From positions 24,171 through 88,170 of the IMG/VR virus record IMGVR_UViG_3300002092_000032: a stretch of DNA of 64,000 bases. The stretch is one strand, 5' to 3'. The position numbers and the translations under genes were made by a program. Positions 1 through 64,000 of this stretch are shown here, one piece after another. The notes under the pieces are model-generated. The model made no database searches. It worked only from the letters and a program-made list of their open reading frames with translations, and had not been told where the DNA came from. Each line of letters starts with the position of its first letter. Position 1 is the first letter of the stretch. Source of the DNA: a virus.

Positions 1-1094
1 ATAAATGATACGACCGGCTCGAAAGTAGTCGGATCAAGTACGACGCCAGAACTCATCAGAGGAATGTATGGGCAATAGAATGCCGCTGCATCAGTTTCTG
101 ATGAACCCTTGTAGCCTACGAGTACTGGCTGAGTGTCAGGTGAATAAGAGTTTACAAACACTCTCATTGCGCCATTCAGAGTACCAACAAACTTAGTATT
201 AGTTGGAGCTTCAAATGTACCTTCAGTTGTACGAGCGAATGCTGAAGTAGTTGCTGACTGAAGAACAGTCAACGAAGCTGGTGAAACAACAGCCCAGTTA
301 CCAGCACCACGACGAGTACGCTGTGCGATCAAGTTAGCAACACGATTGATGAGGACTGCAAGAGCAGCGTGTTCGTCACCAACGTATGTAGCAGTACCTG
401 AAACAGTTGCCTGATTGAAGGTGTACTCAGTAGAAGCAAGTGTTGAAAGTGACAGAAGAATTTCCTGGTCAATTTCAGCAGTGATTTCTTGAGCAAGTGC
501 TGCCATGATTTCTGCTTCAACGTCAATACCATGCTGTGACTGTGCGTCTTGTGCTGCTTCGAAAGTCCAACGAGCTTGGAGCTTACGAGACTTTGCTTCA
601 ACCGCTTGTCTCAGAATCTGTACGCTGATTTGCTTTCCGCCGTTACCTTCTAGGGTAGCAGTATCTGCACCAGTGTAATAGTTAGTTGATGTTGCACCAG
701 CTTGAACGCGGGAATATGCCTGTGCGATCTTGAATGGTGATAGTGCTTCTTCGCCTGCTTGCACGCTAGTTTGTGCTTGTGAGTTGTCTGTCAAGCTATT
801 TGCATAACGAACACGAAGGGTGTGAATCTGACCAACTGGGCCGGTCATTGGCTGAACACCAACAAGTTCGTTAGCGATAACAGTCGGCATAACACGACGA
901 ATTACTGGAAGAATAACGCGATTTAGTGTTGCGATGTTACCAGCTGTAGTTGTACCTGCTGAACTTTCAGCGAGTAGTTGCTTCTTGGTGTTTTCAAGGA
1001 TAACACCCATTGTTGAGCGGCGATTGCCCTTTAAGCCTTCAAGCAGAGCTTCTTTGGTCTCGCCCCAACGGCTTTCTAAAAGTTGTTTTGACAT
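1..1094 (-). CDS. gp23: Major capsid protein, T4 gp23-like (3' end runs off the window)
   Basis: Not in the ORF track because the stop codon is outside the window. ATG at 1094 after an AGGAG SD; reads MSKQLLESRWGETKEALLEGL...ILPVIRRVMPTVIANELVGVQPMTGPVGQIHTLRVRY, the gp23-family 'GVQPMTGP' motif. Lies directly downstream of the scaffold and protease genes. Confidence 0.95.
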   Translation of the reverse strand, partial: MSKQLLESRWGETKEALLEGLKGNRRSTMGVILENTKKQLLAESSAGTTTAGNIATLNRVILPVIRRVMPTVIANELVGVQPMTGPVGQIHTLRVRYANSLTDNSQAQTSVQAGEEALSPFKIAQAYSRVQAGATSTNYYTGADTATLEGNGGKQISVQILRQAVEAKSRKLQARWTFEAAQDAQSQHGIDVEAEIMAALAQEITAEIDQEILLSLSTLASTEYTFNQATVSGTATYVGDEHAALAVLINRVANLIAQRTRRGAGNWAVVSPASLTVLQSATTSAFARTTEGTFEAPTNTKFVGTLNGAMRVFVNSYSPDTQPVLVGYKGSSETDAAAFYCPYIPLMSSGVVLDPTTFEPVVSF

Positions 1095-1123
1095 TATTTA
1101 TAATCTCCTAATTTATGTCTATA

Positions 1124-2230
1124 TTAAAGCCCTGCAAGACGCTTGATATCGATAACGTTGTCTTTGTCTGACATATCGATTTCAGGTTGATTCTGTGCAG
1201 TTTTATTACCAGTCGCTTCTACAATAATGGATCCATTTGATCTGGCCTTTGCAGGCGTTGCATCTGAACCAGTATTAAGAACTGCTGGTAAATATTTGTC
1301 AAAAGCGGCCTGTAATTTGGGGGTTTGGACGCTTTCGAGTAAACTCTTCATCACTCCGGCTTTTTCCTCATTGAGAGTGGACAATAGATTACCTAGTGTC
1401 TGTTCACGTTGAGTTGATTCCTTGATGATTCTGACTTCACGATTCTTGCTTTCTACTAGCTTTGTTGCTTGTTGCAGCTTGCTATTAGCTTCGGCTAGTT
1501 GTTGATCCTTGTGTGCGAGTGCTCTCATTACCTTGCGGGTTTCTGCCTTATCATTAAGATAAGTCACAGAGAATTCACTTGCGAAAGATTCAAAAATTCT
1601 ACGACCGAAATTGTTTTGTCTTGCGACTTTGATGTCTTCTTTGAGTTGTGATAGTTCACCCTTTAGATGGGATGTGACGATATTGCTCACTCTTTTTGCA
1701 CTTTCAGCAACAAACTTGTTCTTGAGTGCTTCAATTTGCTTGCGACCTTCAGCAACTAATCTGACCTTTGCTTCCACTACTGCTTGTCTGTCTACTGCGA
1801 ATTCTTTGATTTCGCGAGATAGGGCGTGAACAATGAATTGTTCTAGCTTCTTCTGATTTTCCATTTGAACCTTGCGATCTCCACGGAGTTCTCTGATTTC
1901 TTCGGCTAGTTTAGTAACCATGAAGTCATTGAATTTTGTTGCGTTTTCACGTAGTTTTACTTGTGACTTTACGCGGTCGTTATTCATTGCTGCTCTTTCG
2001 TTCTGAAATTCTGCAATTTCTTCTGAAAGATTTTCTGTCATCATCTTGTCTAGGGCTTCTACCATGACGCTACGATCATGTTCGTAACGTTGTGCAAACT
2101 CTTCGTGGAGTTCTGCACGAACTTGAAGGCGAGCCTCATTCAACTTAGATTCCCAGGCTTCGTTAAGTTCTCTGCCTACGTCTTCGTTGATAAGTCCACT
2201 TTCAAGCAATGGTTTGATAGCATCTAGCAT
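1124..2230 (-). CDS. gp22: Prohead core scaffold protein, gp22-like
   Basis: 368 aa helical, Glu/Lys-rich coiled-coil protein with many L-x-E sites, in the T4 position between protease and capsid. Confidence 0.8.
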   Translation of the reverse strand: MLDAIKPLLESGLINEDVGRELNEAWESKLNEARLQVRAELHEEFAQRYEHDRSVMVEALDKMMTENLSEEIAEFQNERAAMNNDRVKSQVKLRENATKFNDFMVTKLAEEIRELRGDRKVQMENQKKLEQFIVHALSREIKEFAVDRQAVVEAKVRLVAEGRKQIEALKNKFVAESAKRVSNIVTSHLKGELSQLKEDIKVARQNNFGRRIFESFASEFSVTYLNDKAETRKVMRALAHKDQQLAEANSKLQQATKLVESKNREVRIIKESTQREQTLGNLLSTLNEEKAGVMKSLLESVQTPKLQAAFDKYLPAVLNTGSDATPAKARSNGSIIVEATGNKTAQNQPEIDMSDKDNVIDIKRLAGL

Positions 2231-2244
2231 ACCTTTAATCCTTT

Positions 2245-2883
2245 TTAAAGTTTTAATTCAGTGATGAGGCGTTTTACTTCCTCAGCTAAGTATTTTTGGA
2301 CTTTTTTATTGCCCTGAGCATCCTTAGCAATCTCTAATGCTTTATTTCCGTACTTCATATTCTGAAGTCCTTCATAAATTGCTTTGGGATATGCGTTTGG
2401 AGCACTCGGTTGAGCAACGATATCAACAGTGATTATTTCAAAATCACTGACTCGGCCATCCATATCATTAACGTTTCCGCTACCTCTACTAGATACACCG
2501 AGTTTCACTCCTGATTCCAACATTGTTCTTACGAGTTGACCCATTGGAGTCGGAAGAATTTTCAATTTCCCAAAACCGTTAGCACCATCCATCCACATAT
2601 GAGTGATCATATGAGATACACGGTCTAGATTGATTTTGAGATCATCCGGGTGATCAACTTCGCCCAGAACTGAGTAACCCTCATGAATTTGTTTATTGAG
2701 AGTTTCCACAGCGGTTTCAATTTCGCGGACGGGGTAAACACGCTCGTTTGCGTTTTTCACCCCGCCCTGTATGAAAATCCCCTTCATATACAGAGTTTTT
2801 AGACTGTCGTCGCCTTCTTTTACGGACTCAACAATCATCTCTGCCTTATCAAAGGTTAGATTCTCTCTAAGATACAAAGCCAT
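2245..2883 (-). CDS. gp21: Prohead protease, gp21-like
   Basis: Motifs GIFIQGGVKNANERVYP, GEVDHP (catalytic His) and GVSSRGSG (catalytic Ser) typical of T4 gp21. Confidence 0.93.
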   Translation of the reverse strand: MALYLRENLTFDKAEMIVESVKEGDDSLKTLYMKGIFIQGGVKNANERVYPVREIETAVETLNKQIHEGYSVLGEVDHPDDLKINLDRVSHMITHMWMDGANGFGKLKILPTPMGQLVRTMLESGVKLGVSSRGSGNVNDMDGRVSDFEIITVDIVAQPSAPNAYPKAIYEGLQNMKYGNKALEIAKDAQGNKKVQKYLAEEVKRLITELKL

Positions 2884-2903
2884 TTGTTCCCAGATCCCTT
2901 ATA

Positions 2904-3788
2904 TTATCTAATTGGCTTACGGGTAGTGCGACGGGATTCTGCAACTGGACTCTTGTCATTTGACGAACCGTCTTTAGTGACAGGCTTTGGTGTTGAGTCA
3001 CCCTTGTCCTTGAAGTTATTCTTGCCTGGAACGTTCTTGAAGTTACCTGCTCCTGGAAGATTGCCTTCGCTCTTTGAACCGTAATTGCTTGGCTTCTTAG
3101 GACTTGTTGGAACTGCTTCTGAGTGACCAGAGAATCTTACTGGTCTGCTGTCCATTCCTGCTTGTCCTGAATTTGCTGTCTTGCCGATTGGGCTTCTTGT
3201 CTGCACGCCGTTGTCGCCGTGAGTTACCGGAACCTTATGAAGAGCGATGTTTTCCATCATCATGTCTTCGTCCATCTCGTCTTCGTCACCTTCATCACCG
3301 AAATCATCGCCGCCCATGTCGTCCATACCGTCGTCCATGTCGTCCATACCGTCGTCCATGTCGTCGCCTTCTCCGCCACCCATGATGTCTTCAAATTCAG
3401 CCATCAATTGGTCAAGCTTGTCTTCAATGCGGATTACTGCATCTTCAATTTCTTCATGCTCTTCACCTTCATCACCCATATCATCGTGATCTACTTCAAG
3501 GTCGTGAGTTAGTTCATCACCGTCATCTTCGGCTTCGTCGTCAAATTCAATGTCAGCTTCGTCTTCGTCATCTTCCATTACACCTGATTCTTCAGCGTTG
3601 ATCTCGTCAAGCAGATCGCCTGTTTGACCGCCCATACCTTCTTCCATATCGTCCATTTCTTCAGCCATAATTGACTCAAAAATTTCGCGTGACTTTTCAA
3701 CAACGATTTCGTGGAAGAGTTCGTGTGCTTGATCAATATCCTCGTTTACAACGAGATTGATTAACTTTTCATACTTCTTAATGTCCAT
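2904..3788 (-). CDS. Highly acidic prohead core / internal protein (positional analogue of T4 gp67/gp68)
   Basis: 294 aa with an Asp/Glu/Met-rich N-terminal two thirds and a basic Pro/Gly C-terminus; AGGAG SD; lies between portal and protease. Confidence 0.6.
   Translation of the reverse strand: MDIKKYEKLINLVVNEDIDQAHELFHEIVVEKSREIFESIMAEEMDDMEEGMGGQTGDLLDEINAEESGVMEDDEDEADIEFDDEAEDDGDELTHDLEVDHDDMGDEGEEHEEIEDAVIRIEDKLDQLMAEFEDIMGGGEGDDMDDGMDDMDDGMDDMGGDDFGDEGDEDEMDEDMMMENIALHKVPVTHGDNGVQTRSPIGKTANSGQAGMDSRPVRFSGHSEAVPTSPKKPSNYGSKSEGNLPGAGNFKNVPGKNNFKDKGDSTPKPVTKDGSSNDKSPVAESRRTTRKPIR
3314..3365. repeat. 21-bp tandem repeat (about 2.5 copies) encoding DDMDDGM
   Basis: Unit CCATGTCGTCCATACCGTCGT at 3314 and 3335, partial copy at 3356. 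Confidence 0.9.
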
Positions 3789-3824
3789 TAATTTTCTCCT
3801 GATAGTAAATGGCTTCGTATATCA

Positions 3825-3832
3825 TACTTATT
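3825..3832 (-). promoter_or_regulatory. Possible variant late promoter (AATAAGTA) for core/gp21/gp22/gp23
   Basis: The only TAAATA-like motif seen in the intergenic region upstream of the 294-aa gene; one mismatch to the local consensus. Confidence 0.35.
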
Positions 3833-3888
3833 CGGCAAGACAAAAAACACCGTATTAAGTATGTATTTTTTACAGTTTTAGTTTGACA

Positions 3889-3896
3889 TATAAATA
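3889..3896 (+). promoter_or_regulatory. T4-type late promoter TATAAATA
   Basis: Exact T4 late consensus, followed by an AGGAG SD (3901) and ATG (3913). Confidence 0.7.
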
Positions 3897-3912
3897 TTAT
3901 AGGAGAAATTGC

Positions 3913-4668
3913 ATGAACATTTTAATTATCGGTGATAGTTGGGGACAATCTTTGACATTAGGACAGGATTTGACACAAGGAATTGGAAACGGTGTTAAGC
4001 GTGATACCAACGATCCGGGTTGGAAGGAGACCTGGATGGAATTTGATCTTATGTCTAAAGGACACAATGTTTACAATCGTTCAAAGTATGGAAGTAAGAA
4101 TAGTTCCGCATTAGCAGATTGCGAAGTGTTCTTGAATGAGACTCGTGATATCTTTAAGACAGATTTAATAATTTGGTTTTACACTTCTCTATTCAGAGAC
4201 GGTGAATATTTCGGAAAAGCAAGAGATATTCTAGGTAAAGCCCGGGGTCGTCCGGCTTATGATACCCTTCTTCAATTGACATCTAACGAGATATCAGACT
4301 ATGCCGTAAACATCAAAAATTCATATCCTGATGTGAAGTGGGCTATCATAGGAGGTCATGCTCCTATCCATGATTCTGAAAAATATGATTGGGCTGATTT
4401 TAAGATTGATGATTGGAGATCAGAATTAGTGGGAGAGAATGTTCCTGTAACACAAATCTGGGGCTGGATTTATAGGCATCCAGTCAGATTAGTTGACCTA
4501 AAAGATATTTTTGGAAGTGAGGTCATCCTAGAAGAAATAGAGAAACAGGATGTGATCAATAAGATTGCAACAGAAAGAACCGAGTTGTTCTTTGATAAGA
4601 TGCATGTGAAATCAACATACAACCGAGATTTAGGTGTTAGAATACTGCGTGAGCTAGGGCTTGAGTAG
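3913..4668 (+). CDS. SGNH/GDSL-like hydrolase or acyltransferase, inverted within the head operon
   Basis: Start moved to the ATG after the AGGAG SD. N-terminal LIIGDSW (GDS nucleophile motif) and C-terminal DKMH (D-x-x-H). Confidence 0.55.
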   Translation: MNILIIGDSWGQSLTLGQDLTQGIGNGVKRDTNDPGWKETWMEFDLMSKGHNVYNRSKYGSKNSSALADCEVFLNETRDIFKTDLIIWFYTSLFRDGEYFGKARDILGKARGRPAYDTLLQLTSNEISDYAVNIKNSYPDVKWAIIGGHAPIHDSEKYDWADFKIDDWRSELVGENVPVTQIWGWIYRHPVRLVDLKDIFGSEVILEEIEKQDVINKIATERTELFFDKMHVKSTYNRDLGVRILRELGLE

Positions 4669-4670
4669 CC

Positions 4671-4901
4671 TTACATGCCAGGAGTAACCGCTTCAGGTTT
4701 GGCACCATACTGTTCGCGGACCCTATCTAGATACAACTTCTTTTCATAGTTGCGAACATCTAACATTTTTCTGAGTTTACGAATCTGCTTCAGCGTTAAC
4801 TTAGTCTTACGGGATGTTCTATACACAGGTTTGCTATTGTCATCATTGACATCTTGCAACCCTATGATAGGTTCGTTGAACATCTCTAGTAACAACATCA
4901 A
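4671..4901 (-). CDS. Small basic head-module protein
   Basis: 76 aa directly downstream of the portal gene; GGAG SD; GATAAATA motif upstream (4916-4923). The start may be the ATG at 4898. Confidence 0.7.
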   Translation of the reverse strand: MMLLLEMFNEPIIGLQDVNDDNSKPVYRTSRKTKLTLKQIRKLRKMLDVRNYEKKLYLDRVREQYGAKPEAVTPGM

Positions 4902-4924
4902 TTCGCTCCGTAATGTATTTATCT

Positions 4925-6727
4925 TTAGAATTGCATTGGGCTGCCGCCAACTTGGCCACCACCACCGCCTGCATTCGGCGAAGATGCTACGTCACCGACT
5001 GGACCAGCAGCGGATCCTAGTTCTCCTTCAGGTCCCTCTTCAGAACCTTCAATGTTATCTGCTGTTTCACCGTCCGCATCAAAGTCACCAGTAGATATAC
5101 CAATATTTCGCAGGTCAGATCCTTTAGGATCCTGAGTGACTTCTTTCTTGTTTTCTTCTTCCCACATCTTTTCGTTCTTCTTGATCTCTTCTTCGTTGAG
5201 ACCCAAGAATCTCTCAAGTGCAAATCTCTTTGAGATGTATGGGAATGCTTCCATTGATTGGAATGTAGCTACTCTTGCAGTGTCCATCTCTGCTTGACGA
5301 TATGAAGCAAAGTTCTGTGGTGGATTGAAATTGAGATTGAATAGGGCAGTGTCAATGTTAAACCCTCTCCAACGGAGGAATAGTTTGAACTCTTCATCTA
5401 GCTTCAGTGCGATATAATTCTGCAAGCGTTCGCAATACTGATTGAATCGGAACTCTTGAATCATCGCGGTGCCAACGCGACCGTCATTCATAGGAGTCGT
5501 ATTGTCATCGGGGCCAGTTGGCAGATAAGAAGATGGGACCCGGAGACCACGAGCAAGACGATTGTTGAAATACTTCAAGTCATCAATCTCTCCGAGATTC
5601 TGTCCACCAGGAAGAACTTCAACCGATGATCCACGACCTTCTGCTGTCACGGGGAAGAAATAATCTTCGTTCATGCTCAGTGGGTTATATGTAGCATCAA
5701 CTACTGATTGCCCACCATACAGCGAAGGGATTCTACGCTGGTGAATCTCGTTCTTTACGCGATCAACAAATGCCATAGCCATGTGAGATGGCATGTTACC
5801 AACGTCAATCTTGAACATTCTGCGTTCTGGTGCACGTTGCACCCGATAGATGAGAACCGCATCTTCTAGAAGTTCTTTCTGCTTATAGACTTTAAAGATG
5901 TTTTCAAGAATAGATTGTCCGAAAGGCCAGAATCTATCAAGACCTTCAGTTAATGATAGGTGAACGATATGCTTTGCATCAACTGCTGATTCAGATTGTC
6001 CTAGAGTGAATCGTGAACCAGAAGTATTATAAGGCATTGACGGAGTAGTGTAGGGTGCGGCTCCTCCCCCACCAGAACCACCTAATCCAGTTGCTGGGTT
6101 AGCAGCAAAATCAGTATTGGTTTTTTGTGCTACTGATAGATTCTGTAGGTTGATATTGATGTCCTTGATGACATACTGCTCCGGCTTCTTGCCTTCAGAC
6201 TCATTGACGATGACCTTGATGACTTTAACCATGTCAACCCAATAGAGTTTGAAATTTTCTGGGTCACGAACAAATACTTGGTCACCAAACTTGATGACAT
6301 TTCTAAAGATTTTGAACATACGCACATCAAATTCATTCAACTTGCACCACTGATGTAGTTGCTTACCTAGCAACTCTACTTCGTGTGGAGTAGGTTCTTC
6401 TTTGAATTCAAATGCGAATGGTGTCTTATTGTGTTCATTTCTCTGCGTAGAGAACTCTGAGATGATGTCTAAGCAAGCATTGATTTCAGCATCAACATCC
6501 ATCATCTCGTATTGGTTATATCGTTCAATTCTGTTTGGGTGACCAGTGTAGACTTCAGGAAGCCTAGACATATAGTTCTTATAGCCAAATTCTGTATTAC
6601 TCCAGCCACCTGTAGGTTCTCCGTTCTGTCCAGGAGAACCATTCCAGGCTCCAGCATTGCTGTTCATGCCCGAGATAGGACTTGAAACACCGCTCTTGTT
6701 TAAGAATTTTTTTCTATGTGTAGTCAT
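4925..6727 (-). CDS. gp20: Portal protein, gp20-like
   Basis: LLEDAVLIYRVQRAPERRMFKIDVGNMP, SMNEDYFFP, EVLPGGQNLGEIDDLKYF and ARGLRVPSSYL are gp20-family motifs. Confidence 0.96.
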   Translation of the reverse strand: MTTHRKKFLNKSGVSSPISGMNSNAGAWNGSPGQNGEPTGGWSNTEFGYKNYMSRLPEVYTGHPNRIERYNQYEMMDVDAEINACLDIISEFSTQRNEHNKTPFAFEFKEEPTPHEVELLGKQLHQWCKLNEFDVRMFKIFRNVIKFGDQVFVRDPENFKLYWVDMVKVIKVIVNESEGKKPEQYVIKDININLQNLSVAQKTNTDFAANPATGLGGSGGGGAAPYTTPSMPYNTSGSRFTLGQSESAVDAKHIVHLSLTEGLDRFWPFGQSILENIFKVYKQKELLEDAVLIYRVQRAPERRMFKIDVGNMPSHMAMAFVDRVKNEIHQRRIPSLYGGQSVVDATYNPLSMNEDYFFPVTAEGRGSSVEVLPGGQNLGEIDDLKYFNNRLARGLRVPSSYLPTGPDDNTTPMNDGRVGTAMIQEFRFNQYCERLQNYIALKLDEEFKLFLRWRGFNIDTALFNLNFNPPQNFASYRQAEMDTARVATFQSMEAFPYISKRFALERFLGLNEEEIKKNEKMWEEENKKEVTQDPKGSDLRNIGISTGDFDADGETADNIEGSEEGPEGELGSAAGPVGDVASSPNAGGGGGQVGGSPMQF

Positions 6728-6750
6728 GTTAACCGATACTCTGAATATAG

Positions 6751-6758
6751 TATTTAGT
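6751..6758 (-). promoter_or_regulatory. Late promoter motif ACTAAATA upstream of portal
   Basis: Plus-strand TATTTAGT at 6751-6758, in the short gap between the tape measure and portal genes. Confidence 0.6.
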
Positions 6759-6759
6759 A

Positions 6760-9700
6760 TTAGACCATTGATTGGCGTAATATCTTGTTTTGTGTGCTAT
6801 GAGTGTTTTCTAACACATGTATGACAGAATCTAACTTATGTGACAGCATTTTCATCGTGTCTTGGTGCAGGCCCATAACTTGTTTCATTGAATTGTCCAC
6901 TGGATGCTGCGTAGAATTAGTAGCATGATCTAACATGCCTTTACTTTCTGGTGCATTAGCAGGAGTCTTAGCTAATTTCATCAGTATTGAATCTGCATTT
7001 AGTGGTGCAATCATCTCTCTACCGTGAAGTTCTACTGGATAACCTGATGTAGGACCGTCAAACATCCCGCCGTTTCTTGCTTTAAGCTTGCTTCCTTGAC
7101 GAATCAAGTCAACTGTTCTGGCTGCTCGCCCGCCTACTTGTTTATACCATAAACTATGTTCGAGTCCAGCAGCCGCCCCTTCAGCATCTCCTGCTTCTAA
7201 GGCTTTAGCAGTATTATGCCACTTTTTGTACCAAGCAGGTCCCATGTTGAAAGTCAAGTCTATTAATCCTGCTTTACCCTTTTCGTTCATTTTATCAAAA
7301 CCAGGGATTCTAGCGGCGGCAGCGGCATGTTTATCATAGTCTTGCTTGAACATTGCCTGAATTTCTTTTTGAGAGAATTCTCTATTCATTTCAGGAGGAA
7401 GTGATTTACCGTTACCAATCAAATGACCTACACCTATAGTCCAAAGTCCCAAACTATCTTTGTAAGGTCGTGTTCTTACGCCTTCGTTACCTGCGATCAT
7501 ATCCATGATCCAATTGCCCATTGAACCTAATGCAGTTGACGCAAATTTACCCGCTCCTGATGCGGCACCTGCTCCTAATTTACCTAAGTTAGCCATAGCA
7601 GCAGAACTTGTCGAGCCAGCTTCACTCCCTGCCCTTTCGGCAAAATTAGAAACATTTTTAATTGCTGCTCCGGCAAAATTGCTTGCAGAACTTGATATAT
7701 TTTTTACTAATGAACTAAAACTTTTGCTATCTGCTGGTGGCGGTGCTGTCCCGCCTCCGCCGCCTCCGCCGCCGCCGCCCCCACTGCTGCCACTGCTGCC
7801 AGCCATTGATCCGGAACGACTAGTTGAAGCAGACAGAATTGCGGATAGCAGTCCATTAGATATGCCTATGCCTTTAGCTATTTCAGATAGTTTCTTTAAA
7901 CTTAGCGTTGTAGGATCCGATGGATTGTTAGCATCTATCTTAGGTGTTAAATGAGAGCCAGAGTCCGGTGCTTCTCCTGTTGCTGTGGGTTTTGCGGCGC
8001 CGGGTTTTCCACCGAATATCTTTCCTCCGACGGCTGAACCTATTTTGTTGCCTCCCATATAACCTAGGGCTCCTCCGGCAAGTCCTCCTACTAAAGAAGC
8101 TCCACCAAAGGTAAAAGGATCTAATGCTAATGCTAGTGGATTACCTGCGCCTAGTGCTGCTCCAGCAAGACCACCAGCAATCCCGCCAGCAGATCCTGTA
8201 AGATTTTTTCCAGTTAGTTCTTTTTTTCCGGATGCATAATCTATTGCTTCTAGACCGGCCATGCCGATCACGCCAGCATGTTTACCTAGCATTCCGCCGG
8301 CTTTACCTAGCATTCCGCCGGCTTTACCTAGCATTCCGCCGGCTTTACCTAGCATTCCTCCTCCGCCTAGCATTCCGCCGGCTTTACCTAATAGTCCAGC
8401 ACCACCTATTCCGCTTAAAGCAAGTGCTGCTGCTCCGGCAGCACCTGTTAGTAGTACAAATCCTGCTAAAAGACCATCCATTGTTATTTTAATGGATCTT
8501 TCTACCGTAGTTAAGAAATTTCTTGTATCTTGTCGCGGATCTGTGGCGACGGGTCCTTTACCTGCTTTATTTTTAGCTAGTTTTTCTGCTTCATCTTGTG
8601 CAGCCTGAACTCTATTCATCCCATTCATAGCTTGTGCTTGTCTGGTATTAGAATCACCCATATACTTTTCATTTGATCCTATAGTTTGCACAAACTTATC
8701 TGACAAAGCAAGAGCCGAACCTCCCATATCCATCAGATGACCCATACCTTTGTCATATGCATCAGTGAGTTGACCTTGTTTATAACTACCGTCTTTAGCT
8801 GCATCTGCCATTTTTCTAATGTCAAGTCCTGCAACTGCATATCCGGCACCTGCTTTAGTTATAGCACCAGTAAGATAGGTCGTCGCTGCTGCTGCGGCCA
8901 TTGCAGGTCCGCCAGCAGCCTGTGCGTCGTCCATCATCTTATTGGCAGCAGCCCGCTGCATATCAATTCGTTTTACTGCGGCATCATCACCCCTTGCAAG
9001 TGCAGCTTGCCTATCAGTTGCCCATTTGTGTTCTTGAATTTTCCATGCCACATTAGCACGAGCAATTTCTTGCTCTTTTTTGTTTTCTTCAATAGATTTT
9101 CCGGTGATTACACTAAGCTTGATTAAATTTTCAGTGTATTCTTGGGAACCGGCCTGTAAAGATGCTGAAGTTAGCTGGTCTTTAGCCAGCATTGCTCCTG
9201 AACTTCTTTGGAGTTGTATGTAATCAGCAGTTGCTTGGATTCGTTTTTCGTCATCAAATCCTAATCTTTGAAAAGCTTGGCGAGTTTCGTTACTAACGCT
9301 GTTCATAGCGGCAAAGTTTTTTACCGAATCTTCCATAGTTCCACCGAGAGTCTGTAACCCTCCGTGCATACTTTGCATAGGTTTCGTGAGTTTGCCTAAT
9401 TCAGTAGAAGTCAACCCTACCGAATGGCCCATCTGCTGTAATTGGTCAGTCGTGAATGTTCCAGCTGCGCCCATCTGACTGATATCATCAGATGTCTTTA
9501 AGAGTGCATCAGATTGCTTATTGAGTGCTCCTGCAAGCGAAGTGAAGCCTTTTATAACTAGTCCAATGATTACACCTTCTGGCCCAAACATTGCACCGAA
9601 TGAAAGTGCAGCATCACCTGCTTTAGATAGACTATCGTTGTATTTTGCGAAAGAACCACCGCCCTCATTTACTGCCTTCGCAAAACTAGTAATTGCACCG

Positions 9701-17099: not shown

Positions 17100-17131
17100 A
17101 GTATACTATGCCTGTTGCAGAATTGCAACAG
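17100..17131 (-). promoter_or_regulatory. Sigma70-like promoter for gp55 with an overlapping palindrome
   Basis: TTGCAA-17 bp-TATACT; inverted repeat CTGTTGCA-GAAT-TGCAACAG at 17112-17131. Confidence 0.6.
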
Positions 17132-17161
17132 TTAAGGGTAATTTTTGCGGTTTTTTGAAGT

Positions 17162-17190
17162 GATAAATACTATTACTAGTATTATTTATC
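17162..17190. promoter_or_regulatory. Face-to-face late promoter pair (GATAAATA-13 nt-TATTTATC)
   Basis: Inverted pair between the divergent gp55 and baseplate genes; the plus copy is preceded by a T-tract. Confidence 0.65.
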
Positions 17191-17210
17191 TGACAGGATT
17201 TTAGTGGATT

Positions 17211-18611
17211 ATGACAACAGCATCACAAAAGGTTGGTAATTATGGATTTCTTACTGTTTCTGCACCAGGAAACGGTACAGCGCCAATGACCTACTCATTC
17301 AGGTCATCTAACGGGGCCGTAAATGGCGGTATTAACAATGCAACTGCGGCTGATTTAGGTAGTTATACTCAAGCACCTTATAGCGGAGACAGAACACAAA
17401 CGATACTAAGATTTGCAAACGGAAGTCAAGTAATAGTACCGAATGGTGACGTTCAATCGTTCACTTTAGCATTAGTTCAAGCAGTCCCTCCGGTTAACGG
17501 AAAGCTTTTTGATACAGCAGTTACGGCAGGAGTAGATAAAACTGTCACTACTCCTGCTGTATCAACAACAAAGCCAGCAGCGACTACGGCAACATCTACT
17601 CCTGCCCCTGCCCCTACACCCAAACCCGTCTCGAAAACAGCGGCGGCTACGGTCCCAGCCCCTACACCAACCACCACGCCTAAACCCGTCCCGAAGTTAA
17701 CTCCGCCCGCCGCATCTGCATCAGCAACAGCAAATGTAGTACCGAAAATAAGTGCTACTGTGCCAGGTCCCGGTGGAATAACTGCTCAAAAAGCCGACGC
17801 CCAGCAGACTCCTTATATTCAGGATCAAACAAACGCTGTTGCTCAAAAAGACTGGAGAGTGCGTGTTGCATTGTCCTCATCTAAGAGTGTTACCTATCTT
17901 TACAATGATCCGGATAATGCACTTCTTAAACCGCTACACAATACAAGTGGTGTCATATTCCCTTATACTCCTACTATTACTGTAAACTATACCGCTCAAT
18001 ATGATCCAACCACACTAGTTCATAGTAATTATAAGGTATTTCAATATGGAAGTAGTGCAGTGGATAGCGTATCTATTAGTGGTGATTTTACTGCACAGGA
18101 TGTCCATGAAGCAAATTATATGTTAGCAGTAATACATTTCTTTAGAACCATGACTAAGATGTTTTATGGACAAGACACCAATCCTAAACCAGGTACACCT
18201 CCTCCTCTCTGTTATCTATATGGATTAGGAGAGTATCAATTTGCTGGTCAACCAATGGCTATACAAGGATTTACATACACGACTCCTTTAGATGTTGACT
18301 ACATCGCAACTACTGGTCCGGCACCGACAGGCGCTACACAGAAAAACATAAATCCTAATGCTAATAGCAACTCAAGAATAGGGTCCGGTACACCTCTAGC
18401 GGTCGGCGGAGTTGCTCAGCCTACAAAATGGCCAAGCACACCTGTGTCAGCAGGAAAAGGGGCAACATATGTCCCTACGAGAATAAACATGTCAGTAACA
18501 TGCGTGCCGATGATGAGTAGAAATCAAGTCTCTAACAAATTTAGCTTGAAAGACTATGCTAACGGAACACTATTAAAAGGCACACAAAATTCAACAGGAG
18601 CATTCTGGTAA
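17211..18611 (+). CDS. Baseplate tail-tube initiator/cap (gp48/gp54-like) with an N-terminal domain and Pro/Thr/Ala linker
   Basis: GVIFPYTPTITVNYTA.YD...VHSNY...ISGDFTAQ...AVIHFFRTMTKMFYG core; first gene of the baseplate cluster. Confidence 0.55.
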   Translation: MTTASQKVGNYGFLTVSAPGNGTAPMTYSFRSSNGAVNGGINNATAADLGSYTQAPYSGDRTQTILRFANGSQVIVPNGDVQSFTLALVQAVPPVNGKLFDTAVTAGVDKTVTTPAVSTTKPAATTATSTPAPAPTPKPVSKTAAATVPAPTPTTTPKPVPKLTPPAASASATANVVPKISATVPGPGGITAQKADAQQTPYIQDQTNAVAQKDWRVRVALSSSKSVTYLYNDPDNALLKPLHNTSGVIFPYTPTITVNYTAQYDPTTLVHSNYKVFQYGSSAVDSVSISGDFTAQDVHEANYMLAVIHFFRTMTKMFYGQDTNPKPGTPPPLCYLYGLGEYQFAGQPMAIQGFTYTTPLDVDYIATTGPAPTGATQKNINPNANSNSRIGSGTPLAVGGVAQPTKWPSTPVSAGKGATYVPTRINMSVTCVPMMSRNQVSNKFSLKDYANGTLLKGTQNSTGAFW

Positions 18612-18934
18612 TGTCGTTGTCATCTAATCAAGGCTTTTATCCAGCTACTAGTCCTTATACTAATACTAGTATAATAAACAACAAATATTTGGATGTGATG
18701 AACTATCTTCCGATACCGATGTATCCGAGTGATGTTTACTATGTAATTCCAAAAGTTTATCAATACAGACCGGACATGTTGGCATACGACTTGTATACTG
18801 ATGCAAGATTATGGTGGGTGTTTGCATCTCGTAATCCTAATCTACTAGGACCTGATCCATACTTTAATTTCACTGCTGGTTTAGGAATATATATACCTAC
18901 ATTGACTACCATACAGACGGTATTAGGAACGTAA
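18611..18934 (+). CDS. gp53: Baseplate wedge protein, gp53-like (LysM-type)
   Basis: YQYRPDMLAYDLYTDARLWWVFASRN motif; 1-bp TAATG overlap with the upstream gene. Confidence 0.8.
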   Translation: MSLSSNQGFYPATSPYTNTSIINNKYLDVMNYLPIPMYPSDVYYVIPKVYQYRPDMLAYDLYTDARLWWVFASRNPNLLGPDPYFNFTAGLGIYIPTLTTIQTVLGT

Positions 18935-18937
18935 TAG

Positions 18938-21334
18938 ATGGCATTAACTGGTACATCAAGCGATGAGAGTGGTGCAGTAAAATCAACAACTCCTAAAACA
19001 CTATCTCCGGGAACTCCAGGTGGAGCAGGCTCTGCTGGAGCCCCTAGTAGTAGTCAAAATGGCACTTCCCCTACTACTAAAGCTGGTCCAATTAATCCTC
19101 CTGCATCTGCCCCTGTTTCTCCTATTGATACTACGTCAACTCCTCCAATCAACACCTCAAAACCAGGAAAAAGATTAAAAAATCCATTAGGAGAATTTGC
19201 TAGTTACACATATCAGATAAGTTTATACATGATTACTCCTGATGCTTACGATGCTTTTATCTCGTCAGGTAGAACTAATATCAATGCAATAAAAGGCATA
19301 ACACCTTCCGGTGGAGCAACTGCCGCTAACATACCTAAACAAGGAGGGGCATTTCTTATCGCTCAGAGCGGTGGCATAAACAATACCACCGACGCCCGTG
19401 CCGAGGGGTTTAACTTTGACTATTATATAGATAATCTCTCATTTACAACAAGCATCATGTCTCAAGGTGCAGCTATAGTTACTGACATTGAATTTACTGT
19501 AACTGAACCATACGGATTCTCGTTCATTCAAAATCTAAAAAGAGCATCTGACGCTATATCACAATATTTGGGTGCTAACACAGAATACCTCTCTTTTGCA
19601 AAACAATTTTTCATATTAGGCATAAGATTTTTTGGGTATGATCAACAAGGAAGATTAGTTAAACCAGACAATCAATTTTTCGGTTCTAGTTTAGATCCAA
19701 GCTCAGTTGACGGTTCATTGTTTCAACAATATTTTGACATTCAGTTAACCGGCATGACTTCTAAGCTTAATGGTAAGACGATGACATATCAATGTATTGC
19801 TACTGGATTATCTCCAGGCACTGCATATAGCCAGTCTAAAGGTACTTTACCTAGCGATCATCCTATAACTGCTACTACAGTAGGTGATGCTTTAACTAAA
19901 CTTCAAAATCAACTCAATGACGAGCAACAAAAAATAGTTAGCATCGGATCACAGACTTATCCTATTGCCTATAATTTTAGATTTGCACCCGGATCAGAAG
20001 TTATCTCTCAGGCCCCAATAGTTTCTCCGGCAGACCTAGATAAAAGTAAATGGGCAGGAAGTGGGGCTAAAACTACTAGCCAATCTAATGCTAGCAAAGA
20101 AACAACCGCTACTCCTGATAATAACTCAAGAAATATAATTTTTACCGCTAGTACTACTATACCGCAAGCAATACAACAAGTCATCACGCAGAGCGAATAT
20201 TTACGCAAAGCATTGACTGTAGTATATGCATCCTCACTGCAATCAGATCAACTAAAGGACGCCCCTCCAGAAATAACATCGTCTAGAGATAAGCCGATAA
20301 GTTGGTATAGGTGCACTACAGAGATTTCAAATGCTAGATGGGATCCTAAGTTAAACAATTGGATAACTGATATAACCTATGTGATACATGAGTATGATAC
20401 TCCGGTAGTTGCTAGTAGTTATGCTAGTTCTACTCTGAAGTATTATGGGCCACATAAAAGATATGACTACTGGTATACGGGTCAAAATAGCGAAGTAATC
20501 AGCTATGAACAAACGCTAGATACGTTGTGGACTACTACTGTGGTTATTCCCCCTGATCCAAATAATACTACTGGCCCACCCGCACCACCTGCAGGAACAG
20601 CAAGTCCTAGTACTACTCAAAATCCAAAAACTCCTAATACTCAGTCTCCTTTACCTAGGACTAACACACAGGGATATGCAGCCTCTGCCCAAAATAATTA
20701 CCTTACTAGTCTATATGACCTCAATGCGTATGCGGTAGCTAGTATAACTATTCTAGGAGATCCGGATTTTTTGATTCAGGATTCTGATACAAGCGTAAAT
20801 CAGGTATATGACAAGTATTACGGAAGTGATGGTTTTACTATAAGTGCTAACGGCGGGCAAGTCTTTATTGAAATTGATTTCAAAGAAGCGATTGATTACA
20901 CTAATTCCGGACAAGGCGGTATTAATTCTACAGAAGGTGGCACTTTAAGTATTAACAATTCTATCTTGTTTTACCCATACCCTCCTCCTCTTGATAAAAT
21001 AATACACGGAATAAGTTTACAGGTAAGACAAGTAGTAAGTAAATTCACAGGTGGAAAATTTACACAGGATTTGGATTGTTTCATGAATGATTTTGGACAA
21101 GTAAGTGCAGATGCTAATGGGGTTGGAGAGGCAACAAGTAACTCACCGGGAACCGGCCCGGTCGCAGGAAATTCTGCGGTGACAACCAGCAATACTGGCA
21201 TGAAAACTGATCCTAATGTCAATACTACTAAACCACAAGCACCGACTAAAAATTCTAACCAAGCTCCTGCTCAGCCAGTAACAAATACTGGCCCCGGCGG
21301 AAAACCCGTCGCAGGCGATCATGGAGGAGGATAA
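18938..21334 (+). CDS. Putative baseplate hub protein (positional gp27 analogue)
   Basis: 798 aa between gp53-like and gp5-like genes; C-terminal ITILGDPDFL...VVSKFTGGKFTQDL beta-rich segment resembling hub proteins. Confidence 0.45.
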   Translation: MALTGTSSDESGAVKSTTPKTLSPGTPGGAGSAGAPSSSQNGTSPTTKAGPINPPASAPVSPIDTTSTPPINTSKPGKRLKNPLGEFASYTYQISLYMITPDAYDAFISSGRTNINAIKGITPSGGATAANIPKQGGAFLIAQSGGINNTTDARAEGFNFDYYIDNLSFTTSIMSQGAAIVTDIEFTVTEPYGFSFIQNLKRASDAISQYLGANTEYLSFAKQFFILGIRFFGYDQQGRLVKPDNQFFGSSLDPSSVDGSLFQQYFDIQLTGMTSKLNGKTMTYQCIATGLSPGTAYSQSKGTLPSDHPITATTVGDALTKLQNQLNDEQQKIVSIGSQTYPIAYNFRFAPGSEVISQAPIVSPADLDKSKWAGSGAKTTSQSNASKETTATPDNNSRNIIFTASTTIPQAIQQVITQSEYLRKALTVVYASSLQSDQLKDAPPEITSSRDKPISWYRCTTEISNARWDPKLNNWITDITYVIHEYDTPVVASSYASSTLKYYGPHKRYDYWYTGQNSEVISYEQTLDTLWTTTVVIPPDPNNTTGPPAPPAGTASPSTTQNPKTPNTQSPLPRTNTQGYAASAQNNYLTSLYDLNAYAVASITILGDPDFLIQDSDTSVNQVYDKYYGSDGFTISANGGQVFIEIDFKEAIDYTNSGQGGINSTEGGTLSINNSILFYPYPPPLDKIIHGISLQVRQVVSKFTGGKFTQDLDCFMNDFGQVSADANGVGEATSNSPGTGPVAGNSAVTTSNTGMKTDPNVNTTKPQAPTKNSNQAPAQPVTNTGPGGKPVAGDHGGG

Positions 21335-21340
21335 AATCAC

Positions 21341-24300
21341 ATGCCAATAGACTCTATTAAAACATTTGGTCCTACCAAAGCGAGTAAACCAGATACTGGT
21401 GGTGCTATCACTAAGATGGTTCCTCTTTTTGGAATCGTTAAAGATAACATTGATCCTACTCGTGCAGGAAGAATCAAAGTCTTGCTATCTGATAAGCCAC
21501 CGATGGACTCTGATACCTCTGATCATTGGGTAACTGTCAGCTATCTGAGCACCTTCTTTGGCCAAGTAGGAAGCACTGCTGGAAATGACGGCCACGGGAC
21601 CTACAAGTCCAATCCTAGTTCATATGGTATGTGGCACGCACCTCCTGATATAGGCACCACTGTAATCTGCATATTCATAAACGGAGATCCCAACTACGGT
21701 TTCTATATAGGATCAGTGCCGTCGGCAGAAACATTGCACATGGTACCTGCTATCGGTTCTTCAGACAATATCGTTGCTAATGAAGGAGAAGCACAGGGTT
21801 TCGGCGGGGCAGTACGACTCCCGGTAACTAACATCAATACGAACAACGCACCAGTAACCAACAGCCCTGAATTTAACTCAGCACCTCGTCCGGTTCATAG
21901 TTATTCTGCTGCGATCATGAATCAACAAGGAATCATCCGGGATCCTATTCGCGGCCCTATATCATCAAGTGCGTCTCGTGAAACAGCGAGTAGAGTAGGT
22001 TGGGGTGTATCTACTCCAGGTAGACCTATCTATCAAGGTGGATATGATGATTCTACAGTTGTAAATAATCTGACTTCTGATAAAGATACTCAATTAAAAG
22101 TTGTTGCAAGACGAGGGGGTCACAGTCTCGTCATGGATGACGGAGATATTATCGGAAGAGATCAATTAATCAGACTAAGAACTGCATTAGGCCATCAAAT
22201 TCTAATGAGCGATGATGGTCAGACTCTCATGATACTTCATTCTAATGGACAGAGTTACATTGAATTAGGTAAAGAGGGAACGATTGATATGTATTCCACT
22301 AATTCAGTTAACATCAGAACTCAAGGAGACTTGAATCTTCATGCTGACCAAGATATCAATGTTCATGCTATGGGTAAGTTTAATGTGCAGGCTAAGAGCA
22401 TCAACACCAACTCTGAAACAACGACCCAGATGCGGGCCACTACTGACATTAACTTTGGTGCATTAGGAAAGATCACTGGTCTAGCAGGCGGGGCTATTGC
22501 TTGGGGGGCCGGCGGAGATGCGAGCCTAGTAGGTGGTGGACAAACATATGTAAACGGTTCTAAAGTCAATCTAAACAGCGGATCACCTAGCACCTCACCA
22601 GCTAGCGTCCCTAATATTCCTTTTATAGCACAGACTGACACCCTGCATGATAGCACGAAAGGGTATATGGCCGCCCCTGCAAAGTTACTTACTATCTGCT
22701 CTCGTGCCCCTGCTCACGCACCATGGGCTAATGCAGGTCAAGGAGTAGATGTAAAAACGAATCTTGATGCTGCTGCTAACTTACCACCGGCCCCTTCACC
22801 AGCAGTTGCTGCAACTAATACTGCTGGAGCAGCAACTGCCCCTTCTCCACCAGCAAGTGCTACAGTGGCATCTGCGCCAGTAACAGCCGCCCCCTCAGCA
22901 GGCATAAGCACTAATACGACAAGTGCAACTCTAGCTGCTCAAGCAACTTCAGCAGCTACAGGCCCAGCAGCACCCGCTGTAAAACAAGGTGCTGGTGTTA
23001 TCCAAACATCTACAGGCAACGTTGCCGTAGTAGGTGCATTTGCCCAGACTCCTGCTCAGTTAGTCAGCGGTAATGTATTAAAACCTGGCTCTGATACTCT
23101 TATCACCGGCCTCGTTCAACGGGGTGCAAACATAGCACATGCGATGTCAGCATCATTGTTTACCGGAATTTCTGGTGTAAGAAATCTAACAAGTCTGATT
23201 GAGGACACTACTGCACAGGCTAGCGGCATCGTTAACAGTATGCAAAAAGCACAGACAGCATTGACAGCAATCGGAGCAGTGACCGGCAAAGAAGCTCCGG
23301 CCGCATTGACTGGATTAGTTCACTCAGCAACTACCGTAGGGATCGGATCAACCATTAGTGCAATTAGACAAGTATCAGGGTCGTTGAATAATGTCTCTAC
23401 TGCATTGAGTAATATCACAGAAGCAGCAAGTTCAATTGCCGGAGTATCAGCTAATGCCTCTAGGTTATTAGGCGGAGGAACCGGCGGAATTAGCCCTACA
23501 GCAGGCTCTCTTGCTGGTTTAGCATCCGGAGCACTAAACGCCGGTGATGCATTAGCCTCAGTTACTGGATCAGTCAACAGGATAGGCAGTGCCCTTAGTG
23601 CTATCGGGGCAGGCGGGGCAGCAGCAAAACTAGCTACTAGTCTGACAGGTGGATTAGGTGGGGTGGCAAGTGCATTAACTGCTATGGGTTCAGTTTCTAG
23701 AAATTTGACATCACTGCTAGACCAGAGCAAAGGAATAGCAGGGTCGGCCTTCAGTGCAATCTCAAAATCGTTTGTGCCGTTGAAAGCAGGTGTCCCCCAA
23801 AATCTTACTTCTATTGCCAAAGAAAATGCCGCCGCCACTGCCACTGTTGCTAGTCAAACATCTCAACAAAGTAGTTCTTTATTAGGGAAAGCAACTGGAG
23901 CATTGGGTTCAGGAGCTACCAGATCAGTTTCTAGTCTAGCAAAAGGCGCCCTTGGTTCAATGTCCGGAGCAGTATCCGCAGTGACAGCTACTGCTTCTTC
24001 ATTGAGCAACATTGCTAAAACAATTGTAGAGGTAAATAACAGCATCACCTCAATTGCCGGAGAAATATCTTTTGCTGGCAGATCCTTATCGTCTGCTGCG
24101 AGGGCGATAAGTGGAACATCTACTGAGACTACTGTAGGTGGAATAACAGGTGCAACAAATTCTATCTCTGATGAAGTGACAGGTCATGCACTTAACACTA
24201 CTATCGGTGGAATAGATAATGCAGTAAACAATGTTGCTGCTATTGCGGGAGCAGGTTCAACACTAGCATCCGGTGGTTTACCGGCCCTATCAAATGCAGC

Positions 24301-25144
24301 AGCCGTGATCCAACAAGGTGCATCGGCTGCAACATCGTCAGTGCTTGCTAGCGGAGTAAGCAATCTGCCCGGCGGAATTAACACAGTGTCAGCAGTTCTT
24401 AATAATGAAAAAGGGGCACCTAACGTTATACCCGGAACAAATGCTCTTTCTGGATTAATCAATGATGAACACTCCTCAGCAATAAATGCAGTCTCATCTG
24501 CCGCAGGTCCACTAGGAGGATTGACATCTGCTGCTGATAGACTAACTAACCTAGCGACTTCTGCCAATAACGGAATTGGTGGAGCATTGGGTGCGGCAAG
24601 TTCTTTAAGTGGTAGTTTAGAAAAGCTTCCCGGTGCATTAGGTGCCGCTGCAAGTAAGCTAGGAGGATTGACTACCCTAGCTTCTGCTGGATTATCAGTA
24701 GGTGCAATCGCACAACTGCAATCTGCTATCGCATCATTATCATCAGGTGGTCCGGCAGCAATCAATCTACCTACAGTTGGCTTCAACACGAACGATCGGG
24801 CATCTATCACCGCCCAAACAACGACTCTACTCGGTGATCCAGGAATACCTCCTCCTAATCTTACTGGGGCAGTACCCACAGAAGCCGTATCTACTTATGA
24901 ATCGCACAAAGCAGCAAATGATGCGTTGTCTAATGAATTCAAAAAAATAACAGATGAATTCATTACATTAACTAATGCATCGCTTGCTGCTCATGGCGCA
25001 TTCACCGAAGCCAACAATACATATCCAGCTGGCGACCCTGCAATTGCAGCAGCATATGATAAATGGAAAGCAGCCCAGGCCGCAGCTATTGTGGTTCGGG
25101 ACAAAGGGTTAGCATTTCAAAAGGCTCACCCTGAGTTTGCCTAA
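21341..25144 (+). CDS. gp5: Central spike protein, gp5/VgrG-like, with a long Ala/Gly/Ser-rich C-terminal extension
   Basis: OB-fold GIVKDNIDPTRAGRIKV...APPDIGTTVICIFINGD; beta-helix GHSLVMDD...GHQILMSDD...YIELGKEGTIDMY; about 780 aa of low-complexity tail. Confidence 0.75.
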   Translation: MPIDSIKTFGPTKASKPDTGGAITKMVPLFGIVKDNIDPTRAGRIKVLLSDKPPMDSDTSDHWVTVSYLSTFFGQVGSTAGNDGHGTYKSNPSSYGMWHAPPDIGTTVICIFINGDPNYGFYIGSVPSAETLHMVPAIGSSDNIVANEGEAQGFGGAVRLPVTNINTNNAPVTNSPEFNSAPRPVHSYSAAIMNQQGIIRDPIRGPISSSASRETASRVGWGVSTPGRPIYQGGYDDSTVVNNLTSDKDTQLKVVARRGGHSLVMDDGDIIGRDQLIRLRTALGHQILMSDDGQTLMILHSNGQSYIELGKEGTIDMYSTNSVNIRTQGDLNLHADQDINVHAMGKFNVQAKSINTNSETTTQMRATTDINFGALGKITGLAGGAIAWGAGGDASLVGGGQTYVNGSKVNLNSGSPSTSPASVPNIPFIAQTDTLHDSTKGYMAAPAKLLTICSRAPAHAPWANAGQGVDVKTNLDAAANLPPAPSPAVAATNTAGAATAPSPPASATVASAPVTAAPSAGISTNTTSATLAAQATSAATGPAAPAVKQGAGVIQTSTGNVAVVGAFAQTPAQLVSGNVLKPGSDTLITGLVQRGANIAHAMSASLFTGISGVRNLTSLIEDTTAQASGIVNSMQKAQTALTAIGAVTGKEAPAALTGLVHSATTVGIGSTISAIRQVSGSLNNVSTALSNITEAASSIAGVSANASRLLGGGTGGISPTAGSLAGLASGALNAGDALASVTGSVNRIGSALSAIGAGGAAAKLATSLTGGLGGVASALTAMGSVSRNLTSLLDQSKGIAGSAFSAISKSFVPLKAGVPQNLTSIAKENAAATATVASQTSQQSSSLLGKATGALGSGATRSVSSLAKGALGSMSGAVSAVTATASSLSNIAKTIVEVNNSITSIAGEISFAGRSLSSAARAISGTSTETTVGGITGATNSISDEVTGHALNTTIGGIDNAVNNVAAIAGAGSTLASGGLPALSNAAAVIQQGASAATSSVLASGVSNLPGGINTVSAVLNNEKGAPNVIPGTNALSGLINDEHSSAINAVSSAAGPLGGLTSAADRLTNLATSANNGIGGALGAASSLSGSLEKLPGALGAAASKLGGLTTLASAGLSVGAIAQLQSAIASLSSGGPAAINLPTVGFNTNDRASITAQTTTLLGDPGIPPPNLTGAVPTEAVSTYESHKAANDALSNEFKKITDEFITLTNASLAAHGAFTEANNTYPAGDPAIAAAYDKWKAAQAAAIVVRDKGLAFQKAHPEFA

Positions 25145-25147
25145 CAC

Positions 25148-25155
25148 GATAAATA
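25148..25155 (+). promoter_or_regulatory. Late promoter motif GATAAATA
   Basis: Upstream of the AAGGA SD and ATG of the gp25-like gene. Confidence 0.6.
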
Positions 25156-25172
25156 CTACAAAGGAATAACAA

Positions 25173-25685
25173 ATGGCACAGTATGTCGGCTTCAGCACTC
25201 AGAATGTATGTCAACCTAGAAGTAACAACATCCAGATTGGCAGCGTAGGTACGAGTTATACTGCTGTAGGTCCTAACGGACTTACTCCAATCAATGGATA
25301 TGGTGTTACTTCAGGATTAGGTTCAACGATTTCACCTATCTACTCTGGTAAAAAGTTTCTTACTCTCGACCAGCAACTTGTCATCAGAGATTTCATCAAC
25401 GCATTGAATATTCCACGAGGACAAAAGGTAGGACAACCTGGCTACGGTACTGGTATCTGGGATTACCTCTTTGAACCAAATACGCCGGACTTGCAAATAC
25501 TACTAGAAAACGATATCAGAAGTATTGCAGCAAATGACCCGAGAATAGATATTAACTACCTGAAATCTTACACGCAAGAGAATGGAATTTTGTTAGAAAT
25601 TCAGCTTGCTATTCTTCCCTTTAATAATCCACAAACACTTAATGTGTTTTTTAATTCTCAGAATAATTCTGCCTCATTAGTATAA
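25173..25685 (+). CDS. gp25: Baseplate wedge protein, gp25-like
   Basis: ALNIPRGQKVGQPGYGTGIWDYLFEP...IAANDPRI, the GPW/gp25 pattern. Confidence 0.85.
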   Translation: MAQYVGFSTQNVCQPRSNNIQIGSVGTSYTAVGPNGLTPINGYGVTSGLGSTISPIYSGKKFLTLDQQLVIRDFINALNIPRGQKVGQPGYGTGIWDYLFEPNTPDLQILLENDIRSIAANDPRIDINYLKSYTQENGILLEIQLAILPFNNPQTLNVFFNSQNNSASLV

Positions 25686-25704
25686 AATCCACTTTTTTGA
25701 TAAT

Positions 25705-25712
25705 GATAAATA
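25705..25712 (+). promoter_or_regulatory. Late promoter motif GATAAATA
   Basis: TTTTTTGATAATGATAAATAC, the same context as 17151-17170. Confidence 0.6.
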
Positions 25713-25733
25713 CTTAATCAAAAGAGAGTAGCC

Positions 25734-28700
25734 ATGGTAACCAGCACCCGCCAAGCAGCATTATTCGGTCTTAATGACTGGCAAGCATTGTATCAGACTT
25801 TCCAACAAGCAGACTTCAAGAGCTATGACTACGAGACCCTGCGTAAGAGTTTCATTGATTACCTACAACTATATTATCCAGAAACATTCAATGACTTTAC
25901 TGAATCTTCGGAATACATTGCACTGCTTGACATCATCGCATTCATGGGCCAAGGACTTGCATTCAGAGATGATTTGAATGCTAGAGAGAACTTCATTGAC
26001 ACCGCTCAACGCAGAGACTCAGTGATCAAACTCGCAAATCTGGTAAGCTACACTCCGAAAAGAAATCTAGCAGGTCAAGGTTATCTTAAGGTAACTGGCA
26101 TATCTACTACACAGAATATAACTGACATCACTGGTATGAATCTGAGCAATATGACCATTCTTTGGAATGATCCTGCTAATCCTAGCTGGTTAAATCAGAT
26201 GAATACAATCTGGAATGCTGCCTTTGTCAGTTCTCAGCGTATCGGACAACCAGGAAATTCTGCTGACATCTTGGGCGTAACGACTAGTGAGTATGCTATT
26301 CAGATCGCCCCTACCGCATTGCCTATCGTGCCTTTCACTTCTTCTATCAATGGTCAAAACATGGACTTTGAACTAGTGAGTGTAACTTCTGCGAATGAAG
26401 ATTATGTGTATGAGATTCCTCCTGCACCATCAGGTAGATTCAATGTGCTTTATCGTAATGACCAATTAGGATTTGGAAGTCCTCAAACAGGGTTCTTCTT
26501 CTACTTCAAGCAAGGCAATCTTCAGACATTTGATTTCACCCTGCAACAACAAATCTCTAATCAGATCATTCCGATCGGGACGATTCAAGGAGTTAACAAC
26601 ACAGATACTTGGTTGAATCAATTCAACACTAGCGGCACCCGGATCCCGTGGGCACAAGTAGAGAATGTATATTCAAATGCATATCTACAAACAGAATCTA
26701 GTGGAAAGAAAATCTTTTCTGTAAATTCTGGATTCAACGACCAAGTATCATATGTATTTGGTGATGGCGTGTTCTCTGAGATTCCAGTAGGAAACTTTAG
26801 AGCATATGTCCGTGCAGGTAATGCTCTCACTTATACTATTGACCCTAGCGAGATGAACGGTATCTCGGTCTCCTTCACCTATATTGACAGAACAAACAAA
26901 GCACAGACTCTAACTATCAGTCTTGCCCTACCACTGACTGTATCAAATGCACAGGCTCGCGAGACTCTAGACGATATCAGACTCCGTGCACCTACTCGCT
27001 ATTATTCTCAGAATCGCATGGTTAATGGCGAAGACTATAATAATTTCCCGTTCACACTCTACAGTTCAATCGTTAAATCAAAAGCACTTAACCGCTCTTC
27101 AGTCGGTGTATCTAAAAACTTAGACTTGCTTGATCCTACTGGCAAGTATTCAAGCACGAACTCATTTGGTTCTGATGGTGCATTGTACCAAGATGATACT
27201 GATGGTTTCTTGACTATGACGGTGAACAACACGAATGACATCATATCATTCTTCACCAACGACCTAGCTGCTGCATTGTCACAAAACGATGCCAATCAAT
27301 ACTACATTCAAAACTACCCTAGGTATGATGTAAACACCGCATCTGGAGATGGTGTTGTATTTTGGCAGACAAGCACAGTAGACACTGGTTCTGAATCAGG
27401 ATATGTATACAATATCATCCAAACTATCAAGTCACCCATCTCAGTTGGAACTTATAACACTAACAACCTAAAGTATATGACGGCAGGCGCGTTGTGTAAG
27501 TTTACTGCGCCTTCAGGGCAATACTTTGATGTTAACAATAGATTACAATCTGGCATCCCAGGTGTTAGTGGGTCGTCTTATGTCTGGACTACGGTCCTCT
27601 CAGTAGCTGGTGATGGTAGCAACTTTGGTCAAGGTAGTTTTGCTAATGGAACCGGTCCGATCAAATTGAACGGATATATTCCTGACGGTGCCATAGTATC
27701 ACAGATAATTCCAGTATTTGATAATGTGTTCTACACGACTCTGATTCAGGAAGCAGTCATAAGAATGGAGCTGCAACAGAGTTTTAGCCTAGTGTTCAAC
27801 AACTCTTTATTGATCAATCAAGAGAGATGGTCTATCTCAACCTACACTGATCCAAATGCGTTCGTGTATTTTTATAGCACACCTAACAGCAATGTTTACA
27901 CTGTGACCTATCGTTCTACAAAGTATTTCTTTGGCTCAGTCGCAGATACTAGATTCATCTTTGATACTGATCAGGTCGTATATGATCCGTATTCAGGTAA
28001 GATCATTCAAGACTTTGTAAACATTTTACAAATCAACAATCAGTTTGGTTCTTCACAATCTTTAGGCAGAGAGTATGTTGTAAATGTAGTAGGGCAGACT
28101 GCTGAACCTGATGGATATATCAATGACTACCAGATTGAAGTCTCTGCTACTGATGTGAATAATCAACAGTTAATATTGAATCCTGATTTCTTCAGTAATA
28201 TTACTGGCTATGTTGACGGTGGCTCAAACATCGGAGTATACACTTTCTTTGAGACAGCAGTAGATGCGAGCAACCTAACAAGAAGATTCATCATTCCATC
28301 ATCATCTGTAATTTATAGTTATGCTACTATCGGTGAGATTGAGGTTGTTAAGTATGATTATCCAGTAGGACAACTGTTTTATGCATACACAGATAACCTA
28401 TTCTTTGTATCAGTGCAAGACCCTACACAGATTATACCAGCATACACTATGTTTCCGCAACCACAATACTCAGTGTTACCGGGTAGACAAGGATTATCTT
28501 ATCAGTATAGACACAATTCAAATAATACGAACAGAATAGATCCAGTGGTGACGAATATCATTGATCTATATGTGCTGACCCAATCATATTACACTGCATA
28601 TACAAATTATATTCAAGACACTGCGAATACTATACCAAAACCAGAATCTCCTACTATCAATCAACTAAATCAAGATTATGGAAAAGTACAAGACTACAAG

Positions 28701-29108
28701 ATGCTATCAGATGCTGTGATTTTAAACAGTGCGGTCTTCAAACCATTGTTTGGACCCAAAGCAAATCCTGCATTACAAGCCACTATCAAGGTTGTGCCAG
28801 TAGCAAATACAAGTGCGAGTAACAACGAGATTGTTAGTGCGGTGCTGACAGCCATGAATAATTATTTTGATATCAATAACTGGAACTTCGGAGCCACATT
28901 CTACTTCTCAGAACTCAGTGCTTATCTACACGCAGAGTGCGGAGAATTAATCAGTGCAGCAGTTCTTGTGCCAAATGATCCGAGTAAACCATTCGGATAT
29001 CTGTATGAGATAACTTGCTTGCCTTATGAGATTTTTGCTAACGCCGCAGTTGCCGATACGATAGTCGTAGTTCCGGCATTAACACCCACTGAATTACAAA
29101 TAGGATAA
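25734..29108 (+). CDS. gp6: Baseplate wedge protein, gp6-like (extended)
   Basis: DYETLRKSFIDYL...FNDFTESSEYIALLDIIAF...ENFIDTAQRRDSVIKLA...SYTPKR and QNRMVNGEDY, gp6/baseplate-J motifs. Confidence 0.85.
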   Translation: MVTSTRQAALFGLNDWQALYQTFQQADFKSYDYETLRKSFIDYLQLYYPETFNDFTESSEYIALLDIIAFMGQGLAFRDDLNARENFIDTAQRRDSVIKLANLVSYTPKRNLAGQGYLKVTGISTTQNITDITGMNLSNMTILWNDPANPSWLNQMNTIWNAAFVSSQRIGQPGNSADILGVTTSEYAIQIAPTALPIVPFTSSINGQNMDFELVSVTSANEDYVYEIPPAPSGRFNVLYRNDQLGFGSPQTGFFFYFKQGNLQTFDFTLQQQISNQIIPIGTIQGVNNTDTWLNQFNTSGTRIPWAQVENVYSNAYLQTESSGKKIFSVNSGFNDQVSYVFGDGVFSEIPVGNFRAYVRAGNALTYTIDPSEMNGISVSFTYIDRTNKAQTLTISLALPLTVSNAQARETLDDIRLRAPTRYYSQNRMVNGEDYNNFPFTLYSSIVKSKALNRSSVGVSKNLDLLDPTGKYSSTNSFGSDGALYQDDTDGFLTMTVNNTNDIISFFTNDLAAALSQNDANQYYIQNYPRYDVNTASGDGVVFWQTSTVDTGSESGYVYNIIQTIKSPISVGTYNTNNLKYMTAGALCKFTAPSGQYFDVNNRLQSGIPGVSGSSYVWTTVLSVAGDGSNFGQGSFANGTGPIKLNGYIPDGAIVSQIIPVFDNVFYTTLIQEAVIRMELQQSFSLVFNNSLLINQERWSISTYTDPNAFVYFYSTPNSNVYTVTYRSTKYFFGSVADTRFIFDTDQVVYDPYSGKIIQDFVNILQINNQFGSSQSLGREYVVNVVGQTAEPDGYINDYQIEVSATDVNNQQLILNPDFFSNITGYVDGGSNIGVYTFFETAVDASNLTRRFIIPSSSVIYSYATIGEIEVVKYDYPVGQLFYAYTDNLFFVSVQDPTQIIPAYTMFPQPQYSVLPGRQGLSYQYRHNSNNTNRIDPVVTNIIDLYVLTQSYYTAYTNYIQDTANTIPKPESPTINQLNQDYGKVQDYKMLSDAVILNSAVFKPLFGPKANPALQATIKVVPVANTSASNNEIVSAVLTAMNNYFDINNWNFGATFYFSELSAYLHAECGELISAAVLVPNDPSKPFGYLYEITCLPYEIFANAAVADTIVVVPALTPTELQIG

Positions 29109-29118
29109 AGTATATAAC

Positions 29119-32100
29119 ATGGCAACTACTAGAGTAAGAACTTTAACCTTTCTTCCGGAAATATTTCAAACTCCGTCTAATTCCCAATTCTTAGCAGCGA
29201 CACTGGATCAACTTGTTAATCCTCCTGTTGCAACTAGAATCCAAGGTTATGTCGGTAGTAGATTTGGCTACGGAGTAAATGCTAAAGATCACTATGTCAC
29301 CGAACCTACTAAGACCCGCACTGATTATCAACTTGATCCAGGCGTCGTATTTACTGCCCCGTCCAATTCTACTAATCCTCCAGCCGGTAGTGCAGTGGAG
29401 TTCATCAGCTATCCTGGAATAATTGATGCCCTTAAACTAGATGGTGGTGCAACCGATGATAACAGTGCGTTATTCAAGAGTCAGTTCTATTCTTGGGATT
29501 CTTTTGCTGACCTAGATAAACTCATCAACTTCAACGAATACTATTGGCTACCATTGGGTCCACCGGCAGTTACTGTTTCGGCTAGCACGGTCTACAGTAA
29601 CCAACAGTATGTGATAACTGATCTACCTAATGGTTATCAAGTTTCTATTCAGAATCAAGTCGGCAGCAGTATTAATCCCACCCTCACATTACTCAGAGGC
29701 GGAACATATACATTCACGGTAAACCAAGCTTCTCAGTTTTGGATTCAGACTTTGCCTGGAACTTCAGGCTATGAACCCCCTCCTAATCAAAACATATATA
29801 CAAGAAATGTCTATGGAGTAACTAACAACGGTGCTGAACAAGGAACTGTTACTTTCAACGTTCCTGCTGCTGATGCACAGAATGAATATATAATCCCTGG
29901 CAACCTTGTAGTTGACTTAGTTAGCACGACTCCGTTTCAGAGCATCAACGGTCAACTTTTATCATCGTTTGAAAACATAGATGGGGTGACATCGCTAGAA
30001 GGCCTGACAGTGATGTTTTATGGCACCGGAATTGATCCGGGCAATCCTACTGGCTATGTCTCTTCTTACTTCAGCGAAGAAGGAGTTCCGTATGATACAA
30101 ACAGTAGCGAGATACAGGCTGTAACCCCTCTGACCCTGACTGTAGGCAGTTCTAGTGCTACTAACTTCACGCTAATTACCGGTGACACGAATATGTTTAC
30201 TGTAGGTAGCTTGATCACATTTGATGCTCCTACTTTCGGTGGCGTCAATGCAGGGCAGTTCTATTATATCGGTTCCATCTTGAACTCGGTTGACTTTACT
30301 ATCTCTGCTACTCCGGGCGGCCCCGATCTCGCATTGGTTCCAGGTGCCGGTGCTATGCCAATTAACTTTGATAATGTTCCTAGAGCAGAACAAAATCTGC
30401 TTATTGGAAGTATCACAAACATAAGTGGCACCGATTATTTCGTCCTATCTTCCGGCAACACTAATAATATGGTTGTCAACACAACTGTCACCTTTAACAA
30501 TGTGTTTGGTGGTGTCACTGCTGGTCAAGTTTATTTTATCAGTGAAATAATAGATTCCGTAACTTTTGCGGTGTCTAGTATTATTGACGGGCCATCTTTA
30601 AATCTTACTGTCGGTACTTGTAATATGGGAGTGGTGATCAACCAGGGTCAACTTGAGAATGGATTCACTACTACGGTACGAGACAACTTCTATCGTGTTC
30701 AATATTCGGGCGACCCTTCTAATCCTGTGATCAGGCTATATCCAGCTGGAGAAATTCCGATCAACCAACGGATCACTCCTCAATTAGGACAACAATTTAG
30801 GAGCATACCTTTCTATCGTGATGCTCTCGGTGACCTACTAGAAATCCCCGCGGTGACTGCTCCGCTTGATACACTCTACTATCAAGACGGCACCTATGCG
30901 AACAAAGTTGGTATTATCAAATTAATCGCTAACAGTGCTAGCAATGGCATAGATGTAGATACCCAGATTTTAGGTAGAAAAAATTACACTTCGCCTAACG
31001 GAGTAGTGTTCACTAATGGTCTAAAGGTTCAGTTTAACGGTAATATTATTCCTTCAAGCTATCTGACAGGACAGTACTATGTTCAAGGTGTAGGGACTGC
31101 AATTGAGTTAGTCGCAGTCAGCGAACTAGTATGCCCGGAAAACTTCACTCAAGGTAACTATATTCCTTATGATTCTACTCCTTTTGATACGACTAATTGG
31201 GATGTAGAATTATACGTTCCCGTCTTGCCAGACTACTTGACTGTTGCAAGAAATTCAATCAGCAGAAATCCTTGGTCTAGAAGTAACAGATGGTTTCATA
31301 TTGATGTTATCAATGCGACTGCGACATACAACAACAATCCTGCTATATTAACAGCATATGCAACTGCAAAAAATAAGGCGGCCCGCCCTATTATTGAATT
31401 CTATCCAAATCTGAAATTATTCAACACTGGTATTGTTGGTAAAAGCCCAGTGGATTTCGTTGATACGCGAACAATACTCCCATTAGTTGATGTTGCTGGT
31501 GCATTAAACTACTATCCAGATATTCAAGTCTACACAAATGCGACTGCTACTTTGTCAGCGGCAGTGAGTGCGACCACAACTACGATAACTGTCCCTGCAA
31601 CTTCCGTTATTGGAGAGATTCAGAATCTTATGTTTATCGCTGATTCTCTCGGTGAACTACCAATAAACTCTCAGATCACTGATATCACAGGAACCGACAC
31701 CCTAACTATCACCGTGACATGGTCAAGTCCGACATCTTTCGCAGGCGGCAGTAATATCTCATTCGTCGCCTCTGCTAATACCGTAAATGATTATGCGTTA
31801 TTCTCAGGTTCTAGAGTTGTATTTGCTGCTGCCGGCGAAGTGTATACCGCAAGCAATTTTATGGTCGGCACCGAATACACTATCGTAACATTAGGTGATA
31901 CTGATTGGAATGATATCGGTGTTATCGGTATCCCTACTGTAGGCACAAAATTTATTGCTACTGGTGCGGGGACCGGTACTGGCACAGCTAGTATACCTGA
32001 TCCAAATGTAAGAAACAAGATATATGTTTCTGAGTTCTCTACTATCGTGCCTGAAACCCGTCCGGTGCTTACATTGACGGTTGCAGATGATGGTATCTGC

Positions 32101-35100
32101 ATTCCTGAGACTCAGATCGTTGCAATTCGTGGTTATAATTATCAAGGCGTTAGTTTCTGGTATGATGGTGTCAAGTGGACTGAATCTCAGCAAAAGATCA
32201 CTGTAAATCAGGCCCCGCTGTTTGATATCTTTGATTCTAATGGAATCAGCCTGAGCGATATGGCAGTATATCCAAGCTCATCATTCGTCGGTAGCAAATT
32301 GTTTGCATATGGTATTGGCAGCGGAAGCCCTGACTCAGTATTAGGTTTCCCAGTAAGATATAGTTCAATATCAAACTCTGGTGATATTAGCTTTGATGTG
32401 TCACTCAACTCTGACACTTTTAAATATGTTAGCGGCAGCAATCCGATTACGGAGAATATCAACATTGGATATGTATATAATTACACATCAGGCACTGAAC
32501 GAATTAGGCAGCTAGGATGGCAGACAGCCGTCGCCCCTAGTGAGCAGTATCAAATTTTTAGTTTCAACTATGATCCTCTTCGTCCTACTTATAACTTCTT
32601 GTGTGATATCGCGGCTACACCCGAACCAACCGGAACCACTGTTGCTGGTGGATTTGTCACCGGAGCCACATATACTATATCTTTTTCAGGAACAACTGAT
32701 TTCACTTCGTTCGGTGCTGCTGCAAATATAGTAGGAGAAAAGTTTGTTGCAAACTTGACAAACCCTATCTCTGTTACTTCAATGTTACGCAACTATGAAT
32801 ATACTATCGTGTCACTAGGTTCTACTAATTGGAATGCTATCGGTTACACAGGTAATCCTGTTATTGGGGGTGCATTCACATATAACGGTACCGCTGTAGT
32901 AGGAGCCGGGACAGTTTCTGGGGCAACTGCTGGCACTGGTATTGCAAGTAGTGTAGGTTGGCCAACAGTTCAGGTCTATGTGAACAATGTGTATCAGGAT
33001 CCGGCTAATTATACCGTTGTGATCGGGTCTAACACTACTAACATCAGTCTATCTACTGCTATCACAGATCATATAGTAACTAGCACAGTAATTCAAGTAT
33101 TGATTTTAAGTAATCAAGTAAGCACGACTGCATACTACAGCATTCCGATCAATCTTAATAGCAATCCGTTCAACGAAGACTTGACTATCGCCAATTACGG
33201 AGATATCGGCAACCAGTATCGTGATATATTCATCAATGCTCCTGGCACTACTGGTAATATCTATGGTGCAAACAACTTTAGAGATTTAGGAAATCTTGTT
33301 CCATATGGCACCAAACTGATTCAGAACTCTGCGTCATTAGTTCTTCCTGGAGCTTTCCTGCGATCAATGAGTACCAACTTATTTGATTCTCTGCTTTACA
33401 ATAGCAGATCCTATATCAATTACAAGCAACTCATAGTAGATACTGTTCAAAACACCGACTTCGTGCAGCGGTATACACCTTCACAGATTTTAGACTCTGC
33501 TCTTGATCAGATTACTGCTGCGATGAGCGAGATCAACTCATTCTTCTGGTCAGACATGTTACCGTCAAAGACTACTTACGTTTCAAATACGTATACCTTT
33601 AACAATGGACTAGATGTTTCAATATATCCCCTATCTCAAGTCTATAATTTCAGTAGTGCTAACTACAACGGAGTTTTGGTATACCTTTACAGAGTAATTG
33701 ATGGTGTCACTGTTGAGAAACAGTTAACTACTGGTGTAGATTATATCATTAGCACCACATCACCTTCGTTGTCAATAGTGATTCCTTTGCAAGACCAAGA
33801 CCGAGTCACGATCAACGAATACAATCAAACCTATGGTTCTTATGTTCCGAACACTCCAACTAAGTTGGGACTATATCCTTCATTTCAACCAGGAGTCGTG
33901 CTTGATAGCGACTACCTAACACCAACATACTTCATCAGGGGACACGACGGATCCTTCACTAAATTATACGGCGAGTATAACGCAGAATTAGGAATACTAG
34001 TGGACTTCAGAGATCAAGCACTGCTAGAATTTGAGTTGAGAGTTTATAATAACCTCAAATTGAGTACCATTGTTCCTATCTCAAAGTTTGATGTTGTTCC
34101 TGGCTTCTTTAGAAACACTGATTATACATGGAAAGAGTTCTTAAACATCTACAGTCCAGCATTCCTCAACTGGATCGGTCAGAATCGTCTACAATATAAG
34201 ACACAGTATTACACTAAGAACGCCGAATTCAGTTATAATTATACAAATTCAGCTAACAAGTTAAATGGTGCTCCTATCCAACAAGGATATTGGAGAGGTG
34301 TCTATGAGTATTTTTATGACACGACTACTCCTAATGAAACTCCTTGGGAGATGTTAGGCTTCACTGATCAACCTACTTGGTGGGAGACTAGATACGGCCC
34401 GGCTCCTTACACGAGTGACAACGGCGTGCTCTGGGGAGATTTGGAAGCAGGTTATGTTTGGAACAACGGCGACTCTTACGTAAGACCGCAATGTGCCCGC
34501 CCTGGATTGAATAGAATTATTCCAGTGGATTCTGCTGGTAAATTACTATCACCGCTCAAGTCTATCGTAGGCAACTACAATCCTAATACTTTCCAGAAAG
34601 ATTGGGTTGTAGGTGATGATGGTCCAACTGAACTAAGCTATCGTCGTAGTTCTACTTATCCATTTGATCTTATGAGAATATTTGCATTGACTAAGCCAGC
34701 TGAATTCTACAATCTAGGAGTTGACTTAGACAACTACAAGTATAACGCAGAATTCAATCAGTATCTGGTCAATGACAGAAGCCATCTTATCATCTCAAAT
34801 GTTCCTGTATACGGTAATGGTACTCCGGCAACCAGTTATATCAATTGGATTGTTGACTATCAAAAGCAACAAGGAGTAGATGCTACTAATACTATCACTA
34901 CTCTACTAAACAATCTAGATGTGAGATTGGTTTATAGACTGGCTGGATACAGCGACAAAGATCAACTACAGTTCTTTGTTGAGAAGCCGTCACCAACTAA
35001 TATCAATTCTTCGTTGCTAATTCCGAATGAGAGCTATTCTGTTCTGTTATACGAAAATCAACCGTTTGATCAAATCATGTTCAGCGGCGTCGTTGTTCAA

Positions 35101-38100
35101 CAGAATAATGGATACTGGACTGTATTTGGTAATTCGCAAAATCTTGCATACTTTGAAATACTTGATCCTAAATATAGCGGTCACACAGAAACAATAACCA
35201 TAGTAAAGCAGAAAGTTAAAGTTACAACTTCCTACTATAAAACAAAAACTTTGATTCCTTATGGCACTAAGTTCTATAACACCCAAGACCTATCACAGTT
35301 TCTATTAGCATATGGTGCTAACCTAGAATCCAAGGGAATGATTTTTAACAAGACTCAGAATGGTATGGTAATAAATTGGAAGCAGATGGTCTACGAATTC
35401 CTATATTGGACTCAGACTGGCTGGACTAACGGTAGCCTCATCACATTGAATCCTGCTGCGACAGATATGGTCATTGACCCAGCAACTGCCCTAATTCAGC
35501 CACTAACTATCCACGAGCATAACTTCATTCTAAATCAAAACCTATATCCTATTAATCTGAAAGACCTCTGTATAAATCGTGACGGAACTGCGTTCAATGT
35601 CCATACGTTGAACGACGGTGATGCTATGGCATATGCACAGTTTAATGTAAGCAACTTTGAACACGGCATCGTATTCAATAACACGACTCTGTTTAATGAT
35701 GTGATATACAATCTAGTTACTGGTCTTCGCCAGAATCGTATTAGCGTTCGCGGCACAAAGTCTGCTGAATGGAACGGCACGGTAAATGCACTGGGATTCA
35801 TCTTCAATCAGAATAACATTCAACAATGGAACGGTAATCTAAAGTATACCAAAGGCGAGATCGTCATCTATAAAAACAAGTATTGGGCTTCACAACAAGT
35901 TATTGAACCGTCAATGACTTTCGACCAATTAGCATGGCAAGAGATCGCATATGATACAGCAAAGCAAGGATTACTAGCGAATCCTTCTACCCGTGCATAT
36001 GAAAGCACGCTTTATTATGATATCTACAAAGCAAATCTTCAACAGGATGCTGACCTACTCGCTTTCTCATTGATCGGCTATCGTCCGAGAGACTACCTAG
36101 CCCTGATTGATCTTACCTCTGTTGCACAAGTTCAAGTGTATCAGAACATGATCATCAACAAAGGAACTCTCAATGCGATTAGTGCATTTAAAAATGCTAA
36201 TCTACCACAAGGTGGCATCAAGTATGAAACTTTTGAAAACTGGTCTATCAAGACAGGTGATTATGGCGGTGTATTAAATCAGAATTTCGTTGACTTCAGA
36301 ACTAACCAAAAATACATGACCGGAGACCCTTCAATCATTAGTCTGACTGACGGTACTGGACCGTCAACTCCTGGGTCACTGCAAGTTGTTCCTACATACA
36401 GCCTGTTCAACTACGGTAGACAGATTACTAGTGAAAATATTCTGAACACTACCAGTTCAGAACCTACTTCGTTCCTGTTCCCGAGTGCGGGTTATGTCAA
36501 CTTCAATGATGTCAAAATGTCTTCTTACTTCTATTCTGGATTGCCAACAGCGGTAAATAGAAGCGGAACCATCATTCCTATTCAGAACTTCTATGTAGGT
36601 GAATATCTCTGGCTAGCTAATTTCAAAGAGAAGTGGGGAGTCTACGGATGGAAAACTATCGGTGAAGTAACGACTATTCAGAATAATCTCAATCAGACTG
36701 CGACGATTACCTTCTCTAAACCGCATGGGTTAAAAGCGTTGGATCCGATGGCAATCGTCAACTTCTCAACTCTAGTAGACGGTTACTACCTAGTGATTCA
36801 GTCTGTGAATCTCTATCAGGTAATAATCAGCATCTCATTGCCTACTTCAGCTCCTGTTATCACTCAGGGTAGAGGATTGGGCATGTCCTTTGAGTCGCAT
36901 CGTGTCGCAACCCCATCAGAACTCATCAACCATGATCTTACTGACAACGAGTTTATTGTCAATACCTTCTGGGTAGATGAAAACAACGACGGTAGCTGGG
37001 CAGTATATCGCAAGACTATTAACTATCTCTATCAAGACACACTGGAAAAAACTCAATCAACTACTTTAGGTACTGCCGTTGCTTACACACCTGAGATCGG
37101 TTACATGATAAGTGATGCTGGCCAAGGCAAGGTATACATTTACTCTTATAATGCATTGACCGAATCATATGTATTAGGACAGACATTTACACAAGATGTG
37201 TCGTTCGGTTCCAATATCGTATACACAGGAAATACTTATGTAATCACTCAACCTGAAAATACTGCTTCGGTATACATCTATGTGCTAAACAATACGATTG
37301 CCACATTCAACGATCTTATCTTGTCACAAACACTTACTCCGACAGCAGCAGACAAGGTTGCTATCTCAGGTGATGGTAACTGGGTCTATGTTTCTAATGT
37401 GACTGATAATCTCGTGTATGTATATCGCAAAGATAATATACTTCTTGATGCAGGGTATTTCACCCCAGGTCAAACCTATGTGATTACTAGCGTCGGTGAT
37501 ACAGACTTCACTGCTATTGGAGCAGCGGCTAATCAGTTGGGTATAACGTTTGTGGCTACTGGTGCTGGAACAGGCACTGGTACAGCCACACAGATCACAT
37601 ATAAGTTAGCAAATACGATTGTCGGAAGTGCTGTAGGAATAGTTTCAGGTGACAAGTTTAGCTTCTCGCTTTCAACAAACTACAACGGAGATACTCTTGT
37701 TGTAGGTGCACCGTTCAAAGATTATAGCACAACCATTAATAACTGGGGGACTGCCTACACTTATCAGAGAACCTTACAAAACTTCATCGCTAACTATACT
37801 ACGATCACCGGAAACCCTCAACAGTTCACACTAGCCTGGACACCTAGCACCACGGCAACTACAGTGAGTGCAACCAATGCAACTGGTAATTTAATTACAC
37901 TTACAAGTGCTACAGGTATCAATGTTAATGATCCAATTATCTTTACTGGCAATGGGTTATCCGGTACTGGAATTGAAGGCAATACTGTTTATTATGTAAA
38001 AACTAAAGTAAGCAACAATATTACTCTTAAAACATCACGTTCAACATCTAGCACGGTAACAGTTGCTACTGTAGGTTCAGTTTCTAATCTCACTGCTACT

Positions 38101-41100
38101 GCACAATCAACTCCATTATATGTTACCCGCAATGGTGTATTAGTAACTGACAACAACTATGCAGTAATCGGAACTCAGTTCTATTATACAGGCCCGCTAT
38201 TAGCAGGCGACATCATCTCTGTAAATGATAGCCAATTCACACTGTCACAAGAACTCACTTCAATATATAATGATAGACCCGACGTTGAATTCGGTTATGC
38301 TACAGACATGAATACATTTGGTACGAACATTCTCATCGGTTCACCGTACGAGATTGACACTAAGGGTGAAGAAGGTGCGGTTTACAGTTATATCAATGGC
38401 GGTGCAAGATATGGTATGGTTATTGGTACTGCCGAATGCAATGTCACTGGTAATAAGACTGTATTGATAAATGGCTATGCAGTAAATCTAAATGCAGGCA
38501 ATGCAGCTAGCGTGGCTAACATCATAAATCATAGCAACATCATAAATGTTCAAGCTGCTGCGACATCGGACAACAAGTTGATCATTCAGCTTGTCAACAC
38601 CACTATCGCTCCAGTCAATCTCAAGCTGGTCATCAGTGCGGTTGATGATACCGTTCTATCAGAACTAGGAATCACCCTGTATACAGAGACTCAAATCATC
38701 AAGTGTCCACACGGTACCGGTCCAACTGAGTTCGGTTCTACCATCAAGATCAGTGGCAACAGTGTTGTAATCTCTGCACCAGTCGGCACAAGATATGAAG
38801 GAACTGTGTTTGACTTTGTGAATCAATTCAACCTAGATGATGACACTGTGTTTGACAATAATGCTACCCAGTTTGTTGACGCATATCCTAATGCGGGTGC
38901 AGTCTATATGTTTGACTACCTCGCGAATTATAACGAGAATATTGCTGATCCCGGTGCATATGTATACGCACAGGCCGTGAACGACAAGTCTCTTGATTAT
39001 GGATATGAGCCAAGATATGGCACTGCGTTAGACTTTAATGCCAATGTAGTCGTTGTGGGTACTCCTGACTTCATGCCGTCAACTCAAGGTGGTCAAGTTG
39101 TATCATATACAAATGGAGTAGGTGTTTCGGACTGGGCAGTATATAGAGATTCTGCTCCAGTGGTTGACATCAATCTTATTCAGAATACACAGTTATTCAA
39201 CGCTACTACTAACAATACGCTTGTAAATCTAGACTATATGGATCCTCTGCAGGGTAAACTATTAGGTGCAGCAAGAGAAAATCTTGACTTTATATCTGGA
39301 ACTGATCCTGCAAAATACAATGTTGATGCTTCTGGACAATCAGGTATGCTCTGGGGAGCAGAACATGTGGGCAGACTGTGGTTGAACACAACTAACATAC
39401 GATTCGTGAACTACCATCAAAACGATGATGCTGTTTACAACAGTCAGTACTGGGGTGCTATTTTTCCAGGATCAGACGTAGCCGTTTATAGCTGGATCGC
39501 AAGTTTCGTTCCTCCTGTAAACTATCAGGGTCCAGGCGTACCATATGATGTGAACACGTATTCAGTTAATAACACCCTAAATGCTTCAAATGTGATCTCA
39601 CCTGTATACTATTTCTGGGTGCGAAACACTAATATTATCTTTAGTCAGACCAACAAGACTCTATCTGATAGCGTCGTTGCATCCTACATTGAAAATCCAA
39701 GAGCTTCAGGCATCTCATATATGGCACCGTTGCTTCCAAATACATTCGCACTATACAATGTGTTGAGTTATTTTGATGACACCAACACTGTATTCCATAT
39801 AGGATTTGCGAACGGCACCACTGATGATGCATACCATCAAGAGTTTGCCCTGATCAGAGAGAACTATCCTGATGACTTCCTACCGGGTCTTCCTAAAATC
39901 TCACAGGTCAACGCATATAATCAGTATGGTGAGCCCACATCATTATATGCTAGAATGCTTGACTCACTGACAGGTTGCGATACTTCTGGTGAAATTGTTC
40001 CGGATCCAGCACTACCTCTTGCAGTGCAGTCTGGTGTTCAATCAAGACCTAAGCAGAGTTTTTTCTATAATAGATTCTTAGCACTTAAAAACTATCTGAC
40101 ATATGCAAATACTAAACTTGCACTATATCCTATCTTTGAACTGAGAGCGGAATTATCCTTCTTATTCCAGATCGGACCTATTAATCCAAGTACTGGTATA
40201 CCCTACTACGATACGACCCAGTACTGGAGTTATACAAATTGGTGGGCCACTGGTTACAATAACAGCACTAGAGCAACTATACAGGTATCATTCTATGCTG
40301 ATTTGTCCGAACTTAATCCACCGATAAACACTCTAGTAAAAGTTCTTCAGAACGGAGCCGGCAAGTGGGAAATTTACAAATATAATGGCAGCGGACACTG
40401 GACTAGAGTTGGTTTAGAGAACGGCACTATTGAATTTAGTAGTTATCTATGGGATTATGCTGCTGGACACCTTGGTTGGAGCGGTAACTTCTATGACACG
40501 ACTCCTTTTGATCTATATCCTAGCGAAGAAACAAGAAATATTGTACGGGCACTGAATGAACAAATCTATATTAATGACCTGTTGATATACAGAAACGAGA
40601 GTTTGATCCTACTGTTTGAATATATTCAGAGCGAGACTTCTGAATCGCAGAACTTCTTGCCTTGGTTGAACAAGACATCATTGCTTGATGTCTCTCATAC
40701 TGTTCGTGAGTTGCTTCCATACGAGACATTTAGATCAGACAATGAAGTATTCCTAGAAGGTTATATCAACGAAGCAAAACCGTATCATGTCGTCATCAAA
40801 GACTTCGTGTTCACTTACGCTGGTACTGATGTATATCAAGGGGATATTACCGACTTTGATGTCCCGGCAGAATACAATAGCACATACCAGCAGTTCATCT
40901 CTCCCCAGTTGACATATGCAACTTATCCTAGCGGTAGATATGAATATACGCTGACCAATCCTATCTGGCAGACTCAGCCATATAATCAATGGTTCGCTAA
41001 CTACGGTGTTTCTCTGACTGGTATTGAGAACTATCCTATATCTACGCTAGAGACGTATTTGACACACGGAACCCGAGAGATTGTTGTTGATAACATCTCA

Positions 41101-44100
41101 GGTTTCCCGATCAATGGCGTCATCACTATCGGGACTGAAAGAATAAGTTACGCATTTATAGATCGTGCGATCAATACATTAGCCGGTCTAGAGCGTGGAG
41201 TAGACGGCACTACTGTAAGTGACCATCTACCGGGAGAAAAGATTTATATTGATCTTCCACCTGTCATTGTTATTAACGGTGGCTCTGGATATGCAAATCC
41301 ACCTAAGGTAACTGCTTACATAGATACTAGCAAGTATCCGGAACCAAAGAAAATAGCACAGTTTGAAACAGTAATGTATCTGGATTCAGTGTTACAGATT
41401 AATCTGGTCAGTCCTGGCGAAGGATATGTTGTTACTCCTGAACTAATAGTTGAGCCAGCTGAGATTCTGTATTTCACCAACGATGATATTGATCCTGATG
41501 CACATACTATTACTGTCTACGCACCTAATCTTCAGACTGGGGCCATGATTCAGTATGTCAATACTACGCTGTCAGACACTGGAAATCTAATCAACGGTCA
41601 ATGGTATTATGTAGGTGTCGTGTCAACTTCCCCTGACATTGTAGTAGCTCTATATTCTACATACAATAATGCTATTAATGATTATAACAGAATTCCTATT
41701 CATCAGACTGGCATTGTTGCTCCGCAATTGATGTCATTGAACCTAGGAGCAAGAGCATTTGCTGTTACCTCTTCTACTCCCACAAGAGAGAACAATATAA
41801 CGATCAAGTTTGATCGTACCTCTTACGGATCGCAAGTTCAAGACTGGGTAGAATCTGCATATTACGGATCTTACTTTGCTGGAAATTACAATAACTCCAA
41901 TGCCGTTGCTAGTTCACGATATACACTTGAAAATGTAAATCCTAACATCAATGACATCCTAGCAAGTGCCCAAGGATTTGTGCTTGAGGTAACTGATGTT
42001 GGCAATAACAGACAACTAACATGGTCTTCGTTCATTCGCTATGTCGCAAGCACGCAGAGTTCTGACAATTCCATCACCCTAATTCCACAAGACGGCAATA
42101 ATGATCCGATGAATCCAGAACCAAACGCTTCTGGTACAACAATCGGCTTCTATGTCGGCATGCCTATTAAGTTCACCGGCGCAACAGTTGGCGGACTGGT
42201 AGTCGGTGTAGAATACTATGTGCTAGCGGTTATTGATGAGTTAAACTTTACCGTCTCTGAAACAATCGGCGGATCAGTATTTGTTCTTACTACAGCTACG
42301 GTGCCTACATCTGGATTAGAGTGTATCGTCGGAGAAGTTGTTGACACTGCTATCCTGTCTGTTAACTATCCAGGCATAATGCAGGCTACTGCTACTACAG
42401 CAAGTATCAATGCGGTCACTATTCCGCTAACAGCGATAGGTACCGGCGGCACTATTGGATTCTACCCTAATCTTTCAGTATTCTTTACTGGAAATGTGTT
42501 CGGTGGTATTACAGAAAATCAAAACTATTATGTAACATCAGTCATTGATGATCAAAACTTCACTATGTCATTGACTGAGAATGCATTGACGACCGCATTG
42601 CTTGCTACCACATCTGGTACAAATATCTTGACGGTTGACTCTACTACTGGATTCACAGTCAATGATCCTATCATAATCAATACAATGGTGATTGCAGGAA
42701 GTGATGTAAAAACATTCGGTAATATAGTTTCTGGTACAACTTACTATGTTCGTCAAATACTAAACACAACTGAGATGGTCATCTCAACTGCGATTAACGG
42801 AAGTGCTTTTGTTCTTTCTACTGTGGTCGCAGCGTCGGACACTTCGGCAGTTCTTACTGATCAAAAAGATACATTGAAGCTGACCAATGAAACTGGTTCA
42901 ATGACAATCAATGTCCTTCTTCCAGTAAGTCCCGGACAAGTCAATGGTCAGTTGTTTACGCTGTATGACACCTCTACACCTTCTGTTGGAATTCCCGCAG
43001 GAACTGCAAGCAATCTAGTAGTTCAAAATGTTGCAGCCACACTTTCTACAGTGAACAGAGTAGCAATGTCAAGCACTGTTGGCTTATATGTAAATATGCC
43101 TATCAGATTCAACAATCCGATCGGTGGACTATCTACCAGCACAACCTACTATGTCTTAACTTCTGGAGTTATCACAGTCACTGTAACGAACACTTCATCA
43201 ACCGGTAACCTGATGACATGCAGTAATACTGACTCTCTGTATCTAGGTATGCCTATCGTATTTTCTGGTTATCAAATGGGCGGCATCGTCATCGGACAGA
43301 CGTATTACGTCTACTCTATTGAAAGTAACCATACTCAGTTCTCTATCTCTACGAATGGCATAACTCAGCTTCCACTTCAAGTGGATAACGGCACGATGAC
43401 AGGGACAGGGAATCAATACATAACTATCTCAGCATCTATAAGTGGATCGGTTGAACCAGTTACAGGCGGCACCTTACCAAATACTACCGTGTCACAGCAT
43501 GTAACTGCGCCGGCAACCTTTGATGTGTCATATATTTTAGGTGGGTATGTGGTAGTTGTAGCAGATCCGGGTTCTGGCTTTGCAGTCAACAACACCTTTG
43601 CGATCAGCGGAGCAGATGTAGGAGGAACTTCCCCTGCAAATGATGTCACTGTGACGGTCACTGCAATTGATGCTAACGGTGGAATCTCAACCGCGTCTGC
43701 TTCGGGTACACCGTTCGGTGCAGACTTAAGTTATTATCTAAAAGTAACTGGACCTAATCAGTTTGAAGTCTACTCTAATCCTCTGATGACTGTTCCGGTA
43801 AGTGGAATTACTTTCCCTTATAATGGTTTTACTGAAACAACTGCAACTGCGACCACAGTATCAACTAACAGGATTACAGTTGCAGATTCGTCAATATTTG
43901 CTGTGAATGATCCTGTAGTATTTACGGGAACAGTGTTTGGCAACATAGTATTAGGTGCAACTTATTACATCCTAACAAAGCCAACACCTACTACTGTCAC
44001 CGTTTCTGAAGTTCCAAATGGTAGTGTATTTGTTCTAACTACTGATACAGGTTCAATGTTGATGACTAGACCAGGAAGCTTCGCGTTCTTACCTGAGCCA

Positions 44101-46713
44101 TTCTTCTTCAATCAATCTATAGTCAAATACAACAATAGAGTATGGAGTTGCTTGATCTCTAACAATGACCCGACTTTCGTGTTTGGTAAGTGGGAACTAC
44201 TAGATTCAGGAGATAACAGATTAAACGCTATGGATAGAACTATTGGTTACTATCAACCAACTATCAATATGCCTGGGGTAGACCTAACCCAGCTGTTTGA
44301 AGGCGTGACGTATCCTAATCCGGTCTATTATGGAAATCAGTTCCAACCTTCAGAACAATATACATTAGACACCCTGCTGCAGGATCAACCGTTCACTACT
44401 ACGACACCTGCACTATATGATGTTCAAGGTGCTCCGTTCCCATTCGGTTACGGTCCAGAAGAACTGGTTCCTGGTGTCATTACAGATAACCTAGCATTGA
44501 TCGTAAATACCCGTCCCGGAACTACATGGGATGTCACAGAGTATGCTCATACCGGATATAATGTTATCTCTACTGAGTTTGCACCGGACATCGCAGGACG
44601 ATCTGTTTATAGTTTTGCAGGGATCGGGCAATATGTAGCAGCGGTATTTGTTCAACTTGTTGATCCAGTAACTGATTTAGGCACAACACTTTCTGCTAAT
44701 GACTACACGGTTAACTGGGTCACTAAAACAGTAACCCTTGATACTGCGACAACGCAAGGTTTAAGACTTGATGTGTATGAAGTTGGTAACGGCAATCAAC
44801 TCGTAAAATCCAACAGTGATACTTCTCCTATTAGAACAAGTGAAATAACTGGGTTTAATGAGATGTATTTAGACTGTGCATACAGTTCAAATGACGGCAG
44901 ATGTGTTGTTCAGCCTGGCATAAACGGCGAAGTCTGGACTGCACCTATCGCGTATCACAACGGTATGAAGTTGAACTTCGGCGCAACTAACGCAGTGACG
45001 CAAACAAGTTCAGCAGACAACTCTATCCAAACGATCTCAACTTTCGGCATGAGTGCAGGGGATACTATCATATTCAATGCAGGTATCACTGCGTTTAACT
45101 CTAATATCACTGCCTTAACAACATACTATGTAAGCAATGTCGCGTCTGCTACCTCATTTACTATCTCAACGACTGACGGTGGCCCGGAGCTAGTGCTAGC
45201 TGATGGTATCGGAACTGCATATTTCGTGACCAATGATTACGCATTCGGTACTCAACCTGAAGGCCTTTACGCAACGATTGTCTTTGCTACTGATGCATAC
45301 AACAACACGGATGACTATCTAGTGTATTCTGTATTTGGACAAACAGAGCCAGTTCAATATGGTTACACGCTTCCAGAAACACAGTATTTTACAGGAGACG
45401 GTGCAGAGACGGTATTCACCCTAACCAACTATGTCACTCAGTCAAGTGCTGATAATGCTATCGTAGAGATTGATGGAGTAAGACAAACATCTTCTTCTTA
45501 CTCCATTGACATCGTGACTAGTACTATTACTTTCGGAAGTGCTCCCGCATTAAATGCAACTATAGCAGCAACAACATACAACAACACCGGTCAACAGTAT
45601 CTCAATACTCAATACGGATTGACCGGAGATACTGTATGCATAGCAACAACTATTGCTAGTGCGTCAGCAGAAATCAGCAACGAGATTACAGTAGACTCTA
45701 CCTCCAATCTAGTACCTGGTACTCCGGTTTACTTCTCTGCAACCGGTAGCGTCAACGGAGATGATGTACTGGGAGGATTGATTCAAGGAACAGAATACTA
45801 TGTAGGTATAGTAGTAGATTCTACTAACTTCACTGTATCTGAAACAAGAAACGGAGATGTTATGGTTCTCAGCACAGACACTAATGTTGTAAATGTGTCA
45901 CAGTGGGCCCAAACTAATGTAGATCGTCTCTGGGTGACTGTTGACGGGCTACGAGTTCCTTCTTCTAAATTAGTAATATCTGATTTTAACCAGTTAAGCA
46001 TCCTAACACCGGTCTCAGGCGAGGTCATCGTGACAAGCATGGTACCTAATGCAACCCCGAACCAAGAGACATATATCAACTTCGTAAATCAAACAGGAGT
46101 TCCTGGCGTATATCGGGCAAATACTGAAGCTAGAACTTGGTTGACCCAGACACTCAATGTAGCAGATGCGGTAATGCATGTTAATAATGTCACTGCTCTT
46201 ACGACTACAGTGACACAGCAGTCAACTGTTCCTGTAGCAGAGGTTGGTTACTACTATATCGGACTTGATGCAGACAAGACAATGATATCTTATGTATCAG
46301 TGATGAATGATACGACTGTCACGCTGATAGACCCAAGCAACTATACTGTTGTCCTTGTTGATTCCGCACCATTCTTGCAAATTAATGATTCTGCGGCGAC
46401 AACAGGAAACGCTCTCACTATTACTATACTTGAAGGCAATGTAGTCTACATTGACGGAGAAGAGATCGCATTTAGTGTAGCTGATCTGGACAATAATACT
46501 TTAGGAGGTCTGCAACGCGGTGTAAATGGTACTGGTATTCGCCCTGTAATCCCAGAGTATACAGAAGTATATGGCTTGTTGTCAACTAACAAATTACGGA
46601 ATGTTTATTACGATATGACATGGAATTCATATGTGTATAATACTACTCAAGGTGATCCGCTACAGATAAGCGTCACGTATCCTGCAAGATTCTTACAAAC
46701 GGACATAACCTAA
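29119..46713 (+). CDS. Giant (5864 aa) modular virion protein, positional analogue of T4 gp7
   Basis: Uninterrupted 17.6-kb ORF straight after gp6; Thr/Ser/Asn/Gly/Tyr-rich, beta-type composition with two families of repeated modules. Confidence 0.7.
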   Translation: MATTRVRTLTFLPEIFQTPSNSQFLAATLDQLVNPPVATRIQGYVGSRFGYGVNAKDHYVTEPTKTRTDYQLDPGVVFTAPSNSTNPPAGSAVEFISYPGIIDALKLDGGATDDNSALFKSQFYSWDSFADLDKLINFNEYYWLPLGPPAVTVSASTVYSNQQYVITDLPNGYQVSIQNQVGSSINPTLTLLRGGTYTFTVNQASQFWIQTLPGTSGYEPPPNQNIYTRNVYGVTNNGAEQGTVTFNVPAADAQNEYIIPGNLVVDLVSTTPFQSINGQLLSSFENIDGVTSLEGLTVMFYGTGIDPGNPTGYVSSYFSEEGVPYDTNSSEIQAVTPLTLTVGSSSATNFTLITGDTNMFTVGSLITFDAPTFGGVNAGQFYYIGSILNSVDFTISATPGGPDLALVPGAGAMPINFDNVPRAEQNLLIGSITNISGTDYFVLSSGNTNNMVVNTTVTFNNVFGGVTAGQVYFISEIIDSVTFAVSSIIDGPSLNLTVGTCNMGVVINQGQLENGFTTTVRDNFYRVQYSGDPSNPVIRLYPAGEIPINQRITPQLGQQFRSIPFYRDALGDLLEIPAVTAPLDTLYYQDGTYANKVGIIKLIANSASNGIDVDTQILGRKNYTSPNGVVFTNGLKVQFNGNIIPSSYLTGQYYVQGVGTAIELVAVSELVCPENFTQGNYIPYDSTPFDTTNWDVELYVPVLPDYLTVARNSISRNPWSRSNRWFHIDVINATATYNNNPAILTAYATAKNKAARPIIEFYPNLKLFNTGIVGKSPVDFVDTRTILPLVDVAGALNYYPDIQVYTNATATLSAAVSATTTTITVPATSVIGEIQNLMFIADSLGELPINSQITDITGTDTLTITVTWSSPTSFAGGSNISFVASANTVNDYALFSGSRVVFAAAGEVYTASNFMVGTEYTIVTLGDTDWNDIGVIGIPTVGTKFIATGAGTGTGTASIPDPNVRNKIYVSEFSTIVPETRPVLTLTVADDGICIPETQIVAIRGYNYQGVSFWYDGVKWTESQQKITVNQAPLFDIFDSNGISLSDMAVYPSSSFVGSKLFAYGIGSGSPDSVLGFPVRYSSISNSGDISFDVSLNSDTFKYVSGSNPITENINIGYVYNYTSGTERIRQLGWQTAVAPSEQYQIFSFNYDPLRPTYNFLCDIAATPEPTGTTVAGGFVTGATYTISFSGTTDFTSFGAAANIVGEKFVANLTNPISVTSMLRNYEYTIVSLGSTNWNAIGYTGNPVIGGAFTYNGTAVVGAGTVSGATAGTGIASSVGWPTVQVYVNNVYQDPANYTVVIGSNTTNISLSTAITDHIVTSTVIQVLILSNQVSTTAYYSIPINLNSNPFNEDLTIANYGDIGNQYRDIFINAPGTTGNIYGANNFRDLGNLVPYGTKLIQNSASLVLPGAFLRSMSTNLFDSLLYNSRSYINYKQLIVDTVQNTDFVQRYTPSQILDSALDQITAAMSEINSFFWSDMLPSKTTYVSNTYTFNNGLDVSIYPLSQVYNFSSANYNGVLVYLYRVIDGVTVEKQLTTGVDYIISTTSPSLSIVIPLQDQDRVTINEYNQTYGSYVPNTPTKLGLYPSFQPGVVLDSDYLTPTYFIRGHDGSFTKLYGEYNAELGILVDFRDQALLEFELRVYNNLKLSTIVPISKFDVVPGFFRNTDYTWKEFLNIYSPAFLNWIGQNRLQYKTQYYTKNAEFSYNYTNSANKLNGAPIQQGYWRGVYEYFYDTTTPNETPWEMLGFTDQPTWWETRYGPAPYTSDNGVLWGDLEAGYVWNNGDSYVRPQCARPGLNRIIPVDSAGKLLSPLKSIVGNYNPNTFQKDWVVGDDGPTELSYRRSSTYPFDLMRIFALTKPAEFYNLGVDLDNYKYNAEFNQYLVNDRSHLIISNVPVYGNGTPATSYINWIVDYQKQQGVDATNTITTLLNNLDVRLVYRLAGYSDKDQLQFFVEKPSPTNINSSLLIPNESYSVLLYENQPFDQIMFSGVVVQQNNGYWTVFGNSQNLAYFEILDPKYSGHTETITIVKQKVKVTTSYYKTKTLIPYGTKFYNTQDLSQFLLAYGANLESKGMIFNKTQNGMVINWKQMVYEFLYWTQTGWTNGSLITLNPAATDMVIDPATALIQPLTIHEHNFILNQNLYPINLKDLCINRDGTAFNVHTLNDGDAMAYAQFNVSNFEHGIVFNNTTLFNDVIYNLVTGLRQNRISVRGTKSAEWNGTVNALGFIFNQNNIQQWNGNLKYTKGEIVIYKNKYWASQQVIEPSMTFDQLAWQEIAYDTAKQGLLANPSTRAYESTLYYDIYKANLQQDADLLAFSLIGYRPRDYLALIDLTSVAQVQVYQNMIINKGTLNAISAFKNANLPQGGIKYETFENWSIKTGDYGGVLNQNFVDFRTNQKYMTGDPSIISLTDGTGPSTPGSLQVVPTYSLFNYGRQITSENILNTTSSEPTSFLFPSAGYVNFNDVKMSSYFYSGLPTAVNRSGTIIPIQNFYVGEYLWLANFKEKWGVYGWKTIGEVTTIQNNLNQTATITFSKPHGLKALDPMAIVNFSTLVDGYYLVIQSVNLYQVIISISLPTSAPVITQGRGLGMSFESHRVATPSELINHDLTDNEFIVNTFWVDENNDGSWAVYRKTINYLYQDTLEKTQSTTLGTAVAYTPEIGYMISDAGQGKVYIYSYNALTESYVLGQTFTQDVSFGSNIVYTGNTYVITQPENTASVYIYVLNNTIATFNDLILSQTLTPTAADKVAISGDGNWVYVSNVTDNLVYVYRKDNILLDAGYFTPGQTYVITSVGDTDFTAIGAAANQLGITFVATGAGTGTGTATQITYKLANTIVGSAVGIVSGDKFSFSLSTNYNGDTLVVGAPFKDYSTTINNWGTAYTYQRTLQNFIANYTTITGNPQQFTLAWTPSTTATTVSATNATGNLITLTSATGINVNDPIIFTGNGLSGTGIEGNTVYYVKTKVSNNITLKTSRSTSSTVTVATVGSVSNLTATAQSTPLYVTRNGVLVTDNNYAVIGTQFYYTGPLLAGDIISVNDSQFTLSQELTSIYNDRPDVEFGYATDMNTFGTNILIGSPYEIDTKGEEGAVYSYINGGARYGMVIGTAECNVTGNKTVLINGYAVNLNAGNAASVANIINHSNIINVQAAATSDNKLIIQLVNTTIAPVNLKLVISAVDDTVLSELGITLYTETQIIKCPHGTGPTEFGSTIKISGNSVVISAPVGTRYEGTVFDFVNQFNLDDDTVFDNNATQFVDAYPNAGAVYMFDYLANYNENIADPGAYVYAQAVNDKSLDYGYEPRYGTALDFNANVVVVGTPDFMPSTQGGQVVSYTNGVGVSDWAVYRDSAPVVDINLIQNTQLFNATTNNTLVNLDYMDPLQGKLLGAARENLDFISGTDPAKYNVDASGQSGMLWGAEHVGRLWLNTTNIRFVNYHQNDDAVYNSQYWGAIFPGSDVAVYSWIASFVPPVNYQGPGVPYDVNTYSVNNTLNASNVISPVYYFWVRNTNIIFSQTNKTLSDSVVASYIENPRASGISYMAPLLPNTFALYNVLSYFDDTNTVFHIGFANGTTDDAYHQEFALIRENYPDDFLPGLPKISQVNAYNQYGEPTSLYARMLDSLTGCDTSGEIVPDPALPLAVQSGVQSRPKQSFFYNRFLALKNYLTYANTKLALYPIFELRAELSFLFQIGPINPSTGIPYYDTTQYWSYTNWWATGYNNSTRATIQVSFYADLSELNPPINTLVKVLQNGAGKWEIYKYNGSGHWTRVGLENGTIEFSSYLWDYAAGHLGWSGNFYDTTPFDLYPSEETRNIVRALNEQIYINDLLIYRNESLILLFEYIQSETSESQNFLPWLNKTSLLDVSHTVRELLPYETFRSDNEVFLEGYINEAKPYHVVIKDFVFTYAGTDVYQGDITDFDVPAEYNSTYQQFISPQLTYATYPSGRYEYTLTNPIWQTQPYNQWFANYGVSLTGIENYPISTLETYLTHGTREIVVDNISGFPINGVITIGTERISYAFIDRAINTLAGLERGVDGTTVSDHLPGEKIYIDLPPVIVINGGSGYANPPKVTAYIDTSKYPEPKKIAQFETVMYLDSVLQINLVSPGEGYVVTPELIVEPAEILYFTNDDIDPDAHTITVYAPNLQTGAMIQYVNTTLSDTGNLINGQWYYVGVVSTSPDIVVALYSTYNNAINDYNRIPIHQTGIVAPQLMSLNLGARAFAVTSSTPTRENNITIKFDRTSYGSQVQDWVESAYYGSYFAGNYNNSNAVASSRYTLENVNPNINDILASAQGFVLEVTDVGNNRQLTWSSFIRYVASTQSSDNSITLIPQDGNNDPMNPEPNASGTTIGFYVGMPIKFTGATVGGLVVGVEYYVLAVIDELNFTVSETIGGSVFVLTTATVPTSGLECIVGEVVDTAILSVNYPGIMQATATTASINAVTIPLTAIGTGGTIGFYPNLSVFFTGNVFGGITENQNYYVTSVIDDQNFTMSLTENALTTALLATTSGTNILTVDSTTGFTVNDPIIINTMVIAGSDVKTFGNIVSGTTYYVRQILNTTEMVISTAINGSAFVLSTVVAASDTSAVLTDQKDTLKLTNETGSMTINVLLPVSPGQVNGQLFTLYDTSTPSVGIPAGTASNLVVQNVAATLSTVNRVAMSSTVGLYVNMPIRFNNPIGGLSTSTTYYVLTSGVITVTVTNTSSTGNLMTCSNTDSLYLGMPIVFSGYQMGGIVIGQTYYVYSIESNHTQFSISTNGITQLPLQVDNGTMTGTGNQYITISASISGSVEPVTGGTLPNTTVSQHVTAPATFDVSYILGGYVVVVADPGSGFAVNNTFAISGADVGGTSPANDVTVTVTAIDANGGISTASASGTPFGADLSYYLKVTGPNQFEVYSNPLMTVPVSGITFPYNGFTETTATATTVSTNRITVADSSIFAVNDPVVFTGTVFGNIVLGATYYILTKPTPTTVTVSEVPNGSVFVLTTDTGSMLMTRPGSFAFLPEPFFFNQSIVKYNNRVWSCLISNNDPTFVFGKWELLDSGDNRLNAMDRTIGYYQPTINMPGVDLTQLFEGVTYPNPVYYGNQFQPSEQYTLDTLLQDQPFTTTTPALYDVQGAPFPFGYGPEELVPGVITDNLALIVNTRPGTTWDVTEYAHTGYNVISTEFAPDIAGRSVYSFAGIGQYVAAVFVQLVDPVTDLGTTLSANDYTVNWVTKTVTLDTATTQGLRLDVYEVGNGNQLVKSNSDTSPIRTSEITGFNEMYLDCAYSSNDGRCVVQPGINGEVWTAPIAYHNGMKLNFGATNAVTQTSSADNSIQTISTFGMSAGDTIIFNAGITAFNSNITALTTYYVSNVASATSFTISTTDGGPELVLADGIGTAYFVTNDYAFGTQPEGLYATIVFATDAYNNTDDYLVYSVFGQTEPVQYGYTLPETQYFTGDGAETVFTLTNYVTQSSADNAIVEIDGVRQTSSSYSIDIVTSTITFGSAPALNATIAATTYNNTGQQYLNTQYGLTGDTVCIATTIASASAEISNEITVDSTSNLVPGTPVYFSATGSVNGDDVLGGLIQGTEYYVGIVVDSTNFTVSETRNGDVMVLSTDTNVVNVSQWAQTNVDRLWVTVDGLRVPSSKLVISDFNQLSILTPVSGEVIVTSMVPNATPNQETYINFVNQTGVPGVYRANTEARTWLTQTLNVADAVMHVNNVTALTTTVTQQSTVPVAEVGYYYIGLDADKTMISYVSVMNDTTVTLIDPSNYTVVLVDSAPFLQINDSAATTGNALTITILEGNVVYIDGEEIAFSVADLDNNTLGGLQRGVNGTGIRPVIPEYTEVYGLLSTNKLRNVYYDMTWNSYVYNTTQGDPLQISVTYPARFLQTDIT

Positions 46714-46715
46714 AT

Positions 46716-46723
46716 GATAAATA
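46716..46723 (+). promoter_or_regulatory. Late promoter motif GATAAATA
   Basis: Immediately after the giant-gene stop, 5 nt before the ATG at 46729. Confidence 0.55.
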
Positions 46724-46728
46724 AAGAA

Positions 46729-46881
46729 ATGAATACACATAAATCTAACAATAACGGAACTAGCAACAGCCCCTCAAATGCTAAACCAAATGAGGTTGGG
46801 GGTATCTATTTTTCTTCTGGAGTGAAGATTTTTGACCCTAATACAAAAGAAGTTTTAGTGCAAAAAAGAGGGGATGACTAA
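46729..46881 (+). CDS. 50-aa protein missing from the ORF track
   Basis: MNTHKSNNNGTSNSPSNAKPNEVGGIYFSSGVKIFDPNTKEVLVQKRGDD*; fills the gap and overlaps the next ATG (TAATG). Confidence 0.65.
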   Translation: MNTHKSNNNGTSNSPSNAKPNEVGGIYFSSGVKIFDPNTKEVLVQKRGDD

Positions 46882-47501
46882 TGTCTGTGATCAACTTGTC
46901 ACTCAAGGTCGAGGGCTTTATCAAAATCTTTGATCCAAATACAGGTGAGATTCTTGTAGAAAAGAAAAATGCTATAAACTACGAAAATATGTCAGAAGCC
47001 ATTGCTGATACCCTCAGTGATCGTGGATTTGGTTATATCTATCAGATGGCATTTGGTAACGGTGCATCATCTATAGATGAGACCGGTGTCATCACATATC
47101 TTCCACCCAACACGACTGGTCAAAACGCTGCTCTCTATAATGAGACATATGCGAAAATCGTAGATGATACGAGCGTATTCAACTTAGATCCGACTAGAAA
47201 CAAGATGACGGTGCTGCATACTTCTGGTAACCTGTACACAGACATTGTAGTACAGTGCCTATTAGATTACGGCGAACCAGCTGGACAAATGGCTTTTGAC
47301 AACAGCACATCAACAGATTCATCATATATTTTTGATGAACTAGGTCTGCTAGCCAACTACGGCGTAGATGTTAACGGAAATCCTATTACAAGACTATTGA
47401 CACATGTGGTATTTCACCCGGTGCAAAAATCTTTGAATAGACAAATTCAAATTGACTATACTGTCCGAATCCAGAGCCTTACCAATCTAGTTACTATTTA
47501 A
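46881..47501 (+). CDS. Conserved virion structural protein (baseplate/fibre-attachment type)
   Basis: 206 aa; FGNGAS, LDYGEP.GQ, FDELGL and THVVFHPVQKSLNRQIQIDYTVRI motifs; lies between the giant protein and the fibre genes. Confidence 0.55.
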   Translation: MSVINLSLKVEGFIKIFDPNTGEILVEKKNAINYENMSEAIADTLSDRGFGYIYQMAFGNGASSIDETGVITYLPPNTTGQNAALYNETYAKIVDDTSVFNLDPTRNKMTVLHTSGNLYTDIVVQCLLDYGEPAGQMAFDNSTSTDSSYIFDELGLLANYGVDVNGNPITRLLTHVVFHPVQKSLNRQIQIDYTVRIQSLTNLVTI

Positions 47502-47520
47502 CCTTAGCGAGAGTGTAGAA

Positions 47521-48723
47521 GTGTCATATCAAATCTATAGAACAAATGGTACTCTACTAACGACCGTCCCTGACGGCACTGCCAATACCACCAGCACTTC
47601 CTTAACACTACCGGGTAGAAGTTATCCGGGCTATGGTCTAGTCGTTGATACTAACTTTGTCCATCAACTAGAAAACTTTTCCAATGTTTCCCCTCCACCG
47701 AACCCAATTGTAGGTCAATTATGGTATAACACTGCTAATAGCACTCTACATATTTGTCCTCTGGATGGTATAACAAGCGAAGGACAGTGGCTTCAGATTC
47801 CAATAACAAGCAGTGACGGCAACACTACATTAAGGAATGTGATCGTGACTGGTAATGTGACCGTTGCCGGAACTATTACTGCTGCACTATTTTCAGGATC
47901 AGGTGCTAACCTAACTAACTTAAATGCCGCTAACATTGTCGGCGTGGTTGCATTCGCTAATGTTGCTAGTGTCGCGAATACGGTTGCAGGTGCTAATGTT
48001 ACAGGCACTGTCGCTAACGCAGCATATGCAACAACTTCAGGCACAGCGAATACGGTTGCAGGTGCTAATGTTACAGGCACTGTCGCTAATGCAGCATATG
48101 CAACAACTTCAGGCACCGCTGACATCGCGAATGCAGTTGCAGGTGTTAATGTTACAGGCACTGTCGCTAATGCAACATATGCTGTCAGTGCAGGAAGTGC
48201 TGGATATTCATCTACTGCAATCACTGTAACTGCAAATAGTCAACCGAACATTAATATATTGACCTCGCTCACTACCATAAGCACCGGCGCGAATACTACA
48301 CCGGGTACTATCACGGGTACATGGTCACTAAGCACTGGCTCAAGACTCATCGCGACGTATGCTGACTTAGCAGAATATTATGAAGCAGATGAGGAATATG
48401 AACCAGGAACAGTAGTAGAGTTTGGTGGAGAAAAAGAAGTCACACTAGCAGAAGATTCCACTAATAGAGTAGCCGGTGTCATCTCTACTGATCCTGCCTA
48501 TATCATGAATGGCACCTGTTCTGGTATCGCGGTAGCGATTGCCCTTCAAGGTCGAGTGCCATGTAAAGTGATCGGCAACATCAAGAAAGGTGACATGCTT
48601 GTTAGTGCCGGCGGGGGATATGCAAAAGCATCAACTGATCCTAAGATGGGAACAGTTATTGGAAAAGCACTTCAAAGTCATTCAGGTCAAGGTATGATTG
48701 AAGTGGCTATCGGTAGACTATAA
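47521..48723 (+). CDS. Tail fibre/appendage protein with a C-terminal intramolecular-chaperone (Peptidase G2-like) domain
   Basis: N-terminal ENF...PNPIVGQLWYNT attachment domain; C-terminal YADLAEYY...GVISTDPAY...ALQGRVPCKV...KGDMLV...VIGKAL. Confidence 0.7.
   Translation: MSYQIYRTNGTLLTTVPDGTANTTSTSLTLPGRSYPGYGLVVDTNFVHQLENFSNVSPPPNPIVGQLWYNTANSTLHICPLDGITSEGQWLQIPITSSDGNTTLRNVIVTGNVTVAGTITAALFSGSGANLTNLNAANIVGVVAFANVASVANTVAGANVTGTVANAAYATTSGTANTVAGANVTGTVANAAYATTSGTADIANAVAGVNVTGTVANATYAVSAGSAGYSSTAITVTANSQPNINILTSLTTISTGANTTPGTITGTWSLSTGSRLIATYADLAEYYEADEEYEPGTVVEFGGEKEVTLAEDSTNRVAGVISTDPAYIMNGTCSGIAVAIALQGRVPCKVIGNIKKGDMLVSAGGGYAKASTDPKMGTVIGKALQSHSGQGMIEVAIGRL
47974..48182. repeat. 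72-bp tandem repeat x3 (ANTVAGANVTGTVANAAYATTSGT)
   Basis: Near-identical copies at 47974 and 48046; third copy at 48127 after a 9-bp insertion. Confidence 0.9.
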
Positions 48724-48731
48724 GATAAATA
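48724..48731 (+). promoter_or_regulatory. Late promoter motif GATAAATA
   Basis: Immediately after the stop of the first fibre gene and upstream of its paralogue. Confidence 0.55.
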
Positions 48732-48753
48732 AGTAGAACGAGGCGATTCACAG

Positions 48754-49992
48754 ATGGCATATACAATTCTAAAAAGTAACGGTACAGTATTAACGACCAT
48801 TCCTGATGGAACGATTAACACTACTAGCACCTCATTAGGTTTGCCGGGAAGAAACTTTGCAGGATATGGTCAAGCAGTAGATGAAAATCTAGTATATCTC
48901 GTAGAAAACTTTGCTCGTTCTACTCCACCTGCAAACCCTTTGACAGGTCAACTATGGTACAATACTAATAACGGTACTCTCAATGTTTGTCCGGCTTCTG
49001 GAACAACTAATCCTTCTCTTTGGGTCACCCTAGCGTCAACATCATCAACTGGCAACACTTCATTCGGAAATGTTACTGTAACCGGAGGGCTGCAAGCATC
49101 TAGTATTAATGTTACTGGAGCAATCACGGCAAACTCTGCGACACTAAGCTATCTTACAGTCGGTGCAAATGCAGCTATCGCTAATCTGACTGCAACTAAT
49201 GCAAATATCGGAACCTTAACTGCAACGAATATCACAACCGGATCTACTGCAAACTCAGGAACACTGACTGGTGTATGGACTATTAATGGCACAGGTATTG
49301 CCAACGGTATCAACGGAACATCTACTTGGATTACAGGTGGTAACTTAGTAGTAGGTGGAGTGGGTAGCCCTATTGGAATTAGGACAGACGGTTACTACTA
49401 TGCTAATGGTACTCCGATTAACTTTGCTGGTACATATGGTAATGCAAATGTTGCTGTTTATCTACCGACATTTTCAGGTATTGTGGGCAATGCAGACGCT
49501 AGTGCAACATTTAGAGGTTCAACTATTACAACCGGAAGTTCTGCTAATTCCGGTAGCATCACTGGCAACTGGGCACTGACTGCTGGCTCAAGAATCATCG
49601 CTACTTACGCTGACTTAGCCGAACGCTTTGCGGCTGATGATGTCTATGATGCAGGAACAGTGGTGTCTCTTGGTGGAGATGCAGAAATCACTGCGGTTCA
49701 GTTTGAATTGTCAGAAGATGTATTCGGGGTTATATCTAATACTGCTGCATATCTAATGAACGGTATGGCAGGCAGTGATGATACTCATCCTGCGGTAGCA
49801 GTGTCAGGTCGCGTCCCAGTCAAGGTTGTTGGGGTAGTTAAAAAGGGTGATCGTCTAGTTAGTGCAGGTGCCGGACTAGCCCGCGCCGCAGCTTCAGGGG
49901 AAGCATCATTCTTTAATGTCATTGGTAGAGCATTAGAAGATAAGACCAATACTAGTGTGGGTTTTGTCGAAGCCTTCGTGACGATTAAATAG
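48754..49992 (+). CDS. Second tail fibre/appendage paralogue with a Peptidase G2-like C-terminus
   Basis: Same N-terminal (GRNFAGYGQ...ENF...NPLTGQLWYNT) and C-terminal (YADLAERF...GRVPVKV...KGDRLVS...IGRAL) domains as 47521-48723. Confidence 0.7.
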   Translation: MAYTILKSNGTVLTTIPDGTINTTSTSLGLPGRNFAGYGQAVDENLVYLVENFARSTPPANPLTGQLWYNTNNGTLNVCPASGTTNPSLWVTLASTSSTGNTSFGNVTVTGGLQASSINVTGAITANSATLSYLTVGANAAIANLTATNANIGTLTATNITTGSTANSGTLTGVWTINGTGIANGINGTSTWITGGNLVVGGVGSPIGIRTDGYYYANGTPINFAGTYGNANVAVYLPTFSGIVGNADASATFRGSTITTGSSANSGSITGNWALTAGSRIIATYADLAERFAADDVYDAGTVVSLGGDAEITAVQFELSEDVFGVISNTAAYLMNGMAGSDDTHPAVAVSGRVPVKVVGVVKKGDRLVSAGAGLARAAASGEASFFNVIGRALEDKTNTSVGFVEAFVTIK

Positions 49993-50004
49993 TAGGAAAA
50001 AAGA

Positions 50005-50964
50005 ATGAGTTACTCGCAGTTTGGATCAATACAGTCTTCAGATTTTAACACATTTGTGGGCGGAAACCCCACATCTACTGCAAACACATTGAACGCTGTA
50101 TGGGCAACAGGCAGCAATATTTCAGGTTATGGTCAGACTTCTGTAGGCAATGTTACCGTTGGTCAAACAATCGCAGCACCTGATCAATGGGCGGCACTCG
50201 TAGCAAATACACAAAATGCTGCATCACACCAAGGTGCAGCAACAGTCATCGGTACTGTAGTTACTCCGGTAGCAGGCGGCATGGTCAACTACCAAGCAAA
50301 CATTCCAACAAACTTAGCTAATATTTACGGAAACAGAACTAACGCAGCAACTCAAGGATCTACAGTAGCAACGTCAAATACGCGAGCAACTACTTGGTCA
50401 ACCTCATTGAACTTTACTTTTACAGTAAGTTTCCCAAATGGAGACGCTGCGAGATATTTCTTCAACTCGGGCGGCCAGCTAAAGATCACTGCTTCAAATC
50501 CAGCTGGAACATCAGTGACCAACATCTTCAACCAGCTAGCTGCTAACGTCGGTACAGTAGTTATGAGTTCTATCGCATCTGGCACTGCAAACATTGCAGG
50601 CACCGTATATTCGGGACTTCAGCGAGTGGGTTCCCTGTCGATCACCCCGTCTCCTTACTTAACAAATAGCGGATACTATGGTCTAACAGGTTCAGCGACA
50701 AATGTTTTTCAGGTAACAAATGCATCTGGTACATACATTAATACAAATATCAAAATCTTAGCAAATACCAGTACTGCAAATGTTTCTGGTAATGGTGATA
50801 ACGGTAATGTTATTACTCTTCAGGGAATCTGGACTGATCTTCCCCAAGGAACTACTGCAAATTCAGGTTCAAGCATGACATTGACTGTGGTGCCACCAGA
50901 ATTAACTTATCTCTCTAACACTTGGGGTGCAGTAACTGTTGTTAGCACTCTAACTGGAACATAA
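50005..50964 (+). CDS. Virion structural / fibre-associated protein, paralogue A
   Basis: 319 aa Thr/Ser/Asn/Gly-rich; shares GYGQT, NAA.HQG and F.NGDAARYFFNSGGQ with the next gene. Confidence 0.55.
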   Translation: MSYSQFGSIQSSDFNTFVGGNPTSTANTLNAVWATGSNISGYGQTSVGNVTVGQTIAAPDQWAALVANTQNAASHQGAATVIGTVVTPVAGGMVNYQANIPTNLANIYGNRTNAATQGSTVATSNTRATTWSTSLNFTFTVSFPNGDAARYFFNSGGQLKITASNPAGTSVTNIFNQLAANVGTVVMSSIASGTANIAGTVYSGLQRVGSLSITPSPYLTNSGYYGLTGSATNVFQVTNASGTYINTNIKILANTSTANVSGNGDNGNVITLQGIWTDLPQGTTANSGSSMTLTVVPPELTYLSNTWGAVTVVSTLTGT

Positions 50965-50978
50965 GATTAGGAACTGAC

Positions 50979-51926
50979 ATGTCATACGCACAAGGCGGAG
51001 AAATACAAGCATCTGATCTTAATACCTTTATCGGTTCAAACCCAACTACAACAGCCAACACCATAAACACAATATGGGCTATCGGCGGAAGTGCTGCTGG
51101 ATACGGGCAAACTGCTGTTTCCACAGTTGTTGCGGGTGACGAAATATACGCGTCCAATTGGGGAAACCTTATTACAAAAACATCAAATGCAGCGTTACAC
51201 CAAGGTAGTAGTATAACTTCCGTATCTGTCCCTACAGCGGGCACCGAGATCGCATACATTTCAGCTATTCCAACTAACTTGTCAACTATCTATTCTAATA
51301 GATTAAATGCAGCGGCTCAAGGTTCAACCAATGCAAATACACAAACATATGGATCTACTTGGTCAAACTCATTAACCTTTACTTTTACTGCTACCTTTGC
51401 TAACGGAGATGCTGCAAGATATTTCTTCAATTCAGGAGGACAGTTTGCGATGACATGTTCACATCCATCTGGTGCTGGAATTGACGCAGTAGTTAGCCAA
51501 CTAGCGTCAAACATTGGCACAGTTGTCATGAGTGCTCCTTCTTCGGGAACAGCAACAATCAGTGGTACTCCTTATACAGGCATAACTAAAGTTGGCGGTG
51601 GCGGTAGCACACCGAGTCCATACTTAGTAAATAATGGCTACTTTGCATTAACTACTGCTAATGCTAATGTGTTTACGCAGACTGCATCTGGTTCTAGTTA
51701 TCTAGGCACTAATATCAAATTCTTAGTGAAATCAAACGGAACTCAAGGAACTAATGGGGATGCAGGTAGTGTCGTCACTGTGTATTGTGTCTGGTCTGAA
51801 GTTCCTACCGGAGTCGCCCTTACTGCAGGATCCACTACTACACTAACATTAAGACCACCAGAAACAACTTACATTGCTAACACCTGGGGTGCAATATCGC
51901 TATCCGGAGCGGTGACCGGCTCATAA
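50979..51926 (+). CDS. Virion structural / fibre-associated protein, paralogue B
   Basis: 315 aa, alignable end to end with 50005-50964. Confidence 0.55.
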   Translation: MSYAQGGEIQASDLNTFIGSNPTTTANTINTIWAIGGSAAGYGQTAVSTVVAGDEIYASNWGNLITKTSNAALHQGSSITSVSVPTAGTEIAYISAIPTNLSTIYSNRLNAAAQGSTNANTQTYGSTWSNSLTFTFTATFANGDAARYFFNSGGQFAMTCSHPSGAGIDAVVSQLASNIGTVVMSAPSSGTATISGTPYTGITKVGGGGSTPSPYLVNNGYFALTTANANVFTQTASGSSYLGTNIKFLVKSNGTQGTNGDAGSVVTVYCVWSEVPTGVALTAGSTTTLTLRPPETTYIANTWGAISLSGAVTGS

Positions 51927-51948
51927 TTTTTTAGGCGAGCATTATCCA

Positions 51949-51956
51949 TCTAAATA
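51949..51956 (+). promoter_or_regulatory. Late promoter motif TCTAAATA at the head of the glycan operon
   Basis: CTAAATA core as at 6751 and 10000; T-tract upstream. Confidence 0.5.
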
Positions 51957-51972
51957 CAACATGGAGTATATG

Positions 51973-52278
51973 ATGGATACAAAAACTTTAATCGCCGATG
52001 CCAAAGCCAGATTTAATCACAATTCAGCTAAAGCATATCTTAAAGAAAAATATGAAGCAAAGTTGCTCGTTGCAGATCAGGGCGGCTTGTGGAAGGCTGA
52101 CAATCAGACTATCGCAATACTGAATGCTTCACCTGATACAGAAATCGTTCTCATTGACACTTTCGGTAACCCAGTAAAAGTTAATCGTGCTGTCCTTTTA
52201 GATAGGCTTGATTTAGTCAATCATCGTGTGATGAACGACTGGTATGATGAGTGGCAGGAACTAGAAACCAAAAGATGA
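51973..52278 (+). CDS. Hypothetical protein
   Basis: About 101 aa; GGAG SD 6 nt before the ATG at 51973 (track start 51961); ATGA overlap with the next gene. Confidence 0.7.
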   Translation: MDTKTLIADAKARFNHNSAKAYLKEKYEAKLLVADQGGLWKADNQTIAILNASPDTEIVLIDTFGNPVKVNRAVLLDRLDLVNHRVMNDWYDEWQELETKR

Positions 52279-53078
52279 CCCGAGGCGTAATCTTGTTCGC
52301 TTTCAATTCTGAGAAGTTCAACTACTACGACATCGCAGAGTTTACAGCTAAAAGAATCAATCACTTTTTAAATCTTCCGGTCACTCTCATTACCGATGAA
52401 GAATCCTTTTCGGATACTGATTACAACTGGGACAAAGTGATAAAGGTAGTTCCAGATAAGGACAACTTCAGAGAATGGGGTCAATGGATCAACAAAGGCC
52501 GATTCATGGCATACGACCTAACGCCATACGATGAGACTATGGTATTAGATGTGGATTACATCGTGAATTCTGATAAACTTCTCACTGTATTTGATTTTTA
52601 CGATGACTTCTGCTGTCATAATAAGGCTGAGTTTCTTATGGCTCCTGATACTCCGCAAGAGATACTCTCAACATATAGTCATAACTCAGTATGGGCTACA
52701 GTAATGGCTTTTAAAAAGACGAAGCGGACTGAGCAAATCTTCCGCTGTATGGAGATGGTACAGAAGAACTATAAGCACTACGAGAGCATTCACAACTTTA
52801 TAGGAAGTACATATCGTAATGATTATGCCCTTACATTAGCTCTTCGTATAGTAAATGGTCATTGCGAGCGTAAAGAAGATTATATTCCATGGAACTTAGT
52901 TCATGTGGGTCAGAAGACTTTTGTTTATCCTGATAGCACAGATGATTTCAATACTGATTACACTATTATTTTTGACGCATGGGTAAGAAACAAGATCAAG
53001 AAAGAATACATTACTGTAAAAGACATGGATTTCCATGTATTAGATAAAGAATTATTTGCGGAGATTATCAATGGATAA
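52275..53078 (+). CDS. Putative GT-A fold glycosyltransferase
   Basis: GVILFAFN...LPVTLITD...YDLTPYDETMVLDVDYIV (DxD); start moved to the ATG overlapping the previous stop. Confidence 0.6.
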   Translation: MTRGVILFAFNSEKFNYYDIAEFTAKRINHFLNLPVTLITDEESFSDTDYNWDKVIKVVPDKDNFREWGQWINKGRFMAYDLTPYDETMVLDVDYIVNSDKLLTVFDFYDDFCCHNKAEFLMAPDTPQEILSTYSHNSVWATVMAFKKTKRTEQIFRCMEMVQKNYKHYESIHNFIGSTYRNDYALTLALRIVNGHCERKEDYIPWNLVHVGQKTFVYPDSTDDFNTDYTIIFDAWVRNKIKKEYITVKDMDFHVLDKELFAEIING

Positions 53079-53826
53079 AGGTTTCGTAATCATGGCTCAG
53101 GGCGAAGACTACGAGAAGTGCGCCCAAGCCCTAGAACTCAGCATCAAGCATGTCATGCCCGATGCCAATGTAACCATCATCACGACTGATATGTTACCAT
53201 ACGGAGATCAGGCTCCAAAGACCTTTTGGAAGCTACAGAACGACTGGCAAGTCTATGAAGCTAGCCCGTATGAGTATACGATCAAACTAGAGTCAGACAT
53301 GTATCTTCCGCGTTCCGTTGACTATTGGTGGGATATATTGAGGCAACGTGATGTAGTCGTGTCAACAACTATCCGCGACTTCAGACAAAATGTATCTGAT
53401 ATCAAGGCTTATCGTAGATTCATCGTTGAGAATAATCTTCCTGATACTTACAATGGCATCACTTATTTCAAGAAGTCTGAACTTGCACAGAAGTTCTTTG
53501 AGACTACAAGACATATCTGGGAACACTGGGACGATTTCCGTAATACACTAAAATGCAATGTAAAAGAAGAGGCAACAACTGATTGGGTTTATGCGATTGC
53601 ATGTCATATTTTAGGGGATGAAAATACAACTCTACCACAATTCAGTGACTTCAGCATGATTCATATGAAGCAGTTTATTAATGGTACTCCTACTGAAGAT
53701 TGGACTGAGACTTTTATCCCTGAACTATTGCCGCATACTTTTAGAATCAATACTATTCCACAAATATACCCAGTGCATTATCATGTTAAGTCGTTTGCTG
53801 ACACGATACTAAAGGAATTCAGATGA
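53071..53826 (+). CDS. Putative GT-A fold glycosyltransferase (paralogue)
   Basis: GFVIMAQG...NVTIITTD...YEASPYEYTIKLESDMY; same architecture as the preceding gene. Confidence 0.55.
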   Translation: MDKGFVIMAQGEDYEKCAQALELSIKHVMPDANVTIITTDMLPYGDQAPKTFWKLQNDWQVYEASPYEYTIKLESDMYLPRSVDYWWDILRQRDVVVSTTIRDFRQNVSDIKAYRRFIVENNLPDTYNGITYFKKSELAQKFFETTRHIWEHWDDFRNTLKCNVKEEATTDWVYAIACHILGDENTTLPQFSDFSMIHMKQFINGTPTEDWTETFIPELLPHTFRINTIPQIYPVHYHVKSFADTILKEFR

Positions 53827-54155
53827 ACGAAGAAGAGAAATTTGTTATCGTATGGGAACAACCCGTGCTAGAAGAAGTAGAACACCGGCTCTATCATGAT
53901 GATGACGGCTATGTGTTGTTCTATACATGTGATAAACCCGAAGGCAACTATATTGTAATTGACACTATCACTTATGCAGAGGGTAGACCTGATGTAAGAG
54001 TCATTGATGGCAAAATCGCAAGAATAAATGCTGGATCAGTTATCTCCCGATATTATAATTCAGCCGATGTAGGATTTTTGTGTGAGAAAGAAGATATCAG
54101 TGTGATCACCGATACAGATGGACAATACTGGGAAGTAAAAAATTATGTCTTATGA
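53823..54155 (+). CDS. Hypothetical protein
   Basis: 110 aa, ATGA-coupled to the upstream gene. Confidence 0.7.
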   Translation: MNEEEKFVIVWEQPVLEEVEHRLYHDDDGYVLFYTCDKPEGNYIVIDTITYAEGRPDVRVIDGKIARINAGSVISRYYNSADVGFLCEKEDISVITDTDGQYWEVKNYVL

Positions 54156-55095
54156 TGATATTTTGGATGTAGCGGATTGCGATATTATATACCTAAGCTA
54201 TGACGAGCCGGCCAAAGAGGAATTCTGGCTTAAAATTAAGAATATGTGTCCATGGGCTAAACGAGTTGACGGGATCAAGGGTTCCGACGCCGCACACAAG
54301 GCCGCTGGCGAGGCTAGTGACACTTTTAGGTTTTTCCTCATTGATGGCGACAACATGCCTGATGAAGACTTCTTCAATATGCAATTAGATTTTACTGGTA
54401 AAGATCCAACTTATAAGTTAGCACAATATCGCTGGCGGGCAATCAATTCTATCAATGGACTGCGTTATGGTAACGGTGGCATGAGTTCATGGACTAAGAC
54501 CTATGTCGCAAGCATGAAGACTCATGAGACTAGCGACGGCGATGATACGACTGCGGTAGATTTCTGTATGGATTCTTCAAACAATCTTTATTGGGCGATG
54601 TGGGATTGTTATTCAACTACCTATCCTAACTGCACTCCCTTTCAAGCCTGGCGTGCTGGTTTCCGCGAAGGTGTCAAGATGGTACTTGATCGCGGCGCAA
54701 AGCCTAACATTGAAGACTTCAAGGAAAGGGTAGCTAGTCGCAATCTAAATAACCTCACTGTTTGGCACAATGTTGGAGCAGATGTAGAGAACGGCTACTG
54801 GGCCATGTATGGTTCAAGACTCGGCACCTACTTAACTATGTTATCTACCTGGGACCACAAGAATGTGATGTGGTTTGATAACTTTCCTGAAATGTGGGAA
54901 GAGAGCAAGAACTTTGATCCTAAAGCACAAGCTACTAGAATAGGCGAGACGCTGAACGATAAACTAGGTCTACCGATGTGTATGCTAGATCCAGAACAAT
55001 CAAAGTTCTTCAAGCGTCACTATAACGCTGATAAGTATAATATAGGTCCGCTTGTCAAAGAGATGGATGTGATCCGCAAGATTGAAGGCTGGTAA
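54145..55095 (+). CDS. Putative nucleotide-sugar transferase-like protein
   Basis: IIYLSYDEP...AAHKAA...FFLIDGDN (DxD after hydrophobic strands). Confidence 0.4.
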   Translation: MSYDDILDVADCDIIYLSYDEPAKEEFWLKIKNMCPWAKRVDGIKGSDAAHKAAGEASDTFRFFLIDGDNMPDEDFFNMQLDFTGKDPTYKLAQYRWRAINSINGLRYGNGGMSSWTKTYVASMKTHETSDGDDTTAVDFCMDSSNNLYWAMWDCYSTTYPNCTPFQAWRAGFREGVKMVLDRGAKPNIEDFKERVASRNLNNLTVWHNVGADVENGYWAMYGSRLGTYLTMLSTWDHKNVMWFDNFPEMWEESKNFDPKAQATRIGETLNDKLGLPMCMLDPEQSKFFKRHYNADKYNIGPLVKEMDVIRKIEGW

Positions 55096-55138
55096 AGGCA
55101 AATTACTCAGCACCCAAATATAACAACAGAGAGTAAAT

Positions 55139-56539
55139 ATGAGCAATTACGACAATTATCAACGCCATTTACAAGAAACGAAAAATGAACTAGACGGAGT
55201 AAGTTCTAGCTTTTGTGCGGCAAAATGGAAGCAGGTTACTATGCACTTGCAAAATGGCCACACTCATAGTTGTCACCATCCTAAAACACACCTCGTGCCT
55301 CTAGAAGAAATTAAACGTAATCCTACTGCATTACATAACAGTGAATTCAAAAAGCAACAGCGAAAACTTATGCTTGAAGGCGAACGACCATCAGAGTGTG
55401 ATTACTGTTGGCGAGTTGAAGATCAAGGGGATAGTCATAGTGACCGAGTATATAAAAGTGCTGATAGCTGGGCTAAACCCTTTATCGCTGATATTGCTAG
55501 TAAACCATGGGATGACAACGTTGATCCAAGCTATGTAGAAGTTAGTTTTGGCAACGTATGTAACTTTAAATGCAGCTATTGTGCCCCTCATATTAGCAGT
55601 CAGTGGATGGAAGAAATAGAAAGACATGGCCCATATCCTACTAGTGACAACTTTAATAATCTAGACTGGTTAAAGAGTCAAAGCATGATTCCGATTCCTA
55701 ATAGAGAAGAGAATCCATATGTAGATGCATTTTGGGAATGGTGGCCAAACATGTACAACAGTCTACAGCAGTTCAGAATCACTGGTGGCGAACCACTTCT
55801 CAACAAGAACACGTTTAAAGTTTTAGATTACATCATTGCTAATCCTAATCCCAACTTGGAAGTTAGCATTAATACTAATCTGAATGCACCTGACGATATT
55901 ATTAACAAGTTCTTTGAGAAGGCAAAACACATAGTTGAAGGTAAAAAGTTGAAAAACTTTAAGTTATTCACTAGTGCCGAAGCTCACGGAAAACAAAGCG
56001 AGTATATCAGATTTGGCATGGAATATGACAAGTGGTTAAGTAACATTCACAAAGCATATAAAGAAATTCCTGGCATTCAAGTCACTATAATGAGTACTTA
56101 CAATTTCTTAAGCATGACCTCTTATATTCCTTTTCTGCAAGACATTTTGGATATCAAGAATCAATATCATCGCTGGGATGATAAGAGAACTCCTATGCTA
56201 CTGGATATTCCGTATCTACGTTTCCCGAATCATCAGGCAATATTCATTATGGAACCGGAGCATCTTGAATTGATATATGATCAAGTAACCTTTATGTATC
56301 AGAACTTAGAATACAAGGAATGGTACGGAAGTGCCAACCGCGGATTCTTTGAACATGAAGCAGATAAACTTAAGCGTATCTATAATATTGTAAAGAATAA
56401 TCCAGTTAACGAATGGACCAATGTCAATAGAAAGAACTTTGTTGCCTTTGTTGATGAGCATGATCGCAGGCGCAGAACTAATTTTCTAGAAACATTCCCT
56501 GAATTTGAAGGTGCGTATAATAAATGGAAAAATATGTGA
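55139..56539 (+). CDS. Radical SAM protein with an extra N-terminal Cys/His cluster
   Basis: CNFKCSYC (CxxxCxxC), TGGEPLL; N-terminal CAAKW...HSCHH...CDYCW. Confidence 0.9.
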   Translation: MSNYDNYQRHLQETKNELDGVSSSFCAAKWKQVTMHLQNGHTHSCHHPKTHLVPLEEIKRNPTALHNSEFKKQQRKLMLEGERPSECDYCWRVEDQGDSHSDRVYKSADSWAKPFIADIASKPWDDNVDPSYVEVSFGNVCNFKCSYCAPHISSQWMEEIERHGPYPTSDNFNNLDWLKSQSMIPIPNREENPYVDAFWEWWPNMYNSLQQFRITGGEPLLNKNTFKVLDYIIANPNPNLEVSINTNLNAPDDIINKFFEKAKHIVEGKKLKNFKLFTSAEAHGKQSEYIRFGMEYDKWLSNIHKAYKEIPGIQVTIMSTYNFLSMTSYIPFLQDILDIKNQYHRWDDKRTPMLLDIPYLRFPNHQAIFIMEPEHLELIYDQVTFMYQNLEYKEWYGSANRGFFEHEADKLKRIYNIVKNNPVNEWTNVNRKNFVAFVDEHDRRRRTNFLETFPEFEGAYNKWKNM

Positions 56540-56542
56540 CAC

Positions 56543-57358
56543 ATGAAAACACGATTTTTTGCATTTGGATGTAGCTACACCCAATATTCATACGCCACCT
56601 GGGCAGATTTTGTGGGGTGTAATTTTGAAGAATACTATAATTATGGGAGGGGAGGGGCATCAAATTCTTTTATTATGAACAGAGTAGTAGAATGCAATGA
56701 ACTTTTTAAATTTAATCCAGAAACTGATACCGTGATAGTCATGCTTTCCGGTTTTGGTAGATTTTCTTATCTTAATAAAAAATGGTTTACTGATGGGGAT
56801 TTATACTCATACTATGGTAACACTAAAGATATTAAAATTAAGGGATTTATAGAAAATATGTGGAGTGAAGAAGCAGCTATCTATAGTTCTTGGATAGCTG
56901 CTAAAACTATTAAAATGATCCTTAAGGATATACCACATAAATTTTTTATGAGCATAGATAATCGTCATTATTCGGAATCAGATGGTTCTAAATGGGGCAA
57001 GGAACAACTGATAAGACCTAAGGCAATAGAAAAAACAAGAGACATTTATGATATGCTAGACGACACAGAATCAATGGACGAATGGAAGTCAAAGAAATAT
57101 ACCTGGGCAGATCATTATGTTTGGAAAGAAGAAAACAATAGAATTGACGGTCATCCTACTCAAAAAATGCATTTTGATTTTGTAAAAGATAAGTTACCAG
57201 AATATTTAACTGATAAATCTGAAAATTTATTTAACTATGTAGAAGAAATATTTATAGATAGCACACAACATAATCAAGGAACAAATTTTGCTCATAGTAC
57301 GCATGGAAAACTTACTAATAATTTCAATGTAGATTGTTTGTTTGGAGATAACCTATGA
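56543..57358 (+). CDS. SGNH-like hydrolase/acyltransferase
   Basis: FFAFGCSYT, NYGRGGASN, C-terminal DGHP. Confidence 0.6.
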   Translation: MKTRFFAFGCSYTQYSYATWADFVGCNFEEYYNYGRGGASNSFIMNRVVECNELFKFNPETDTVIVMLSGFGRFSYLNKKWFTDGDLYSYYGNTKDIKIKGFIENMWSEEAAIYSSWIAAKTIKMILKDIPHKFFMSIDNRHYSESDGSKWGKEQLIRPKAIEKTRDIYDMLDDTESMDEWKSKKYTWADHYVWKEENNRIDGHPTQKMHFDFVKDKLPEYLTDKSENLFNYVEEIFIDSTQHNQGTNFAHSTHGKLTNNFNVDCLFGDNL

Positions 57359-58773
57359 CACATAAATTGCATTTTTTATATGATTTTGTATTTCCTAATA
57401 TGTTTTTGCCCAATGCACTTATAACAGAATACGGAATAGTAAATTACTTGTCGTCATTGCACGTAAGTAAATTGAATCAACATCCGGATAGTATACTTGA
57501 AAGAATGCATGGGTTTGATGACCAGACGATTGGTGGAAAACTGTATGATAATGCATTTGGCACACAACCAAATGCACACACCGACCTTCAATTGCGAAAC
57601 CCTTTATATTCTGAATATTTTGAGTTTGCCAACGGATCAATGTTTGAATGGCAGAACAAAGTTAATAAGTATTTTTACCCTATAGGCATGACTCCTCATA
57701 TTAATGATTTCGTTGGAATAAGTCACCCCGGAAGTAAATCAAACGGTGAATATTTTTGGAAACACATGTCTACTCTAGCACTGAAAGATGCACAACAGGG
57801 AAAAGCTATAATTTTTATAGACTATGCCCAAGAAAATTTTATTGACCGAAACTCTTACGTTAAGTTACATGAATCATTGGCTAATAGCGGAATTCCTAAG
57901 AATAACATACTTTTAGCCTTTAATAGTTTTAATGCTCAAGAAGTCTATGAAAATTGGTTCCCTGAAGAAGAACGCCGCCTAGAAGTCAGAAATTGGCCAT
58001 TTGTCATGGCTAACACTGCATTCCATTATCATATTAATCCCAGTCAACGAATGTCTGTGCAAGAATTTCAAAACACCAGAAACACAGTTAGGAATAAACA
58101 TTTCATCTTTAAGATAAGACGTCCGCGAAACCATCGTTTAGCTTTTTTGTATAAGATGGTCAGTGACAATCTGATAGAAAAAGCTGATTGGTCATGTTTG
58201 ACCCGCATAAAGTTTGATCAAAACAGTGCTGTTGAAACTCAGAATAGATATCAATTTGAATTTGATTTGAATAAGATTGAGGAATTGTGTAACAACACCC
58301 CGCATACTTTGGATAGCGAACAAGGTCTTACATATGATACAGTAAGTGCATGGACTGATAGAAGTCCTGACTCACATAAAAATTCATATTTATATTTGTG
58401 TACCGAGACGTTTATTAACGGAGAATATAAATCTTTAACTGAAAAAGTTTTTAAACCTATCGTTAATTTTCAACCATTTTTGTTTATAGCGTACCCTGGC
58501 GCATTAGAACTATTACGAAGTTTGGGATTCAAAACATTTTCACCATTGATTGATGAAAGCTATGATAACGAATCGGATGAGATTAAAAGATTAGGTATGA
58601 TATATGCTGAGTTAAATAGAATATGCTCAATGAGTAAAGAAGAAATACATGCCTGGTATTGGAGCATGGAAGAAATATTAATTCATAACTATACTCATTT
58701 TTTGAATATTTGGAAAAATGAAAAACATGCTGAAGAATTAATAAATTATATGATCATGAGAACTAAATTATGA
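57355..58773 (+). CDS. Putative glycosyltransferase with a GT10 (fucosyltransferase)-like C-terminal motif
   Basis: YLCTET...LTEKVFKPIVNFQPFLFIAYPGALELLRSLGFKTF...IDESYD. Confidence 0.45.
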   Translation: MTHKLHFLYDFVFPNMFLPNALITEYGIVNYLSSLHVSKLNQHPDSILERMHGFDDQTIGGKLYDNAFGTQPNAHTDLQLRNPLYSEYFEFANGSMFEWQNKVNKYFYPIGMTPHINDFVGISHPGSKSNGEYFWKHMSTLALKDAQQGKAIIFIDYAQENFIDRNSYVKLHESLANSGIPKNNILLAFNSFNAQEVYENWFPEEERRLEVRNWPFVMANTAFHYHINPSQRMSVQEFQNTRNTVRNKHFIFKIRRPRNHRLAFLYKMVSDNLIEKADWSCLTRIKFDQNSAVETQNRYQFEFDLNKIEELCNNTPHTLDSEQGLTYDTVSAWTDRSPDSHKNSYLYLCTETFINGEYKSLTEKVFKPIVNFQPFLFIAYPGALELLRSLGFKTFSPLIDESYDNESDEIKRLGMIYAELNRICSMSKEEIHAWYWSMEEILIHNYTHFLNIWKNEKHAEELINYMIMRTKL

Positions 58774-59315
58774 ACTACAAGAACCCGTCCTGGCAACACG
58801 TAGATACATCTTATTTAAAAACATTTGGTAATGAAGTACCTGTTTATTCTCCCTCTGTTTATAGAGAATACCGGGGAGAGATATTTACGACATATCATTC
58901 TGAAACACACCCAGTAAAAGAACTACTACCTAATGATGCAGTAGTGCATAATAGGTTTTCCAAATCATATGTCGGCGTGCTACGAGGATTGCATTATGAT
59001 GATAAGACATGGAAATTGGTACAAGCATTAGTTGGTGAAATATACCTAGTAGTACTAGATGTCCGTGAAGGTTCTGAAACATTTGGCAAGTGGGAGTCAT
59101 ACATAATCTCTGAACAGACTAGGGATCAGGTACTAGTTCCGCCGGGATTCGCAAATGGACATTTTGCATTAACCAATTGTGTATTTCATTATAACTTGTT
59201 CTACACTGGTGGATATGTTGATGAAAATAAACAAGGGGTAATTAAATGGAATGATAAGCGATTCAACATTGAATGGCCCTCGGATTCCCCTATACTTCAA
59301 AAGAGAGATAGATGA
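58770..59315 (+). CDS. NDP-4-keto-sugar 3,5-epimerase (RmlC cupin family, Cj1430-type)
   Basis: RGEIFT, SYVGVLRGLHYDDKTWKLV, VPPGFANGH, WNDKRFNIEWP..SPILQKRD. Confidence 0.85.
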   Translation: MNYKNPSWQHVDTSYLKTFGNEVPVYSPSVYREYRGEIFTTYHSETHPVKELLPNDAVVHNRFSKSYVGVLRGLHYDDKTWKLVQALVGEIYLVVLDVREGSETFGKWESYIISEQTRDQVLVPPGFANGHFALTNCVFHYNLFYTGGYVDENKQGVIKWNDKRFNIEWPSDSPILQKRDR

Positions 59316-59938
59316 TAAATTTAGAACAATATCCGATTCAACGAGAATCAATTTATACCGAAGATGATTTGATTAAGTTTGAAGAATTAATAGCATCTCA
59401 TTGGGAATCTGCGAGGATACGAGGCCCGGTGCATTTGTCTAACGGCAATGAAAAACAACTCATAGAAATATTCAAAAGAATTAGTACTACTGATTGGGTA
59501 TTTTCTACTTGGAGATCCCATTATCATGCACTACTTAAAGGGATATCGCCGGACTGGTTAGAACAACAAATTTTAGCTGGAAAATCTATTACAATTTGTA
59601 ATGTGGATGAAAAGTTTTATTCTTCCGCTATAGTTGCTGCAACACTATCGATAGCACTAGGAGTGGCACAGTCAATCAAAAAAGATAACGGGACTGACAA
59701 AGTATGGTGTTTTGTCGGCGACATGGGTTTTGAATCTGGTATATTTTATGAAGTGCACAAGTATGCTAGAAATTTTGATTTACCGCTTTATTTTATAGTA
59801 GAAGATAACGGAATATCTACTTATACCCCAACAGAAGCAACATGGAATTCTAAAAGAGATATACCAGACGATGTGATTCATTATTCATATGCTTCTAAAT
59901 TTCCACATTATGGAACAGGTAAATGGATAGCATTTTAA
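59312..59938 (+). CDS. Short ThDP-dependent dehydrogenase E1 alpha-like subunit
   Basis: GPVHLSNGNE, STWRSHYHAL, ThDP motif VGDMGFESG...FIVEDN; only 208 aa. Confidence 0.8.
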   Translation: MINLEQYPIQRESIYTEDDLIKFEELIASHWESARIRGPVHLSNGNEKQLIEIFKRISTTDWVFSTWRSHYHALLKGISPDWLEQQILAGKSITICNVDEKFYSSAIVAATLSIALGVAQSIKKDNGTDKVWCFVGDMGFESGIFYEVHKYARNFDLPLYFIVEDNGISTYTPTEATWNSKRDIPDDVIHYSYASKFPHYGTGKWIAF

Positions 59939-61314
59939 AACTAGTCTATAGTGATTGGTGTAATACGGGAACTTATAAAGAACCTATTCCAAACGGGGTG
60001 CATTCGGCGTTGGTGAAATATATTCAAGCTGCTGTTTTAGAACACAAAACGTTAGGTGAAGTGCAACAAGAAGTAGAATCAGAAAATAATTCATTGGTAT
60101 TTGTGCATGACCATGGCAATTTTATAGGTTATCATAGAAAATATCATCATGAATCTACACTGGTTACTACAGAAGATATAGTAGATGATAACTCTATCTA
60201 TCTTTATCCGGTTGAAATAAGAACAACCCTCGATTCGCTGTTTAATACAATGGATTTTGTCCTTGATGGTCAAAAATACGAGTACAGCTTTAAAAACAGT
60301 ATTCCGTCAGATGTAATATCGCTTTTAAAAAGTGGCAAAGTAAAATTATTAATTAATTACCTACATGAACCGATGGCTTCAACTGAAGACATTTATTTTA
60401 CTAATATTGAAAATAAGATGAATGAATTGGGAATAGATGGTAGTAATATCATAGTAGTTGGTGGTAACAGGTATAATCATCCAACAAGTAAATTTAAATT
60501 TACAGACGGTGGTATATTAATAGGTCAGCAAACGGCAGCTGACACAGATTCTTATCCTAAATTAACAGCATTGGGATACGTTTCTGATATAGTCAGAGAA
60601 TCCGATTTGAATAAAAACAAAATAAGAAATAAAAGATTTTTATGTTTTAATAGAACAATGAAGTCGCATAGATTTATGATTGCTTATCTAGCATTAAAAT
60701 ACAATTTATTAGAAAATAGCATATTCAGCTTTATCAACTTAAACGGATTTACAACTGACGGCATATACCATTGGCTTACTTTTTATCTAGGTGATGTTGA
60801 TAATTTGCGAGAAATTTCGTCAACCATACATGATTTTATTCCTTACGAAATCGACACGCATCATTTATCAGTTGCCGAAAAACAAGGGTTTGGAAATGAA
60901 AATTCTAAAAAAGAACTATATTTGGACACCTATTTACATTTAACCTCCGAGACTAAATTTGACACCGGTGATGATCCCTTCTTCTCAGAAAAAACATACA
61001 GACCATTGATGAATCTGCAACCTTTCATATATATTGGAAATCATCATGCTTTAGAGAAATTACACAATATGGGATTTAAAACATTTTATCCCTACATAAA
61101 TGAAGATTACGATTTAGAAGAAGATCCGAAGAAACGAATGGCAATGATAGCCAAAGAGATAGAAATTTTCAACAATAAACCTATCTCAGAGATACATCGG
61201 TGGTATTATTCTATAATTGATGTACTGGTGCATAATCAAAATCATTTAAAGACGATTAAAAACATAAATCCTTTTGAAAAGGTATATTTTGACATCAGAG
61301 GAATGTATGAATAA
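59923..61314 (+). CDS. Second GT10-like putative glycosyltransferase
   Basis: HLTSET...FSEKTYRPLMNLQPFIYIGNHHALEKLHNMGFKTF...INEDYD; paralogous to 57355-58773. Confidence 0.45.
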   Translation: MDSILKLVYSDWCNTGTYKEPIPNGVHSALVKYIQAAVLEHKTLGEVQQEVESENNSLVFVHDHGNFIGYHRKYHHESTLVTTEDIVDDNSIYLYPVEIRTTLDSLFNTMDFVLDGQKYEYSFKNSIPSDVISLLKSGKVKLLINYLHEPMASTEDIYFTNIENKMNELGIDGSNIIVVGGNRYNHPTSKFKFTDGGILIGQQTAADTDSYPKLTALGYVSDIVRESDLNKNKIRNKRFLCFNRTMKSHRFMIAYLALKYNLLENSIFSFINLNGFTTDGIYHWLTFYLGDVDNLREISSTIHDFIPYEIDTHHLSVAEKQGFGNENSKKELYLDTYLHLTSETKFDTGDDPFFSEKTYRPLMNLQPFIYIGNHHALEKLHNMGFKTFYPYINEDYDLEEDPKKRMAMIAKEIEIFNNKPISEIHRWYYSIIDVLVHNQNHLKTIKNINPFEKVYFDIRGMYE

Positions 61315-62245
61315 AGTTTTAATTACCGGCGGCGCCGGCTATCTTGGCTCAACACTATCTGAATATCTTTTAGATAAAGGATATGAAGTCACTGTGTTGG
61401 ACAACCTATTATATAAACAACTATCACTGTTGCATCTCTTTAAGCGTGATAAGTTTACATTCCTATTAGGTGATGTTAGGAATACTGAATTGTTAATTGA
61501 TTTGGTCAAAAGACATGATATAATCATTCCATTGGCTGCTATTGTTGGAATGCCAGCATGTAAAGCGAACCCTCAACTAACGATTGACGTTAATTATAAA
61601 CAAATTGAAACTATCGTAGGTGTATTAACCGATTCCCAAAAGTTAATATTACCAAATACAAATAGTCAGTATGGATCTTCTGATTCTATCATCACTGAAG
61701 AAAGTCCGTTCAAGCCATTATCATTATACGCTGAAACAAAATGCGATGCTGAAAATACAGTATTAAAAAAGGGTAATGGGGTAGTGCTAAGATTAGCGAC
61801 GGTGTTTGGGGTAAGTCCTAGAATGAGACAAGACTTGTTGGTTAATGATTTTGTATACAAGAGCATAGTTGACGGTTACCTAGTACTATTTGAGGCACAT
61901 TTCAAACGTAACTACATCCACGTACAAGATATTGCACAGACATTTGAGTTCGTGATAAATAACTATGCTACATGTAAGGGACAAGCATTCAACGTAGGAC
62001 TGTCAACTGCTAATTTAAGCAAACTTGAATTGGCTAATAAAATCAAAGAATATGTTCCCAATTTGGTAATTAAACAGGATGAATTTAAAGAAGATTTTGA
62101 CAAAAGAAATTATATTGTTTCTAATGACAAGATAGAAAGATTAGGATGGAAACCATTATATAGCTTAGATTATGGAATCAAGCAATTACTGGAAGCATAC
62201 CCACTAATCATTACCCAAAACAACAGGAGTTTCACAAACCTATGA
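61307..62245 (+). CDS. Extended SDR NDP-sugar dehydrogenase/epimerase (Campylobacter Cj1427-type)
   Basis: GGAGYLG, IIPLAAIVG, PNTNSQYG, YAETK (YxxxK), RLATVFGVSPRMRQDLLVNDF; start moved to the ATG at 61307. Confidence 0.85.
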   Translation: MNKVLITGGAGYLGSTLSEYLLDKGYEVTVLDNLLYKQLSLLHLFKRDKFTFLLGDVRNTELLIDLVKRHDIIIPLAAIVGMPACKANPQLTIDVNYKQIETIVGVLTDSQKLILPNTNSQYGSSDSIITEESPFKPLSLYAETKCDAENTVLKKGNGVVLRLATVFGVSPRMRQDLLVNDFVYKSIVDGYLVLFEAHFKRNYIHVQDIAQTFEFVINNYATCKGQAFNVGLSTANLSKLELANKIKEYVPNLVIKQDEFKEDFDKRNYIVSNDKIERLGWKPLYSLDYGIKQLLEAYPLIITQNNRSFTNL

Positions 62246-62694
62246 CAAAAAGAAGATATATACAAACCCTATCTGAACTGGTAGATCGCCTAAGTATTGT
62301 ACAATTAAAGGAGGTGTTTATACCAGAACACAAAGAAGAATATAGTCAGGAAATTGATGATATTGTGCATGATATCCAACTCATCATCGATGAGAACAAG
62401 GCAGTATTAGATGCTGATACTGTTCGTGCTATCGTGGTTGTTTCACAAATGAACCTTCATATTTGGCACAATGAATCAAATTACCGCCGAGGAATTAAAG
62501 ATGGCAATAATTTAGAGTTAACACACGGCTTAAACGGTATTCGTAATACTGCTAAAAATAAAATACAAGAAATTATTGGCGGAAGAAAAGATTACAAGGT
62601 TGACTGTTTGGCTGCTGAATGGAAAGATTGGGAAATCAGTTGGTCAAAAAAAGATGATTCTGAATCTCACCGCAAGGCCAAAGAAAAAAAATAA
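62242..62694 (+). CDS. Helical hypothetical protein (DUF6165-like)
   Basis: LSELVDRLSIVQLK...NLHIWHNES..R...LNGIRN..KNKI pattern; ATGA-coupled. Confidence 0.45.
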   Translation: MTKRRYIQTLSELVDRLSIVQLKEVFIPEHKEEYSQEIDDIVHDIQLIIDENKAVLDADTVRAIVVVSQMNLHIWHNESNYRRGIKDGNNLELTHGLNGIRNTAKNKIQEIIGGRKDYKVDCLAAEWKDWEISWSKKDDSESHRKAKEKK

Positions 62695-63533
62695 TGAAAA
62701 CAAAATCTGATAAGGTAATTAAAGGCATGGTATTTGCAGGATGCTCTTTTACTTGGGGACAAGGATTGTATTTTTATAGCAATTTACCAACGTTAGCCGA
62801 ACCTAAGCCATATCATTACGATCAAAGTTTGGTAAAAGAAACTCATATGGCATATATGAGATCGGTAAGACATCCTAGACTAGTGGTAAATCATTTTAAC
62901 ACGTATGAGATTACTCAACCATTTAACGGCGGATCGCATGATTCAATTTTAAATTGGTGGAAAGCTAGTTTTTCTAAAGACCCCAATTGGAATTCTGAGT
63001 CTGATTTTACCGTACCTAAATTAGATTATAGTGATATATCACATTTAGTATTTCAATGCACCCAACCACATAGATGTTGGCTTATGCTAAACGATAAAGA
63101 TAACCGACCGTATCAAGTTAACTTTAATGATGCATATCGACCAGAAAATCGTGATGATTTTATCAGATGGTTAAAAAATAATAATATGACGGAAGATGAT
63201 TATCAGCAGTACTATATTAATCAAAGCATGGATAAAGTAAAAAATTTCTTACAAGAAGTTGAAAGTAATGGTGTTAAAACTGTTATATTTACTTGGCCAA
63301 CTGAGAACGTACCATACATAAAAAATGATACATGGCTCAGTGAAAGATTTCTGAACTTTAAATACAATGGTATGACCTACGATAGCATTGATACGTTGAT
63401 GCGGTATAATGCAGAATTAGAAATATTAAGAGATACTGATAATTTTGAAATTACCCCCGGTGATCATCATCCTTCGCAAAAATGTCATCAAGTAATGGCT
63501 GAGAATATAATAAATCACATAGAAAGAATGTAA
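62694..63533 (+). CDS. SGNH-like hydrolase/acyltransferase
   Basis: VFAGCSFTWGQG, NGGSHD, C-terminal GDHHP. Confidence 0.6.
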   Translation: MKTKSDKVIKGMVFAGCSFTWGQGLYFYSNLPTLAEPKPYHYDQSLVKETHMAYMRSVRHPRLVVNHFNTYEITQPFNGGSHDSILNWWKASFSKDPNWNSESDFTVPKLDYSDISHLVFQCTQPHRCWLMLNDKDNRPYQVNFNDAYRPENRDDFIRWLKNNNMTEDDYQQYYINQSMDKVKNFLQEVESNGVKTVIFTWPTENVPYIKNDTWLSERFLNFKYNGMTYDSIDTLMRYNAELEILRDTDNFEITPGDHHPSQKCHQVMAENIINHIERM

Positions 63534-63546
63534 TGAGCATAAAATA

Positions 63547-64000
63547 ATGACACGACAAAACACCGCATATAAAGATGCATTGACCAGTGCTATGACATTT
63601 CTTGGAGAGCAAGAAAATACTATTTTTGTAGGTCAGCAGATTGTTTATGCAGGAAATCCAATGAGTACTACATTAGGTAATGTGTCAAAGGATAAGATGA
63701 TTGAATTGCCAGTCATGGAAGAAACTCAAATGGGAATGAGTTTGGGAATAGCCATGATGGGAAAGACTGTAATTACGTTTTATCCACGATGGGATTTTAT
63801 TATTTCTGCAACAACTCAATTGGTAAATCATGTAGATAAGTTTGAATTAATGACAGGCAAAAGAGCAAATATATTAATTCGTTTGGGAAAAGGATCAGAC
63901 AAACCATTAGATCCGGGTCATCAACATAAAGGTAACTATTTAGAAGAATTTAAATCATTATGCCCTAATATTATATTTCACGATTTAAAAGATCATTCTA
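63547..64000 (+). CDS. ThDP enzyme E1 beta / transketolase pyrimidine-binding subunit (runs off the window)
   Basis: Not in the ORF track. MTRQNTAYKDALTSAMTFLGEQENTIFVGQQI...ELPVMEETQMGMSLGIAM...FYPRWDF...QLVNH...GHQH. Confidence 0.85.
   Translation, partial: MTRQNTAYKDALTSAMTFLGEQENTIFVGQQIVYAGNPMSTTLGNVSKDKMIELPVMEETQMGMSLGIAMMGKTVITFYPRWDFIISATTQLVNHVDKFELMTGKRANILIRLGKGSDKPLDPGHQHKGNYLEEFKSLCPNIIFHDLKDHS

Follow-up and report, generated by a model that had tools for sequence, protein, structure and literature searches.

To our knowledge, glycosylated phage virions have so far been documented mainly in mycobacteriophages. There, one or a few glycosyltransferases (GTs) have been shown experimentally to modify the C-termini of capsid and tail-tube proteins (Freeman et al. 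2023, cited in PMC12619734). As far as that source describes them, these GTs are phage-encoded, soluble and located beside structural genes, and a cytoplasmic O-glycosylation of virion proteins was proposed. The locus described here shares this arrangement, but comprises about 21 genes, including three for GT-A-like and two for GT-B proteins, radical SAM genes and a sugar-nucleotide cassette, and its neighbours are fibre genes and the gene for a giant protein. Its best explanation, to which we give an even chance, is a cytoplasmic, late-expressed enzyme set that decorates the fibre-type virion proteins of the phage with a strain-variable glycan.

The analysed window is a stretch of 64,000 nucleotides from a 102-kb record that is only 29 % complete. 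The phage is a freshwater jumbo phage and a relative of T4. ORF calling on the window revealed 15 plus-strand ORFs between 51961 and 64000 (Table 1). Most of them either overlap (by 4 nt in ATGA, in one case by 1 nt in TAATG) or have 3-43 nt between them, and no convincing plus-strand terminator was found in the operon interior. Past the window end, the operon extends to approximately 71572 in window numbering and so comprises 21 ORFs over approximately 19.6 kb. The last fibre gene stops at 51926, 24 bp upstream of the motif at the operon onset. Thus the first-pass annotation, which had described at least 15 co-oriented, coupled genes starting at a CTAAATA motif (51950-51956) right after four fibre genes, was correct in its layout. 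Three layers are present: a conserved core (51961-56539), a low-GC cassette (56543-64086; 33 % versus 40 % GC) and a tail outside the window with a GNAT protein, a NodU-like carbamoyltransferase behind a conserved, roughly 40-aa peptide, and others. The 'operon' is a mosaic of a rare low-GC nucleotide-sugar insertion and a conserved element of GT-A-like and N-twitch radical SAM genes.

Table 1. Features of the window (positions in window numbering)
Feature	Position	Strand	Remarks
gp55 homologue	16183-17076	-	matches 7d7c_F, E 1e-4
Giant protein, 5864 aa	29119-46713	+	weak homologue of RsoM2USA ORF361
Four fibre-like genes, fibA-fibD	47521-51926	+	
T4-type late-promoter-like motif CTAAATAC	51950-51957	+	GGAG at 51963-51966 downstream, then ATG
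s105, small conserved protein	51961-52278	+	before C316 in 77/80 loci
A275, GT-A-like candidate	52251-53078	+	invariant D100-x-D102; motif and weak Mannosyl_trans3 leads
B256, A275 paralogue	53056-53826	+	ESD replacing DxD; in 80/80 loci
s110, small acidic conserved protein	53823-54155	+	
C316, predicted GT-A-fold domain (residues 1-162) and helical C-terminal domain	54145-55095	+	
N-twitch radical SAM enzyme	55139-56539	+	NF033640 342.7 bits, cut-off 170
SGNH-like protein 1	56543-57358	+	first cassette gene; G-C-S block I, D-G-H-P block V
GT-B-fold glycosyltransferase a (predicted)	57355-58773	+	472 aa; TET...TEK motif
RmlC-like cupin (NDP-4-keto-6-deoxyhexose epimerase/isomerase family)	58770-59315	+	PF00908 E 8e-35
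ThDP-binding half, split E1/transketolase-like enzyme	59312-59938	+	PF00676 E 8.5e-14; phrog_34187 positions 4-200
GT-B-fold glycosyltransferase b (predicted)	59923-61314	+	C-terminal-half paralogue of a: 32 % over 222 aa, E 3e-29
NAD-dependent sugar epimerase/reductase (SDR)	61274-62245	+	PF01370 E 1e-30
p150, helical protein	62242-62694	+	
SGNH-like protein 2	62694-63533	+	G-C-S, D-H-H-P
Pyrimidine-binding half, split ThDP enzyme	63547-64000, on to 64086	+	PF02779; phrog_34187 positions 236-367

T4-type late promoters have a -10 element resembling TATAAATA, lack a -35 element and are read by the sigma factor gp55. The motif ahead of the operon, CTAAATAC, agrees with TATAAATA at six of eight positions. 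The 7-mer CTAAATA was not enriched in the window as a whole (8 observed, 13.6 expected), while in the 102-kb record 18 of the 84 copies of TAAATA were located 8-45 nt upstream of a start on the same strand, where 1.25 were expected, a 14-fold enrichment. Upstream of s105, the first operon gene, CTAAATAC-AGGAG-ATG was kept in 36 of 77 relatives, and the motif preceded the fibB homologues in 76 of 88. Only 0-2 cases were observed for the internal genes A275, B256, s110 and C316, against a background of 3 % positive random windows. Likeness to TATAAATA, positional enrichment, conservation and the presence of a gp55 homologue are those of a T4-type late promoter, from which we infer that the cluster would be expressed late, together with the fibre genes. 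The fibres and/or the giant protein are candidate glycan acceptors. Two of the four fibres, fibA and fibB, carry a C-terminal Peptidase_G2 intramolecular-chaperone domain and match virion/tail-fibre PHROGs; fibC and fibD are rich in S, T, N and G. The fibre S/T/N content of 30-38 %, compared with a background of 23 %, agrees with the earlier description of Ser/Thr/Asn-rich fibres. The RsoM2USA homologue of the giant protein, ORF361, is a virion protein confirmed by MS (PMC8504454).

Among the core proteins, C316 is one of the most conserved of the region. Its DGD motif (D67-G-D69) follows a hydrophobic strand, and of 60 diverse members of the family at least 90 % retain it; the predicted structure has the single Rossmann-like alpha/beta/alpha nucleotide-sugar-binding domain of GT-A enzymes, so that a GT-A fold was confirmed at fold level in the model. 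Curated GT profiles gave sub-threshold matches in the family (among 60 members, Glycos_transf_2 in 6 and Glyco_tranf_2_3 in 4, with E values down to 0.004), and a C316-like domain was found fused to a GT28/EryCIII-type GT-B domain. A275 and B256 are GT-A candidates by motif and by weak leads to Mannosyl_trans3 (2 of 51 members, 11 % of an Atlas cluster); hhalign assigned a probability of 5 % to a relation with the C316 family. Of the three DxD GT-A-like proteins proposed at first, C316 and the motif of A275 thus stood, while B256 has ESD. Likely starts are ATG 52275 for A275 (ATGA overlap), ATG 53071 for B256 and probably ATG 51973 for s105, the latter yielding 101 aa as in the relatives; a family search with s105 gave no match. 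The claimed radical SAM enzyme belongs to the N_Twi_rSAM family (NF033640), with a score well over the curated cut-off, an N-terminal Cys-rich domain (Cys26/45/87/90) and CX3CX2C at 141-148. Identity to Ralstonia phage RsoM2USA was 40 % for the radical SAM enzyme (RsoM2USA_349) and 29 % for A275 (RsoM2USA_353).

The synteny with fibre genes, suggested earlier as a check, holds across relatives. In 80 related IMG/VR loci, with shortfalls at contig ends, C316 was preceded by a fibre homologue in 79, by A275 in 76 and by the giant protein in 67 (B256 and s105 in Table 1). The order giant protein, fibres, core was also present in RsoM2USA, in a 531-kb ENA contig, in a 298-kb JGI contig and in a lineage of 47 % identity whose fibre has a Collar domain. 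RsoM2USA is a lab-grown phage; other carriers of the core are largely uncultured. The homologue search yielded at least 8000 matches and a family of at least 1172 clusters at 50 % identity, and the homologue clusters of the conserved core were nearly all viral among the matches listed.

The low-GC cassette was common to only one of the 80 relatives. Most relatives have in its place a tandem array of about four N-twitch radical SAM paralogues, adjoining the same GT-B family; per locus, the median was 4 and the maximum 8. One relative genome of 320 kb has 18 copies over the cut-off, and radical SAM genes are also scattered in the relatives' genomes, away from the fibre genes. SPASM/twitch enzymes often modify peptides, and SPASM Pfam matches were recorded for two paralogues. 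The dominance of these paralogues and the conserved peptide ahead of the carbamoyltransferase would also suit a non-glycan modification, in which the radical SAM enzymes introduce cross-links or epimerisations into fibre or giant protein or a small peptide, with the transferases being secondary. We consider this very unlikely: the window holds only two radical SAM genes, neither a RiPP recognition element nor a precursor-like variable core was seen, and the same GT-B family is located beside both the radical SAM arrays and a classical sugar cassette, which suggests a common sugar substrate. The arrays are therefore read as alternative sugar-tailoring enzymes.

Within the cassette, the nucleotide-sugar enzymes announced by the first-pass annotation were recovered at family level as an RmlC-like cupin, an SDR and two ThDP E1-like halves. 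The cupin scored over the cut-off of PF00908 (120 bits) and below the equivalog cut-off of TIGR01221 (114 versus 155.75 bits); the scores support family membership rather than the particular reaction of RmlC, dTDP-4-dehydrorhamnose 3,5-epimerase. The SDR has the YxxxK motif, lacks the Asp-Glu dehydratase pair and likely starts at ATG 61307. The two ThDP halves, of 208 and 179 aa, are minimal in size and have four genes between them; the pyrimidine-binding half is the last cassette gene and crosses the window end. No nucleotidyltransferase or 4,6-dehydratase was found in the cassette. Both proteins called SGNH retain that identity at the motif level: where SGNH/GDSL hydrolases have a G-D-S nucleophile in block I and D-x-x-H in block V, an alignment of six proteins showed G-x-S and H-P as invariant; no counterpart of blocks II and III was recognised, and no family-level match reached a cut-off (Lipase_GDSL E 0.0014 for one protein, nothing significant for SGNH-like protein 1).

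Such a content resembles an O-antigen module (RmlC-like cupin, SDR, ThDP branch enzyme, acetyl and carbamoyl tailoring), and the low GC content suggests a capture from a cellular source. Soluble transferases can have lipid-linked intermediates as substrates and leave the export to the host. The cluster might remodel the host surface late in infection, with its transferases working at the inner membrane on undecaprenyl-linked O-antigen or capsule intermediates, for superinfection exclusion or to keep progeny from sticking to debris. This appears highly improbable, since no flippase, polymerase, initiating phosphoglycosyl transferase or ABC transporter was found in the cluster and no membrane segments in its enzymes; moreover, the conserved core is virus-specific, and a tight fibre linkage across deep divergence would be unexpected.

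For the 472-aa protein, GT-B a, the model confirmed a GT-B fold at fold level. The assignment of both GT-B proteins to GT10 was not confirmed: the fold fits, but PF00852 had no match in either window protein, nor in 35 family members at E<=1, no profile indicates GT10 membership, and the GT-B family profile retrieved no GT from PDB sequences. A GT10 enzyme would further have GT10 as closest structural neighbour and the FucT motif ...ENS...YxTEK. In VIA, the GT-B model matched the DNA-modifying T4 beta-glucosyltransferase best, on a par with EXT and FucT.

This match, together with the kinship to T4 and the gp55 homologue, raises DNA hypermodification, i.e. a tailored sugar, with carbamoyl or acetyl groups, placed on a DNA base before packaging as evasion of restriction. 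The variable enzyme content would fit an arms race. The mom gene of phage Mu is late, thus late timing alone is compatible with DNA modification. The interpretation in the first-pass annotation is nevertheless supported in part: its case from timing and genomic position gained strength from the synteny and the shared promoter motif. Carbamoyltransferases and radical SAM enzymes are also known from DNA-hypermodification clusters (Pyle et al. 2024, cited in PMC12619734). We nevertheless regard this reading as distinctly unlikely. In all relatives the cluster is situated in the structural module behind the fibres and shares their promoter motif, and the match to T4 beta-glucosyltransferase was tied with GT-B enzymes that do not act on DNA. 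The T4 genes a-gt and b-gt are early, lie next to genes of nucleotide metabolism and require hmC synthesis by gp42, in contrast to the late-type, fibre-linked genes here. The thymidylate-synthase family (PF00303) had no match in two near-complete relatives that keep the cluster, G002 (92 %) and G003 (100 %). Tet_JBP (PF12851) was likewise not matched in the five records searched, a weak result because the control genomes were blank too. The records of the relatives thus show neither a TS-family hydroxymethylase nor a TET enzyme alongside, as T4-type DNA glycosylation would have.

Position, fibre-type promoter, gp55, the lack of membrane segments, flippase and polymerase, and the lack of a hydroxymethyl-pyrimidine route in near-complete relatives speak for a protein acceptor in the cytoplasm rather than for DNA or a polysaccharide that is exported. 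Points against virion glycosylation are the tie of the GT-B model with T4 beta-glucosyltransferase, the motif-level identity of A275 and B256 and the dispersed radical SAM genes. In the preferred reading, virion glycosylation, the gp55-type sigma would fire the promoter at 51950 along with the fibre promoters, as the motif suggests. A275, B256, C316, the N-twitch radical SAM enzyme and the two small proteins might perform priming or core transfer onto the presumed protein acceptor. The cupin, the SDR and the split ThDP enzyme could convert a host NDP-4-keto-6-deoxyhexose to an epimerised, reduced and probably C2-branched sugar, which the two GT-B paralogues, with a common donor-binding half and a differing acceptor half, may add at two positions. 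SGNH-like proteins, carbamoyltransferase and GNAT would tailor the glycan afterwards. A bolder version, which we consider doubtful, is a hypervariable 'fibre-editing factory' with the conserved GT-A trio priming fibre or giant proteins and exchangeable cassettes building non-standard sugars straight on the virion surface or for it; such cassettes would be either captured pathways for nucleotide sugars or expanded arrays of N-twitch radical SAM enzymes, with as many as 8 copies per locus and 18 per genome. If so, it would be the phage counterpart of O-antigen diversity, tuning host recognition or shielding against defences, and N_Twi_rSAM would be a new class of radical sugar-tailoring enzymes. 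Virion glycosylation as such, if true, would extend to T4-related giants, an abundant jumbo-phage lineage of freshwater, soil and wastewater, would be tied to receptor-binding proteins and would provide the first functional context for the N_Twi_rSAM family with its up to 18 copies per phage genome. The answer bears on host range, immune or defence evasion and the discovery of sugar-modifying radical enzymes. As RsoM2USA is cultivable and carries the core, the question is directly testable.

Beyond phages, there is a likeness to chlorovirus PBCV-1 and giant-virus fibrils, where a virus-encoded, host-independent machinery places unusual sugars onto virion surface proteins. PBCV-1 A64R, which glycosylates the capsid, led the Foldseek PDB matches of C316, a likeness of fold only, with 10-14 % identity over the N-terminal 160 residues. 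Unlike the phage cluster, those clusters serve a eukaryotic host and lack a radical SAM component. Bacterial branched-chain deoxysugar pathways (yersiniose, aldgarose, methyleurekanate) use E1 alpha/beta-like or YerE-type ThDP enzymes. The cassette likewise unites a cupin of the RmlC type and an SDR with a two-part ThDP enzyme, but with minimal, separated ThDP halves and without a nucleotidyltransferase or 4,6-dehydratase of its own. Serine-rich-repeat adhesins are very large, fibrillar, S/T-rich surface proteins to which GT-B enzymes attach glycans in the cytoplasm, in a system tied to accessory Sec export; Foldseek placed GtfA, Asp1 and Gap1 of these systems near the top for the GT-B model, a likeness at the level of the fold alone.

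Behind the four fibre-like genes (fibA–fibD), positions 51961 to 64000 were filled by fifteen ORFs, all on the plus strand and joined for the most part by ATGA overlaps, in one place by a TAATG overlap, or across gaps of 3–43 nt. The co-oriented, tightly coupled gene run described in the first-pass annotation was thus recovered, and it continues past the window: with the rest of the record read, the operon comprised 21 ORFs, the last ending near 71572 in window numbering. A terminator scan, at or below shuffle expectation, revealed no credible terminator inside the operon. No tRNA was found beside the cluster in the flanks, and when the region was compared by megablast with 50,697 phage records, nothing matched. 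The source record, an IMG/VR entry of 102 kb, has a CheckV completeness of 29 % and thus represents only part of a jumbo phage genome of roughly 350 kb. The sequencing runs listed as holding the sequence were DNA only, mostly freshwater and lake metagenomes, with no RNA run among them. All four fibre-like proteins are rich in Ser, Thr and Asn (30–38 % vs. a background of 23 %).

Features of the cluster and its surroundings (window numbering; L002 coordinates in brackets)
Feature	Position	Remark
Giant ORF, 5864 aa	29119-46713	upstream of the cluster
Conserved 206-aa protein gene		among the genes upstream of the cluster
Four fibre-like genes	47521-51926	two of four match virion/tail-fibre PHROGs and the Peptidase_G2 intramolecular-chaperone domain
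Core, s105 to radical SAM gene	51961-56539
Cassette, first SGNH-like gene to ThDP beta-like half	56543-64086
ThDP beta-like gene, end portion	to 64086	beyond the window
ORF of about 33-42 aa	about 64098-64220 (L002:2269-2391)	just past the window
NodU-type carbamoyltransferase gene		beyond the window
Third SGNH-like gene		beyond the window
1115-aa repeat protein gene	66391-69738 (L002:4562-7909)	beyond the window
Second radical SAM gene		beyond the window
Small signal-peptide protein gene	about 70770-71099	beyond the window
GNAT gene		beyond the window

The core of the cluster has the order s105-A275-B256-s110-C316-rSAM, the last being an N-twitch radical SAM gene. Relatives were counted among 80 IMG/VR loci retrieved with the C316 (C) family, and in all 80 this order stood behind the giant protein and the fibres. 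Upstream of C, B256 (B) was present in 80 loci, a fibre homologue in 79, s105 in 77, A275 (A) in 76 and the giant protein in 67, the remainder being cut by contig ends; the synteny with fibre genes, proposed earlier for checking across relatives, thus holds. The same order was found on contigs of 531 kb and 298 kb and in a lineage of 47 % identity whose fibre has a Collar domain. The adjoining cassette has a GC content of 33.4 % vs. about 40 % in the flanks and a GC3 of 23–30 % vs. 32–46 %; it is common to only one of the 80 relatives (L016) and is read as putatively captured from elsewhere. In the tail of the operon, the carbamoyltransferase and the repeat protein are found again in some of the relatives.

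CTAAATA stands at 51950–51956, followed by GGAG and then ATG. The first gene probably starts at 51973 and not at 51961, giving a product of 101 aa as in relatives. The bare heptamer was not enriched in the window (8 observed vs. 13.6 expected) and was rejected as a statistical signal by itself; position and conservation were used instead. Eighteen of the 84 TAAATA copies in the record lie 8–45 nt upstream of a same-strand start, where 1.25 are expected, and CTAAATAC-AGGAG-ATG is kept before the first cluster gene in 36 of 77 relatives. The motif precedes fibB homologues in 76 of 88 cases and the internal genes A, B, s110 and C in only 0–2; random windows contained it at 3 %. The phage is distantly related to T4: its minus-strand ORF 16183-17076 matches the T4 late sigma factor gp55 (PDB 7d7c_F, E 1e-4). 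Positional enrichment, conservation and the gp55 homologue therefore lend good sequence-level support to a T4-type late promoter common to the cluster and the fibre genes, as first proposed for the head of the operon. A sigma-70 promoter scan remained at or below shuffle expectation. In loci of a distant clade (e.g., L041, L046, L062, L065, L068, L071, L076), CTAAATAC is replaced upstream of the s105 homologue by a GC-rich terminator-like hairpin and then (C)TGTATAATA, with only some 7 nt left to the ATG; this suggests another promoter type for the same operon, possibly with a leaderless mRNA. Record-wide, several genes have TAAATA only 4–5 nt before the first in-frame ATG (11–12 nt from motif start to ATG), e.g., those starting at 66391 and 74260 and two upstream of the window; these genes either give leaderless transcripts or truly begin further downstream, as with 51973 in place of 51961.

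No proteins of the region are better conserved than C316, which has a GT-A fold, and the 206-aa protein. The best 120 of at least 8000 C316 homologues are 78–91 % identical, and the family forms 1172 clusters at 50 % identity. A275 and B256 are paralogues, the former with an invariant DxD and the latter with ESD, so that of three proposed DxD GT-A-like proteins two retain the motif and B256 does not. The Pfam tally of the A/B family held two Mannosyl_trans3 matches, both weak, on which A275 and B256 are weak GT-A candidates only; the GT2 matches of the C family were likewise weak, and hhalign of the A against the C family gave a probability of 5 %. Searches of C316, A275 and the 472-aa GT-B protein of the cassette against PDB sequences returned chance matches only, the family profiles of A and GT-B nothing meaningful in PDB, and Atlas searches with C316, A275 and the 1115-aa protein only viral hypothetical clusters. 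In P0176 (738 aa, locus L091), a C316-like domain (residues 423–667) is naturally fused to a GT-B domain of GT28/EryCIII-like type, which supports a role of the C family in glycan synthesis.

The radical SAM enzyme noted in the first-pass annotation is confirmed: at 343 bits, the 466-aa protein clearly belongs to NF033640 ("twitch domain-containing radical SAM"). This family, N_Twi_rSAM, is massively expanded in the phage lineage (relatives G002, 320 kb, and G003, 337 kb). The 320-kb relative has 18 genes above the cut-off, many of them dispersed and, by BLAST against this cluster, without recognisable partners in their neighbourhoods; the control cellular genomes had copies in 0 of 14. The slot after C holds in most relatives tandem N-twitch paralogues (median 4, maximum 8; loci L007–L086), and in 47 of 80 loci also the GT-B family. 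One and the same GT-B family occurs beside the classical cassette and beside the radical SAM arrays, from which we infer that the paralogues tailor sugars. That they would instead modify proteins or peptides directly by radical chemistry is considered quite improbable.

Nucleotide-sugar enzymes had also been predicted, and at family level an RmlC-like cupin, an SDR and two ThDP halves could be assigned. The ThDP halves (59312-59938 and 63547-64000, continuing to 64086) correspond to the N- and C-terminal portions of one fused family, phrog_34187 (405 positions); here they lie four genes apart, about 3.6 kb. Two proteins earlier called GT10-like did not keep this label and were renamed GT-B. 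The Pfam tally of their family was empty; tblastn of the GT-B protein against phage records gave no match. The supposed SGNH proteins have invariant G-x-S and H-P positions, for which "SGNH-like" is retained, but family membership was not supported by a significant profile match. The lone plus-strand gene of the head-gene region (3883-4668), without a PHROG match, has the same invariant positions. The 1115-aa protein, headed by a perfect TATAAATA, contains six tandem repeats of about 70–80 aa each (FDFSWRPDP...IYVWGN...LEYHVPGAT) and a C-terminal C316-like domain in which FAK replaces DGD, and which is therefore probably catalytically dead. A conserved ORF of about 33–42 aa ends in ...YRKRLKELRKRDPFIY(K), with its stop overlapping the carbamoyltransferase start, in this record and in L006, L029, L034 and L085; it could encode a small subunit, a leader peptide or a precursor. 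The cluster's only membrane-type protein is encoded by a small ORF between the second radical SAM gene and GNAT; it has one hydrophobic segment, and its N-terminus resembles a signal peptide.

None of the cluster enzymes has a membrane segment, and a flippase, a polymerase or an initiating transferase was not found in the cluster. The chemistry would therefore be cytoplasmic, which speaks against a self-contained exported polysaccharide; remodelling of the host surface by way of host export is the least probable of the readings weighed. We favour, at about an even chance, a glycosylation of fibre-type virion proteins by the cluster, for two reasons: it shares a late motif with the fibre genes, and its linkage to these and to the giant-protein gene is both deep and exclusive. 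The interpretation made earlier, in which late timing and position spoke against a DNA target, is thus partly supported. DNA hypermodification is compatible with late timing taken alone and with a fold match to T4 beta-glucosyltransferase. The usual acceptors of such modification require a hydroxymethylase of the thymidylate-synthase family or else a TET enzyme. The former gene (PF00303) is absent in two relatives of 92 % and 100 % completeness; Tet_JBP is absent in five of five records searched, a weak blank as the control was also silent. A DNA target thus appears unlikely.

Four core glycosyltransferase orthogroups have been described in an aquatic jumbo lineage, the "moraphage" (PMC12619734), which may or may not be the present lineage. 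If glycosylation of fibre-type virion proteins is correct, the cluster would represent a virus-encoded system for glycosylating virions, unusual in its radical SAM component. This question is open to experiment in the cultured Ralstonia phage RsoM2USA, the sole tblastn match to C316 among the 50,697 phage records. RsoM2USA has the same core order (ORF354–349, in which ORF350 is the C316 and ORF349 the radical SAM homologue), with identities of 36 % for C, 40 % for the radical SAM protein, 29 % for A and 31 % for B, and its giant-protein homologue ORF361 is a virion protein confirmed by mass spectrometry (PMC8504454).
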